A stretch of 63,372 nt of DNA, filler included, from Globobulimina sp. (lineage: Eukaryota), in assembly GCA_003354225.1 (NCBI GenBank). It is 24 parts of 24 records of this genome, joined end to end, with 100 filler letters (N's around TTAATTAATTAA, not from the genome) between each part and the next. Parts side by side here need not be neighbours in the genome. Positions count along the whole stretch, not along the records: positions 58,187 to 60,729 come from PIVH01006088.1; 23 more parts are not named here. One strand, 5' to 3'. The translations under genes and the position numbers were made by a program. Below, piece by piece: positions 1-63,372 of this stretch; positions within the stretch are counted from its first letter, which is position 1, and each line of letters opens with the position of its first letter. The notes beneath the pieces are model-generated. The model saw only the letters and a list, made by a program, of their open reading frames with translations, did no database searches and was not told the DNA's origin.

Positions 1-1
1 A

Positions 2-1264
2 AAACATTATGAAATCGCATTGCAGCATTATCCATCTGTCCCGCTATGGAACAATGAATATATTTTCAGCTTATTACAGTCCAAACAATATCCTAAAGCA
101 TACACTCATTCCTTGCAATATCGAAAAGGTAGCAGGGCCACAGGCAAATTAGCAAATCATTTTTATAAGAAAGATAACATAGAATGCGCGCATAGATTGC
201 TATCACTATTCAACTGGAATGAGTTGACAGTAAATGATTTATTCTGGGAATCGGCTTACTGTGCCAGCAAAATGGGCGATAAACAGAAAGGATTAACATA
301 TTATAAGGCATACTATGAACAGCATAAAGCTAATAAAAATATGAGAAATAATGTGCTATCCTGTATTAGTAATATTGCTTTGATGTATATGCAGTTCGGA
401 AGTTATGATAAAGCGTTGGCACAGTTTTTTGCATTGGAAGAGGATATTATTGCTTTGAAGAACTTGTATGGACAGATTGGTTTTTGTTATCGCAAACTTG
501 GACAGTTTGAGAAAGCATTTATGTATTTGCAGAAACATATTGATAAGAATCCGAGTGATTACTGGGCATACAATCAATATTCTGGCTGTTATGATGATCA
601 GAAAGATTATAAAAATGGGTATAAGCTCGCTTTGAAAGCTGTTGAATTGGCAGATACAGATTGGGCGAAATCATTGACACTCACAAATATTGGAACAAAT
701 TCCTATTATCAGGGCAATGTAGAGGATGCTATAAAATATACAAAACAGGCACTGCGCGTCGAGAATATAGCAATGTTGGATACTGTTACGGAACGGAATA
801 ATTTGGGGAAATATTATTATAAAATTGGTGATTATAAAGAGAGTCATCAATATTTATCAGATGCGATAAAGATTAATAGTGATATTGCTGATACAATGGG
901 TAATTATGGAATTTGTTTATTTTATATTAATAAAATTGATGAGGCACTTATTTATTTGTTAAAATGCATTGACAGAATTGACAAAGTCGAAGATAAAGAA
1001 TTGCCAATGGATTGTTTCTATATTTATGCGAAAATATTATACGATAAAAATAAGTTTACTGAAAGTATTGATTATTGTTTAAAAGCAATAAATAATGAAC
1101 ATTTTGTTGCATACAATAGATGCAAGGATGAAGTTTATCATTTGTTGAGTAAAAATTATAAACAAATATTGGAATATGATAAATGTATGCAATATTTATT
1201 AAAAGCAAAGCAATTTAATCCCAATAAAGACATTTATCAAAAAGAAATTGACAGCTTAAAATAA
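2..1264 (+). CDS. Tetratricopeptide repeat (TPR) protein, 5'-truncated
   Basis: Frame open from the contig edge. Repeated ~34-aa TPR-like units (LYGQIGFCYRKLGQFEKAFMYLQK; NNLGKYYYKIGDYKESHQYLSDAIK). Confidence 0.85.
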   Translation, partial: KHYEIALQHYPSVPLWNNEYIFSLLQSKQYPKAYTHSLQYRKGSRATGKLANHFYKKDNIECAHRLLSLFNWNELTVNDLFWESAYCASKMGDKQKGLTYYKAYYEQHKANKNMRNNVLSCISNIALMYMQFGSYDKALAQFFALEEDIIALKNLYGQIGFCYRKLGQFEKAFMYLQKHIDKNPSDYWAYNQYSGCYDDQKDYKNGYKLALKAVELADTDWAKSLTLTNIGTNSYYQGNVEDAIKYTKQALRVENIAMLDTVTERNNLGKYYYKIGDYKESHQYLSDAIKINSDIADTMGNYGICLFYINKIDEALIYLLKCIDRIDKVEDKELPMDCFYIYAKILYDKNKFTESIDYCLKAINNEHFVAYNRCKDEVYHLLSKNYKQILEYDKCMQYLLKAKQFNPNKDIYQKEIDSLK

Positions 1265-1316
1265 AATGAAAATGTTCTCTTCCAAGTAAGTTTTATTTAG
1301 TTCGGCGTTTAATTAA

Positions 1317-2546
1317 ATGGCAACAATGTTCAAATTCGTTGTTCGACATAAAGTAATATTCTTTGCCTGCACCGGTACCATTGGTATCACAGGATTTAAA
1401 GCATGGAGCAACAGATCAGTCAGCACAGTAAACACTTCTCCAAACTATATGCATTGGAAGAAAGAATCAGAGAAAGTCATACCAATCGAATGCATACCAA
1501 CTCGGAGAGAACAATTACTTGAATTACAAAGACATTGCAAAACATCCTCACAATATTACAAATACGACAGAGACACCATCCACACCGATATTGACCCAGT
1601 ATCAGAATATGACATCTTAATAATAGGTATTGCTCCATCTCCATAAACCAGACACATTAACATCAACACTAAAAAAAGGTGGCGGTGCTACCGGTGCCGG
1701 CCTCGCATTGGACGCAATAACCCGCGGTTTATCCGTAGGTTTGATCGAATGCAATGATTTCTCGTCGGGGACCTCCTCCCGTTCAACCAAACTGATCCAT
1801 GGCGGCGTGCGCTATCTAGAAAAGGCCATCACACATTTTGACCTCAAAAGTTGGAACTTGGTCAAAGAAGCAATCTTAGAACGGAGACATTTGATCAATT
1901 TGTCACCACATTTATCCTGGGCTATGCCTATAATCATCCCCGTCTATGACGAGTATGTCATCCGTGGCTGGTACCATCTCATCAAACATTTCATCGGTTT
2001 GAAGATCTACGAAGCCATGGCTGGCAAAGATGGCTTATTAGCTCCTACATATTACCTCTCCTCACCGCACGCAAAGAACATATTTCCACACTTAAAGCAG
2101 CAAAATATGACCGGATCCATCGTGTATTATGACGGCATACATAACGATTCTCGGATGTGCGTGAACATCGTCATGACAGCAGCCTATTATGGTGCAAATG
2201 CGTGCAACTATGTACAAGTCGTGGATTTCATTAAAGAGCACACTGACGACAATCTGTACGCAGATGAGAAGATCATCGGTGTGCGTTTGCGGGACAACCT
2301 GACTGGGCAGGAATGGAATTCATTTGCCAAAGTGATCATAAATGCGACAGGCTGCCAAGTGGATAAGTTGCGTACATTGGACAGTGGAGCTCAGACAAGA
2401 AACTTAATAGTCCCTTCCCGTGGGACGCATGTGATGTTACCCGGCACCTTTTCCTCCAAAACGTACGGTATGTTGATCCCACAGACCAAGGACGAGCGAG
2501 TGGCGTTTTTATTGCCTTTTGAAGGAGTGACCCTCGCAGGCACCAC
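1317..2546 (+). CDS. GPD2: Mitochondrial FAD-dependent glycerol-3-phosphate dehydrogenase, 3'-truncated; intron 1627-1678
   Basis: Splicing a 52-nt GT-AG intron restores YDILIIGGGATGAG. Also has DFSSGTSSRSTKLIHGGVRYLE and YYDGIHNDSR motifs and a presequence-like N-terminus. Confidence 0.95.
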
Positions 2547-2646
2547 NNNNNNNNNNNNNNNNNNNNNNNNNNNNNNNNNNNNNNNNNNNNTTAATTAATT
2601 AANNNNNNNNNNNNNNNNNNNNNNNNNNNNNNNNNNNNNNNNNNNN
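2547..2646. other. Artificial contig spacer N44-TTAATTAATTAA-N44 (first of 23)
   Basis: The identical 100-bp spacer, with stops in all six frames, starts at 2547, 5193, 7839, 10485, 13131, 15776, 18421, 21066, 23711, 26356, 29001, 31646, 34291, 36935, 39579, 42223, 44867, 47511, 50155, 52799, 55443, 58087 and 60730. Intervening contigs fall from 2546 to 2543 bp. Confidence 0.99.
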
Positions 2647-2802
2647 TTGAAACTGGTTTTTCATTCAATTTCAAACTAAAATCAGAAGTTGTTTTCATAA
2701 TGATTTGTAAAAATAGCAATCATTTTATTTTGAGAACGTGAAAAACTTTTAAGTACACTGCACACAGTGAACATGGCAACATTCTTTTTTTTTGTGTATA
2801 AG

Positions 2803-3308
2803 GTGTTCAATTTAAGCATCAATGCAAACATTGTCGAGGCAATGGCGTCCATCAAGAACATACATCCATTGATATTGATATAGAGAAAGGAATGAAGGAT
2901 GGCCAAGAAATTGTATTTCATGAAAAATCAGAGGAACGACCTGGACATATTACAGGCGATTTAATTGCAGTGATAAAACAGGAAAATCATAGATATTTTA
3001 ACAGAGAAGGCGATGATATGCGGACTGCGGTGGATTTGGACTTAAAGCAAGCATTGTTAGGATTTGATTTAAATATTGAACATTTGGATGGTGAGTTGGT
3101 TAATTTGGACCATTTGGATGAAACTACGCAACATCTTCAGATTCGGCAGTACAAAGGAAAGGGAATGCCGGTTTATAAGAGGCCGCGGCGATTTGGTGAT
3201 ATGTTTATTGAGTACAGAGTGGAGCTACCAAGTAAAATAAATGCAAATCAACGGACGGAATTAATTGATTTGTTTCCAGATTTATCTGTGAATGGTGAAT
3301 TTGTATGA
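2803..3308 (+). CDS. Type I DnaJ/Hsp40, last exon (zinc-finger end plus C-terminal domain)
   Basis: After the acceptor TATAAG at 2802 the frame reads QCKHCRGNG...IEKGMKDGQEIVF...GDL...LKQALLGF...GKGMP...FGDMFIEY. Confidence 0.85.
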
Positions 3309-3546
3309 CTAATGACTTTGGGACATGAATATTTTAGTGATTTGGTTTTAATTTATCTTGTCGAGGTGGCTTGCATCTAAAAACGTTTCCATTCTGACCC
3401 GTTTCATTTTCACGAGCATTTGGTGAATCATTTGGATGTTGATTATGGAATGAAGCATGAATATTGGCATTATTATTATCCATAAACAATATCAATTGCA
3501 AACAGATTACAAAATGAATCTCAACTAGACCTTCTTCTTCTTCTTC

Positions 3547-5192
3547 TTGATCTTCCAAGGAAGCAATATTAACCAAATGAATAATCAATTAGGTATGCGA
3601 TTTAGTAATCAAATACCAAGCAATCAAAGAGGAAATGTACAACAAAATGTTAATAATGCACAACAAAAAAGATCTTGGTCAGCAAATCCATATGGTGACC
3701 ATGTAAAATATGTTATAAATAAAAGAAAAAATCAAAGATATGCACTGTTATTATTATTGCTAAATCTATTAATTGTTATTGCAATACACTTAATTGGTAA
3801 ACAGACAGTAAATAATTATGAATATATACAATGGAAAAATATTAAAGAAAAGGAGAACAATAACTTCTTAAAATTTAATTATAACCAAAGAAATAACAGA
3901 CATCAGCTCAATTATAAAGAATTGGCAAGAATTAGAAATAACATCAACAACAACAACAGAGCCGTAACGGTCTATGAAAGCAACCATCCAATTAACAAAA
4001 AAGGAACTGTCACCAGAAGAGGTAAATCGATGTTTGCTGACCATTACCCTTATAATACTGGATTAGTACCAACGGATTATTTTGAATATAAAACAGAGTA
4101 TGTTGCTGAACCAAATAAATTAAAATCAATGCAACCGAAAAATGAAATAAGTACGCAAATAATTAGAATAATATCATTAAATGTACAATCAATTAAAGCC
4201 CCGAATACAAGAAAGAAAAAAGCAAAATTAATATGTAACCAGTGCAGGAATGAAATGAGCGATGGCAAACAAATTGATATTATTCATTTAACTGAAACAT
4301 GGATTGATAAAAAAAATGATTTGAATAACTTATTCGATGAATTAAATCTGAGATTGTTTGAGTGGATTCCAGCAATTACAAAAATCACTCAGTCCGCAGC
4401 TGGATCCGCAGTATTTATAAATAATGATATATATCATGAATATAGTACATTAAGTAAAACAAGTACATACATAGATATATATAACAGATTTTTAAATCAA
4501 CGGCATATATTTGCATACGTATATAATCCAATTGATATATATATCGATGATATAAATGCAAATATACAAAAAATATATCAAATTCTGCAAAATGAAGACA
4601 ATGTCGCAATTTATGGTGATCTAAATGTCAATGAAAAAAACAATAATCTTAATTTTAGATTATTTGAAGCATTAAAACAAGAATTCCAATTAATTGATTT
4701 AAATAAACATAAACATGCCACATATCACAAGAGACAACGAAAAGATAAAAATGGCTTCAGTCGAGGAAGAAGTGCGCCTGACGTTGCCTTAATAAATCAA
4801 AATAATAAACAATTAATTAAATCAAATTGGAAAGTCGGTATTGGATATGTTAACTCTGACCATTATTATATGGTAATTGATCATCTATTTATGTATGAAA
4901 ATAAGAATGAAAGACAGAAAAATGAAAATATGCAAATAATTGAATCAAACTGGAAAATGAAATTTGTAAAAACAGACCAGGAAATTGCAGAAATAATTAA
5001 TAATATCACCGAACAATATAAAATTGGTAATGCATTGATTAATATATATGAACAAACTAAATCCATTGAAGCCGTGTATGATACGCGTAATTTCATTATA
5101 AATGATATATTATTATATTATGAATGCGTAGAAATAAAGTATATAAAAAGAAGGAAAGGGCAGAAATTAAATGAGGATATCCAATCTAAACA
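3547..5192 (+). mobile_element. Non-LTR retrotransposon-like ORF with APE/EEP endonuclease domain (RT domain would lie beyond the contig end)
   Basis: EEP motifs in the correct order: IISLNVQS, IIHLTETW, AYVYNP, IYGDLN, ATY, PDVALI, NSDH. Intronless, A-rich, and the ORF runs off the contig. Confidence 0.75.
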
Positions 5193-5386
5193 NNNNNNNN
5201 NNNNNNNNNNNNNNNNNNNNNNNNNNNNNNNNNNNNTTAATTAATTAANNNNNNNNNNNNNNNNNNNNNNNNNNNNNNNNNNNNNNNNNNNNCATCGCTA
5301 CCAAACGTTGGTTTGTTCAACATTCTAACTTAAAAATAAAAACTTACTATAAAAAAACCCCAATTATCAATAATACTCAAGCCATC

Positions 5387-7838
5387 ATGGCTTCAGACAA
5401 ACCGGGAAAATTGAAATTCAACCCAGCAATGTTCAATCCAGCTGCAATGAAACCTGGTGGCAAAAGCAAAAAATTAGAAGAACTAAAGCGAAAACGCGCA
5501 AATGCACCGACTCAACGTATGTCTCATATACCATCATACTCCCAACCGACACAACTTTGAAATAACAACAACAAAATAACAAAACAAAAACATATCCATA
5601 CATTTTTATAAAAAACAAAGCACTGAAAACCACAGAGGACCAATTTACCCGTCCAACTATCCCACGAAGACGAGGCAAATCCAAAGCAAAACTAAATCTC
5701 CCCGATGACCACCAAGACGAGTTTTATAACCAATCCTTTGTAAATAACAACCCCATCATCGAAGAAAAACAAGAGAGCAAAACCGATCCTATCCAACAGT
5801 ACGAAACTAAAATCGACAAAGATAAATTAGATAAATTAGACTCTGCCATAAAGGACAGAAAAACACCAGAAAACGTAGGCTATATTGATCCCACCAAAAT
5901 ATCCCCAGCCATTCAAGACATAGCCAAGAAATTAGAACACCAACAAAAAGCAGACAATATAAACCAACGCATGGCTGCCCGACAGGATATTGACGAGATG
6001 TTAGACTCTGGCCTCTTACCCGCAGATCCTCGCAAAGTGCACGGCTCTTTGCATGAAACGCAATCCACACTCTCTCACGAATTGGAAGATAGAGCGAGTA
6101 AACAGTTCCTACAACACACTAAAATATTAAAATATGATATAGTATGTCCCTGTGCTATGTGTTAATTTATGTGCGATTTTGCGAATATACAATATGTAAA
6201 TATATAATTTTATACATCAGGACGCCTCCATACAACCTATGGCGGATGAATTAGAGCAGAAATTAGAGGCACGATCACCTCCCACACCATCAAACATAGC
6301 ACCTGCCTTAGCAGCGACCTCTAAACAATTAGATAAACAAATTAAATCTGACAAAGTAAACCAATCACAAAAGAACCGAATCAGTTTAAGTCGGTTACAA
6401 AAACAAGGCATCATCCCAACGAGTGACAATGTAGCACCTTCATTAGCGGCTACATCCAAACAATTGGATAAAGCGCTGAAAACCAATAAATTATCGCAAT
6501 CATTGTATGATAAGGATAGGAAAACACATAAAGAGTTAAGTGATAGCGGTGTGCTCAAATACAGCAATTTGAGGAATAATTTAGTTTCTGCGGCCGAGTC
6601 ATTAGAAAATCAAGTGATTGAAGACAAATTAAATAAAGGTATGCGGAATAGACCCGATGTTGACGAATTAGCCGATAGGAATATACTGACAACGGGCGTC
6701 GATCCATCATTACACGCCACACAAAATTCGCTTAAATTGCAGCAACAAAAGGATAAGTTACATAAGAATTTACGGGATAGGCCAGATATCGATGAGTTGG
6801 TGGATAAGAACATAATTACAACGGGAGTTGATCCCACCTTAATTGCCACACAAAATGCACTCAAACTACAACAACAAAAAGATAAATTACAAAAGAATTT
6901 AAGGAACCAACCGGATATTGAGGAGTTAGAAGAAAAGAATTTAATTACAAGCGGTGTGGATCCGGCCCTGCAATCTGCGCAAAAAGCACTTGAATTGCAA
7001 CAGAAAAAGGATAGCTTACAGCAGAACTTGCGGAGTCGGGAAGATATTGATGAATTAGCGGAGAGGAATATCATTACAACCGGTGTCGATCCATCATTAC
7101 ATGCCACGCAAAAAGAACTTAAATTGCAGCAACAGAAAGATAAACTGCATAAAGGTGTGCGTAATAGACCAGATATTGACGAGTTAGAAGAAAAGAATTT
7201 AATTACAAGCGGTGTGGATCCGGCCCTACAATCTGCGCAAAAAGCACTTGAATTGCAACAGAAAAAGGACAGTTTACAGCAGAACTTGCGGAGTCGGGAA
7301 GACATCGACGAATTGGCAGAAAGGAATATCATTACAACGGGAGTCGATCCATCATTACAGGCCACGCAAAAAGAACTTAAATTGCAACAACAAAAAGATA
7401 AATTGCATAAAGGTATACGTAAACGACCAGATATTGACGAGTTAGAAGAAAAGAATTTAATTACAACTGGTGTGGATCCATTATTGCAATCTGCGCAAAA
7501 AGCGCTTGAATTGCAGCAAAAAAAGGATAGTTTACATCGGGGCTTACGGAGTAGAGAAGATATTGATGAATTAGCCGATAGGAATATACTAACAACGGGC
7601 GTCGATCCATCATTACATGCGACGCAAAAAGAACTTAAATTGCAACAACAGAAAGACAAATTGCATAAAGGTATACGTAAGCGACCAGATATTGACGAGT
7701 TAGAAGAAAAGAATTTAATTACAACTGGTGTGGATCCATTATTACAATCTGCGCAAAAAGCGCTTGAATTGCAGCAAAAAAAGGATAGTTTACATCAAAA
7801 CTTACGTAGTCGGGAAGACATTGATGACTTAGCGGAGA
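5387..7838 (+). CDS. RPEL-repeat (G-actin-binding motif) array protein, 3'-truncated; introns 5517-5620 and 6142-6220
   Basis: Ten consecutive 43-aa units (last partial) of the form L..R(P/E)DIDEL..(R/K)N(I/L)I, plus degenerate upstream copies. The two GT-AG introns join the frames into one CDS starting MASDKPGK. Confidence 0.85.
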
Positions 7839-7938
7839 NNNNNNNNNNNNNNNNNNNNNNNNNNNNNNNNNNNNNNNNNNNNTTAATTAATTAANNNNNN
7901 NNNNNNNNNNNNNNNNNNNNNNNNNNNNNNNNNNNNNN

Positions 7939-9737
7939 CCTTATACGGCGACGTAGGAGTCTTCACCCTCATCCCCATAGGGCGCGGCGGCAAATTAGGC
8001 CGAGGACTGCCGACGGGCGAGCCACTCGGCGACGGCGACGGCAGCGGCCGGGCCCGCACCGGCAACGGCGGCTTGATCTGACTCGGCCCTTTTCGCGGCG
8101 GCTTGGCCGGCGGCTTCCCATACGGTTTCGGCGGCGGTTTGCCGGGCGGCGCCGCCACACTGCCCAACGACGGCGTGCTCGCCGTATACTCCACACTGTT
8201 CTGACTATGTTCGTGGCTGTGGCTGTCGCTCTCGTACGTATTCAGACGCGGCAGCCCCACGCCGCCATTGTGCGTCTGCGCGCGATGCGTCCTCGAAAAC
8301 AACTTGGACGCCGTATTGGTGTTGGCCGACGAGAACAGCTTCGCATTCTGAGCGTGCATTTGCATCCCAAAGGGCGCGTCGTGTGGGCCAATGATGCTGG
8401 TCATGCTCTGCGACACGGACACGGATTGCGAGAAATTCCTGTCGTGTGCCAAGGAGGAGATGCTGTCCGCGCGCGAATAGTTTGACTTAATATGGCGCGA
8501 AGTGGACGGCTTGAGGCCCTCCGTAAACGGGTTGTAGACCGGGATCAATATACTTGGATCGATGCGTTGCTCCGTGATCTTGCCGGTCAGGTTCTGAATG
8601 TCGTCGGGCATGCACGGCAACTCATACTGCTGCGGCTGGATCGCGTTGTAATTGCCGCTGTCCACTCGGATGGGATGGATGCCGTACTCTGCGATCTCGA
8701 ACGGCGACATGAGCATATTACGGGCACGCTGCAGAGTGTTGGAGCCGTTCTCCAGTTCGCATTTGCGCCATTTCAGGAGCTCGTGGTATTTGTCAAAGTA
8801 CTCGGTGTAGAAGGCGATGCGCGAATACTCCATGGCTTCCAACTGCAGGCACGCTTTGCAGATGATTTCGTTCCAGAACTCGTCCGAGACGTTGTTGAAG
8901 CGGTCCACCTGCTCCACCACGCTCTCGAACTGCTTGCGCACCTTCGACTGGATGGACTTGACCTTGTTGGCCAACTTCTTGGTCTTGCTGCTGTCCGGCG
9001 CGTTGCTGCGCTGTTTGCGCAGAGTGTGCTTGAGGTCGCACAGGTCGTTCCAGTACGAGATGGTGGCCACTTTGGTCTCGCGCAACTTGGTCGCGTGTTT
9101 GATTAACTTGTCGTATTTGTCGGACACGTATTCCTGAATGGCCTCCAGTTTGCTGATGCAGGTCTTGCGGTATTCGTAGAGCGGTTCGTAGATTTCGCTG
9201 TTGAGCCGGTTCCAGTACATGACCAATAATTTGCCCATGTTGCGCTCGAAGGAGAAGACGTCGCTGAACGCGTCGAGGTCGGTTTTCTTGTGCAACTCGG
9301 AGACGTCGCTCGAGCTCGTTTTCTCCTCGCTGTGGTTATGCGATTTTGCGAGGGGTTGTATGTTATATGTGGAGAGTTGGTGGGTTTGTACGTATATACC
9401 TGAAATGAGGCGAGGTGACTGAGGTTTCGTCGGCTAATTTGACGAAAGAAGCGGTGGTTAGGGTTGGTTCTTCGTCTTTGTATTGTTCGAGAATGCGGAT
9501 GCAAGAGTTGGAGGAGAGTTGTTGGGCATCGATGATTTGTTTTAGAAATTTGGTGAATAGTTTTAAATGACTTACTCCGTTGGCGACTATATCGACTAAT
9601 TCGTTGTATCGATGACGGACTGAGGGATATAAAGCAGTGATTGAGGCGTCAAAGAATGCCGACACAAAATCTACGTCTTTTGAACTTTTGCAGATTTTAA
9701 TTACATTTCTGAGTTTGGGATTGGGCGGTAGTTGCAT
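7939..9737 (-). CDS. F-BAR/FCH-like coiled-coil protein with proline-rich C-terminal region, 3'-truncated; intron 9330-9399
   Basis: FCH-like N-terminus (RYNELVDIVANGVSHLKLFTKFLKQ), helical body ending LQLEAMEYSRIAF, then a PPGKPPPKP tail. A 70-nt GT-AG intron joins two ORFs. Confidence 0.65.
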
Positions 9738-10603
9738 TGTGTGTAGGTTTTGCTGACGGTCAAGGTCTTCGCTTGAGTCTGCTTGAAAGATTTTCGGCAG
9801 TTTTTTCAAATAAAGTACTTTCGGATGTGTTCAAATACATCTGTTTACAAGGAAAGTTTGATTGAGCAGTTGATTACATTTAACACTGGAACCAGAGAAG
9901 CAATTATCAATACAATCGACAATGCTGTTGAGCCAAATGATAGAAACGAAATAACAAATAATTACAGACAAGAAAAATATGAATCAAAAACCGTTGATGA
10001 AGTTGAAAAGGAAAGGTAATTTTTGGATATATATATATCGTGGCATCAGAATTTTGAAATTGATTAGCTCCTTTTTTCAGCGTCAGATAATATTTAAACT
10101 AAAAACGTTCTGACTTTTTACATTAACATTATATGAAAAATAACGCATATTATATGTAATATTTCACAATTCTGGAGCCAAAATATATTCATATGTAAGT
10201 TTATTATCAAAGTTCGAGAAAAGGAAGAAAGATACATACGACAGTAAGACAGAAATTATGTTTAACAAACACCAAACAGCAGTGATTAACTCAACGTCAT
10301 CTTTAACATTGAAAGAATTAAAAGAGTGCGCCAAACAAAAATCTCTCATAATCCATTCTTTGGCATTATTGGCTTTCAAATCGCATCTAAGCACTCACAA
10401 TACGGACAATGATAATGAGGATAATACAGAATTGCCACTCGATTGTAATGGCTATATCATGTCAAATTACATTGGAAATCAGTTNNNNNNNNNNNNNNNN
10501 NNNNNNNNNNNNNNNNNNNNNNNNNNNNTTAATTAATTAANNNNNNNNNNNNNNNNNNNNNNNNNNNNNNNNNNNNNNNNNNNNAGGGGTGCTCGGGCAC
10601 CGT

Positions 10604-10678
10604 GTCCCCATCGTCTAGCCAGGTCCAGGACACTAGGCTTTCGACCTAGCGACACTGGTTCGAATCCCGTTGGGGATA
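10604..10678 (+). tRNA. trnE: Bacterial-type tRNA-Glu (anticodon TTC)
   Basis: Acceptor stem GTCCCCA/TGGGGAT, D-arm TCGTCTAGCCAGGTCCAGGAC, anticodon arm CTAGG-CTTTCGA-CCTAG, T-loop GGTTCGAATCC (one T-stem mismatch). CCA is not encoded (CCG). Confidence 0.9.
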
Positions 10679-10684
10679 CCGCTG

Positions 10685-10728
10685 AAAAGCCTCCGTTGCA
10701 ATCATTTGCAGCGGAGGCTTTGTGTTTT
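10685..10728. terminator. Rho-independent, probably bidirectional, terminator
   Basis: AAAAGCCTCCGTTGCAA-loop-TTGCAGCGGAGGCTTTGTGTTTT, lying between the tRNA and a convergent CDS. Confidence 0.8.
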
Positions 10729-10814
10729 ACTGGAAGTCATCGAACTCGCAAGCAGGATGTGCCACGTGGCACGGATCGGATCGCGTCCACCCGGGTGGAC
10801 GCGCCGCTGGAAGA

Positions 10815-10961
10815 TCAGTAGAGCGATTTTGCGATGGAGAAACTGACGGGCTCGAGCGCGGTGACGTCGTCGCTGACTATGTAGGTGTAGCTCCCATAGA
10901 AGTCGTCGCTACAGAGATTGAAGTCGATATAGAGCTGGATCTCGATGAAGATAATCCGGCA
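10815..10961 (-). CDS. C-terminal fragment of a bacterial protein ending ...VTALEPVSFSIAKSLY*
   Basis: Manual translation (not in the ORF track): CRIIFIEIQLYIDFNLCSDDFYGSYTYIVSDDVTALEPVSFSIAKSLY-TGA. Third positions are C/G-rich, and the CDS converges on the terminator. Confidence 0.65.
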   Translation of the reverse strand, partial: CRIIFIEIQLYIDFNLCSDDFYGSYTYIVSDDVTALEPVSFSIAKSLY

Positions 10962-11082
10962 TAATTTTGCCTTTTTTTACAACGAAGTTTGTAAAAAATG
11001 CAAGAAGCTGAAAAGAAATATAAAGTACCAATATAAAAATAATAAGATGATGTGGTGTTTTTTTAATTTATTCGATGAGTGC

Positions 11083-12615
11083 ATGTCGATTCCATTCATG
11101 TCATTCAATTACAATCCAAATAATGGTCGAACGCACTCAGTGCAGATTGGAAGCGGAGCAGTCGACATTTTATTGAGTACCGACGAACAAACGATAAAAA
11201 ATCACCATCCACACACAAACAGTTCAGAGAATAACAAGAAAAAAAGCAGTAAATGCAGGAAAAAACGGAAAATAAAAGCGAAAAAAAGGAAAAAGTCAAA
11301 GTCTAAACGAACAAAACATAATCATAACAAAGATAGGCCACAAAATAAAGAAATAGAGGCAATAATATGCACAGACCATTGTGAGGAGGACAGCGAAGGG
11401 GATAACAATGTGGACGTTGATGAGTGTGATGATGAGAAGGATTTATCCGATACGGATGGTGATATCCACGCAAATGAGCTATCCATCACCATGGTGGCCT
11501 GTCCATTTTGCGCCTGTATGAATGCACAATATTTGTCATATTGCGATCAATGTAAAAAATCATTGACTCCAAAGGACAGCAACAGTGCTAAAATAGAGCC
11601 AATCGAGAAACTAGAATCGCATAAAAAAGCAAAAAAGAATAAAAAGCCTAAACACAAGAAGCAGAAACATAAAAAAAAGAAATTGGATTATTGGACATGT
11701 GCTCAATGCACATATCACAATCAAGGCAAGTTTGGCTGCTGTCAAATGTGCGCATCATCCAAAAACGAAGCGAAATTCTCGACAAAATGCACCAAAAAAT
11801 CCAAGAAAAAGAAAAACAAAAAGAACGCGAAAAAAAGAGTGAGTGTAACATGTGCAGCAAACCCGAAATCTGTACATGTGGCGGCAAACTCTGATGATAT
11901 TCAAAGCGTTTCCATTCAAAGCAAACCCAAGAACGCTTTGAAAAGCTTGAATCCCAACGCAAAAGAATTCATTTTGAATACAAATACAAATAATTCAAAT
12001 TGCAATATACAGCAACAGCACAATACAAATAATAATCGCTATAACAACAATAATAATAATCACTACAACAATTATCATAATAATAATAACTATGGGACAT
12101 ATCCAAACCATTCGCCATCGCGTCGCTTGACTGTGATACCGCGATTGCAAATAGCTGTGAATCCTGAACCAGATTATTCGCATTCACCCCGACATCATAC
12201 ATATCGCCAACAAGAATATAATAAGGCACCCAATCATAACCACAATAATAACCGTCATATTCCGCCTCGGTTTCACGTGCAATCTCCACCGTTGTTTACA
12301 CAGAGCGAAGGCGAACGAGGTGAAAGATGCAGCGATCCCGATATGACCGGTACAAATAATTCATATTCGAAGATAAATATTTCATTGATCGCACCCATAC
12401 TGCCACCACCGCCCACTCCCTCTATTTCTATCAGTGTTTCTGCGAATGCATTGTCGCAAATACCTGCTACGGATCTACAGAAGCAACTGTCTGATATGGA
12501 GGCCAATGTACAGGAACAATTACAAGTTTTGGATACTTTGTTCCCTGCGATTAAGCCCGATCTCACGCAGGAAATACAAAGTATGCAGCAAAATATTGCT
12601 ATGAATAATATATAA
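11083..12615 (+). CDS. Lys-rich protein with two RanBP2-type zinc fingers and a PAM2 motif
   Basis: CPFCACMN...CDQC and WTCAQCTYHN...CCQMC fingers, PAM2-like SLNPNAKEFIL, Asn/His-rich low complexity. Start codon uncertain. Confidence 0.75.
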   Translation: MSIPFMSFNYNPNNGRTHSVQIGSGAVDILLSTDEQTIKNHHPHTNSSENNKKKSSKCRKKRKIKAKKRKKSKSKRTKHNHNKDRPQNKEIEAIICTDHCEEDSEGDNNVDVDECDDEKDLSDTDGDIHANELSITMVACPFCACMNAQYLSYCDQCKKSLTPKDSNSAKIEPIEKLESHKKAKKNKKPKHKKQKHKKKKLDYWTCAQCTYHNQGKFGCCQMCASSKNEAKFSTKCTKKSKKKKNKKNAKKRVSVTCAANPKSVHVAANSDDIQSVSIQSKPKNALKSLNPNAKEFILNTNTNNSNCNIQQQHNTNNNRYNNNNNNHYNNYHNNNNYGTYPNHSPSRRLTVIPRLQIAVNPEPDYSHSPRHHTYRQQEYNKAPNHNHNNNRHIPPRFHVQSPPLFTQSEGERGERCSDPDMTGTNNSYSKINISLIAPILPPPPTPSISISVSANALSQIPATDLQKQLSDMEANVQEQLQVLDTLFPAIKPDLTQEIQSMQQNIAMNNI

Positions 12616-12931
12616 TTTATAAGTTTGACTATTTTATATAGCTACATTATTTTGTATGCATTGTGTTCTTTTTTTTTTGTTTGTTTTCCATTTCCATTTC
12701 CATTTTCATATCGTATCATATATCAATTTATAGTATCATAATTATTAAAATATTGTAATATTTTTTGTATTGTTCTTGTGCATTTTCAAACTTATGTTAT
12801 TAAGTACTTTTCTTTTTTATTGCATTTATTGCAATCGTTTTTATATTATTTACAATCTTACCAAACTTTCAAGTTCTATTAAATAATAAAATGTAAAATA
12901 AAAAAACTCTTAGTTCTATTAAATTTACGAA

Positions 12932-13130
12932 ATGGCAACGGTACGCCAAACTCATGTGATACCGACTATGATTATAACCGGAGCAGCTGGCGGGATTGGC
13001 CAAGGCATTGCTATTTCAGTTGCATCAATGAAATGTTATAAATTAGCTCTCATCGATATTAAAAGTTGTGCTAAAACAATAGAATTTTGTCGTGCTGTTA
13101 GCGAATTTGTTGAAATAAAGAGTTATAAAA
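12932..13130 (+). CDS. Short-chain dehydrogenase/reductase, N-terminal fragment
   Basis: IITGAAGGIGQGIA Rossmann motif followed by LALIDI. Confidence 0.8.
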
Positions 13131-13230
13131 NNNNNNNNNNNNNNNNNNNNNNNNNNNNNNNNNNNNNNNNNNNNTTAATTAATTAANNNNNNNNNNNNNN
13201 NNNNNNNNNNNNNNNNNNNNNNNNNNNNNN

Positions 13231-13452
13231 CTCAAGCTGATTGTGCTGCTCACGGCAAAAATGATCGGAGCGGAGATCTGCTCCCTATGGCTGATCGATG
13301 AAAATGAAAACCCGCCGAAAATCCGCCTTAAAGCCACCCAGGCCATTGAACCGGTTTACGTAAAAGACCGGGCTTTAAATCTGAATGAAGGGGTTGTCGG
13401 GCATGTTGTGACAACCAAAAAACCTTTGGTTATCAAAAATGTGATGCGCAGC
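13231..13452 (+). CDS. Bacterial GAF-domain fragment (resembles GAF-ANTAR regulators)
   Basis: LKLIVLLTAKMIGAEICSLWLIDE...LNEGVVGHVVTTKKPLVIKNV. Higher GC than the rest of the contig, and it breaks mid-domain into AT-rich DNA. Confidence 0.75.
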
Positions 13453-13819
13453 TAGCTGCCTTGAAAAAATAACATAAAATTTAATATTGCATCTTGTATT
13501 AATATTGGATTGCTATACTTGCTCTTTTTTTGTTGAATAATTTAAGTTTATTTTGTTTGTAAATTAATACGGCAATAAGCATGTTTTTATATAAATAGAT
13601 GTTGTAAAACGTTCAGTAGCACTCAGTTCGGAGTTTTTGACACTTTTTAACTCGGTACATATACTGTATCATAATTCATAACTCTGCGCATGTACCGTTA
13701 CAAAATTTGCGGCCTTGAAAGGTATAAATCATAAATGAAACATGTGTTGACTTTAATGACATTTTGGCTGTGCTCAATTCAGCGCCTTACAAAGAGAACC
13801 AAGCTTAAGTGAATTCGAA

Positions 13820-14773
13820 TCAGTCTTGTCCAATTAATTGAAATGTCGAGATTGGAACCTCAAACAACTCACCACTCATATTAGTAAATTGTAGCGCACC
13901 GTACATTTTGCCCTTTTTAGTGGCTATAAAGGTGCCTGAGCCATAAACAAAGATATCGCCCGGATTTAACTGTGGCTGCAAGCCAACAACGCCAGGCTGG
14001 AATCTTTGCAGCACCTCCTTATTATTCTGCTGATCCACAATGACCCAATGCCGGCCAAGTATTTGCACCCACGAATGTCCATGGTTTTCAATCCTTAATT
14101 TGTATGCAAATGAATAGGGTTTAAACTCATCATTGCCAACCACTGCTGGTATAAAAGCGGATGTTGCTATGATGCGAATTCCATTTGCTTCCGATACGGA
14201 GGTACACGCGTTGATTCTCCTTTGTTTATCAAACTCTTTCAACACATTAAAACCATCATTGATTAACTCATTTATCCGATTTATGTCCGTCTCACTCCGA
14301 TATTGGCTAAATATTGCATGTACAGTCAGTTTTAGCCGATGATAATCATATTCATTGATGATGTTATTCTGCTTAGTTTTGCTGTAAATTGATGACGATT
14401 TTGGTGTGGTATTTGTGGCTATGTTTTGTTTCAATTTCTCTTCATTTGTAACTGGATCATAACCATGATCGAAATACGGATTTTTGATGTAATCCGGATA
14501 GTATTCGCCATGTAACTTATTTTCACTGTCTTTCTCATTCCATTGTGAAGGGTGAAATGGATATTTATTGTCTATGAAGTCATGCACCGAGGCTGGCAAT
14601 ATTTGTTGTAATAAGTCGGCGTCGTATTTAATATCATGCATTGCGCCCTTTCCCCACCAATCCACACTCGCTTCCCCTTGAAAGCGAAACAAATGTTGCT
14701 TTGTATTGGTGGCTAAGCGTGCTTTACGCAGCAAAGACCTGTACAAATGTAACACGATTGGTCTCATTGACAT
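13820..14773 (-). CDS. LYR-motif plus ApaG-domain protein
   Basis: N-terminal VLHLYRSLLRKAR. C-terminal ApaG motifs FAYKLRIEN, QILGRHWVI, GVVGLQPQLNPGDIFVYGSG, GKMYG. Confidence 0.85.
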   Translation of the reverse strand: MSMRPIVLHLYRSLLRKARLATNTKQHLFRFQGEASVDWWGKGAMHDIKYDADLLQQILPASVHDFIDNKYPFHPSQWNEKDSENKLHGEYYPDYIKNPYFDHGYDPVTNEEKLKQNIATNTTPKSSSIYSKTKQNNIINEYDYHRLKLTVHAIFSQYRSETDINRINELINDGFNVLKEFDKQRRINACTSVSEANGIRIIATSAFIPAVVGNDEFKPYSFAYKLRIENHGHSWVQILGRHWVIVDQQNNKEVLQRFQPGVVGLQPQLNPGDIFVYGSGTFIATKKGKMYGALQFTNMSGELFEVPISTFQLIGQD

Positions 14774-14811
14774 TAATTTTCCAGAAACTTCTGTCCTCAA
14801 AAAAACATTGC

Positions 14812-15693
14812 ATGTCCAGAATGATGGCAAGAGCCATACTACGCCACCAATCTCAACACACATTGCACAGAACGCAGTGTATATTGTTTTCGAGCAAAAA
14901 AAGGAAACTACCAAAGACGTGGAAGCCAACCACGACGATGTTTGTGGCAGACGCCAAGAATCCGGGCCAATACGTCTTGTCCAAGTCACATAATCTCAAA
15001 TACGAATATGATTCGTCGGAAGGCCAAGAAGGCGGAAAGACAGCGTCAGATTCGCCGTCATTGATAGATGAAATAGAGACTGCGTTGGAGGACGACGTAG
15101 AACAAGAAAAGTCCGACGATGTCAGATTTGTGGAAAACTACAGATTTGTGCTGGTGTCGTTGATCGGAATGGTGATTGTCGGATTGGGTGGCTTTTGTTT
15201 GGGGTTTACCAGAATTACACTAAACGACACCGAGAACACTGCAAACACTGAGAAACGGAGCTACTTTTTGTCCGCATTAAAAGGCGATGAATCTGTGGTG
15301 AAAAAGAGACACAAAACATATGCGAATATCATATTGAATTTGCAACAGAATGGAAGTGACTGTGTTATGCTAGACAGCAATCAGAGATATCAAAATAAGA
15401 AAGATCGCGACACCAAATACTTGCGACTGTTGGAGGCGAATGAAATGAATGTGGATAAGAAGGCATTTGAAGAGAAATTGCGCGATAAAGTGCTGGGTAT
15501 TAACTGGTCAGTGATTGATTTGTCCGAGTTCGAAATGGATGATATCTGCGATGCACACTGGGATTTGAGCAAATATGTCGATGATATCCGAGAGGATGAC
15601 ATTCATCTCAAGTTTCTGCCGCCTCTCGACAGCTTAAGATATGGCGAGGCGAAGACACAGAAATTAATGTGGCTGTATTCCAATAAAAGTTAG
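14812..15693 (+). CDS. Hypothetical single-pass membrane protein, probably mitochondrial
   Basis: Arg/Ser-rich, acid-free N-terminus (MSRMMARAILRHQSQ...FSSKKRK) and one TM segment (FVLVSLIGMVIVGLGGFCLGF). Confidence 0.6.
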   Translation: MSRMMARAILRHQSQHTLHRTQCILFSSKKRKLPKTWKPTTTMFVADAKNPGQYVLSKSHNLKYEYDSSEGQEGGKTASDSPSLIDEIETALEDDVEQEKSDDVRFVENYRFVLVSLIGMVIVGLGGFCLGFTRITLNDTENTANTEKRSYFLSALKGDESVVKKRHKTYANIILNLQQNGSDCVMLDSNQRYQNKKDRDTKYLRLLEANEMNVDKKAFEEKLRDKVLGINWSVIDLSEFEMDDICDAHWDLSKYVDDIREDDIHLKFLPPLDSLRYGEAKTQKLMWLYSNKS

Positions 15694-16989
15694 TTGGAGT
15701 TCTAATTAATTCTCCTTAATATATTTAATTATATAATATTTAGTTTTGGAGTGGTTTCAAGTCGTAATGTCGTTCNNNNNNNNNNNNNNNNNNNNNNNNN
15801 NNNNNNNNNNNNNNNNNNNTTAATTAATTAANNNNNNNNNNNNNNNNNNNNNNNNNNNNNNNNNNNNNNNNNNNNAAAACATGAAATGTTAATACAAAAA
15901 CAAAAAAAATTAACAAATAAAAAGGTAAATTTGGTATATTAGATACATTAGAATCTATGCAGTTAAATGGCATTAGGTTTATTAATAAAGAAAAACAAAA
16001 AAAAACAAAATAAAAAATATACATTAATAAAACTAGTATTATTTTTTTTATTATTTTACTTTACTTTTTTACTTTTTTCTCGATATTTAGTATTTATTTA
16101 ATGCTAAAAATCTTTGGTAGATAGAATTAATATGACATCTACAATTTTTATTATTCAATTTTGTTATTTTTTTACTTTTCACCCTGTACCACCTTACCAA
16201 TGATAACCAATCAAATTTAATTGCTACCAACTAAATAAATTATTTTTTTCCTTTATTTTATCTTTTTACAATTTTTATTTTAATTTATTCCATTCTATTT
16301 TATGTAATTTATTCCCTAATTCTCCCCTTTTGTGTGTATTAGAATTATTTAAAAGAAATCAATGTGGAGCAATATTATTTAAACAAAAAATCTATTTATG
16401 TTTAATCTGTTTACTTTCGTTTTTATCTTTGGAATGTATACCTATAGTTTCTGCATTTGTAAACATTGTTTAGTTATTCATGCAACAGCTATGTGTTATT
16501 ATATGTGACGTAAAAACCACATATTTAATAAATCCCTTGTGGATAAGCAATAACGTGAATTTTTGATTGTGTGTAATTAAATTTATATATCACTTGCAGT
16601 CCCCCATAGGCTTGGACCATCGAAAAAAAACAGTATGATTTATTCGTAAAATTTATGTCAATAAAATAAATAAATAAATCAACAAAATAAATAATTTTGT
16701 TCATTTTTTTGTTGTATAATTGCGAATATACCACAGACCAAACTTACATTAATTGCGAATATAACACAGAATAATATTAAACCACACATTCATCACAGTA
16801 AAATCACTAAATTGTAAAATCACTCTCTCAAATAATGCATACTCTGCGCTGTCAGAACAACTTTTTTTTTTCTTTTTTTTTCTTTTTTTCTATTATCAGA
16901 ATCCTCTGAATTACTATTACTTCTTTACCTAAATAAAACATTTAATAATATTAAATATAAAATATATTGGATACAAAGGAAACATACAT

Positions 16990-17460
16990 TTTACTGTCAG
17001 AAGACTCCGAAGACGTCGTAGGCGCAGGGGTAGGTACAGATGTACATGATTTACATTCACATTATCCAATTACATTCATCTGGAAAACACCAGTGACGAT
17101 ACCTTCGGGATGTCCAGGTACTGCATATACATCCACTTGAATATAATATTCCACATAATTGTAGCATAATTGTCGTTACTTTTGTCGTCATTTGCTTTTA
17201 CCAATGTAAATGTGCTAAACTCACCACAATCAGTGGCAGTATATACCGCTATAACACACCATTTCTAATTCTAATTCAGATGCTGTTACTTTGTACACAG
17301 CAATTTTGTACATTTGGGTAACCATCACACCATGCATTTTGATCCCCATTTGGACCTCTACAATCAGTGATATTTGGTCTTATTTCATTGGTTTGATTGG
17401 TGCCCGATTGCATGACATGAGCCTTCTTCCATTCCCGCGACATTCATTGAAGGGTACCTA
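16990..17460 (-). pseudogene. Decayed gene for a secreted-type domain (AVYTATDCGEFSTFTLVKANDD) with PTPAPT tail
   Basis: Manual translation needs frame changes and passes an in-frame TAA: ...QNAWCDGYPNVQN / YKVTASELELE / VIAVYTATDCGEFSTFTLVKANDD...YYIQVDVY...GVFQMNVIG*CECKSCTSVPTPAPT. Boundaries approximate. Confidence 0.6.
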
Positions 17461-17719
17461 ATCGAGTTGACATTAGAATACAGAATACTGTTTTTTTCAA
17501 AAACGCTTTGACACTAGAATACTGTCAGAGTGCACTAGTTTAGTTTAGGATATTTTTTTAAAGAGTTGTGGGTGGAGGTGAGGTGGGTTAAACAGAAAAA
17601 ATAAGTTTTTTCCTTGGAAAATAGATTTTTACGATAAAGCAAAAATGCCTAATCGACCCCGATATGAATCAACTTGAATGTAATATTCTTATGTTTCACA
17701 CTCAGTAAAAGGAAAAATA

Positions 17720-17890
17720 TGGGCAGCGCCATCACAGCCCGCATCATCATTTGCTTTGATAAAAGTAAATGTGCTGAAATTTGCACAATCAGTAACAGTA
17801 TAAACAGCTAATTGTGTATCAAGACATTTTCCTGAATACCTAACCATTTTTAATTTTAATTCTAATTCAAATGCGGTTATTTTGTACCAA
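17720..17890 (-). pseudogene. Second decayed copy of the same domain (LDTQLAVYTVTDCANFSTFTFIKANDD)
   Basis: Clear nucleotide and peptide similarity to 17190-17300. Disrupted frame; boundaries approximate. Confidence 0.6.
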
Positions 17891-18522
17891 ATGTGTTTTG
17901 AGTATCAGAATCGCCGCTGTCGCCGCACCTGGCCGTTATTTCACCTGACTTAATGGTAGTGTCATCCGTCAAATCTTCAAAACTTTAAGAAGCAATTTCC
18001 TCTCTACCCCACTAAAAACTAACCATCCCCTCGTTACATTTTCGACGAGTGTACAAACGATAGGTATATCAACCGGTGCATGTGCCTCTCAATTGCTGGT
18101 GATAAGCGGATGCGGCGTTCTCGCGTAGTATGCTGCACATAAGAATATAGATTGGTGTTGTTGGAGTTTACACGAGGATGGTATATATTACAAAAAATTG
18201 CTCGTTTAAATAAGTTCAAATCAAGTTCAAAAAATTGCTCGTGTGGTGAATGAAATTGGTTAATTTTTATGGACGTGGAGCTGGGGATTGATTCCCTTGT
18301 ACTTTAGATGGATTTATGTTAATATTAAAGTTTTGAATGAATGAATAATATGATTAATAATCAATTATAATTATTATATAATTATGGTATTAAAACGCAA
18401 AATCGCAGTAAATATTGAAANNNNNNNNNNNNNNNNNNNNNNNNNNNNNNNNNNNNNNNNNNNNTTAATTAATTAANNNNNNNNNNNNNNNNNNNNNNNN
18501 NNNNNNNNNNNNNNNNNNNNCA

Positions 18523-19362
18523 ACCAATATACCAACCAATATACCAACCAATATACCAACCAATATACCAACCAATATACCAACCACAGCTCCAACATTA
18601 AACCCAACACTGTCCCCAACCGATAATCTTGCTCTAAGGGCGGCAAGCAATCACTCACTATCTCCAACATTATTTCCTACCGAAAATCCAACAAAGTCTG
18701 CAACCACTCCATCACCAACAAATAACCCAATATCAGCTGCACAAACATCAGAGGAACCGAGAGTCAATACATCACATTCACCATCAACAATATCTCCAAT
18801 AAATACATTGATCACTACCCAAAGTGTACAGGATATAACAGAAGTAAATACTGCAGGTATACTGGTATACGTCTTTGTTGCTATTTATATTCGATGTATA
18901 TTTTATATTTTGTAAGGCGTCTATGTGATATTATTTTATGCTGCATTTGGATTTGCGATCTTTTTATTGTTTGGATTTGCAACAGTCTGTTATTGCAGAA
19001 ACAAGCCAAGCAAACATGTTGTTCATCATACATATGATCGACATAAAGCGACTCAAATAACTCATTTTGAAACGGAGAGCAGAACGCATAACACAGTGTT
19101 GAGTACCAGCGATGAGGAGGTATTGGAAGGGCAATGGGGAGGACATATTGCAAAGTTGAATAAAATGAAAGCGACAGACAGCATAATAACTTATATCACT
19201 GAGATGAAAGATATTGATATCGAGGATGACATAGAAACGAATGCATTGCAATTGCACAATATATTGCAGTTTCAGCAGCAAGATAGTTACATTATGGATG
19301 GTATTATTTATGAAATGCAACAACCAGGAAACAAATATGTTAATTATAATTATCACCAATAA
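18523..19362 (+). CDS. Mucin-like (PT-rich) single-pass surface protein, 5'-truncated; intron 18857-18916
   Basis: 12-bp tandem repeat (CCAACCAATATA) at 18521-18586 encodes PTNI. PT stalk, then TM VYVILFYAAFGFAIFLLFGFATVCYC after splicing. Confidence 0.75.
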
Positions 19363-19509
19363 ATAACATATTAAAATTCTTTTTATCTCCTCTTTTTTTA
19401 TGTTTTTTTTTTGTTTGTTCATACTTGTTTTTTTATATTTAATTTTTTAAATTTTTGTTTGTTCATATTTTGTATTAAATTGCATTGTTATTTTTAGGTT
19501 GAATTGCAA

Positions 19510-19739
19510 AGTAAGTATACCGGTCAAAACAAAACACATTATAAAACATAATAAAACACATCGTAAAACAACATAAAACAAATTGTAAAACCCCCAAAAT
19601 AATTATAAAAAATAAAACAATTTCTGAAACATAGTAAAACTTTTGACAAAACACAGCAAAACACAATATAAAACATAACAAAACAAATTATAAAACAATT
19701 AATAAAACACTGTGTTTTGTTTTCACCGGTATACTTACT
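19510..19739. mobile_element. MITE-like element, 230 bp, with 29-bp terminal inverted repeats
   Basis: AGTAAGTATACCGGTCAAAACAAAACACA (19510-19538) matches the reverse complement of 19711-19739 with one mismatch. Interior is AAAAC-rich; no clear TSD. Confidence 0.7.
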
Positions 19740-20233
19740 AAGAAGATTAGGGAAAATTAATAAATTAATAAGTAAGATTATGGATAAAAGAAGATTAGAG
19801 ATAAAAGAAGATAAATAAGGAAGTAAAATTAATATAAATAGATTTAAATGTTATTAGATGGCAATTCTTCATTGTTATCATGATATACTTGCACATTTTA
19901 AATAGCGACCAGACAAAAACATACAAAACATTACAAACAAAGTTTACGAATTAAATTATTTCCACCCTAATACTATCCTATACTAATACTATTATATATG
20001 TCAATATAAACATCTTGAGATTGTCGAATTAATCTAACACGCGAATGATGGAAATGATTGGAAGGGAACAAGCGAATTGTGAGGAAGAAAAAACTGTTTT
20101 ATATTAGCTTACTCCGTGAAAACCCGTGTTGCTAACTGACATCAGCTGCATTTTCCACACTGTCAATTCTATTATGATTTCATAATTATCACCCAACAAA
20201 AATAGAAACTTTGCCATTCATTAGCATAACAAA

Positions 20234-21065
20234 ATGCTCTTAAGAAACTCAAAGAGAACACGTTCGCGGAAATCCAGCAAGGCTCAACCTTCAAAATCTG
20301 TGACTCAAAGTGGAGTGAATTCCCCAGCACCATCAGATAGCTTCTACCACAAACATCGTCAGGACACTGTAAACAAAGGAGGCGAAAAATTACAAACAAT
20401 TAAATTATCATTATTTGATGCTTCATTGCTATCAAGCAAAGAGTTTGATGCATCAAATGTAAAACAAATTGGTGTTTATCACAAAATGAGAGTATCAGAG
20501 TTAAAACGAATCATCCAAACTATATTTCATTTGCCTAATAATGTTGAAATTATTGGTATAAAATCATATAAAAATGGAGAATGTCTTATTCCATTGTCAT
20601 ATTTATCAAATAATCCAGATTCATTATTATCAGCCCACACAAAAGAAGAAATGTATCAATTAATTTTGGACAAACCACTATCAATTTCATCAATATCCAG
20701 ATGGAAGGTATTATGGCAAACCGTAAAAACAAATGTTGGGAGATTTTGGAAACTCTTGATCTTGATTGTATTCCCAATGATATTCTTAATCTATAAAATG
20801 AAATTGTATCCATGGCTCATTGTTTACTATTTAATTCATATCATATTATCACCATTTTTAGTGACATTATACCGTAATGGACCATCGTTTTCTATATTAA
20901 ATATGACCATTGGTTTCTGGAATGGCATGGATAATGCATCGATATGTGCACTTCTTTCCGGTCATACTGCAATATTTTGGTCTAAAAATGCAGAAGAATG
21001 TGAAAAAATGGTTGGTAATAAACAGAATGGATTTATATTGATGATTGAATTTTTCTTCTATCTCT
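20234..21065 (+). CDS. Hypothetical membrane protein, 3'-truncated
   Basis: Long ORF with two TM segments followed by LYRNGPS...GFWNG...ICA...FW...C. Confidence 0.65.
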
Positions 21066-21336
21066 NNNNNNNNNNNNNNNNNNNNNNNNNNNNNNNNNNN
21101 NNNNNNNNNTTAATTAATTAANNNNNNNNNNNNNNNNNNNNNNNNNNNNNNNNNNNNNNNNNNNNCAGTTAAAAAAAAAAATGCGTGTTTTTCAGTGTAT
21201 ATTATTGCGTATAATATAATATTTTATAAACCAAAAAAAAAACAAATTAAAAAGCTAAAATGATGATATTCTGTAAACACACAAACAAAACATCTAAAAA
21301 ATAAATAGCGAATATGCGTATGAATAATGATTTTAT

Positions 21337-22658
21337 TTAATTCACTTTCTTGGTTGTTGGACAACGTACAATTTTTAATTGCGAACTTGTTATTCGAGTG
21401 ATGCCATCCCAATGATCCCAATCATTCGTATCACAGTCATCAAAAATATTGGATATAAATGGAGTAGTCTCGGGAAGCGCCAATTTTTTAAATCCACACT
21501 GCCAAATTGCGTCACCAGTTTGGGCTGCATTATCCCAAATGCCCCACCCAACCAACTCATTACTTGAAGCTGTATATTGATACGGATAAATAAAACGCGT
21601 TCCGTCTAATTTCTCGTATTTTGGTCCAGTCCATATGCCAGATTCTTCGCGTTTATATTGATAAACACCATCAGACGCTGAGTTAGTTTCACTTTCCTTT
21701 TTATCTTCTACACAAATCGAATCTGTATAAACATCAGCACCACAATGAGTTGTTATCATATCCTCATCAAATTGCCCCGTAACACTACTTAGCCACTGCT
21801 CCAACGGACAGTCAGTAATTTCTGGCAACGAGTAATGGTCAAAGCCATCACCTAAATCACAGCTATACTCATATCCATTTGCCACATTCGTATCTGTGTC
21901 CATATAAACCTCAGCAAGGTCCGAGCCACCTAAAAAATAAATAAATTGAGCCGGATTACTGCTTACTTTCACCCAAACCACACCAGGAAAAAACTCAGCT
22001 TGCCACGAATGCTCCGTGGTCACTGTCTGGCCACTAAGCGAATGATAAGCACCCACAAAATCATACGAAGCGCCAGGAGCTGTGCTGACATATGAAACAC
22101 AAATGTCTTTGAGTTGGAGCTTCTTAACTTTTTGTACATTTGGCGCAGTTTTCCTAATCCGGAAGTCCTTATCCTTGGAACTGTCCGCCAGAAACCACCG
22201 CGCGTTTGCAGAGCGACAACTATGTCTCGTTCCGTCCGAATCTGAACTTCTGCTTCGTGCGGATCCTTTCGATGATCGCGAGTTCGAGAGCAATGCCCGT
22301 CGTCTGCTGCGAGCACGGAGCCGCTTTTGCTGTTACTGTGACTGCCAGAACTGGATGACGCATAGCCACACGATAATAGTGGATTAGTCGCCAAAGCGTA
22401 ATCACTACCAACCTGCCAGGAATCGGTCAAGCTGTCTTGTTCCACATTAATCACTTGATATAAATAGATGTTGGCATCTACGTGCTTGTAAATATACTGT
22501 CCTATGCCAGAAGCCTCATATAAAGCTCTATCGAATTGGTATAGTCCTGGGACAGTGGTAACTGATGATTCGATGTAGTAATCAGAGTTTCTGCTAAATG
22601 CTTTTGCGTTGGCTTTATATATGGAGAGAAAGCACAACATGTACAATAAAGCGAACAT
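21337..22658 (-). CDS. Secreted repeat-domain protein split by an apparent frameshift near 22320
   Basis: Signal peptide MFALLYMLCFLSIYKANA. ORFs 22020-22658 and 21337-22293 overlap and carry similar GxY...Y..YLY...W modules. Confidence 0.55.
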
Positions 22659-22725
22659 GGTGCGGTGTTAATTGGTTTAGTAAGTGGTTTTCCTTTGGTG
22701 TTTTATATAACTAACAAGCAGATCT

Positions 22726-23710
22726 ATGTTGAAGATACGCAATTCACTAACAAGCAGATCACAGAAATTGTTTCCAAACAAACAGGCCAATTCATACTCA
22801 GTGAAATGGAACAAAAAAAAGCAACCCACATTAACAATACCACCAAAAGTAATGATATTTGTACTGATATTGTTTATTGTAATTTTTATATTTATTAAAA
22901 TGAACAATAATAAACAAACAATTCCAATAAATCCACAACAATTAAACATTGCCATTGTGATTCTATTAACAAAAGATCCAGGAATCTCTGGTGGTTTCTT
23001 AGATGCAATCACATCTTTATCAATATCGATAAACGAAGCAAATTCATCACACAAACTGACCAAAATTGCATTAATTCATTCGGATGTAACACAATGTATT
23101 CCCGTATTGAAATATTTTAATTATAGCATATTGGCACGTGATTTACCAATAACTTTACAAGATATCGACAACAAAAACTATGCAAAAGAACTAAAAGATA
23201 GTGGTTGCTGTGGCATTTTAGAATTATTAAAATTGGAAGTTTGGACATTAAAGGAATATGATTTCATTTTAGCAATGGATGCGGATATGTTATTGCACCA
23301 AAATTTTGACAATTTATTTGCTGAAATGTCGTTAAACAATCTACGAAATGCAAATAAGTTACTTGGTGATGCCTATAATGGGAAATATTTAGGTTGGACT
23401 CATGGAGCCACAGCAGCTCAGAAACAGGAACTAATGAATGGCGGATTCTTAATTGTTAGACCAAATATGGAGCATTATAATGCAATGTATGCGTTGATTT
23501 TGGAGGGAGACTTCCGAGATGGCACAGCATGGAAAGGCAGCGGCATTGGATGGACTTATGGCGGCCGCACTATTCAAGGCATTGTGCCATATTATTATTT
23601 CGGAGTGCTAGGTAAAGGGAATCAGGACATTGAGTTTGATCGATGTGTTTATAATAATATGGTGGAAATGGAGAAATGTAGAAAATATAAATATCAGCAA
23701 ATTGTGAATA
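22726..23710 (+). CDS. Glycosyltransferase family 8, type II membrane protein, 3'-truncated
   Basis: N-terminal TM anchor, LKLEVWTLKEYDFILAMDADM (DxD motif), MNGGFLIVRP, TIQG. Confidence 0.85.
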
Positions 23711-23810
23711 NNNNNNNNNNNNNNNNNNNNNNNNNNNNNNNNNNNNNNNNNNNNTTAATTAATTAANNNNNNNNNNNNNNNNNNNNNNNNNNNNNNNNNN
23801 NNNNNNNNNN

Positions 23811-24525
23811 GCAATATCAATAATTTTGCATGAATTTTACTTTCTGAATGAATATCATAAATGTCATTCAAATGAGGAGTTTTTAACACAATATAACAAT
23901 AAAAGAGCGATAATGGGCCCAAACCTATGAACATAGCGACGAGCGACACAATAAAAGGTATGATATGGAAATCTGAAAAAACTACAAACATCGTAGGGAT
24001 AATGCATATAACACAGCCGCTAAAACACAAAAATCCAAACAATTTGTAATTATAAAATAGATTTCCATATTTTTTATTATTTGCAATGTACCAATTTTGT
24101 TGGCGTTTGATAGAAACGGCGTTTCGATTTATGATATATTGCCAGTCCATTTCGATTGTATAATATGTCCATTTGAATTTGAAATATATCATCCAATTTT
24201 TAATAATTAGAGAGAATAAAAGTAACCATGTTGAAGCCATCGCAAATGCACAGATTAACGCAAACATTTCATGATTTTCATATAAATGTATAAATGCAAA
24301 TGCTGTACAACAGAAAGATATCATTGCCATAATCAATGAGATATTTAATAAATAGAAGGATAAAATAGAGCGTTTTTGAATGTACATTTCCCTCCAAATC
24401 TTTTCTTTACAGAGTCTAATATTTGTGTAAACCGATAATATGATAATTATTGACCACACTGCATAGCAACATACTTCTACCACTGTCCAAAGCTTTGCTA
24501 TTTGTTTGGTGTTTGCTGTTGACAT
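23811..24525 (-). CDS. Multi-pass (7TM-like) membrane protein, possibly 7TM-RGS type, 3'-truncated
   Basis: Five hydrophobic helices, then KTPHLNDIYDIHSESK before the contig end. No RGS domain is visible. Confidence 0.55.
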
Positions 24526-24640
24526 TGTCGAGTGGTGTTCGTTTTTAATGGGTGGGAGGATAAAAATGACACGTTATATAATCTAAGTTTAAGTACAAGG
24601 ATAAAAATGTTTAAAGAGAAATAATTTTTTGTTTTGGAGC

Positions 24641-26355
24641 ATGTCAATGTTTGTAGACATTTTACGTAATTATTATATACTCGCATTAGTCAGTTCCGAT
24701 AACATATGGTATGAGTCAATGCAGGATGCCAATGGTTTATCGAATTGGGTTCAATCAGTATCACCTCCTCCAACAATCTTTGATTTCACAACAGGTGTAC
24801 AAACCGAGGGATGCCCAACCACACATTTTGGAGTAATAAGGAATGACTGTTGGCGAGTATGTGCTCCATATTCCTCCGTGTCAAGATCTGCAGCAACCAT
24901 CGGATACAAGGATATATCATTGACATTTGACATCGACCCCTGGTCTATGCTTAATCCAAACCAGCACTGTGATATAGAATGGAGCACTGATGCTATTAAT
25001 TGGAACTTACTCGATAGCTCAACGGGTGCTGCTCACCTCACGCAATCCACAGTTTATTTAGGCAATACATCCTGGCATATCAATACTGTTCATATCAGAG
25101 TTTATGTCAATTCCGCACCGCCATCCAATTCAGCCTCATGTTGTTATATATCACACTTTGCATTAAACGGCACATTAATGACTCCAGCAACAACACCGTA
25201 TACATCAACAACGATGTATGTATCAGCAACAAGCGCAACAACAGGTACCTCAACCTAATGTTTTTCACAAAATATAATACACAAAATATAATACACAAAA
25301 TATAATACACAAAATCTAATATACAAAATATAATATACAAAAGGAACCAATTTCTTCATTGACAAAGATTGGGTATTAAAGAAAGCATATCCTTGGCAGG
25401 TAAACCAATGCATTCAAACCGCTCCAGCTTTAACCAGTCTAGAATTTACATATTACCAATGCTCTCCTAACGGACAGCACGTAACAAAATATAAATGGTC
25501 AGATGGAAGCAAAATATATGTTAACTTTGATTGTGCAAATCTAGGCACAGCCGACGAGATAACATCATATAACAAAACTGAGTCTGACACATCGTGTGAT
25601 TTATATTACTTTGAATGTAATGGCAACGACGATTATACCACAGCCAATTTTTATTTATCACTCGATACGGCGTGTTCCAATCCGCAACCACTATTTACAA
25701 TCTCTGTCGCATCGAATGTATGTTATTGCGAGTCAGCTGCCGCGTCATTAATGTTACAATGCGATGCTACAGATGCCACTGTGTATAATTATAGTGGTAG
25801 CTCATGCGATGCCTCCTTAGCCCTCCCATCCCAACAATCATTGGGCAGAGCAGGTACGCCCACGTTCTTTATCACATATAATGTTATGTTTTATATTTGT
25901 GCTGAGATGGCTGAATGCATTATAGATTCCGTAATTGCTACAAACTCGCCCACTCCGCCATGGCCAACACACTTTTCATTAAACGACACATCAATGACTC
26001 CAACTACAACACCGTACACATCAGCAACAACACCATACACATCAGCAACAACACCACCACCTTCACTATTGAACCTGTTGCAGCCAACCCCCAGCAACCA
26101 ACAAAGTGTCGATTCAATGAGCAGTACTTTGTCGCAGGTATTGGAGCCAGAAGAGGATGATGTTGGTAATGGCAATTATGGCATATGGGATATAAAAAAT
26201 ATAATGGATGATGGATTAATTTATGTTATTATTGGAGCTGCTGTATTGTTGTTGATTTGCTGTGGAATAATGTTAATATTTTGTCGCAGAAGGAAGAAAA
26301 TTAAACAAGTGCACAAATTTGTTCATCAATCATTGACTATGAAGCATGTACAGAA
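24641..26355 (+). CDS. Cys-rich type I surface protein, 3'-truncated; intron 25245-25343
   Basis: Removing a 99-nt GT-AG intron that contains the stop gives a continuous frame through two Cys-rich domains, a PT stalk, TM LIYVIIGAAVLLLICCGIMLIFC and RRRKK. Confidence 0.75.
25266..25340. repeat. 14-bp minisatellite (CACAAAATATAATA) x5 inside an intron
   Basis: Directly visible tandem array. Confidence 0.9.
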
Positions 26356-26462
26356 NNNNNNNNNNNNNNNNNNNNNNNNNNNNNNNNNNNNNNNNNNNNT
26401 TAATTAATTAANNNNNNNNNNNNNNNNNNNNNNNNNNNNNNNNNNNNNNNNNNNNTAAAGAT

Positions 26463-28244
26463 ATGATGGTCAGTAATAAGATATTATTTTTATGGGAAAT
26501 GATCTTCCGATGTATGCCCGCCTTAATCCTACAATTTTATATCTTGTTACTTGAAGCAGAGGAAAAGGAATACGACATTTCCATATTATTAACCATAGCA
26601 GCCAGCGGTTTATCTGTTTCATTCACTATCTTACGGATATTATATGGCGATCATCACAGCATGACAAGAGAGGAAGATATGAACTTATTAAAATTGAAAA
26701 CCATCGACAGAGACAACGACGATGACCCAGCAATGGAAAATATGTTCAAACATCCAAACGTATTATCTTTATTAATGAGCGGATACACTCCAAATAACAT
26801 CGATAATGCTTTCGTGCAAATCAAACAAATCGAGGAATATAAGTATGTGACATTGGATCATCCACAGTTTCAAGAGATTATCATGCAACAATTAGACAAA
26901 CAGGAGCAGCCTGAATATGGTCAGCAGGGCATTCCAATCGAACCAGCCAGCCCAGCCATGCAAGCTCCAAAACCTATGCCAATGATAAATAACAACCAAC
27001 AGCAAATCTCTATGACATTTACTATAAATGGGCAACAGCAGCAAATGCAATCAGCGCAGCAATATGCTCCAACTCAACCAATGCAGTGGCAAATGCAACC
27101 ACAGCAACCGCAGCAAATTCCGTTACAGATACCGCGGCAAATGCCGCTACAAACAGCACAGCCAAATGTACAGCGGCAACGGCCGAAAATGGAGAAATTG
27201 CCGCAAGAAAGCATTGAAGAGCACGCCGAGGAGCAAGATTTTGATACAATGAGTGATGTTGATTCGTTGGCATTGACTATGAGCAGCGAAGTTAGCTATA
27301 AACAAAAGAAGAATCGCATCAATTGGACGCATCCATATATCATTCATTTAAAAGATTTGGGTTGGAGCAAAAGGCAAATCCAAAGCGCTTATTTTGTATT
27401 TAAAAACAGCAACGATATCGATAGTGAACGGTCGAACATAAAAATGGATAATGTCAAGTTCTTAGCATTTATGATTAATATTTTAGTGTCAGATTTGAAA
27501 CAAACGCCAGAGAATGAACAAAGGGATTTTAGTACAACTTCAGAATGCATTGATAAAATGTATCAGAATTTTGTGTGTTGTCTATGTTGTCGAATATTGA
27601 CCAAAATTAATGAGGATAATGCTTGCTGCTGTTGCTGCTGCACAATGTTTAATGTTGTCAATAACAATAAGAATGCGAATAATTTTACTGTGAGAGACAA
27701 TATTTTCTATTTGGGAATGTATTTGTTTTTAATCACAGATTTTTATTGTCGAATATTTCCATTATTGGCATATACTGTTTTGTTGCATAACTATTTAGAA
27801 TCATTGACTTCGTTTGCTTTGCTAAATGTATTTATCGGCGTATGTCCTATGGCCATTGCAATTGGATTATTTGAGTTGATTACATATTATATCATGTTGA
27901 AAAAAGCCAATACTTCGTTAAAAGCAGCAATCAAATATTTCTGGACTGGATATTTTACGATTTCTTATTATTTGTTGAGTACAATGCATTTAACCTATTT
28001 GGCCTCAAATGTGAATTTTACAAAATTATATCGTTCACATTTGGTTCGAATGTTGATACAAGTTTTAATGTTATGTATTGTGATTGGAATGCAATATATT
28101 TTATTTGATCATCCATTTGGTTTTTTTGAACGAAGTGTGTTCCTATTTGTATTTAATTGGGTATTAAATATATGGATTTTCATTTGGATGAAGTGTTATA
28201 TGCTTACTTTTCAGAGTAAGATTGTCGATAAAACAGATGATTAA
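26463..28244 (+). CDS. XK-related (Xkr-like) multi-pass membrane protein with large Gln/Pro-rich insertion, probably 5'-truncated
   Basis: EMIFRCMPALILQFYILL and IAASGLSVSF resemble XK family helices; FLITDFYCRIFP and further TM helices follow a ~340-aa loop. Confidence 0.55.
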   Translation: MMVSNKILFLWEMIFRCMPALILQFYILLLEAEEKEYDISILLTIAASGLSVSFTILRILYGDHHSMTREEDMNLLKLKTIDRDNDDDPAMENMFKHPNVLSLLMSGYTPNNIDNAFVQIKQIEEYKYVTLDHPQFQEIIMQQLDKQEQPEYGQQGIPIEPASPAMQAPKPMPMINNNQQQISMTFTINGQQQQMQSAQQYAPTQPMQWQMQPQQPQQIPLQIPRQMPLQTAQPNVQRQRPKMEKLPQESIEEHAEEQDFDTMSDVDSLALTMSSEVSYKQKKNRINWTHPYIIHLKDLGWSKRQIQSAYFVFKNSNDIDSERSNIKMDNVKFLAFMINILVSDLKQTPENEQRDFSTTSECIDKMYQNFVCCLCCRILTKINEDNACCCCCCTMFNVVNNNKNANNFTVRDNIFYLGMYLFLITDFYCRIFPLLAYTVLLHNYLESLTSFALLNVFIGVCPMAIAIGLFELITYYIMLKKANTSLKAAIKYFWTGYFTISYYLLSTMHLTYLASNVNFTKLYRSHLVRMLIQVLMLCIVIGMQYILFDHPFGFFERSVFLFVFNWVLNIWIFIWMKCYMLTFQSKIVDKTDD

Positions 28245-28416
28245 ACTGCTTTTGTGTCTTGCTGTAAATACCGGTTAATGACTTTGTCTGCTTTCAGTTT
28301 TTTTAATTGTATTACGTTTCTGCTGTGTATCATGGAAAAAATAATAATAAAAAAATTAAGAAAGTGCGACTAAGCTAATTCGAACATATTACCGTGACAT
28401 ATATGAAAAAAAGAAA

Positions 28417-29000
28417 TCATTCCCAACCCCACCAACTTGATTGATTTTTGAGTTTACTATTTTGTATTTGTTGTTTTTGTTCGTCGTCAAATTTTAATAA
28501 AGCACAAACGACAGAGCTCAATTCATCGATACTTATTTTGCCATTAAAATAGTTTAATAATATATTTTTCAATAAGTCCGCATTATGTTTATCCAAATTA
28601 ATATTCGCTTTGGTTTCCAAATCATTCTCATTCACTTCATATTTACTCTCAAATTCATTATTCACTTCTTTCAATGATATAATTTGTTTGGATAATTTTA
28701 CAATTTCCATCTCATTTTGTTCCAATTCTATTTGCAAATTACTCTGTTTCTCTTCATCTTCGTTCATTTTGTTTTGTAAATCTTGTTTTTCGATTAATAA
28801 CTTTTTATATTTTGCGTCAATTTTATTCTTTTCATCCAGTTGCTTTTTTGCATTATTTTTATGTTTATTTACCACTCCTTTTGCTTTTTCTTTGTATTTA
28901 ATTAATGTACTTTTATTTTCTTGTTTCATTTCCTTTATTTTCTTCTTATATTTTTCCAACTTTTCAATTGCAACCAAATCATTATTTTCTTTGAAATTAT
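28417..29000 (-). CDS. Coiled-coil golgin C-terminus with GRIP domain
   Basis: Coiled coil, then LLKNILLNYF...VVCALLKFDDEQKQQI...SSWWGW. Confidence 0.75.
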
Positions 29001-29169
29001 NNNNNNNNNNNNNNNNNNNNNNNNNNNNNNNNNNNNNNNNNNNNTTAATTAATTAANNNNNNNNNNNNNNNNNNNNNNNNNNNNNNNNNNNNNNNNNNNN
29101 TTCTTTGAATTTGAATCATAGGCTTTGTCCGATTGTTGTTTCTGAAATACATCCTACTGTGATTCCTAA

Positions 29170-29887
29170 ATGTTACCAAAGAAATTATCATCACAGAATG
29201 ATTCAGATGATTTTGCGATAATTGATCATGTTTCGATATCGAATGATTTTGAACATCTCACCATAGACAATTTATCAAATTTTTCGAATACAAATGATGA
29301 ACGACATGAATTTGATATAATTAATGTGCCATCAAACAATATCGGTGTTAATAAACAACCACAACAGCCATTACAACTAATAAGTGTTAAATGCGGACAC
29401 ATTGCAACCAAAACAACATCAGATTCACCAAAATCTAATTCCTCCACAAATGGTAATCTATTAATATATTTTTGTATTTTTGTTTTGTATTTTTTGTACC
29501 CAAACAGCAACAATGGAGGATATAATTAATTTGACGGAACCGTTAAATTCTGCGACAGGGCCAAGTGCATCAAATGAATCATCATTAAGTCCGCTAAGCG
29601 AAGAAAGTAAATCATTGATTATAAGAACAAAGATTGATAGCAACAAAGATAAATATCGTGAACGTGAATATGAGATATTTATTTCGGATAAGTCTGTGAA
29701 TGCAGGTTGTATCGGATGGTTTTGTCTTCGTTGGGACTCAATGCAAAATAATGTTAAAAATACAAATTTTTTGGATAATGCAACGTGCATTGATATCGGT
29801 AGCATCGCTAATGTTGTTAATGATTATATGGATAAATGCTTTGGTGCTGATCAATTTCATTCAAATAAATCATTGGAAAAAATATAG
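29170..29887 (+). CDS. Hypothetical low-complexity protein; intron 29453-29507
   Basis: A 55-nt GT-AG intron joins ORFs 29170 and 29480 in frame. Confidence 0.55.
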
Positions 29888-30376
29888 ATTGTTTTTGGAT
29901 TTTCTTTGTCTGTTTGTCGCATTTTGTTTATTGATTATTATTGATAATTTTTGAAAATATTGATTTAAAATCTTTTGTTAAAAATACATTTTCGTTTTGT
30001 TGTTTTTTTGTATGAAATATTTCAAGTATCTTTGATTTGAAAATAAGAATGTTTATTTATGGTTTGTTTTGTTTAAATAATATGATCAAATGTACTTTGT
30101 TTTCATTTGTTGTGTCGTGTTTTTGTTGTAATATTTTTGTGATGTTAAAAATTATTAAAATTTGAATTTTAAATCACTTTCAATATAATGATCATGATTT
30201 ATTAAATCGACAAACACATAACGTTACACCTTTGATTTTTAAGCTTTTCGCAAATTTGAAAAGTAGCAAGTTTTTTTGTGCTAGCTTGCCCATTGGAGTT
30301 AGCTAACCATCGGATCACACAAAAGCAAAAATCAACCCAAATAATACCAAATTACCACTATATCCAAGCTATAATA

Positions 30377-31593
30377 ATGGGATGTTGTTCAGGATGTGAA
30401 ACCTCACCAGACCGTTTAATGGACATTGAAGTACAAAAAGAAATCAGTGGAGATCGAGAGCGAGCCTCCAAAATCCAGAAATTATTATTTTTAGGGAGTG
30501 GTGGTTCTGGCAAATCTACATTTTTCAAGCAATTACGTTGCATTCACGGTTCGGGCTTTAGTGACAAAGATCGCCGCGTCTTTAAAGAACATATATCCGC
30601 TCAAATCATCGAGCAAATCAATCATTGCGTTGACTGTATACCATCTTATAATGAACGACTACCGCCAGATTTTGAGCCATTGCGATTGTCCACAGAAGGT
30701 ATCTGCCAATATATGCTATTTACATGTCATCATTACGCAAATTCGCAACACAAATAACAGGGCAAGACGCCGCCATAAAGATGGAAAATATTGGCCCAGA
30801 ATGTTTAGTAAACGCAGAAATCGCGCAATTTATTTCCATATTATGGAACGAAGCGGCGGTCCAAGAGATTTATAACAACCGCGCCATCTATCACATCGAC
30901 GATAGTTCGGCCTACTTTTTCCAGTCTGTGCTCCGCATCGGCGACATCGACAGCTATTTACCCACAGATATGGACATCTTGTATGTACGGTATAGGACCA
31001 CGGGCGTCATCGAGAGCAAATTTAGCATTTTGGGCAGTAATTTCCATATCTTTGACGTTGGCGGACAACAAAGTGAGCGCAAGAAATGGATCCATTGCTT
31101 TGAGAATGTGACTGCGGTCATTTTCGTGGCCTCCTTGTCGTGTTATGACGAGTTAATGTTCGAAGACGACACTCTGAACTGTATGGTGGATTCGTTGCAA
31201 TTATTCAAAGAGATCTGTAATTTACAGTGGTTTGTCACCACTCCGATCATATTATTCCTAAACAAAAAGGACTTATTCGAGAAGAAGATACATATCATAC
31301 CGCTCTCAGTGTGTTTTAGTGAGTATGACAAACAGCCACCGCAAGAAAACTCGCAATCTTACTCTCAAACCGGCCATCCTTTGTTGCAGGAGCAAAAAAC
31401 GCAGTATATGGAGGATTCGAGGAATTATATTAAAGCCAAGTTTGTGTCGTATAATAATATCAATAATGCCAAACAAAGGCAGATTTATGTACATATCACG
31501 TGCGCCACGGATAAAAATAATGTGCAAAATGTATTTAATGACGTTCAGCAAATTGTGGTCCAGGCCGGTTTGGAAAGAAATAATTTAATTTAG
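30377..31593 (+). CDS. Heterotrimeric G-protein alpha subunit; intron 30699-30760
   Basis: MGCC acylation motif, GSGGSGKST, RYRTTG, DVGGQ, FLNKKD, TCATD. Confidence 0.97.
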
Positions 31594-31745
31594 TGTTAGA
31601 GCTTTCTTATATATCTTTTTTATGCTTTTTGGATTGTAAATTTTGNNNNNNNNNNNNNNNNNNNNNNNNNNNNNNNNNNNNNNNNNNNNTTAATTAATTA
31701 ANNNNNNNNNNNNNNNNNNNNNNNNNNNNNNNNNNNNNNNNNNNN

Positions 31746-33200
31746 AAGTCTTTTCCCTTCAAATCCACCCACATCGGTTGCGAGCATATTTTTTTGCTCA
31801 TTTCGGTAATGGGCTCGCTGTGTAAGGTGGCACTGAATAACATCACCTGTACACCAGCCGGTAGCCGCGAGTACATCGCCAAGACATCACTTTGATTTCC
31901 CTGCTTGGGATCTAAAACACGGTCCGCTTCGTCCAAGATAAAGAAACGACAGCACGACAAGGTCAACTTGCCGCTTTTGATCAAACCAATCACAGAACCC
32001 ATACTACCGACGATTATGTGCGATTTGATCACCTCACTCATCATTTTGGAGACGCCGCCAATGCATAGACACGACGCGATGGCGGGTTCTTTGCAAAACG
32101 TTTTCAGCGTATTAAAATCGGCATGGATTTGCGTGGCTAAATCTCGCGTCGGCGCCAAGATGACGGCTAACGGCCGCGATATGTTTTTGTTATTACGGTT
32201 TTGGCGGTGTTCACTCTCTGCAGCTAATTCGCGAATATATGCGCTGGAATCCTTCCAATTTGCGGATTGAATGCCGGCAAAACCGGGACGTAATTTATTG
32301 CAGTTAAAGGGTGCTGCGCCAAAATTAAATTTAACTGAGCCATCTTTAATGACTACGCAGGGATATATTGCTGAATTGCGCGCAGTGGCGATGTTATCGA
32401 ATGCGACGCCTAAATATTGCCCATTTACTGAATAGGATATTTCTCTGCGGTCAAAATCAATATAACAGCCCACAAAATCGCCATCACCAAAGCTGCCGCG
32501 ATGACGTTGAGTACCTCCATATTCTACAAAATTCGAGTTGTGCGCTTTTTTGCCAGTATAGCCATAGCCCCACGATTGCGCATCGATGCCACAGCCATAA
32601 CCGGCTGCAGTCGTACACCAACCGACACGAACACCGCCAGAAAGAATGTTTACTTCATAGTAATATTTGCCTGAACACACCCCGACATTTGCTCTGCCAC
32701 CTTGCCATGCGGTGGAAGTGGAGGAACCTTTCAAACCATCGGCGATGAATAAGGGATCACGGGTGTCGTGCGCCAATTTTATGGGTTTGATACTCCCGCT
32801 CGACAAACTAGCTTGCTTTGAATGGGAGGCTCCTGAGCCTGCCTCACCGCGTAAGGTTTCATAGATGGTTTGGATGATTGGAATGGCAAATGCTGCGGTT
32901 TTACCACTGCCGGTTTCTGCCGCCACCATTACATCACCGCCGCCTAATATTAATGGGATGGCTTCGTCTTGAACGGGTGTTGGTAATCTAGTTATTTTAT
33001 ATTTTATTATCAAGCGGTATCCTTACACATAGAATTAAGTTGTATATTGGATACAACTAAACAGCCAATCAAGCTTTTGTATCGCTTTTATTATCTCTGG
33101 GATTACGCCTAATCGTTCGAATGATGACTGTTAGCATAATGAATATATGAAAATTTATTGTAGTGTGATTGGAAATGTATATTGTAACTCAACATACCAT
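31746..33200 (-). CDS. DDX1: DEAD-box helicase DDX1 (SPRY insertion), 3'-truncated; introns 33128-33197 and 32988-33062
   Basis: Spliced N-terminus [29 protein letters not shown], then [16 protein letters not shown], a SPRY domain, LDEAD, SATLH and WVDLKGKD. Confidence 0.95.
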
Positions 33201-33318
33201 GCTTTCGAATTACATGCGAAATGTGAAATGTGAAGTGAAAACTCTTTAAAAAAAATCTCATAAATAAAATAAATCAAGTAATTGTAGTTTATTTAATATA
33301 GGACACAAAGTACATTAA

Positions 33319-34290
33319 TCAAGAAGTACACTTTACAACCATTTTACCAGTGTTTTTCCCAGTAAATAATCCAATAAATGCATCGGGTGTGTTTTCAAAA
33401 CCATCAACCACCGTTTCCCTTATTTTAATTTTTCCCGTCGATATCCATTTACCCATATCATAATAAAATTTTTTACTATTTTTAAATGATCCTTGTATCA
33501 ATCCTCGAACATCAATTTCTTTATATATCAATTTGCTTAAAAATGGACGTATTTTGGTTGGATTATGTGCGTCATCATTATATGTTGATATTTGTCCACA
33601 AATCAAAACCCGCGATCTAGTATTCATAACATCCCATACTGACTCAGTAAATACTCCACCAACATTATCAAAAAATAAATCAATGCCTTTCGGGAATTTT
33701 GACTTTAATATTTCTTGCGCTTCATTGAACTCTCCATATTTCTTATAATTTATAGCTCCATCAAAGCCTAATTCCTCTGTCAACCATTTTATTTTCTCCT
33801 CACTGCCGGCAATGCCGATGACATAACAACCAAATATATGTTTGGCAATTTGGCCGCAAAGTGAACCAACGGCACCGGCGGCACCCGAAATTAACACACT
33901 TTCTCCCTTTTTAAGTTGGCCGCGTACTATCTGTATATATTAAATGATAATAATTAAATAACTAAATAGAAACATATAAATACCATGCCATAATAGGCGG
34001 TTTTTCCCGGCATTCCCATCGAACCCACATAATATGAATGAGGTATTTTACTGAGGTCTGTTGTATCAAATTTTTCTTCGTCATTGAAATCAGGATTATA
34101 ATCTTTATCCTCTTTCGGTTTATAATCAGTTAAATTTGGCGGTATTTTTGACATCACTGTTTTTGAATTAATTATGTTTTTTGTCGACCATGGAAACACA
34201 CCGTAAATATAATCACCTTTTGAATAATTCGAGTCTGTTGACGCCAATACCTTTGAAACAGAAAATGATTGCATTTGTTTGGTTGGAGTG
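33319..34290 (-). CDS. NADP-dependent alkenal/prostaglandin reductase (MDR family), 5'-truncated; intron 33931-33983
   Basis: GMPGKTAYYG, VLISGAAGAVGS, FDNVGG, CGQISTYN, GKNTGKMVV. Confidence 0.92.
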
Positions 34291-34390
34291 NNNNNNNNNN
34301 NNNNNNNNNNNNNNNNNNNNNNNNNNNNNNNNNNTTAATTAATTAANNNNNNNNNNNNNNNNNNNNNNNNNNNNNNNNNNNNNNNNNNNN

Positions 34391-36050
34391 CATAGGCGGG
34401 CATACTGCAGCTGCGCCAGTTCACAGGTTACCTACAAAGTGGTAAAAGTTCTTCATATAGATAAAAATGCACAATATAGTAAAAATCGACCCGTTTGGGA
34501 AATCATCAAAAGAGACAAAAATGCACCCCACCCCCTACGAAATGGCGGCCATTTTTATTACACAAGAAGTAACTAGTCATAGATGTAAAATTCTGGCAAC
34601 CGGGGTACGATTTTGTTTAGGTTTTGTTGGAGCCAAGGCTCCGAGAGGTGTCAGAAATTAGCAGGCGGTTACTACCTGAAAAGGTTCCCCCAGTACTAAT
34701 TTGCGCAACCGATGAAAGAAATACTAATATACGCAATCTAATTTAAATAAAGATTCGAAATTTTAAAAAACCTAAAATTTCTGGATCCACCCGGTTTCGA
34801 TCTCGCTTCCATCCATCTTTGGTTCCTTAGGCGCGCATACTGTAGCTGCGCCAGTTAACAGGTTACCTGCAAAGTGGTAAAAGTTGTTCATATATCGAAC
34901 TTTGTTCAGATATATGTAAAGTTCGTCCAACCTGCGTACGATTTAGTAATACAAATGCCATATTATTAAATTAATTTTTTCAAACAAACAATGTGTATAT
35001 AATATAGTAAAAATCATGTACGACCTGTTTGACAAATTGCCGAGGAACAATGCATGTATATGTTTTAAAAATGTGCAATGCGATAGAGCAATCGCCCCGG
35101 GAAAGATCACATTAAAAATACATGACCCACCTCAGGCGAAAGTACCAAAAATCGTTCCCCTAACATTTTTAAAGCCGCAAAAAAGTTGCTTGGCTGTTCC
35201 TATGGAAAATTGCTTTCATATAGGTTGTTATGAATGTTCGATTCGTATACACGAGTTAGTCGTCGAATTTGACCATGATCTTAACAAAAACTTGTCCCTT
35301 CGGCACGTACAAACCTGATTTTTAAAATTTGGACTGCAAAATATAACCATTGTTTTTAATGTGAGTTTCAACTTGACGCATTGTTCATAAACGTTTCCCC
35401 ACAATGTTTTATTTAAGATTCATGACTGTAATACAGGAAGTAATACATAAAGAGAAAATTTAAATGGTAGTGTGCTGCAAAAGTTGTTCAAACAAACAAC
35501 ATTTTCAATAGAACGAAACTTTTGAGTAGTATATTGTCGAAATAATATAGTAAAAATCACAGAAATAATGTATGACTGGATAAAACCTGTTTGACTCAGC
35601 AAGAAACGATGTGATCCCTGAGTATATATGTAATGCGAATGTTTTAAAAATACACAAGCAATAAATGAACAAGGGTTGGGATAACATTCTGGGCCACTGC
35701 CCTAGGCAAGATCAAGTCAAACACAATATGCCAAGGTTGGGATAACATTCCGGACCACTGCCGCAGGCAAGATCACAGTCAAAATGCATGACAAAAATGG
35801 CCTGTACTGGTGGTGGTGTTTCTGTTGCTCTGGTTCCGATTGCTCCATGCAGTGGATGTGTTGTTTAGTCGAAATTGTCCATAATATAGTATGGATCACG
35901 CAAATAATGGATGACCTGATAAAACCTGTCTGAGGAGTCACCGAGAAATGGTGTGATCTCTGAGTATGTAGTGATTGCATTATTTTTCAATATGACGTTT
36001 TGTTCATAAACGTTCCCCCAATGTTTTACTAAAGATTAATGAATCGCTAC
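34391..36050. repeat. Non-coding mosaic of diverged direct repeats
   Basis: Diverged pairs at about 34393-34459/34828-34894, 35373-35425/35992-36043 and 35670-35715/35732-35775; recurring AATATAGTAAAAATC. Confidence 0.75.
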
Positions 36051-36483
36051 TAAGTGTATGAACCGCCCCAGGTACTCGTACTAAAAATGATTGCAGCGAT
36101 GTTTTTGTTTTGCAAACAGTTGTCGAATAACAGGTTCTCCGACAGGTTTTATAATTGTTAAACAGGTGCATCGATTTAAATTTAAAAATGTCAACTATGC
36201 GGTTTTACCACTATGTAAAAGAATTATTATTTGAAATATTTTCAGAAACTCTTTATTTTGAGGCATGAAATTGCACAGGACCAAGAGATTTTTTGAAAAC
36301 GTATATTTTAACCCTGTGTGGCAGAGGAACAATTGACACATGAGCCATATTCTACGAAATTTTCTATTTTGAGTGAGATGTGCCAGTGGAACAAGAACTA
36401 CTTTCTGTAAAAGTTGTATTTTGGGTCAGGTATTTTATCTTTTTTATTATTTGATTACTATTTAAAATGTCAGTTTATTATGT

Positions 36484-36623
36484 TTTTGAACCGATTTTAC
36501 TATTATTTCAACTAAGTAGTTTACTATTGTTAACGTTTTCGGCTTTATTTTTTACTATTTTCATCCTATTATATATGTGGATAGGCCTCTCTTAGTTGAA
36601 ATAATAGTAAAATCGGTTCAAAA
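36484..36623. repeat. Perfect 33-bp inverted repeat
   Basis: TTTTGAACCGATTTTACTATTATTTCAACTAAG (36484-36516) and its reverse complement (36591-36623). Confidence 0.9.
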
Positions 36624-36724
36624 CCATTAAAATGGCAAAAAATAACGCAAAAACGTTAAAAACATCACTAAATTAAACTAAAGTTACAAAATAATAACTG
36701 TACCCTAAGTGATGAACCTTTAGA

Positions 36725-36934
36725 TGCCCACATATATGTGGGCACACCCACATATATGTGGGCTAAACAACTCTGCGCCCACATATATGTGGGCGCAAGA
36801 GTGAAAAATGACCAAAAAATGACAAAAAACAGTCGGTTTGGCCTCCAGCGAGGCCGCAGATCTGAGCTCAGATCTGCAAACCAACTGTTTTTTGTCATTT
36901 TTTGGTCATTTTTCACTCTTGCGCCCACATATAT
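36725..36934. repeat. T-shaped three-way hairpin preceded by iterated CCCACATATATGTGGG palindromes
   Basis: 57-bp stem (36783-36839/36878-36934, one mismatch) closed by two arms, 36840-36855 and 36856-36877. Confidence 0.9.
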
Positions 36935-37538
36935 NNNNNNNNNNNNNNNNNNNNNNNNNNNNNNNNNNNNNNNNNNNNTTAATTAATTAANNNNNNNNNN
37001 NNNNNNNNNNNNNNNNNNNNNNNNNNNNNNNNNNAAACGAAAGAAATGACAGATTCTTAATGAACGAGTTAGTGGATAAAATTCATTGCTTTATATTCCA
37101 TTCAAATCCACAAAATAGAGCTCGAGCTCGAGATATAAATATTATATCAAATACCTTGAGCAGCAATGTCCTGTAATACATCGGGTCCGCCTGGATGATC
37201 GATTTGAAACTCAGTGATATCATAGATTCGATTATGTAGTACAATCCATAGGTCTTCCTCTTGGTTATGTTTTCTAATCTCATCCCATGAATATTCTTTC
37301 AATTTTGCATCCTCTTCACTTGTGTTATATCCTTCTTTTCTTTCCTAAATATTTTATATCTAAGAAATGCATCTAATAAATTAGTTGAGCTATTTAACTG
37401 ATGACATTGCACCGATCTATTTAACTTAAAAGTACTGCGCCAAATCACAGGAGCAGATCGACTGTATGGTCTCTAGAGGGATTTTCAAGTGGATAATAAT
37501 GATATGTTAAACCTCTACAAGCAAGGAATAAAAATATG

Positions 37539-39209
37539 TTATGGAGAAATTCTCCACAAATCGTCTTGTGTAAACTCATGCATATTTACCTTTCTTCCGA
37601 TGTATAATGCAACTTCATTCTTAGCTATCATTGGATACACATTTTCATATTCCAGTTTGTTAAATAATTTCTCAAACCTATCGAGAAAATATTGTCTATA
37701 TCGTTTAAAATTGGATTGAAATTTTTTGATAATTTCCGCTTTTATTTGTATTGAAACAACATAGCAATCCATTCTACAAAATTCTTTTATTTCGTAAATA
37801 ATATCAAATATTAGTAAAGCATTAAAATATTCATTCTCCATAATTGATACTTGGCTTTTATACATTATATACATTCTATATACAAATGCATCAATTATAT
37901 TATATGCGATATTATCATCAAAGCCATCAAAAGAAATTCCAATATAATTCATCATTTTCGCCGAATATTTGATTAATTTAATGATAGAATGCGGAATCTC
38001 ATATATTAATTTAATTACATGCAATGATATATTTTTCATTTGGGAGCTTTCATCAATTAATGCATCAATAAACTCCGCAAATACATCATTACTTTCAATG
38101 TATCCATCGACGATCAATTGTTCTAAACTATGAATATTATGATTTGATACAATATCTGCAATACATTTAAATATCTGTCCATTTAAACATATGTCACCTC
38201 GCGATAATGCCATTCGATTTAAACAAATGTTCTCATTTTTATTGATTGCCATCAATAGTTTGCATAATTTATTATCATTTCCATATAAAAAATCCCGTTC
38301 AAAATATTTATCCACGCGAAATGACAATGATATGGCACTGTCAATGCAGGAATTGCTTAAATATTTTGGTATTCTCGATGCATTTTTCCAATATGGCTTT
38401 GATTGACTGCAATTTTTTATTCTTTTATGCAATAAAAACCTTTCAATTTCTGAAAATAATTTATCATTATCGTTACTATTGTCATTATCCATTAACATTA
38501 AATCAAATCGAAACATTAAAAAAGCGACAGAATCATTTAACGTCATCGACTTTATCAGAGGTAAAATATATTGATTTATTTCCTTTTTATTTATAAATTC
38601 GTTTCTCATCCAAATACCAAAGGAATTTATCATTGAACAAACTGAAATTTTATTTAAAAAAACTTTAAATTCATTCTCATTTTCTTTAAAAAATCTTAGC
38701 CAATTTTTGCTTAAAACTGGAACAAAAAATATTGAGTTTTTTCGATTGGAAATGGTTAATAAGTTCAAGATACATTTATTTATATAATTGTAGGAATTTA
38801 AATGAAAGCGACTAAAATCCATTGCCTGTAAACATAAACGATATTTTATCGATGATTCGTTTAAAATATCAAATAGTTCAATGAGTAAATTGGAATCAAT
38901 CGGTTTAATATCAGTATCTTCGTTATCATGCAATAAATTTAATATTGAATATGGAGGCTGCGATAACATTATCCATAAACTATCAATATATGTCATGCAC
39001 ATTCTTAATATATTACAAATCCAAATTACAACTGAATCATTTACTGTATGTAAAACAAATGCTACTTCAAATACTTTTTTTTCGCAATAATTTGCTGGTA
39101 ATCCTTTACATATATCTGTTGCACTTAAGTTATGTTCGAAATTACTTCGTTTTAGTGTTATTTCAATCGCACTTTTCGTTACTCTCAACCAGCTTTTTTT
39201 GGATGCCAT
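37539..39209 (-). CDS. Hypothetical protein (weakly LRR/RNI-like C-terminal half)
   Basis: Intronless ORF of more than 550 codons in AT-rich DNA. No diagnostic motif recognised. Confidence 0.6.
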   Translation of the reverse strand: MASKKSWLRVTKSAIEITLKRSNFEHNLSATDICKGLPANYCEKKVFEVAFVLHTVNDSVVIWICNILRMCMTYIDSLWIMLSQPPYSILNLLHDNEDTDIKPIDSNLLIELFDILNESSIKYRLCLQAMDFSRFHLNSYNYINKCILNLLTISNRKNSIFFVPVLSKNWLRFFKENENEFKVFLNKISVCSMINSFGIWMRNEFINKKEINQYILPLIKSMTLNDSVAFLMFRFDLMLMDNDNSNDNDKLFSEIERFLLHKRIKNCSQSKPYWKNASRIPKYLSNSCIDSAISLSFRVDKYFERDFLYGNDNKLCKLLMAINKNENICLNRMALSRGDICLNGQIFKCIADIVSNHNIHSLEQLIVDGYIESNDVFAEFIDALIDESSQMKNISLHVIKLIYEIPHSIIKLIKYSAKMMNYIGISFDGFDDNIAYNIIDAFVYRMYIMYKSQVSIMENEYFNALLIFDIIYEIKEFCRMDCYVVSIQIKAEIIKKFQSNFKRYRQYFLDRFEKLFNKLEYENVYPMIAKNEVALYIGRKVNMHEFTQDDLWRISP

Positions 39210-39776
39210 TGCAAGCAAAAAAAAACTTTTTATATTTAATTTACTTCTCCTAAAACATCAACAATCAATTTACTTCTCCTAGAATAGTATGCCGAAGAAA
39301 GAAAAAAACAGGCAACGGAAAACGATGGGCAAATGGAAGGAGAAAAAACAAAAAACAAGGAAAAGGAAAAGGAAATATTAGAGAAAAGGCAAAGGCGGCA
39401 AAACAAGAAAATTATCATTGTTTTGTGTACACTGACGAAACTGAACTATGGTCAGTATTAAATAGTAATGATGGCACTATTGAGTTATATTTCGATAAAT
39501 TAGGAGAATTAGAAGGTATACCATATGATGCAATAAACATATTCTCATATCGTAAAATTCAAAAAGATCCGCAGCATCNNNNNNNNNNNNNNNNNNNNNN
39601 NNNNNNNNNNNNNNNNNNNNNNTTAATTAATTAANNNNNNNNNNNNNNNNNNNNNNNNNNNNNNNNNNNNNNNNNNNNGAATATGGTCATACATAAATGT
39701 GATCAAATTTCTATGTACGATGATGTAATACAAAAATTCAAAATTTTTTGTTGAATTTGCATTCAGGAAGAAGGAA

Positions 39777-39854
39777 CTACACTAAGAACCTACACTGAGA
39801 AACTACAATAAGACCCTATACTATGACCCTACACTAAGACCCTGCACTAAGCCC
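39777..39854. repeat. Degenerate 13-bp minisatellite (CTACACTAAGACC) x6
   Basis: Visible tandem array, enclosed by an imperfect ~40-bp inverted repeat (about 39683-39722/39858-39900). Confidence 0.8.
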
Positions 39855-39896
39855 ATGCATCCGTACATATAAATTTTGATCATATATATATATGAT

Positions 39897-40161
39897 CACA
39901 TGACTACATATATCTGTACATACACGCAAGCTATGCCCGAGTTATTGTAAGGAGGTTTGGTCGAGCCAGTCGTTTAATGGCGCTAACAATTTTAATATCG
40001 TCCGGCAGTTTTGACTATGGAGGATTTCTTAGTCTGCCTCGCCAGACTGAACTCCGGAACACACACACACTACTAACAATATCACAGGACGGCTATCGTC
40101 TGGGAATTCAGCTTCATCAAAAAAATATTTACAAAATTACAAACACATGACTACATATATC
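39897..40161 (+). mobile_element. Retroposed (SINE-like or truncated LINE) insert of 229 bp with 18-bp target-site duplication
   Basis: Exact direct repeat CACATGACTACATATATC at 39897-39914 and 40144-40161. Insert is more GC-rich than its flanks and ends in A-rich AAAAAAATATTTACAAAATTACAAA. Confidence 0.6.
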
Positions 40162-40197
40162 ATATGAATTATAACCCAGAAACAATGTTAAATATTG

Positions 40198-42023
40198 TTA
40201 TTTTGCGGAATGTTTCTTAAATTGTTTTGTCGTATTTTCATACCAGACATCAAATTTTTCATCTTTTAACTTTAACGGAAACAACGCAGATAATTTATTC
40301 TTATCCAATAAACTTGAATTCTTTGGTGCTTTCTTTTGAAAATAACTTGGTAATAATTTAACTAAATCAATTGGTTCGAATCGAGTGCCCCATCCATTAA
40401 CATACAAATAACATCGAATGAGATCCATTGATAAAACATGAAAACTTAATGTGATTAAATTCTTACAATCAGAGCCTAAATGTTTATCATTTAAATCATC
40501 ATTCAAGCCCGGTATCAAACACTTCTTTGTTTTAAATAACAATGATTCCTCAATAAAATCGCTATGCAACTTATCAAAACACCCAAAATTCTCAAATTTA
40601 TAATCGATATCTGTATCAATATCATCCTGGTCCTCAGCAGTTTGCTCACATTTTGGTGAATAAATATATATCTTATCATTATTTGTTTTCTTGCCATCAC
40701 AGTCTTGCTTCTTCTCCTCCTTATCATTTATTACATGTTTAATATCATTTTTATCCCTTCGGTCAACCACCATCACATAGCGACCATTCCTTCCTTTTCT
40801 GACCTCTTTAAAGTTTTCATTGATTTTCCGTTTGAGCTGCGCAGAGGCATTATTTTTTAACATCTTCTCTTCAATATCAAAAATCTGCGCTTTAATATTA
40901 TATTTCCTCAATCTGGGTTCAATAAATCCAATTTCGTCCTTGAAGGAAGCCATTCCGTGTCCCACATAACTTTCTTCCTCTTCCTCCTCCGGCTCCTCAC
41001 CAGAGTCAGTGTCGACGTAATCCGATTCATCGCTATCTACCACTTTGACCGTATCAAATTGTGCATTGACATCAGTCGATATTTTCTTTGGTATAATGAC
41101 TAAATCAAATTGAAAAGGTATGATATCATGCTGATCATTGTCATCTTTATTTTGTTCTCTTTCTAATAATATACCATCCAGCATTTGAGCGGCCGCATAG
41201 ATATATTTTACGATATCTTCCACTTTGTCATTGAATTTTGTTTTTGGATCAAATTGTAATTTTGGAACAAAACGGGAATGATAGGAAGATAATATGGCAT
41301 GAACTGCGTTGCCTTTGTTATTCGATGCTTCCATACTTTTATAAAATGGTAAATTGTTTTTAAAATCTGAGATAGAAATATCTTTTTTGTGTTTACTGTG
41401 ATAGAAAGTATTAATTCGAAAACGATTGAAAGTATCGGCAATATATAATATTAATGGTATGTCGTTGTCGTAGCCCAATGTTGCTGTATCAATGAATGCT
41501 TTTTCTGGGAAATTATTTACTAATCCTGGACATTGAGAGAGATATAAATTGCGCGTTACTTTGGTTTTAGTGTCCCAATCAGTATAATCACGTTTTAATG
41601 TGGTGATGTCATTGTATTTGTTTTCCGACGGCGAATATGTGTTGGTTTTGTCTGATTTGAATGCTTTTGCTTTTGATGTTTTCGATGATTTACATTTAGA
41701 TTTAGATAATTTTGGTGATTGCTGCTGAGGTTTATAGTATTTAATGCATATACATTGAATAGATTTGAATTGTTTTATTGGTATTTGATCTTTAAGGAAG
41801 GATTCATCTTCGTTGTGAACATCGAACCATATCGATTCATCATCAAACTGTGTTATTTTTAATGTTGTTTTTAAAATTTAAGCGAAAACAACATGACAAT
41901 AACAGCAAAGTACATAACTCCTTCTTCTTCTAAGATGTCAAATAATTGACCTGCGATATTTTCATCAAACTCATCTGTAATTTCAGTTTTGATTATGTCC
42001 AGGAGTGGTGATTCAGCTGCCAT
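40198..42023 (-). CDS. Hypothetical protein; intron 41848-41918
   Basis: Exon 1 MAAESPLLDII...ILEEEG splices in frame to FDDESIWFDV, and the frame stays open into the 426-aa ORF. Confidence 0.7.
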
Positions 42024-42714
42024 TGTTCCGAAATTTTTAAGTCAACTCAGTCAATTTCCCCGTGGTCATTTTCATCACACCTTCAAAATAATTTGAGTTT
42101 TTTTCAACGATATATTCCAAAGTTTAACCTTCCCTTTGTAGATTCAAGTCATCCAACCCATTAGTATTGGATATTGAAAGCTGATTTAACAAATTATTAT
42201 GTGAGTCCACTATTGAATAAAANNNNNNNNNNNNNNNNNNNNNNNNNNNNNNNNNNNNNNNNNNNNTTAATTAATTAANNNNNNNNNNNNNNNNNNNNNN
42301 NNNNNNNNNNNNNNNNNNNNNNATGCTGCACCAAATTGAACAGTCTGATCAAAATGCCAACATGTTGGAGAAAGTGATTAACATGTTCAACATGTTGTGT
42401 CTCTAAAGTTACAATAGAAACTCTTAAAATGATTACATGTTGAACAAAATTCACAACATGTTCAACATGTTGCTGACCCACAGAATGAAAATCTCTTAGA
42501 AAGTGTCCACACTCTTTCAAACTGAAAAGCAAAAAGTTAAATGTTACCTTTAACATTTTATTATTAACCTATTTTCCTTCCAAAGTTTTCTGCTGTACGT
42601 CTGTAAAGATCTCACAGTAAGTAGTAGCAAAATTCAATCGGGTTCTAAATCAGATTCCAGACTCACAGAAATTATATAACATCCAAACAAGCAACATGTA
42701 CAAACTATAGATAA

Positions 42715-43689
42715 CTATACAGAATCTGACCATAAGTGATTATCCATAAACGGATTGTTATGTCTCTGGTTTGGACCGGTACCAAAAAAGCCAGTCGCCA
42801 GTGGTTCATATGCTACATTATATCGCATATCATAACCATCAAAACTAGCAAATGAATGACTTGCCACATGAAATTTAAATGCAATTTTAGTTCCATACCA
42901 TATTTTTGTGCATTCATGTTCTCGTATTTTGGGGAATAATATCCATTGCCATAAGTTGTCATTATTTCCAATCACAGTTTGTTTATTTTTATTTTTATGC
43001 ATCTTATCATATATTATTAACTCACCACCTTTGTAGTTACTGGGTGCTATAATAATTAGTGTATAGTCATATTTATGAATGACATTGTTTTCATCGTATC
43101 GTTGATAAATTGAATCAATATGTTTCTCAAAATAATCTCCTTCTTTATAAATAACTATTTCATTAAATAAAATATCATCTTTTTTAAAGTATGTCTCCCA
43201 TATTTCATTTATAATGGTTTTATTCAATTGTTTTAATGATAAATGCAAATCAAAATATTCAATCAAGTATTCAATGATATTATTTTTGCCATTCACATTA
43301 TTTAAAATACTTTGTGATTTTCTGGCATTGTTGAAATTAATTGGAAGTAAACTATTTTGTTTTGGCAATGAATTTAAAATATATGTACGAGGATACCATC
43401 GTCGTTGAATATGTGTTTGCAAATATCCATTAATTATAATATTTGGTATTTCTTTTGATAATTCAATGTCAAATAATTCCGACACCGAAGCAATTATATT
43501 TTTGCAATATATTTCGAATTCTTCATTCCATAAATTATTATGTGGATAAAACATAAACGGACATTTTTGTTTTGTTCCATACCATACTTTATCTATTGGT
43601 GGTTGCTTCGGGAAACCATCAAATTCTAATGTTGTGTCTGATGGTTCAATTACATTATCCAATGTTCTTTGTCTGTGACAGTTACCCAT
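42715..43689 (-). CDS. 2OG-Fe(II) oxygenase (prolyl-hydroxylase-like fold) with MGNC acylation-type N-terminus
   Basis: YKEGDYFEKHIDS (HxD), YKGGELII, HECTKIWYGTKIAFK (distal His plus basic residue). Confidence 0.85.
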   Translation of the reverse strand: MGNCHRQRTLDNVIEPSDTTLEFDGFPKQPPIDKVWYGTKQKCPFMFYPHNNLWNEEFEIYCKNIIASVSELFDIELSKEIPNIIINGYLQTHIQRRWYPRTYILNSLPKQNSLLPINFNNARKSQSILNNVNGKNNIIEYLIEYFDLHLSLKQLNKTIINEIWETYFKKDDILFNEIVIYKEGDYFEKHIDSIYQRYDENNVIHKYDYTLIIIAPSNYKGGELIIYDKMHKNKNKQTVIGNNDNLWQWILFPKIREHECTKIWYGTKIAFKFHVASHSFASFDGYDMRYNVAYEPLATGFFGTGPNQRHNNPFMDNHLWSDSV

Positions 43690-43861
43690 GATTGGTAAAT
43701 GAAGTTTTTTTTTTCAGATAAAGATTCAACACACTTTCTAGTTTTAGCGATGATTTATTCTGCTCCAAGAAACAAATTCAAGGTTGATTACAGCTGCACA
43801 AAATATACACGGCGAATGTCGGTGCTTCGCAACCATTAATTTTGATCATTCTAAAATTGAC

Positions 43862-44866
43862 ATGAAATTACAATACACACATTTTTGGATCCTATCTGCA
43901 TTGATAACACTAAGTTCATCCTCGAATAACCATTCAAAATCCCATCCAAAATTACATTCAAAATTAAATAATGATGTTAATGAAAATTGGGTTATTCCCT
44001 GTTTATCAGTGTACGATCATTACTGTCTTTCATTGGTAAACAACGAATGGAAAGAAAGTTTCTCAACATTCCATCCTCAATTTCAACAACAAATGTGTCA
44101 CTGGTGTCGTTTAAGAGCATTGTTGACAAAATCTTTAGCTTCAGTTGGAGATAACTGGTATGGCTTGGAAGTACGTAATGTGTGTGCATTGATTGAAAAA
44201 GCACCCCACAATTACACTGATTTTGAAATAAAATGTATTGAAATCTTATTGTCTGAAATGCTGACAACTAAGAATTTGACCTGTAACTTTATTCGATACC
44301 GAGCCTCTTTTGTTATTTTACAATTGCTCAACTTTCAAATTATCACCGTAGATGGCATTAAATGCATAGAGAGATATAAAGGCATCCAGCTGCTTCATTG
44401 GATTATTGCTAATACCTATTGGAATCACAATGAATTCAAACTAAAACCACAAACATTTGCACGTCATTTGAAAAAATTACAAGCAATATTCAAATTAGGT
44501 GTGGATGAGATAAAAAAAAGCGGAATGAATGGCTGTGTGCGCAATAGATATATTAAAGCTGCTTTGTTTTATGTGGATTGGATTGTCATCGAAATAAAAG
44601 AGTTTGATGAGTATATGAAAGGTTGCAGTGGCATAAAGCCGTCTGAGTACGAACAATGCACAATATTGTTAGAGTACATTTGTGATTTCAAATATGATAA
44701 CACCTATTTAGCATTGGATGATGCTGCAATAAAAAACAACATTATATCACTCATTATTGACAATGTATTCAGAGCAGTCACAGAGTCAACATGTACTCGT
44801 TTTGATTTTTTGCAATTATTCCTCAATAATGACTGTAAATTATTTGATTTTGATGAAATTTGGAAA
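43862..44866 (+). CDS. Hypothetical protein with signal-peptide-like N-terminus and F-box-like motif, 3'-truncated
   Basis: MKLQYTHFWILSALITLSSS, then KLNNDVNENWVIPCLSVYDHYCLSLVNNEW. Confidence 0.55.
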
Positions 44867-45066
44867 NNNNNNNNNNNNNNNNNNNNNNNNNNNNNNNNNN
44901 NNNNNNNNNNTTAATTAATTAANNNNNNNNNNNNNNNNNNNNNNNNNNNNNNNNNNNNNNNNNNNNAGAAAAAAAAAAATATTACTTTCTCTTATTCTTA
45001 ATATTTTAATTATATTTCTATATATTTTCTATTCCATACTAACTTTTGAAAAGTTAAAAATTTATG

Positions 45067-45195
45067 ATAGAAATATGCTGTAGAAATATGAAATAGATGT
45101 ATTTATATGACAGAAATATAAGAGAAAATATTTATATTTCTACCATATAAATACAGGTTTCTAAAGAATCTCATATTTCTACAGCATATTTCTAT
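45067..45195. repeat. Nested foldback built from AGAAATAT units
   Basis: Perfect 25-bp inverted repeat (45067-45091/45171-45195) enclosing a second 23-bp inverted repeat with 2 mismatches. Confidence 0.85.
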
Positions 45196-45729
45196 TCCCG
45201 TTTCTACCATATTTCTCCTGCAATAGTTACCCTACCCCCATAAATCCATACGATCCAAATATTACGATCACTCAAAGTTTGTAGCAGTTGTGGCATCAAA
45301 ACAACTAAACTTATAGTCTAGAATCCTCCATATTACATGCATGATAGAAGTAGGTATTACCATTGGACCAACAGTTCATTGTGTTTATTGATAATATTTA
45401 CATATTGAATTAGTTGAATTAATTAGCTGAATACGTTCAGTCTTCCATCTAATTTGGATGATATACTGTAATTGTTATACCTGTGTTTGTTTATATTGTT
45501 CGTTTTTACAAATTGTAGTTTGTTTTTGTTGTATATATTCAGAATTATTTGTGTACAGCCACGCGTATGACTCTTTATTTATGAATGGTGCCATATAATA
45601 TCTCCATCAAGCTTTTTTCATCCTTTCGTGGAGTGTCGGATTTGATGTACACGGTGACAGTTAAACAGACTGTATTCTTTGTTTTTTATATCTTTGACTT
45701 TCGTGTAGCAACTTATTTTAGTAATTGCC

Positions 45730-46692
45730 ATGTTCTGGAGCAGCGCTGTCAAACCTGTTGTGTATGGAGACGTCATCCCTGTTGCCACAAAATGTATAAT
45801 GTGTGACACAGAATTGCCAAATTTTAAATTTTCATTGACTCAAAGAAGAAATAAAAGACGTGACGATCGTACATGCAAAAATTGCGTAATTAAGCAAAAC
45901 AAACAACATTGTAATAAGGATTTTGTTACAGAATTTTCAACATCAAATTCTCATTCATTACTTTTTGATGATCCAATGAATATTTGTTATGCAGATCACA
46001 ACCAATTATCAGATAAATTATGCAAAGGTTATGTCAACATTATACAGAAATTATTAACTGTTGTAATTCCAACTGATATTTATAAAGTAATTCGTGATTA
46101 TTACAATGACAAACACGACGCCAATTTCTTATTTTCTGGAGAGACAGACTTTTGGGATATGGATTACTGTGAAGACTTTTGGGGTATGGATGATTATTGG
46201 AGATTTTGGACAGTTTACGGTAAGATATTAAATTGGACGAGTGACAAAAGAAAAGATACCTATTATCTAGATATTGAGCCAAAAATACACAAAAATATGT
46301 GCTTACCATTAAATAGAATTGCAATCAAATTCAAATTGCTTAATATTTATACATGGAATGCTTGGACAATTTATTGTGGTGCACTCAGCAGTCTCAGCTT
46401 GACCAATAATCATCGATTTAGCTCATTTAATGAGGGGCAATTGGGTATCTTCCAGAATTATGGCCGTGATTTGAGAAAAGTGATAGATGTACAACAATAT
46501 GACTTTATAACATATATATTTGATTTCAATGATGGTGTATTAGATATTTGGCTCTCACAAAATTATTCAAAAAAGGATAACAAAATTTATTCAATAGCAA
46601 TTGATATCGAATCAGAATACAAATTGCAAGTTTCTGTTTATGATCGGCTCGATTGCTTTGAATACGTCAACTTGTTGGCGATATGCAATTAG
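45730..46692 (+). CDS. Stc1-like zinc-finger protein with C-terminal SPRY-like domain
   Basis: CIMC...FSLTQ...CKNC finger, then LCKGYV...IPTDIYKVIRDYY, then a beta-rich domain. Confidence 0.6.
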   Translation: MFWSSAVKPVVYGDVIPVATKCIMCDTELPNFKFSLTQRRNKRRDDRTCKNCVIKQNKQHCNKDFVTEFSTSNSHSLLFDDPMNICYADHNQLSDKLCKGYVNIIQKLLTVVIPTDIYKVIRDYYNDKHDANFLFSGETDFWDMDYCEDFWGMDDYWRFWTVYGKILNWTSDKRKDTYYLDIEPKIHKNMCLPLNRIAIKFKLLNIYTWNAWTIYCGALSSLSLTNNHRFSSFNEGQLGIFQNYGRDLRKVIDVQQYDFITYIFDFNDGVLDIWLSQNYSKKDNKIYSIAIDIESEYKLQVSVYDRLDCFEYVNLLAICN

Positions 46693-46929
46693 CCATTATA
46701 TATAATGTTAGTTAAAAGGATAATGATTTTATATATGTAATACATTGATTTACTTTGCCAACTCAGAACCCATTGTTTAAATGTTTTTTAAATGTTTTGA
46801 TCTTTACTTAAAAACTTCTTCCACTTCCTCTTCCTAACTAACTAGAAAATCACAGAGAACATTACACAGCACGATTCTAATCAATCACACAAAAATGACA
46901 AAATAGAGTTTAAATAAACAACGATTTCA

Positions 46930-47510
46930 TTATTTATGTTGTTTGCTCTCAATTAATGTCCACGATGAAATGCGCACTTTTATTCCAACAGTCCATAATG
47001 ATATGCAAAAGGCGAGTTTTTCTATATTTTTCAACACAAATTTTAATTCATCATTGTTTTGGTGAACATCATTCAAAAGTATTTCAATGCACTCATTTCC
47101 TTTTTGCATATCAACTAAAAATGTCAATTTGTCATTTACTTTCATGCCTTCGTGGAGTCTCCTGTTTAATATGCGTTGTATATCACCATTCTCATCATTA
47201 TCATTCTTACCATTTATTCTGCTTTCACTGGTTTGCAATGTATATTTGCTGTGAATAATTCCGTTATGAACTAACCTTTTATCCCAACATCGAACAGCAA
47301 ATCCACACTGCAAATCGCCAAAAGCATTCTTATGAATACCATCAATATCACCATCATTTATTACATCCGAACTAAATCCAATACAAACATGACATGAATC
47401 CATTGTATTGATGTTATTTAAATAACTCGTTTGACTCTCCAGAATTACATCAATTTTATGAATATAATTATTGAGCGGCGCTCCCTTATCAGATATCCAA
47501 TATTTTGACA
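46930..47510 (-). CDS. SPRY/B30.2-like domain, C-terminal fragment
   Basis: CIGFSS...MKVNDKLTFLVDMQKG...FCISLW pattern. Confidence 0.5.
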
Positions 47511-47612
47511 NNNNNNNNNNNNNNNNNNNNNNNNNNNNNNNNNNNNNNNNNNNNTTAATTAATTAANNNNNNNNNNNNNNNNNNNNNNNNNNNNNNNNNN
47601 NNNNNNNNNNGT

Positions 47613-47765
47613 TTCAAATGGGATTTATCTGTGCTTAAATATCCAGCCAAAGAACCAACGCATAATTTATTTATTGTTAACTTACAGAAAACAGATTGTG
47701 GTGATTTGTGTGCCGTGCGTATATTTGCTAAAAGTGATGATGTTATGATTGTTTTAATGGAGTAA
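47613..47765 (+). CDS. Sirtuin (SIRT6/7-like) C-terminal fragment, possibly degenerate
   Basis: Manual translation: ...LFIVNLQKTDCGDLCAVRIFAKSDDVMIVLME*, matching the IVNLQxT..D....RI.AK.D.VM sirtuin motif. Confidence 0.55.
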   Translation, partial: FKWDLSVLKYPAKEPTHNLFIVNLQKTDCGDLCAVRIFAKSDDVMIVLME

Positions 47766-48107
47766 TTGTTTTAGCATCAAATCGTAGCATCAATACCGTC
47801 ACTATCAACACCACAAACTACTAATTCCATAAACTGATTCCCGTCAGCTTCAGCACAGATATTCGTCAATGTAATCTTTACAAAGCGGTGCAACATCCAT
47901 TGAGGAATATTAATATCCAAAAAATGGCGATGAATCCTGTGCGAATGGAACAGTTGCATGCCATTAAACTAATAATAATCAGACTGATAGATGAGGATGA
48001 TTATATAAAAAAGTATTTTACGTTTTTTTTTTGTGTTATTGCGCCATTGTTCTTGATGTTACAGCATGTTTTAGTCCAGACTGAAGTTCAAAAACATTAT
48101 TTTAACC

Positions 48108-49225
48108 ATGGATGTCACTGAAGAGAATGAATTATTGCAGCTCCGCACAGAAAACAAAGTATTAAATACAAAATTAATGTCACAATATGCATTGAACAAC
48201 AAACTACAGAAACAATTAAGCAAAATCAACCACAAACTTGACAAACATTACCACCCCGACTCAGAATTGGAGCCATTATCAGTAACACTCGGCCATGACC
48301 GCACAGGCTCTGTTGCCTCAAATGTCAACTTCGCCCAAAAAATGCAAGTCGGCGCAGTAATACTCAAACTTTGCAAATGTTATGTCATACGAATATATCT
48401 CCATTATTGGTTGTGGCAAATACCAATCATCATCGCCAACATTATTCTCGCTTATATCTGGCTGTCAACCCATAGTATGATCACAGAACTTGGTTTCTTG
48501 GCGGTGGGCCCGGTCTTCTTTGCCGCCTTAATAAGAGACAGATTGTTCCTATGGTTCATATACTGGAGCATCAAACATTTATTTTGTTGTAACGTATATC
48601 TCAAATACCATTTTAGCCGCTTGCTGGACTGCATTGGTGGCTTACACGCCTCCTTCGGAGTGACTGCCTATCTATGGAATGCCATCTATTTTCATGACAT
48701 ATTTCGACATGAAAATTGTCAATTTACTGGCATCACAATTACAGCTTTAGCATTGCCGACTTTATTGCTCTTAATCTGCATCTCAGCTGCGCCCTGTTTC
48801 AGGTTTGCGAAGTTTGCAAACGTTTTTACAAATAAAGTATACAAAAATAGTTTCAATATTGTTGCCGGAACAGGTATTATTATCACAACTCATTTGAAAT
48901 CCTGCACCGTTATTTGAATTGGCTGTCACTGTGCTTCTTAGTGGGCCACGTTTATTATGTCAATAAAGGCGCATACAACGAGTCTGAGTATGATGGCATA
49001 AAACTGTTCGTCCATTTAACTGCCAATACTCCCTCGATATTTGCTATAGGTCTGGTCATTTTGACTTTGTATCCATGGCTCCTGATCCATAAAATCCAAG
49101 GCCAAAATGTAGAACTTGTGCCAGCTAATTCTGGCATTTCAACTGCGTTTATTTTCCCTATATGGTGTCCCATGGGCGCGGTATGCAAAAATGGCTTTGA
49201 TAACGAGAAAGGTGGTACTTATTAA
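48108..49225 (+). CDS. Ferric-reductase-like (TmpA-type) integral membrane protein; intron 48803-48873; C-terminus apparently short
   Basis: IGGLHASFG and, after splicing, PCFRYYYHNSFEILHRYLNW (heme-ligand-type His residues). Several TM helices. Confidence 0.65.
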
Positions 49226-50254
49226 AAACTGTAGTAAGCTGCATGGAGAAAAGCAACAAACCAAAAAATTAAATCAGATATGTTTTGATTATGTTTTGTT
49301 TTGTTTTGTTTTGTTTTGTGTTTTGTGAATGTTTAAAATATCATATTATCAGAACGAGTGCAGGCGGCGCCGCCTCCAGTTTCAGTTTGATGGCCTCAGA
49401 ATATGTTCTAACGCAGCCGGCAATGTCGGAGATTAATATTTGTGGCAATGTCGGAGATTAATTCGAATTCGAAAACGGATCGCATGCAAATGATGATTTT
49501 GCATTGGTATTTTGGGCCACCTCGCATACAAATTATACAAATATAGAATATATGGACGTTAACTAATTTTAATTACGACGAGACTTTGTACGGCGTGGAC
49601 GACGACAAAATTGTTCAAATTGGCGCAGCAAATCATATCTATTCATTGCGGGACAGACTCCGAATTCGGAAGAGATGAAATTAAATATTTGCGGCTTGGA
49701 TGTGGGAATAAATGAGCCGGATAAATATATCTCGGACATTGACTGCATTATAGCTGCGATTATAGCGTTATATAACGAGTATTTTCGATCGATATTATTC
49801 GCTGAATGACCGGTTTTTGAATGATTTATATTGGATTTCCATTTAAATTGTATCAGTTTATGAGTATTTGTCCGGTGTCGACATGGCAGATTTATTTATT
49901 TTACAGCGGCTGAATTTAAGGGTTGAGGTTTCCTAGGAGGTCACAGCTAGACTAGTCAGTTTAGTCACCTATAACAATTTAGTCATTATCAATAACTATT
50001 TAGTGAACATACTGCACGGATATTTATCAATAACTATTTAGTCAATACCAATATAACTATTCGGATTATGATATCACTATGGATATCGATTAGATCTCCG
50101 ATTATGAACATTAATAAAACACAACAAAATTCATTGACTATTTAGTTATTGTAANNNNNNNNNNNNNNNNNNNNNNNNNNNNNNNNNNNNNNNNNNNNTT
50201 AATTAATTAANNNNNNNNNNNNNNNNNNNNNNNNNNNNNNNNNNNNNNNNNNNN

Positions 50255-52333
50255 TCGCCATCCTATTTAATATTTGCCTGTCCCGGTGTACCCGATCTAG
50301 TCTCTGGTGGACAAACAATCGTATCTTCCGTTGAGAAAATATTTAATAAATTAATGCAAAGTGAACTAGGCAGAAATTTATTGAACGATGTTGCAAAATA
50401 TGGTGTTATTTATATTCGGAATGATGTTGATGAAAACAATAAAAAATCTGCGCCAATATGGGAAAATGTATCATATCCAACGTGGCAAAAAAGATTTAGT
50501 GGGCGAAATAAAAGTGAAATTATTGATTTGTTGACTGCAAACAATCAAAATGGAACATGGATATCTGACAATAATGGTTATCACACACTACATTCACGAT
50601 GGTTTATGCCTGGTTTCCGGTTACATCCAATGACAGAGAAAATGGTTTGGTTTAATCAATTATATGCTATGAATGGTCGCTATTTTAATTTGCATTTAGT
50701 GCCTGGAATGGATGCAATATACAATTTGTCTGAGAGGCCATTACATACATTGATAGGCAATGGGAGAGAATTAAGTGATGCGGAATATGTATTATTAGAT
50801 AATATTAATAGTGAATCAGCCATATTAATACCATGGGACAATAAAGGTGATATCTTAGCAATTGATAATTTTGCATATCAACATGGGAGAACACCATATG
50901 ATTCGTACAGAAGTTGTGTCATTAACTGGGGGCAGCCGGTTAAAGGTGGCAAATATATTTATAATCCAAAAGATTTCATGCAACCAATTGAGACCCACGA
51001 TATTGTCGCGGTTTATGAGTTATTGGATAACTTTAAATGGTATGACACATTGTATGAATATGTGATATACAGAGAGAATGAGAATATATTATCTGCAAAA
51101 TATGATTATACGTCTTCAGAAATTTCGTTTGATGATAATATTCCACAGATATATAAAGAAATATTTTCATATCGCAAAGATATAAATGTTTTAATTCATG
51201 TTTCTAATCCGGATATTTCATCCATTGTAATGTCGCAATATTCTTTTTTAGCGATTGATCAAAATTATTATATGTTACAACCAGTTCAAAAAATAAATAA
51301 ATTTAATGTCAGCAACTTAGGAATGGAAAGTAAATTATTATTAATAAATAATGAGGGAATGCTTGTTTTTGGTGCGTCAGTTTATGAAACATTTTCGCGA
51401 TTATTTTATGCAATTCGTGCCGCAAAAGCACAAGTATTTGCATTGCAGTATAATATCAATGATATAATATTTCCATCAGAAGAGATTCAACAAATTACAG
51501 CCAATCAATCATTAAATTTCAATGCAATAAATGGCTACGGATATTTAGAATTTATGGCATGGAAAAGAAGATATAATTTATTGCATAATGGAAGAGCCAA
51601 TATATGCCAACAAAAAGAAGAAGAAGAGATAGTATTTGAGTCTGATGAATATAATCTACGCAGAGACATTGTGCGCGCATATTTAACCTTAGATAGATTA
51701 GGATGGACAGACACGATTTGGCAGCATATTACAGCGGTGCTGCCAAATACAAATGACATGTTGCTAAATGCGTATGGTTTAGAATTTGGTGAAGTGTCCA
51801 TAAACAATTTGATGAGAGTAAGAATGAATGGTAGTGTTATTTATGGCGGCAATTCCGTTCGTTGTGGCGAAATAAACCCGTCTGGTTTCGTATTGCATGC
51901 AGTTATTCATAGAGCCCGCGCAGATGCACAGGTTGTCATACATTGCCATCATCCAATAATATCTGCAGTGTCTGTGTATAAACATGGTTTGTTATCGTCT
52001 TCCATTGAGGAGAAATATAAACAATTGATTGGTGAGATTGCTTATCATCCATTTGATTCATTAAGTTTTGCAATAAATAAAAGAATATTAGCAAATGAAT
52101 TGTCAAATGGAAGTAATGTTATTATTTTGAGAAATCATGGCATTGTTACTATTGGTAACAATGTGAAGGATGCATTCAATCGATTATATTACACCATGCA
52201 AGCCGCAAAAATACAAATCAAAACTGTCAATCAACACAATATAAATCCATCTGAGTGTCAAGCTAATAATAATAATACCAACGATAATAATTATTATGAT
52301 GCATGGAGTAGATTTAATGTCGCAAACGCATAA
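50255..52333 (+). CDS. Fusion of a TauD/TfdA-type dioxygenase and two class II aldolase/adducin domains, 5'-truncated
   Basis: PSYLIFAC..P...GGQT, VWFNQL and WDNKGDILAIDN...HGRTPY. Degenerate aldolase (LIHVS, NEG), then intact aldolase (WQHIT, GLEFGEV, LHAVIHRARAD, IHCHH, LRNHG). Confidence 0.85.
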   Translation, partial: SPSYLIFACPGVPDLVSGGQTIVSSVEKIFNKLMQSELGRNLLNDVAKYGVIYIRNDVDENNKKSAPIWENVSYPTWQKRFSGRNKSEIIDLLTANNQNGTWISDNNGYHTLHSRWFMPGFRLHPMTEKMVWFNQLYAMNGRYFNLHLVPGMDAIYNLSERPLHTLIGNGRELSDAEYVLLDNINSESAILIPWDNKGDILAIDNFAYQHGRTPYDSYRSCVINWGQPVKGGKYIYNPKDFMQPIETHDIVAVYELLDNFKWYDTLYEYVIYRENENILSAKYDYTSSEISFDDNIPQIYKEIFSYRKDINVLIHVSNPDISSIVMSQYSFLAIDQNYYMLQPVQKINKFNVSNLGMESKLLLINNEGMLVFGASVYETFSRLFYAIRAAKAQVFALQYNINDIIFPSEEIQQITANQSLNFNAINGYGYLEFMAWKRRYNLLHNGRANICQQKEEEEIVFESDEYNLRRDIVRAYLTLDRLGWTDTIWQHITAVLPNTNDMLLNAYGLEFGEVSINNLMRVRMNGSVIYGGNSVRCGEINPSGFVLHAVIHRARADAQVVIHCHHPIISAVSVYKHGLLSSSIEEKYKQLIGEIAYHPFDSLSFAINKRILANELSNGSNVIILRNHGIVTIGNNVKDAFNRLYYTMQAAKIQIKTVNQHNINPSECQANNNNTNDNNYYDAWSRFNVANA

Positions 52334-52341
52334 TAATACAT

Positions 52342-52779
52342 CAGTGTCATTGTTCGCAACTTTATATTTTTGGTTTTTCCTTTTCTCCCATAAATTGAAT
52401 CCAAAACCATCAAAATTTATCTTGTGGCAAACATGCAATCTTTAACCCCATATTTTTTAATGTTTTTTTATTTGTGCTCCCTTAATAATTCATCCGAATG
52501 TGATAGACACCAGCTTTGTGATTTGCATATCAATCAGATTATTCAGATAGGTTCTGGAATACCATTGACTTTGGGTGAATCTGTACGTACCTGTTTCACA
52601 ATTTGAAGTCAGATCATACACACTGCAGTGAATTATGGTGTTAAAATATGGTTTACCAGCACAACACAAAGAAAAAAACATTAAACAATGGAGTATTAAA
52701 AAATTGCATGTTTGCCACAAGATAAATTTTGATGGTTTTGGATTCGATTTATGGGAGAAAAGGAAAACCCATGACACTG
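52342..52779. mobile_element. Foldback/MITE-like element with long terminal inverted repeats
   Basis: 65-bp inverted repeat with one mismatch (52375-52439/52703-52767), a degenerate inward extension, and outer CAGTGTCAT/ATGACACTG. Confidence 0.7.
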
Positions 52780-52964
52780 CAGCACGCACACGGCACATNN
52801 NNNNNNNNNNNNNNNNNNNNNNNNNNNNNNNNNNNNNNNNNNTTAATTAATTAANNNNNNNNNNNNNNNNNNNNNNNNNNNNNNNNNNNNNNNNNNNNGA
52901 GTTGTACAAAGGTGGAGAGTCATGAGATGAGATGAAGCCAATGAATACTAGGTAGTACATGTAC

Positions 52965-53328
52965 CATAGGTGTAGTTGGGGGGGGATTACCCCCCCCCGA
53001 ACATGGTCAATCCCATACCCATCGGGCCAGACCCCCCTCCCTCTCCAGGGCAAGGCCGGTCGGGCCAACGAGTTTTTTGGTCCGAAAACCTCTGAAATTT
53101 CGATTTTTGGTCTGAAAACCTCTGAAAACACTGTTTTAAACCACTAACAAGTAGTCTACGCTTCTTATTATATCGAAATTTAACTATAAAAATTACTTTA
53201 GAGGCCAAAAAACGAAAAAATAGTCATTTTAGCCCCCCATCGATTTTTTTTGCCAATCGGGCAGACATTGAGGGCAACCGGGCAAGGCTTAGACCCCCCC
53301 TCAAGCAAGTCGACCAACTACACCTATG
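52965..53328. mobile_element. Non-autonomous hAT-type element (364 bp)
   Basis: Perfect 15-bp TIR CATAGGTGTAGTTGG/CCAACTACACCTATG flanked by an exact 8-bp TSD ACATGTAC (52957-52964, 53329-53336). Confidence 0.92.
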
Positions 53329-55564
53329 ACATGTACTGTATGACAATAAAAACGTAAATAAAAATAAGAAACGGAAACTACATATATATACACATTAAAA
53401 CAAGTATACAGTATAATACAGTATATACAGAACACAATCGAGTAAAACATGAGAAGTCACAATTATATGCCGAAAAATAGTAATCCGCTGACCTACTAAT
53501 AGTAATCCGCTGACCTACTACGAACGATACACAATACAAACTGTAAATGTGCATTAGGTATTATAGTGACGAAAAGTTAATAATCAATTGTATTAACTAT
53601 TTCAATCGATGCATTCCCCTTTGACAAGATCAGCCAAGGAGGTGCTGTTGAATGTTCTTTCCGGAAATCGACGGCTATATGACCCATCTTGCAACTGAGC
53701 TCGAATTCAGACTTGAAGCACTTTGTAAATACCATGTTGCGCAAAATTACTTCACGAACTGGTAAACAATGGCTTGCGAAATCGAAGAAATCGAATATTG
53801 TCTCACAAAACTAAAAAATAAATTTTGTACATTTTCATTGCATTGTACAATGTACAATGTATGTACTGCACATTTAGAACCACCGCATGCTAACATCCAT
53901 ATAGGGATGCAACAGAGACACAAATACCGGTACTTAGACAACTTTTAAATATGTACCGAGATACAGTACCTGTTGTACGTGCACTGTACATACATACACC
54001 GTAAATACATACCGGGCTGGACAATTTTTGAAATTTATATGGGCTCGGTCTCTCTAATAAAGTCTGGAAACTGTCCAAAGCGCATATCTCTATATACATA
54101 TATATGCTAGTCTAGTACTGACTGACCTCATTTAAGCTTCTTCTACTACACACTGCTGGGACAATGCCATCCAGTTCAATATGACGGAGTTGGGCATTCA
54201 AAATGAAAAGCTGCTTGAGCAAATATCCACCAGTTATGACAATACTGTGTTCTCCTGAATCTTCACTTGTACGACATGTAGAAATATTTTCGTTTGACGG
54301 CAATTCATATATGGAACATGGACTTACACGTGACACCATTGCTGCAATCCAATATTGGCACAGTCAGTGCTGTAGTAGTACATGTACAATGTACCTGCTG
54401 CAACAATAAGCACAAAGATTTTCGAATAATAAGGTCACAAAAAATGAAATTGTTCCCGTCCGTTCCGTTTCTAATTTTAAAATTTTTTATTTTTTAACTC
54501 CGCAAAAGCGTCTTTGGATGAGCAGGTGTATAGAGCAACGTATACCAAACGAAAATTAATAGTAGCCGAATTGTTAATTTGACGCTCTACCAAAAAGGAG
54601 TCATAAATATCTAATTTTTTTAAATAATAACTTATAAAGCAATAATTACATTTAAGTATTGTGAGTATTGCTTCTACTATGCATTTTACTTACTTATATT
54701 TCATTTATAATTATTTACTAAACATTTTAAATAGAGTTACTTTGGTGAAGATTATGGTGCGTCGTTTTGGTACTTTTGTACCAGTACGGCAAATCGATGC
54801 GACGCGGCCGCTTCCCGTCCGTTTATGGGATTATTTAATATATTGGAATATTTTTTATCAAAAAAGAAATTTAATTTAGTTATTGTATTGTAATTTTGGT
54901 CACTAGTTTTTAGTTGTCTTATTCGATTGTTTGGATGATTTAGTAATTAAATAAAACGAACGTTTTGTTTACCCATGGCTCCGGCAAAGAGTACGAGGCA
55001 GCTTAAGGTAGAAGAATCAAAACAAAGGAAGGAGTCTGCGAAGGCGGAGACAACGAAGGCGGCGAAGGCGAAGGAGAAGAAAGATATATTATCGGAGGTG
55101 AAAAAGGTCAAGAATAAAAAAACAACTGTATTTGTCAAGCTTCCTCCTCCGAAGAAGAACAAGAATGATGATGATGAAGCCGATGGTGATAAAAAAAAAG
55201 ATGATGATGATGATTCGGATGAGGTATAGACAAAAATCCCATCTTCTTTCTTCGCTAGATTATAATAGGTATCTCGACGTTGTGGTGCAAAAAGAACCCA
55301 AGTCCAGTATTTCTCAAAATTATACTACAAAATGGTTTGTAACTATTATAATTATAAGGATTTCATTTTTACCGATTTTTCTGGACTTTTTCCGATTCTT
55401 TTTGCACCACAGCATCGATTTATAGTACCACTTAGCCTGAAANNNNNNNNNNNNNNNNNNNNNNNNNNNNNNNNNNNNNNNNNNNNTTAATTAATTAANN
55501 NNNNNNNNNNNNNNNNNNNNNNNNNNNNNNNNNNNNNNNNNNGCCATTCTCGTATAAACTCCAT

Positions 55565-57199
55565 CTAAAAGACACAATTTTGCTGAATCAGCTGGTATAA
55601 ATGAACCAATTTGTCCCATTCATATCGCTGTTTATTACATAAAACAAAATATAATTTAAATTCACCAAACGATGGAATATATTCTTTTTTTCGATATTTT
55701 TCATAATTTAGAAAATGTATACACTTTTCTTCAATGATCGGAGATATAATGTTGCAATATTTAACATATACTGCCAATAACATGTGATATAAATGCATAA
55801 AAGTTTCAATTACGTTGATTGAATGATGCAAATTTTGTATATATATATTTCCATAATTATTGTCGCAATGTCTTGTCACCGATACTACCAAATAAGCCAT
55901 TATAGTCATCAATAAATGAATGCCCATCATTGGATGATATGATTTGGGCACAACATAATGAATGGGATTATTGATTGCTTGTTGAGCAAATATTTTATAA
56001 CATAATATTTCAAATAATTTCATTGATTTCTCACCGTGTTTCTTATTAATAAAAATTGGTAAGAAATGAGTAAAATTTTGTTCTTTCCACACTGTTGTTC
56101 GTATTTGATGTTTATTGAATGCATTATATGATAATAAGTCAAATGTAATTTCACATTTTTGTAATCTTAGAAATTTTAAATTTTCTGATTTTGAAATTGA
56201 AATATCGATATCCTTCAAATGATCACTAAAATATGGGGAATAAGATAAGCCAGAAAAAAATTTTGGAGTAAATCCATAACCCAATACAATATTATTTAAA
56301 ACTTGTTCATCTTCAAATACTTGATCATTTTTATTATTTTTATATTTATTTAATGTTTTCGAACAATAATTTAAATCAATTTTGTGATACCAACATCCAA
56401 AACGATTTAATTCAAATATTTTATTTCTTTCAATTATTACTTGAAATTGTTTACAAACATTATAAAAATAGACGCAATCTTTATACGTCAAAAAACATAA
56501 AATAACATTTTCAACATCGTCATATAATCTTTTCCACATATTCCGATGTTGTTTGTTTTTTTGAATGGACATATTTGATAATTCTAATTCTAATTCTTTA
56601 TAATCATCATTATCAGCAATATTATTGTAACTTTTATGCAAAATATATTGATTTTTAATTGGATTTTCATGGAAAATATTACATTTATTACATTGGTATT
56701 TATGTGATTCTTTTCTAATTTCTTCAATAATACTTGGGCTTAAATATGATTTTAATTCCAGTGCAGCACCATGCATTTGTTCAATTTTTTCGCCCATAAG
56801 AAATGATTGTAATTGTAATAAAATGGACAATATAGAATAAGCCGGTGTCCATCCTTTATATTTTTCGGATCTCGTATTCTGTTTCAATAAATCAAGACAA
56901 ATCCAATAACCATGGTTTGACGTTGTATTTCCATGAATACCTGATTTGAACACATTTGGATGCTTTAAATAATTACATAACTCAATTGATGGTGGTTTAT
57001 ATGGATAATTATTCGGAAATGTTATTATTAAATGAAATCTAATGCCTTTAAGAGGTCCATCAGCTGCAATCATATTTGCATGCCATATAAATATGTCAGT
57101 ATCTAATGGTGCGGCAATAATTGTTGGTACTTCTGAAGAGCATTCACGCCATTCCTTTAAATCCCGCAATATACGACGTGATGAATGTTGCAGAGACAT
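55565..57199 (-). CDS. Ubiquitin-conjugating (E2) domain plus F-box-like motif protein
   Basis: WHAN, FPNNYPYKPP, HPNVF...ICLDLL (catalytic Cys), GWTPAYS, then RLYDDVENVILCFLTYKDCVYFYNVCKQF. The true 3' end may lie beyond the contig. Confidence 0.85.
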   Translation of the reverse strand: MSLQHSSRRILRDLKEWRECSSEVPTIIAAPLDTDIFIWHANMIAADGPLKGIRFHLIITFPNNYPYKPPSIELCNYLKHPNVFKSGIHGNTTSNHGYWICLDLLKQNTRSEKYKGWTPAYSILSILLQLQSFLMGEKIEQMHGAALELKSYLSPSIIEEIRKESHKYQCNKCNIFHENPIKNQYILHKSYNNIADNDDYKELELELSNMSIQKNKQHRNMWKRLYDDVENVILCFLTYKDCVYFYNVCKQFQVIIERNKIFELNRFGCWYHKIDLNYCSKTLNKYKNNKNDQVFEDEQVLNNIVLGYGFTPKFFSGLSYSPYFSDHLKDIDISISKSENLKFLRLQKCEITFDLLSYNAFNKHQIRTTVWKEQNFTHFLPIFINKKHGEKSMKLFEILCYKIFAQQAINNPIHYVVPKSYHPMMGIHLLMTIMAYLVVSVTRHCDNNYGNIYIQNLHHSINVIETFMHLYHMLLAVYVKYCNIISPIIEEKCIHFLNYEKYRKKEYIPSFGEFKLYFVLCNKQRYEWDKLVHLYQLIQQNCVF

Positions 57200-57322
57200 A
57201 TTGATATTGTTTCAATCTCAGATCAAATCTGAACACAAACCACGGTTTCAACTTTCAATCTGTAGTATGTAAAACAAAGATGTAAACAAAACCTCAACTG
57301 TGAATGTCTTAGTCGTCGTTGG

Positions 57323-58086
57323 ATGGTGTTGTCACAGAGAAGAACAGCTGTCAGCAAATGCAAACACTGGAATTTGTTGAAGGTTTCTTATTGTTCGAGC
57401 ACGGCATCCATACGTTCATCGCTTCGGGATTTGTCGCGTCAATATGATAAAAACAATCCACAAAATAATAAAATATTAATACATAAAGCATTTGATATTT
57501 ATAATAAAAATAAAGTTGAGACAAATTGTCGCGTAATTAATGATCTCTTAAAACTATGTGTTACGTTCAAATATTTATCAAAAGGCTTATTATTATGGAA
57601 TGATATAAGCAACGTTCACCACTCTGAAACTATACACATATTATATCCATTACTATTAAAATGCTGTGTTAATAACTCAAACGGCAATGGCATGCATATC
57701 AACAAATGCATTCAAATTTTAAAATGGATGAAAGACTGTAATTATACCATTAAGAATTCAGATAAAAGTCAATATTGTAAGGACATTATAACACTGATCA
57801 CAAAATGTGATGATAAATTGCATAAACTGCTTGAAATCCAGTCTCTGATCGATGTGGATGATAACAATTTGTATGTTAAAACAGCACTAATCAATAAATT
57901 TGGGAAATGTACCAATGGATTACAGTATGCAATAAACATATTCTCCTCAATTCATGGCAATGATACAAATTCAGTCGTAATAAATGCAATGATGACCATT
58001 TTTTTACATCACAATATGAATAATAATGTGTTACAATTGTACAATAAATATGAATCATTGCATGATGGTATAGCTCACGTATTAGC
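57323..58086 (+). CDS. Pentatricopeptide repeat (PPR) protein, probably mitochondrial, 3'-truncated
   Basis: Presequence-like N-terminus; NLYVKTALINKFGKC...AINIFSSI...VVINAMM PPR motifs. Confidence 0.75.
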
Positions 58087-58288
58087 NNNNNNNNNNNNNN
58101 NNNNNNNNNNNNNNNNNNNNNNNNNNNNNNTTAATTAATTAANNNNNNNNNNNNNNNNNNNNNNNNNNNNNNNNNNNNNNNNNNNNGACCACCAGAAGCC
58201 TTGACAATTTTAAAAACAAAATTCCATACATTATCAAAACACATCTGATCCCACATAAACCCAAACAATATATATCACAACAAAACAG

Positions 58289-59330
58289 TGCTCATAAAGC
58301 ATTAAAAGAGCAGTTTGATGATGACATATTTCCACGACATCTTGTCGACATATTAAAACTTGACATAACCGACGCTAACTCCATCCAAACCGCATCGGAA
58401 TACATTAAACAAACATACAATTCAAAAATTAATGTCTTATTTAACAACGCGGGAATCGCATTTCGTTCAAACCAATTTAATCCAAACCTAACTGATCAAA
58501 CATTGAACACAAATTTCTATGGAACTATGAATATCACCAAAGCACTCTGTCCCTTTGTCACTGATCGAATATTTTTTGTCTCATCGCGTAGTGGAGCATT
58601 ACAACAATATTCCAAACAGCGAATCGGTGATTTTTTAGATCCGAAATTGAGCGAAACAAACCTAATTAATATGGTACAGGAGTTCAAAACTGATGCTTTG
58701 CCGCTGGTCTCTGGGGATTTTAAGGACGAGCTTGCCATTGAAAAAAGTGGATGGACGTTGAATGCATATAATTTGAGCAAAGCAGCGATTTCAATGTATT
58801 CCCGCATTTTGGCTGTGGATTTATTTGAAAAACAGAAACGACGAATATTTGTTTGTGCTTATTTTCCAGGTAACTGTCGTTGGTATTTTATAAGCAGACA
58901 ACCGCATAAATTATAAGTTGTGTTGCAGTCTGCTTATAATTTTTGGAAACGTTGTTGTAACGAATATGGATATGTGTTATATTCAGGTGATTGTAGGACG
59001 GATATGACCCAATTTAATGGTGAAAGGAGTCCCGTTGAAGGTGCGTTTGGTCTGACAAGTATGGCTTCGATGTTGCTCGATCATGAGGAGGATAATGAAA
59101 AGAGAGAGAGGTTGGGGTTGGAACAGGATGATTTGTTGCCATTTGATGTACCAAATGGAGTGTTGTGGACTGCTTTTTATGCGAAAGTGGGTGATTTGAG
59201 TAGTGTGCAGATAGAAGCAGTGGATTGGATAAATCCGGCAAAGAGTGTGAGTTGGGACAATATTTTAAGTGATTTTGTGATAAGGAAAGGAAAAGGCGTT
59301 ATTTCTATTGATGATCAAGCCTCGCCATAA
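58289..59330 (+). CDS. Carbonyl-reductase-type SDR, 5'-truncated; intron 58870-58986
   Basis: LDITD, LFNNAGI, TNFYG, VSS, YNLSK (YxxxK) and spliced PGDCRTDM. Confidence 0.9.
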
Positions 59331-59473
59331 TTGCGTATATGTACAATGATATTGATATGAATTAGTCAGTTATGCCCCTACAATATCTTACTTTCGGTTC
59401 AGATTATAACGTTCGTTCGATCATTATTCAGATGCAGAAAGTTTTGCACTTTGAAACTTTTGCTGCTTGAAAC

Positions 59474-60577
59474 ATGGCAGAGAGACGAATTCAAAAAGAG
59501 TTGGATGAAATTATCCAAAATCCAATACAACATTGTGATGTGTTACCAATTGATGGGAATTTATTTAAATGGGAAGGTGAAATTTTAACTGAATTTTATC
59601 GAAGTACTGAGTCTAAAAATAATAAATATATCCATAAATTCCTCGTAACTTTCCCTAAAGATTACCCATTCAAACCAATACAAATCAAATTTATCTCAAA
59701 ACTTAATCATAAAAACATTGATGGAAAGGGCATTATGCAGTATTTAAAAGATTTGACTGATTGGTGTCCAACAAATACAATAAGCAAAGTATTAAAAGAT
59801 GTAAATAATATATTATCGGATCCTGGATCTATTTATGCTGTTTTATATAAACATTTTGCGACAAATACACAGCAAATAAATAAAAATAAAACATTTAGGC
59901 AAAATCCATTGGAATATTTTGAACAAAAGAATCAAAATAAACGCAATACTGATATGAAACTTATTTTTTATGATGAAATATCAGGTAAAAGTTCATATTT
60001 TCATCGTTATGATTGCAGAAATGATAAAATATCCAAATATGAATTTATTATATTTATTCCCGATTTGACTGCTCAAACAATGATAAAAAATGGAATTAGT
60101 AAATATTGCACAATTCCAAGTATTGGTGATATAATTTGTGGAATGGTGGGTCCACATTTTAATGGATTTGCGGAACTCATTTACTTATCATACAGCAATG
60201 CATATGGTGACAGTGAGACATTTTGTGCAAAGGTTAAATTTTATTTTAAAAGCAAATGTGTTGAGTTTGGTGTTCAAAAATATGTTGAATGGGGTGAATA
60301 TGTGGAGGAGTATAAATTTCATGAAATGCCATTGGAAGCCCAATTGAATCAGTTCCAACAGGAATTGTCGGAGAATGTGTTGGGTGAATTGATGGATGTT
60401 TTGCCAGATTTGTTATGGATATATGAGAAATGGCCACAAACAGTATGGAATGAAGATAAATTAAAGTATACTTCATATGTTGAATCGAATAATTTATCGA
60501 TTTATAATCCTGTACATAATGCTCATTATAAGGTTGCAAACAGTGTCAGTCCATTATATTTAACTTTTTTGGCTTAG
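59474..60577 (+). CDS. UBC-fold protein lacking the catalytic Cys (E2 variant) with C-terminal extension
   Basis: MAERRIQKEL, FPKDYPFKP, and HKNIDGKGIMQYL where the consensus is HPNI...G.ICL. Confidence 0.8.
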   Translation: MAERRIQKELDEIIQNPIQHCDVLPIDGNLFKWEGEILTEFYRSTESKNNKYIHKFLVTFPKDYPFKPIQIKFISKLNHKNIDGKGIMQYLKDLTDWCPTNTISKVLKDVNNILSDPGSIYAVLYKHFATNTQQINKNKTFRQNPLEYFEQKNQNKRNTDMKLIFYDEISGKSSYFHRYDCRNDKISKYEFIIFIPDLTAQTMIKNGISKYCTIPSIGDIICGMVGPHFNGFAELIYLSYSNAYGDSETFCAKVKFYFKSKCVEFGVQKYVEWGEYVEEYKFHEMPLEAQLNQFQQELSENVLGELMDVLPDLLWIYEKWPQTVWNEDKLKYTSYVESNNLSIYNPVHNAHYKVANSVSPLYLTFLA

Positions 60578-60604
60578 TTTCGTTTCATTTCATTTGAACG
60601 ATTA

Positions 60605-60727
60605 GCAAAGTTTTTGGTTAGCTAGAGTGGTTTTCAACCTAGTATTCGAAGTTGACCTAGGTCCTCCAATACTAGGTAACTACGAATACTAGGTTGAAAA
60701 CCACTCTAGCTACCCCAAAAACCTTGC
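60605..60727. repeat. Near-perfect ~120-bp hairpin (MITE-like)
   Basis: Perfect 30-bp arms at 60619-60648/60683-60712, with imperfect inner and outer extensions. Confidence 0.85.
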
Positions 60728-60829
60728 CANNNNNNNNNNNNNNNNNNNNNNNNNNNNNNNNNNNNNNNNNNNNTTAATTAATTAANNNNNNNNNNNNNNN
60801 NNNNNNNNNNNNNNNNNNNNNNNNNNNNN

Positions 60830-61225
60830 GGCATAAAAGCTACGAAAATCGTGCAGATTAATTACAGACATCCGGTGATTATTGATTTGAAGAATAGAAT
60901 CGAGGATGGTGAAGGCGAAGAGAATCTGGAATTGGAGGATTTGGCCAATTTATTGTTGGATGTGGCATTAATTAAATCTGGCTTTGAGATTGATAATGAA
61001 TATCAACAGTCGTTGGTGGACAGAGTGGATCGTATTGTACGTAAACGATTGAATGTTGATTCGAATGCGGCATTGGAAGAGGAGCCGGAATTTGCAAATG
61101 ATGTGGATGAAGAGGAGGAGGATGAAGATGAGGATGAGGATGAAGAAGAAGAAGAAGAGGAGGAAGAATTGCAGGATGAATCTGATGAGGAGGAAAGCGA
61201 TGATGACAATAAAGAAGAGTTATAA
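60830..61225 (+). CDS. HSP90B1: ER Hsp90 (GRP94/endoplasmin) C-terminus
   Basis: QINYRHPVIIDL...LLDVALIKSGF, an acidic tail, and terminal KEEL (ER-retention type). Confidence 0.88.
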   Translation, partial: GIKATKIVQINYRHPVIIDLKNRIEDGEGEENLELEDLANLLLDVALIKSGFEIDNEYQQSLVDRVDRIVRKRLNVDSNAALEEEPEFANDVDEEEEDEDEDEDEEEEEEEEELQDESDEEESDDDNKEEL

Positions 61226-61565
61226 ATTTGAGTAATGACTGACTTTTTTTTTTTTAGAAATATAAATTTTGTGATTTAAGACATTTTGATTATGTACATT
61301 TGACAAAATTTTATAAAATTATTGCCTTTTTTTTATTATTTCTACGTAAAGTTGAACGTAGTTTGCAAGTCGATCATTTTCGTTAAGCAGCAGCAGTCGA
61401 TTATGTAATATAAACAAATACCATGCATAAATAGCGAATGGATTGATAAATATACACATTATGAAACAAACTATGCTAAATTTAGCAATCTAAAAAAAGA
61501 ACATCTCCTTACACTTCCTATAAAGCAAATTCAAGAAGCAAAATACGAAAGTGAGGACAAACAAA

Positions 61566-63372
61566 ATGAAGACTTTATTAACAATGTTAATACTTATTGC
61601 AATTAGTATTAAAAATTCATCCGCGACAACAAACAAACAAATAACTGGTTATTATGCCTCGTGGCAATGGTATGATCGAAACAAATTAGCAAAACCACAA
61701 AATTTAGATTTCAAGAAAGTTAAAACTGTAAATTTTGCATTTTTTCAAACTGATAAACAAGGTAATATTTTTGGTACTGATTCTTGGGCTGATCCAAATT
61801 TATTATTTGGTTCTATTATTTGGTACATTCCACCAGATCAATCTCCAGAAACACGATCAGATTATAAATGTTATTCTGCTGCACCAGGAGAAAAAACTTG
61901 TCACAATTATAATCTTGAAGAAGGTTTAATCCATATCGTACATGAACAAGGTGGTACAATATTACCATCAATTGGTGGTTGGACTTTGTCTGACACATTT
62001 CCAGCGATGGATGACTCAAAATCAACACGTGATAATTTTGTAAATCAATGTATTGCGTTGATTGAAGATTATGGCTTTGATGGAATTGATATTGATTGGG
62101 AATATCCAGGCTTCGCACATCATAGTGGCACAGCGAAAGATAAAGAAAATTTTAATTTATTGTTAGCAGACTTAAGACAAGCATTGGATGTTCTTTCAAC
62201 AAAAACAATGAAAAAATATAAATTAACAGCAGCATTACCATGTGGTCCGCAACATATTGAAAATATTGAAGTATCCGTTGTTGCGCATTTATTGGATGAA
62301 TTAAATTTGATGTGTATGTACTATTTTTTTTTTGTTTCTAAGTCATCACTATATTACATATAATTATTCATTTCTGTTTTATTGTTATATAGCTTATGAT
62401 TTCCATGGTGCTTGGGACAACAAAACAGGGGTTAATGCACCATTATATTATCAAGGATTTGGTGATCAAGCTTTCAATGTTGATTCATGTGTAAATACAT
62501 GGATCAACAGAGGTGCGCCAAGTAATAAAATCAATATGGGTTTAGCATTTTATGGTCGATCAGTCACAATTGCAAAAGGATTAGATGAGATTCATGGTGA
62601 AGTAGATAAAAGTCATTGGTCTGATGATGATGGTTCGCCACAATTTTATAATATCGAAAAGAAACTGGGTGACATGGTATCAGTTCGTCATGAACCTTCA
62701 AAGACACAGTATGCTTATTTTCCTGACGGTGGTTTTGTATCATTTGATGATAAACAATCAATTGGCGATAAAGTTGAATATGCTAAAAACAAAAATTTAA
62801 ATGGTGTTTTTATTTGGGAACTTTCAGGTGATCTTCGTGATGATTTAACGACACCATTATTAGATGAAGTTAATGCAAGAATTAATAATCAAATTGATCG
62901 ACCTCTTAATTTATTAACATGGAATCATAAAACTATAAATCCCACCGGATACCCAACAGAGTCTCCTACAATAACTACAAACCCGACAGGAAATCCAACA
63001 AAAAATACAACAGTAATTACGAGAATAAACTGTATTAACTCATGTAATGTTGGGCAGGATCATTCTTATCAACACTCATGCAAAAAAGGCTGTAATTATT
63101 ATGCAATATGTATTTGGGGTGTTTTACATGACGCGAAATGCCCTGATTCATTAGAATGGGATAACAAAATGAAAAGCTGCGTACGTAAATCAGATACATG
63201 TGAAGCTGTTGCCGCAAGTTTGCCAACATCAATTACCAGAACAACAGATCAAGGTGTAGATGATGAAATGTTGTTACATTTAGAGAAAAAAGCAAAAGAA
63301 CAACAAATAAGATTTCAAGAATTACAGCACGAAGCTTCAAACTTAGAAGAAGAAGAAAAAAAAGCAATAAAA
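61566..63372 (+). CDS. Secreted GH18 chitinase with PT linker, CBM14-like chitin-binding domain and coiled-coil tail, 3'-truncated; intron 62314-62392
   Basis: Signal peptide, SIGGW, FDGIDIDWEYP, spliced MSYDFHGAW, FYGRS, IWELSGD, then C...GCNYYAIC...CPDSLEWDNKMKSC. Exon 2 is open to the window end. Confidence 0.93.

Follow-up and report, generated by a model that had tools for sequence, protein, structure and literature searches.

A 5′-to-3′ base-composition gradient along genes of the foraminiferan Globobulimina sp.

The SDR gene and its surroundings

The window analyzed here is a 63,372-nt stretch of Globobulimina sp. DNA (GCA_003354225.1), taken from a fragmentary nuclear assembly and made up of 24 unlinked slices of 2543–2546 nt each, chained by 23 artificial linkers. 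The original prediction treated it as one contiguous, gene-dense stretch, a view that we set aside, as many of the apparent junctions are artificial linkers. Because the slices are unlinked, inferences on gene order or on gaps are unsafe wherever they reach across a linker. The gaps that lie within slices are short, measuring for example 52 nt (1265–1316), 67 nt (22659–22725), and 143 nt (59331–59473).

The main locus of interest is an SDR gene (58187–59330) in slice 23, which is followed in tandem by a gene with a ubiquitin-conjugating domain (Table 1). Both SDR introns are backed by spliced RNA-like contigs. The partial 5′ intron ends in AG at 58287–58288, and contigs from runs X4 and X6 align from 58285 only, with extra unaligned letters upstream, while the second intron is absent (spliced) from one contig of X6 and one of X8. 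Runs X4, X6, and X8 behave as spliced RNA when aligned, though none of the runs is recorded as RNA, and they consist of contigs only, without depth, strand, or transcript ends. Two segments of the gene, 58187–58271 and 58867–58951, are uncovered by contigs, and this absence of cover is uninformative.

The SDR gene changes markedly in composition along its length. Our recount reproduces exactly the three counts with which the original prediction described this change: 14 C and 2 G at 58201–58260 in the 5′ intron, 14 C and 4 G at 58381–58440 in the exon, and 5 C and 21 G at 59161–59220 in the last exon. Measured over 400 nt, GC skew rises from −0.353 (58200–58599) to +0.416 (59000–59399), and when the first 400 nt of the gene are subtracted from the last 400 nt, the keto (G + T) skew difference is 0.485 and the GC skew difference 0.878. 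None of 5000 mononucleotide shuffles matches the SDR skew difference (z = 6.8), and among segments of the same length within slices (n = 1366), 0.07% are as extreme, which is essentially the segment itself. Within the coding sequence, GC skew per third is −0.58/+0.33/+0.75 at codon position 3, −0.47/−0.14/+0.13 at position 2, and +0.14/+0.29/+0.59 at position 1. The polarity of the introns (two, in this one gene) matches their place in it, with a GC skew of −0.64 and an AT skew of +0.42 in the partial 5′ intron versus +0.32 and −0.14 in the intron at 58870–58986. The skews per codon position and intron thus bear out the earlier proposal that introns and synonymous sites share the same polarity and that amino-acid content does not explain it. 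The neighboring ubiquitin-conjugating-domain gene displays the same gradient, its keto skew at position 3 being +0.02/+0.14/+0.32 per third. No other gene in our sample is as extreme as the SDR gene, and the mean gradient is modest.

Table 1. Features of the SDR slice and of other genes in the window that bear on the composition gradient.
Feature	Position	Strand	Evidence or measurement
Artificial linker before slice 23 (N44, TTAATTAATTAA, N44)	58087..58186	.	One of 23 linkers
SDR intron, 3′ part, truncated by slice start	58187..58288	+	A/C-rich: 49 A, 27 C, 6 G, 20 T
SDR exon with adh_short domain; C-rich, G-poor 5′ part of gradient	58289..58869	+	Pfam PF00106, E = 2.4e-15; translation; skews
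SDR intron, 117 nt, GT..AG, in 3′ half of gene	58870..58986	+	G/T-rich: 34 A, 13 C, 25 G, 45 T
Final SDR exon, stop TAA at 59328–59330; G/T-rich, C-poor 3′ part	58987..59330	+	Sequence, skews
Gap of 143 nt, SDR stop to next ATG	59331..59473	.	T-rich (55 T/143); skew resets; crossed by X1 DNA contigs
Ubiquitin-conjugating-domain gene, tandem with SDR	59474..60577	+	Pfam UQ_con
Gene called GT8 in the original prediction	22726..23709	+	GC skew per third −0.21/+0.07/+0.35 (ORF 22711–23709), p = 4.3e-6
Complete gene with gradient	26463..28244	+	Position-3 keto skew per third −0.17/+0.14/+0.28
Gene with gradient on its own sense strand	40198..41877	−	GC skew per third −0.27/+0.18/+0.30 (ORF 40201–41877), p = 9.7e-8
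GC-rich gene (GC3 0.80), strongest synonymous-site gradient in the window	7940..9433	−	r = 0.331
Counter-example ORF, trend significantly reversed	24605..25255	+	p = 0.0033; synonymous r = −0.123

Extent and robustness of the gradient

To the extent covered by our sample (approximately 61 kb and 35 ORFs), the polarity from a C/A-rich start to a G/T-rich end is confirmed at synonymous sites across the long ORFs of the window. By ORF quintile, the keto fraction at synonymous third positions is 0.414, 0.474, 0.491, 0.517, and 0.533 (r = 0.081, p = 4e-19 over 12225 sites), where ORFs are taken from stop to stop and many are truncated by slice ends, so that relative position often differs from position in the gene. 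The slope of synonymous G + T is positive in 30/35 long ORFs (sign test p = 2.2e-5) and opposite in 5/35, in a set that is not fully independent, as pairs of SDR exons, of chitinase ORFs, and of RPEL-region ORFs are each counted as two. The mean r per ORF is 0.070 (Wilcoxon p = 0.001). The trend is kept in the 27 ORFs that the original prediction did not name (r = 0.061, p = 2.7e-9) and likewise over the central 60% of ORFs (p = 4e-4). Of the 11 complete single-ORF genes, all but one (10/11) have a final third whose keto skew at position 3 exceeds that of the first third. In 26/33 ORFs, G is on average located 3′ of C, significantly so in 10; a further two, 10933–12612 and 24605–25255, are significantly reversed.

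Synonymous third positions show the gradient most strongly, first positions show it weakly, and second positions lack it, with r for the keto trend being 0.077, 0.025, and 0.014 (not significant), respectively. It is present at fourfold sites and in each of the two twofold classes. Along the fourfold sites, G/(G+C) by quintile is 0.433, 0.427, 0.440, 0.532, and 0.532 (p = 1.4e-4), while T/(A+T) rises from 0.335 to 0.425 (p = 0.005), such that AT skew is positive but falling. The purine fraction at these sites is flat along genes (p = 0.9); with this fraction constant, the change along the sense strand is in effect from A to G and from C to T.

The flip is present in all four of the other genes that the original prediction singled out, namely GT8, 14812–15693, 26463–28244, and the minus-strand gene at 40198. 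The synonymous-site r of the gene called GT8 is 0.199, and a Pfam scan gave no match for it. At 14812–15693, keto skew per third is −0.15/+0.03/+0.05 (p = 0.04), and ORF 26457–28241 has a GC skew of −0.08/+0.08/+0.21 per third. At fourfold sites of the GC-rich gene at 7940–9433, the count of G increases from 31 in the first half to 78 in the second. As for the other gene labels assigned earlier, Pfam agrees with RPEL, DnaJ_C, and the HSP90 C-terminal domain, while F-BAR had no Pfam match among the ORFs scanned. The HSP90-family tail (61109–61180) contains GAGGAT/GAAGAT repeats, and a tRNA at 10604–10678 is the sole Rfam match in the window.

A metagene view shows how the trend relates to gene ends. 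Following ATGs, GC skew is approximately 0 for 700 nt, and the keto fraction of all bases is 0.455 over the initial 100 nt; in the last 600 nt before stops, the two values are +0.15 to +0.22 and 0.50–0.53, respectively. Several of the candidate ATGs are not true starts, as exemplified by DDX1, in which coding continues upstream of 32929. Upstream of 22 candidate ATGs, GC skew is −0.13 from −40 to −1 and approximately 0 farther out; downstream of 20 stop codons, it is +0.13 over 1–40 nt, with T at 0.45, and over 1–80 nt, T is 0.44–0.45, C is 0.11–0.14, and G is not raised (0.15–0.16). These flank values are to be read with the shortness of the gaps in mind, since the flanks belong to neighboring genes, and with some ATGs being mis-assigned. 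The reverse-complement symmetry that had been proposed for the pattern holds roughly when all bases are considered; it fails at fourfold sites, which are A + C-biased on the sense strand throughout the gene (keto 0.370 to 0.469 across quintiles).

As a control, we examined 126 ORFs of at least 250 aa from other eukaryotes, obtained from 75 metagenome loci found with a DDX1 alignment. These ORFs display no trend (mean r = 0.003, 66/126 positive). There is no foraminiferal DDX1 locus among those 75 loci, for which the best full-length identity is 47%. The DDX1 ORF of the window itself has its best matches at 73% identity to a EukProt entry and 68% to Ammonia sp. (MMETSP1384), Ammonia being a genus of Foraminifera, and past the fifth match, identity falls to 45%. 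These similarities point to a foraminiferan.

Possible origins of the gradient

We interpret these observations as a composition gradient anchored to the transcription unit in foraminiferan genes, for which the probable cause is transcription-coupled, strand-asymmetric mutation or repair. In this gradient, A + C is favored near the 5′ end of the sense strand and G + T becomes commoner toward the 3′ end, with the rise in G/T presumably continuing into the T-rich, C-poor 3′ flank. Under the probable cause, the balance of mutation and repair would shift along the unit, from the part near initiation to the part near termination, and one possible example is an increase in damage of the transition type (C to T, A to G) on the non-template strand. 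Of the two readings offered by the original prediction, the one that survives is a mutational bias tied to gene ends, which we consider the likeliest kind of cause; the other, replicons or boundaries in the gaps, is not supported. When the window is compared with related runs, no clear amino/keto asymmetry is seen among the differences listed (40 of 96), which are unpolarised.

A somewhat unlikely alternative is that the gradient reflects selection on RNA or on transcription. A/C-rich 5′ regions could leave the beginning of the mRNA free of structure so that initiation can proceed, while G/U-rich 3′ regions serve cleavage, polyadenylation, and termination, or, within the same low estimate, avoidance of C toward 3′ ends could pace RNA polymerase II, an adaptive hypothesis of McLean and Tirosh that is presented in PMC3315797. 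In foraminifera, the use of A + C in 5′ UTRs tracks expression positively, with 3′ UTRs generally showing the reverse (PMC11980380). The 80 nt past stop codons in our window, T-rich and C-poor, also resemble ordinary 3′-end signals, and the three in-slice gaps described above are very short. Nonetheless, the trend spans the middle 60% of ORFs and the SDR introns, far from initiation and 3′-end signals. Furthermore, native ORFs are not less folded locally than permutations of synonymous codons within the gene: among 34 ORFs, the mean z is −0.47, with weaker folding in 12/34 and a Wilcoxon test that points the other way (p = 0.019). Reduced local mRNA structure is thus not an effect of the gradient, and on the permuted-codon folding test, we rejected unstructured mRNA as the main cause.

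Distinctly unlikely, in our estimation, is a two-sided process emanating from promoter-bearing gaps. Here, promoters would fire both ways and leave an A/C-rich non-template strand on the transcribed DNA, and the G/T-rich 3′ end of a gene would, with the same low probability, be the footprint of antisense transcription from the promoter of its downstream neighbor. The roughly reverse-complement-symmetric pattern of all bases, with its lower keto fraction after ATGs than before stops, is consistent with this idea. Neighbor orientation gives a hint as well: synonymous keto over the last 100 codons is 0.597 in 6 genes with a same-strand follower versus 0.522 in 8 genes in convergent pairs, a contrast that comprises 14 gene ends with overlapping per-gene values (0.49–0.72 vs 0.43–0.66). 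The convergent gene at 26463–28244, moreover, has a strong gradient, whereas bidirectional firing would leave the 3′ ends of convergent pairs without G/T enrichment. If such firing were nevertheless at work, a transition-type load from deamination (C to T, A to G) would flip sign with distance from the nearest promoter, and foraminiferal genes would be a readable record of polymerase traffic.

Compared with transcription-coupled mutation or repair, gene-scale replication or DNA processing is a most improbable source of the gradient. Origins, telomere-addition sites, or amplification boundaries in the gaps would set the skew of each unit, producing gene-scale replicons or gene-sized molecules. 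Plus-strand skew indeed drops sharply at gaps and climbs within units regardless of gene orientation, and the gaps within slices are very short. In bacteria and in human skew domains, however, an upward jump in G + T skew marks an origin and a downward jump a terminus, and the jumps at the gaps here are downward (from + to −), the polarity of termini rather than origins. The A + C bias of fourfold sites on the sense strand along the whole gene further indicates a dependence on transcription direction. A sign change that tracks gene midpoints, for which the original prediction proposed a test, is not found: in the 11 complete genes, the minimum of cumulative keto skew falls anywhere from 0.08 to 1.00 of gene length. 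By ORF map and Pfam tally, more than one separate gene lies on the uninterrupted sequence of approximately 13 of the 24 slices, and Tandem Repeats Finder detects no telomere-like array at any gap. The gap between the SDR and ubiquitin-conjugating-domain genes is spanned by overlapping DNA contigs of X1 (58989–59368 and 59343–59566), a run that may be the assembly sample of the window itself, and there is no loose contig end at this gap among those listed.

On these grounds, the replicon reading is already largely refuted, and multi-gene slices, a spanned gap, downward jumps, and missing telomere arrays together leave the proposed origins and processing boundaries unsupported. We also rejected two specific candidates. 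A replication-origin skew switch is at odds with the downward jumps at the gaps and with a fourfold sense-strand bias that is constant in sign, and nanochromosomes are at odds with the multi-gene slices, the X1 contigs across the gap, and the lack of telomere-like arrays. Finally, chance or protein residue composition, such as acidic tails and N-terminal low-complexity regions, can be given almost no credence, and with respect to the entire window, this reading stands refuted. In its favor, acidic repeats make some 3′ ends rich in G, as in the HSP90-family tail, and there is the weak trend at first codon positions. Against it, the effect at third positions is about three times that at first positions and nil at second positions, it holds at fourfold and both twofold classes, 0/5000 shuffles reach the SDR value, and the control ORFs are trendless.

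Relation to known strand asymmetries

The original prediction regarded the pattern as its best candidate for an undescribed genome-level system. This does not stand, as the same intragenic pattern has been published for unicellular fungi (PMC3315797) and a UTR version for foraminifera (mBio 2025, PMC11980380). In unicellular fungi, the coding strand is C-biased at 5′ ends and G-biased at 3′ ends, including fourfold sites and flanks, and mutation dependent on the phase of transcription was proposed as the cause (PMC3315797). The gradient described here shares with the fungal one of McLean and Tirosh its 5′ C bias, its 3′ G bias, the intermediate composition in between, its presence at fourfold sites, and, perhaps, its extension into flanks. 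Both also occur gene by gene, in many but not all genes, being significant in 33% of C. albicans genes there versus 10/33 ORFs here.

The two differ in several respects. In fungi, A and T barely change and AT skew is positive and flat, whereas here, the rise in fourfold T/(A+T) amounts to an amino-to-keto shift. Non-degenerate positions are affected about equally to fourfold sites in fungi, whereas third positions dominate here, and the host is a rhizarian rather than a fungus. We consider the gradient to be a feature of the same type as the one in unicellular fungi, where the two gene ends have opposite GC skews, with an A-to-T component added. With AT skew flat in fungi but falling here, the cause may differ from the fungal one and is perhaps not identical to it.

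Within foraminifera, 5′ UTRs favor A + C and 3′ UTRs favor T + G (PMC11980380), preferences that come from the same lineage and have the same polarity as the present gradient, which is probably their genomic counterpart. In our flanks, whose UTR limit is defined at the SDR 3′ end only, the 3′ side agrees with these preferences in its high T and low C but not in G, and the 5′ side agrees weakly. That work concerns transcriptomes and treats UTRs and whole ORFs; its main sections, as far as available, present neither a gradient within coding sequence nor introns, and its supplements may hold more. It was the sole relevant find in the literature on GC skew in foraminifera or Reticulomyxa that we could access. 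Our observations add a rhizarian to the unicellular fungi as bearers of this feature of transcription units, which has been little studied and is yet to be explained. In the rhizarian, it takes a clearer amino-to-keto form that is visible also in introns. Its occurrence in a rhizarian makes a general transcription-linked cause likelier than one specific to fungi. In practical terms, the polarity can help in establishing the orientation and limits of genes where foraminiferal assemblies are fragmentary, and codon-usage and phylogenetic models for these organisms should permit composition to depend on position.

Mammalian genes display a transcription-associated asymmetry with an excess of G + T on the non-template strand. 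As in our window, this asymmetry follows the direction of transcription, occurs in introns, and has, on the non-template strand, a signature of the transition type (C to T, A to G). In mammals, however, the sense strand is G + T-rich throughout and most so near the 5′ end, whereas here, the 5′ part is A + C-rich and the excess of G + T lies 3′. The skew jumps associated with replication, such as those at bacterial origins and termini and in human N-domains, resemble the present pattern in forming a sawtooth along one strand; there, origins jump up, whereas here, the gaps jump down, the units are 1–2 kb, and the fourfold pattern depends on orientation. Lastly, the macronuclear chromosomes of spirotrich ciliates are similar in their one-gene scale and in having C/A-rich 5′ and G/T-rich 3′ ends, in their case as telomeres. 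Unlike in these ciliates, contigs here carry several genes and no telomere arrays, the host is a foraminiferan, and standard stop codons fit the long ORFs.

Skew along the SDR gene and across the ORFs of the window

In the short-chain dehydrogenase (SDR) gene, for which the original prediction described a C/A-rich 5′ end grading to a G/T-rich 3′ end, our recount reproduces its three base counts exactly, and over the length of the gene the 400-nt GC skew climbs from -0.353 to +0.416. The shift is far larger at codon position 3 (-0.58, +0.33, and +0.75 by thirds of the CDS) than at positions 1 and 2, and the introns have GC and AT skews of -0.64 and +0.42 at the 5′ side and of +0.32 and -0.14 at the 3′ side. 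The flip is reached by 0 of 5000 shuffles and is the most extreme among 1366 windows of the same length. Given the third-position and intron skews and the shuffles, residue content is unable to explain it, as had been argued from the sequence, and the comparison with same-length windows agrees. The SDR gene is an outlier that drew attention, and the mean effect across ORFs is modest.

Among 33 ORFs that do not overlap one another and reach 180 aa or more, the mean position of G lies 3′ of that of C in 26 (10 of them significant), while two (10933-12612 and 24605-25255) are significantly reversed. In a set of 35 ORFs, which are stop-to-stop frames often cut by slice ends and which count three genes as two ORFs each, the G+T (keto) fraction at synonymous third positions rises by quintile from 0.414 through 0.474, 0.491, and 0.517 to 0.533 (r = 0.081 for its correlation with position along the ORF, p = 4e-19). 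The trend is positive in 30 of the 35 ORFs (per-ORF mean r 0.070, Wilcoxon p = 0.001); at first codon positions it has about a third of this strength, and at second positions it is absent. It holds when the eight ORFs of the originally named genes are left out (27 ORFs, p = 2.7e-9) and in the middle 60% of ORFs alone (p = 4e-4). At fourfold sites, G/(G+C) goes from 0.433 to 0.532 and T/(A+T) from 0.335 to 0.425 with a flat purine fraction; on the sense strand, A gives way to G and C to T. In the flanks, the first 80 nt past 20 stop codons have a T content of 0.44-0.45 and a C content of 0.11-0.14, and the 40 nt preceding 22 candidate ATGs, some of which are not true starts, have a GC skew of -0.13. 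The gradient is strongest where sites are least constrained, and it is found in introns too. No gradient is observed in 126 control ORFs of at least 250 aa from 75 metagenome loci of other eukaryotes (mean r = 0.003, 66/126 positive).

Candidate origins of the gradient

The gradient is tied to transcription units, oriented by the sense strand, and transition-like. In all quintiles, fourfold sites keep an excess of A+C on the sense strand, and the pattern therefore follows transcription direction and lacks the reverse-complement symmetry first attributed to it. The probable source is transcription-coupled mutation or repair that treats the two strands unequally, with a balance that would shift along the transcription unit between its initiation-proximal and termination-proximal parts. 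Selection acting on nascent RNA or 3′-end signals is an unlikely alternative to this coupling, and selection for unstructured mRNA is rejected as the main cause, as native ORFs do not fold more weakly than within-gene synonymous-codon permutations (weaker in only 12 of 34 ORFs, mean z -0.47). More doubtful still is a two-sided process anchored at promoters, which is hinted at by the synonymous-site keto fraction of the last 100 codons (0.597 at six tandem 3′ ends versus 0.522 at eight convergent ones), but this contrast comes from a sample too small to count. Finally, the proposed gene-scale replicons or gene-sized molecules find no support and are argued against by the fourfold bias, by the roughly 13 of 24 uninterrupted slices that carry at least two genes (counted from the ORF map together with the Pfam matches), by two overlapping contigs of X1 (a DNA run, perhaps of the window's own sample) that span the gap between the SDR gene and the ubiquitin-conjugating-domain (UBC) gene, where none of the listed loose ends of aligned contigs lies, by the lack of telomere-like arrays in the window, by cumulative-skew minima that, across 11 complete genes, are scattered between 0.08 and 1.00 of the gene's length rather than tracking midpoints, and by skew jumps at gaps that go downward, whereas known replication origins are upward jumps.

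The pattern had been put forward as a candidate for an undescribed system, yet the same one is published for unicellular fungi. McLean and Tirosh describe it in almost all of them, with a coding strand that is C-biased at the 5′ end and G-biased at the 3′ end, at fourfold sites and reaching promoters and 3′ UTRs, and with 33% of genes affected in C. albicans; the causes they propose are transcription-phase-specific mutation or adaptive C-avoidance (PMC3315797). In foraminiferal transcriptomes, a 2025 study finds A/C preferred in 5′ UTRs and T/G in 3′ UTRs, with a link to expression, and its excerpted text reports no positional gradient within coding regions and does not mention introns (PMC11980380). 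In the literature library searched, no further relevant paper turned up on foraminifera or Reticulomyxa with GC skew, and the title of the fungal study is cited by only three other papers. Our genes are a foraminiferan case of a known, unexplained intragenic skew gradient, to which, compared with the fungal one, they add an AT component and intron evidence.

Make-up of the window and its source

The N runs are strictly patterned, each being a 12-letter all-frame stop motif between two blocks of 44 N, with a period of ~2645 bases. These 23 linkers split the window into 24 slices of 2543-2546 nt; the window is therefore a string of separate pieces rather than a single chromosome stretch, and because adjoining slices are not genomic neighbours, gene order across linkers is uninformative. 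Position 58187, where the originally noted feature starts, is the first base of slice 23.

Gene content is eukaryotic by Pfam (DDX1-type SPRY+DEAD, G-alpha, RPEL, GH18 with CBM_14, DnaJ_C, HSP90 C-terminus, UQ_con, and adh_short). The DDX1 fragment has 73% identity with a EukProt entry and 68% with Ammonia sp. (MMETSP1384), a genus of Foraminifera, falling to 45% beyond the fifth match, and this similarity places the source organism within the foraminiferans or very close to them. The sliced window fits the figures for the sole sequenced foraminiferal genome in a published table (N50 3.6 kb, ~2 introns per gene with a length of 87 nt, short intergenic distances; PMC13746701).

Features of the SDR locus and linkers
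Feature	Coordinates	Strand	Evidence
SDR exons	58289-58869, 58987-59330	+	adh_short, E = 2.4e-15; translations
SDR intron, 117 nt, GT..AG	58870-58986	+	removed in one X6 contig and one X8 contig (X4, X6, X8: runs behaving as spliced RNA)
End of upstream SDR intron	58187-58288	+	X4 and X6 contigs align only from 58285, with extra letters upstream
UQ_con gene	start 59474	+	143 nt past SDR stop
Linkers, N44 + TTAATTAATTAA + N44	2547-2646, 5193-5292, ... 60730-60829		

Gaps, repeats, and individual genes

Gaps between coding regions within slices are very short (1265-1316, 22659-22725, 24526-24640, and 57200-57322), at 52 nt for a tandem pair and, where start codons diverge, 67, 115, and 123 nt; at 14812 (+)/14863 (-), the two divergent candidate ATGs would even overlap. 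Short tandem repeats in the gene flanks (25266-25342, 19531-19710, 39777-39851, 49281-49319, and 19409-19473) seemingly share the polarity of the gradient, with A/C-rich units CACAAAATATAATA and AAAACACATTATAAAACATAAT upstream of plus-strand ORFs and sense-strand G/T-rich units TGTTT and TTTTGTTTGTTCATA downstream of genes; downstream of the minus-strand gene 40198-41877, the sense-strand G/T-rich unit is the complement of CTACACTAAGACC.

At the SDR 3′ end (59317-59334), the match of the RNA-like X6 contig ends at 59334, 4 nt past the stop, and is followed by 30 unaligned letters; should these prove to be poly(A), the 3′ UTR would measure just a few bases. Just past the UBC stop, 60600-60729 has long inverted arms (60600-60640 versus 60685-60725) and a word depth of ~10,800 in X1, with the signal beginning at about 60482, versus ~3-9 in flanking genes. 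Many contigs exit at 60554-60671, and the segment resembles a MITE-like or foldback repeat of very high copy number.

The RPEL-repeat gene (6621-7838) contains a 129/258-nt tandem array, in which the 129-nt unit occurs ~9 times with 69-83% matches and which encodes the RPEL units. A tRNA gene (10604-10678; Rfam RF00005, 53 bits) lies in GC-rich surroundings, with the ATG at 10945 following ~270 nt downstream, and the ORF at 50255-52330 joins a TauD-type dioxygenase domain and a class II aldolase/adducin domain in a single frame, an unusual fusion. In slice 4, the gene at 7940-9433 (-), with a weak AATF-Che1 match as its only Pfam match, has the strongest synonymous gradient (r = 0.331) and a GC3 of 0.80 versus 0.2-0.5 in other genes; local GC is 0.53-0.59, and the opposite slice end has 29-33% GC. 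This gene may derive from recent transfer, very different expression, or an assembly chimera.
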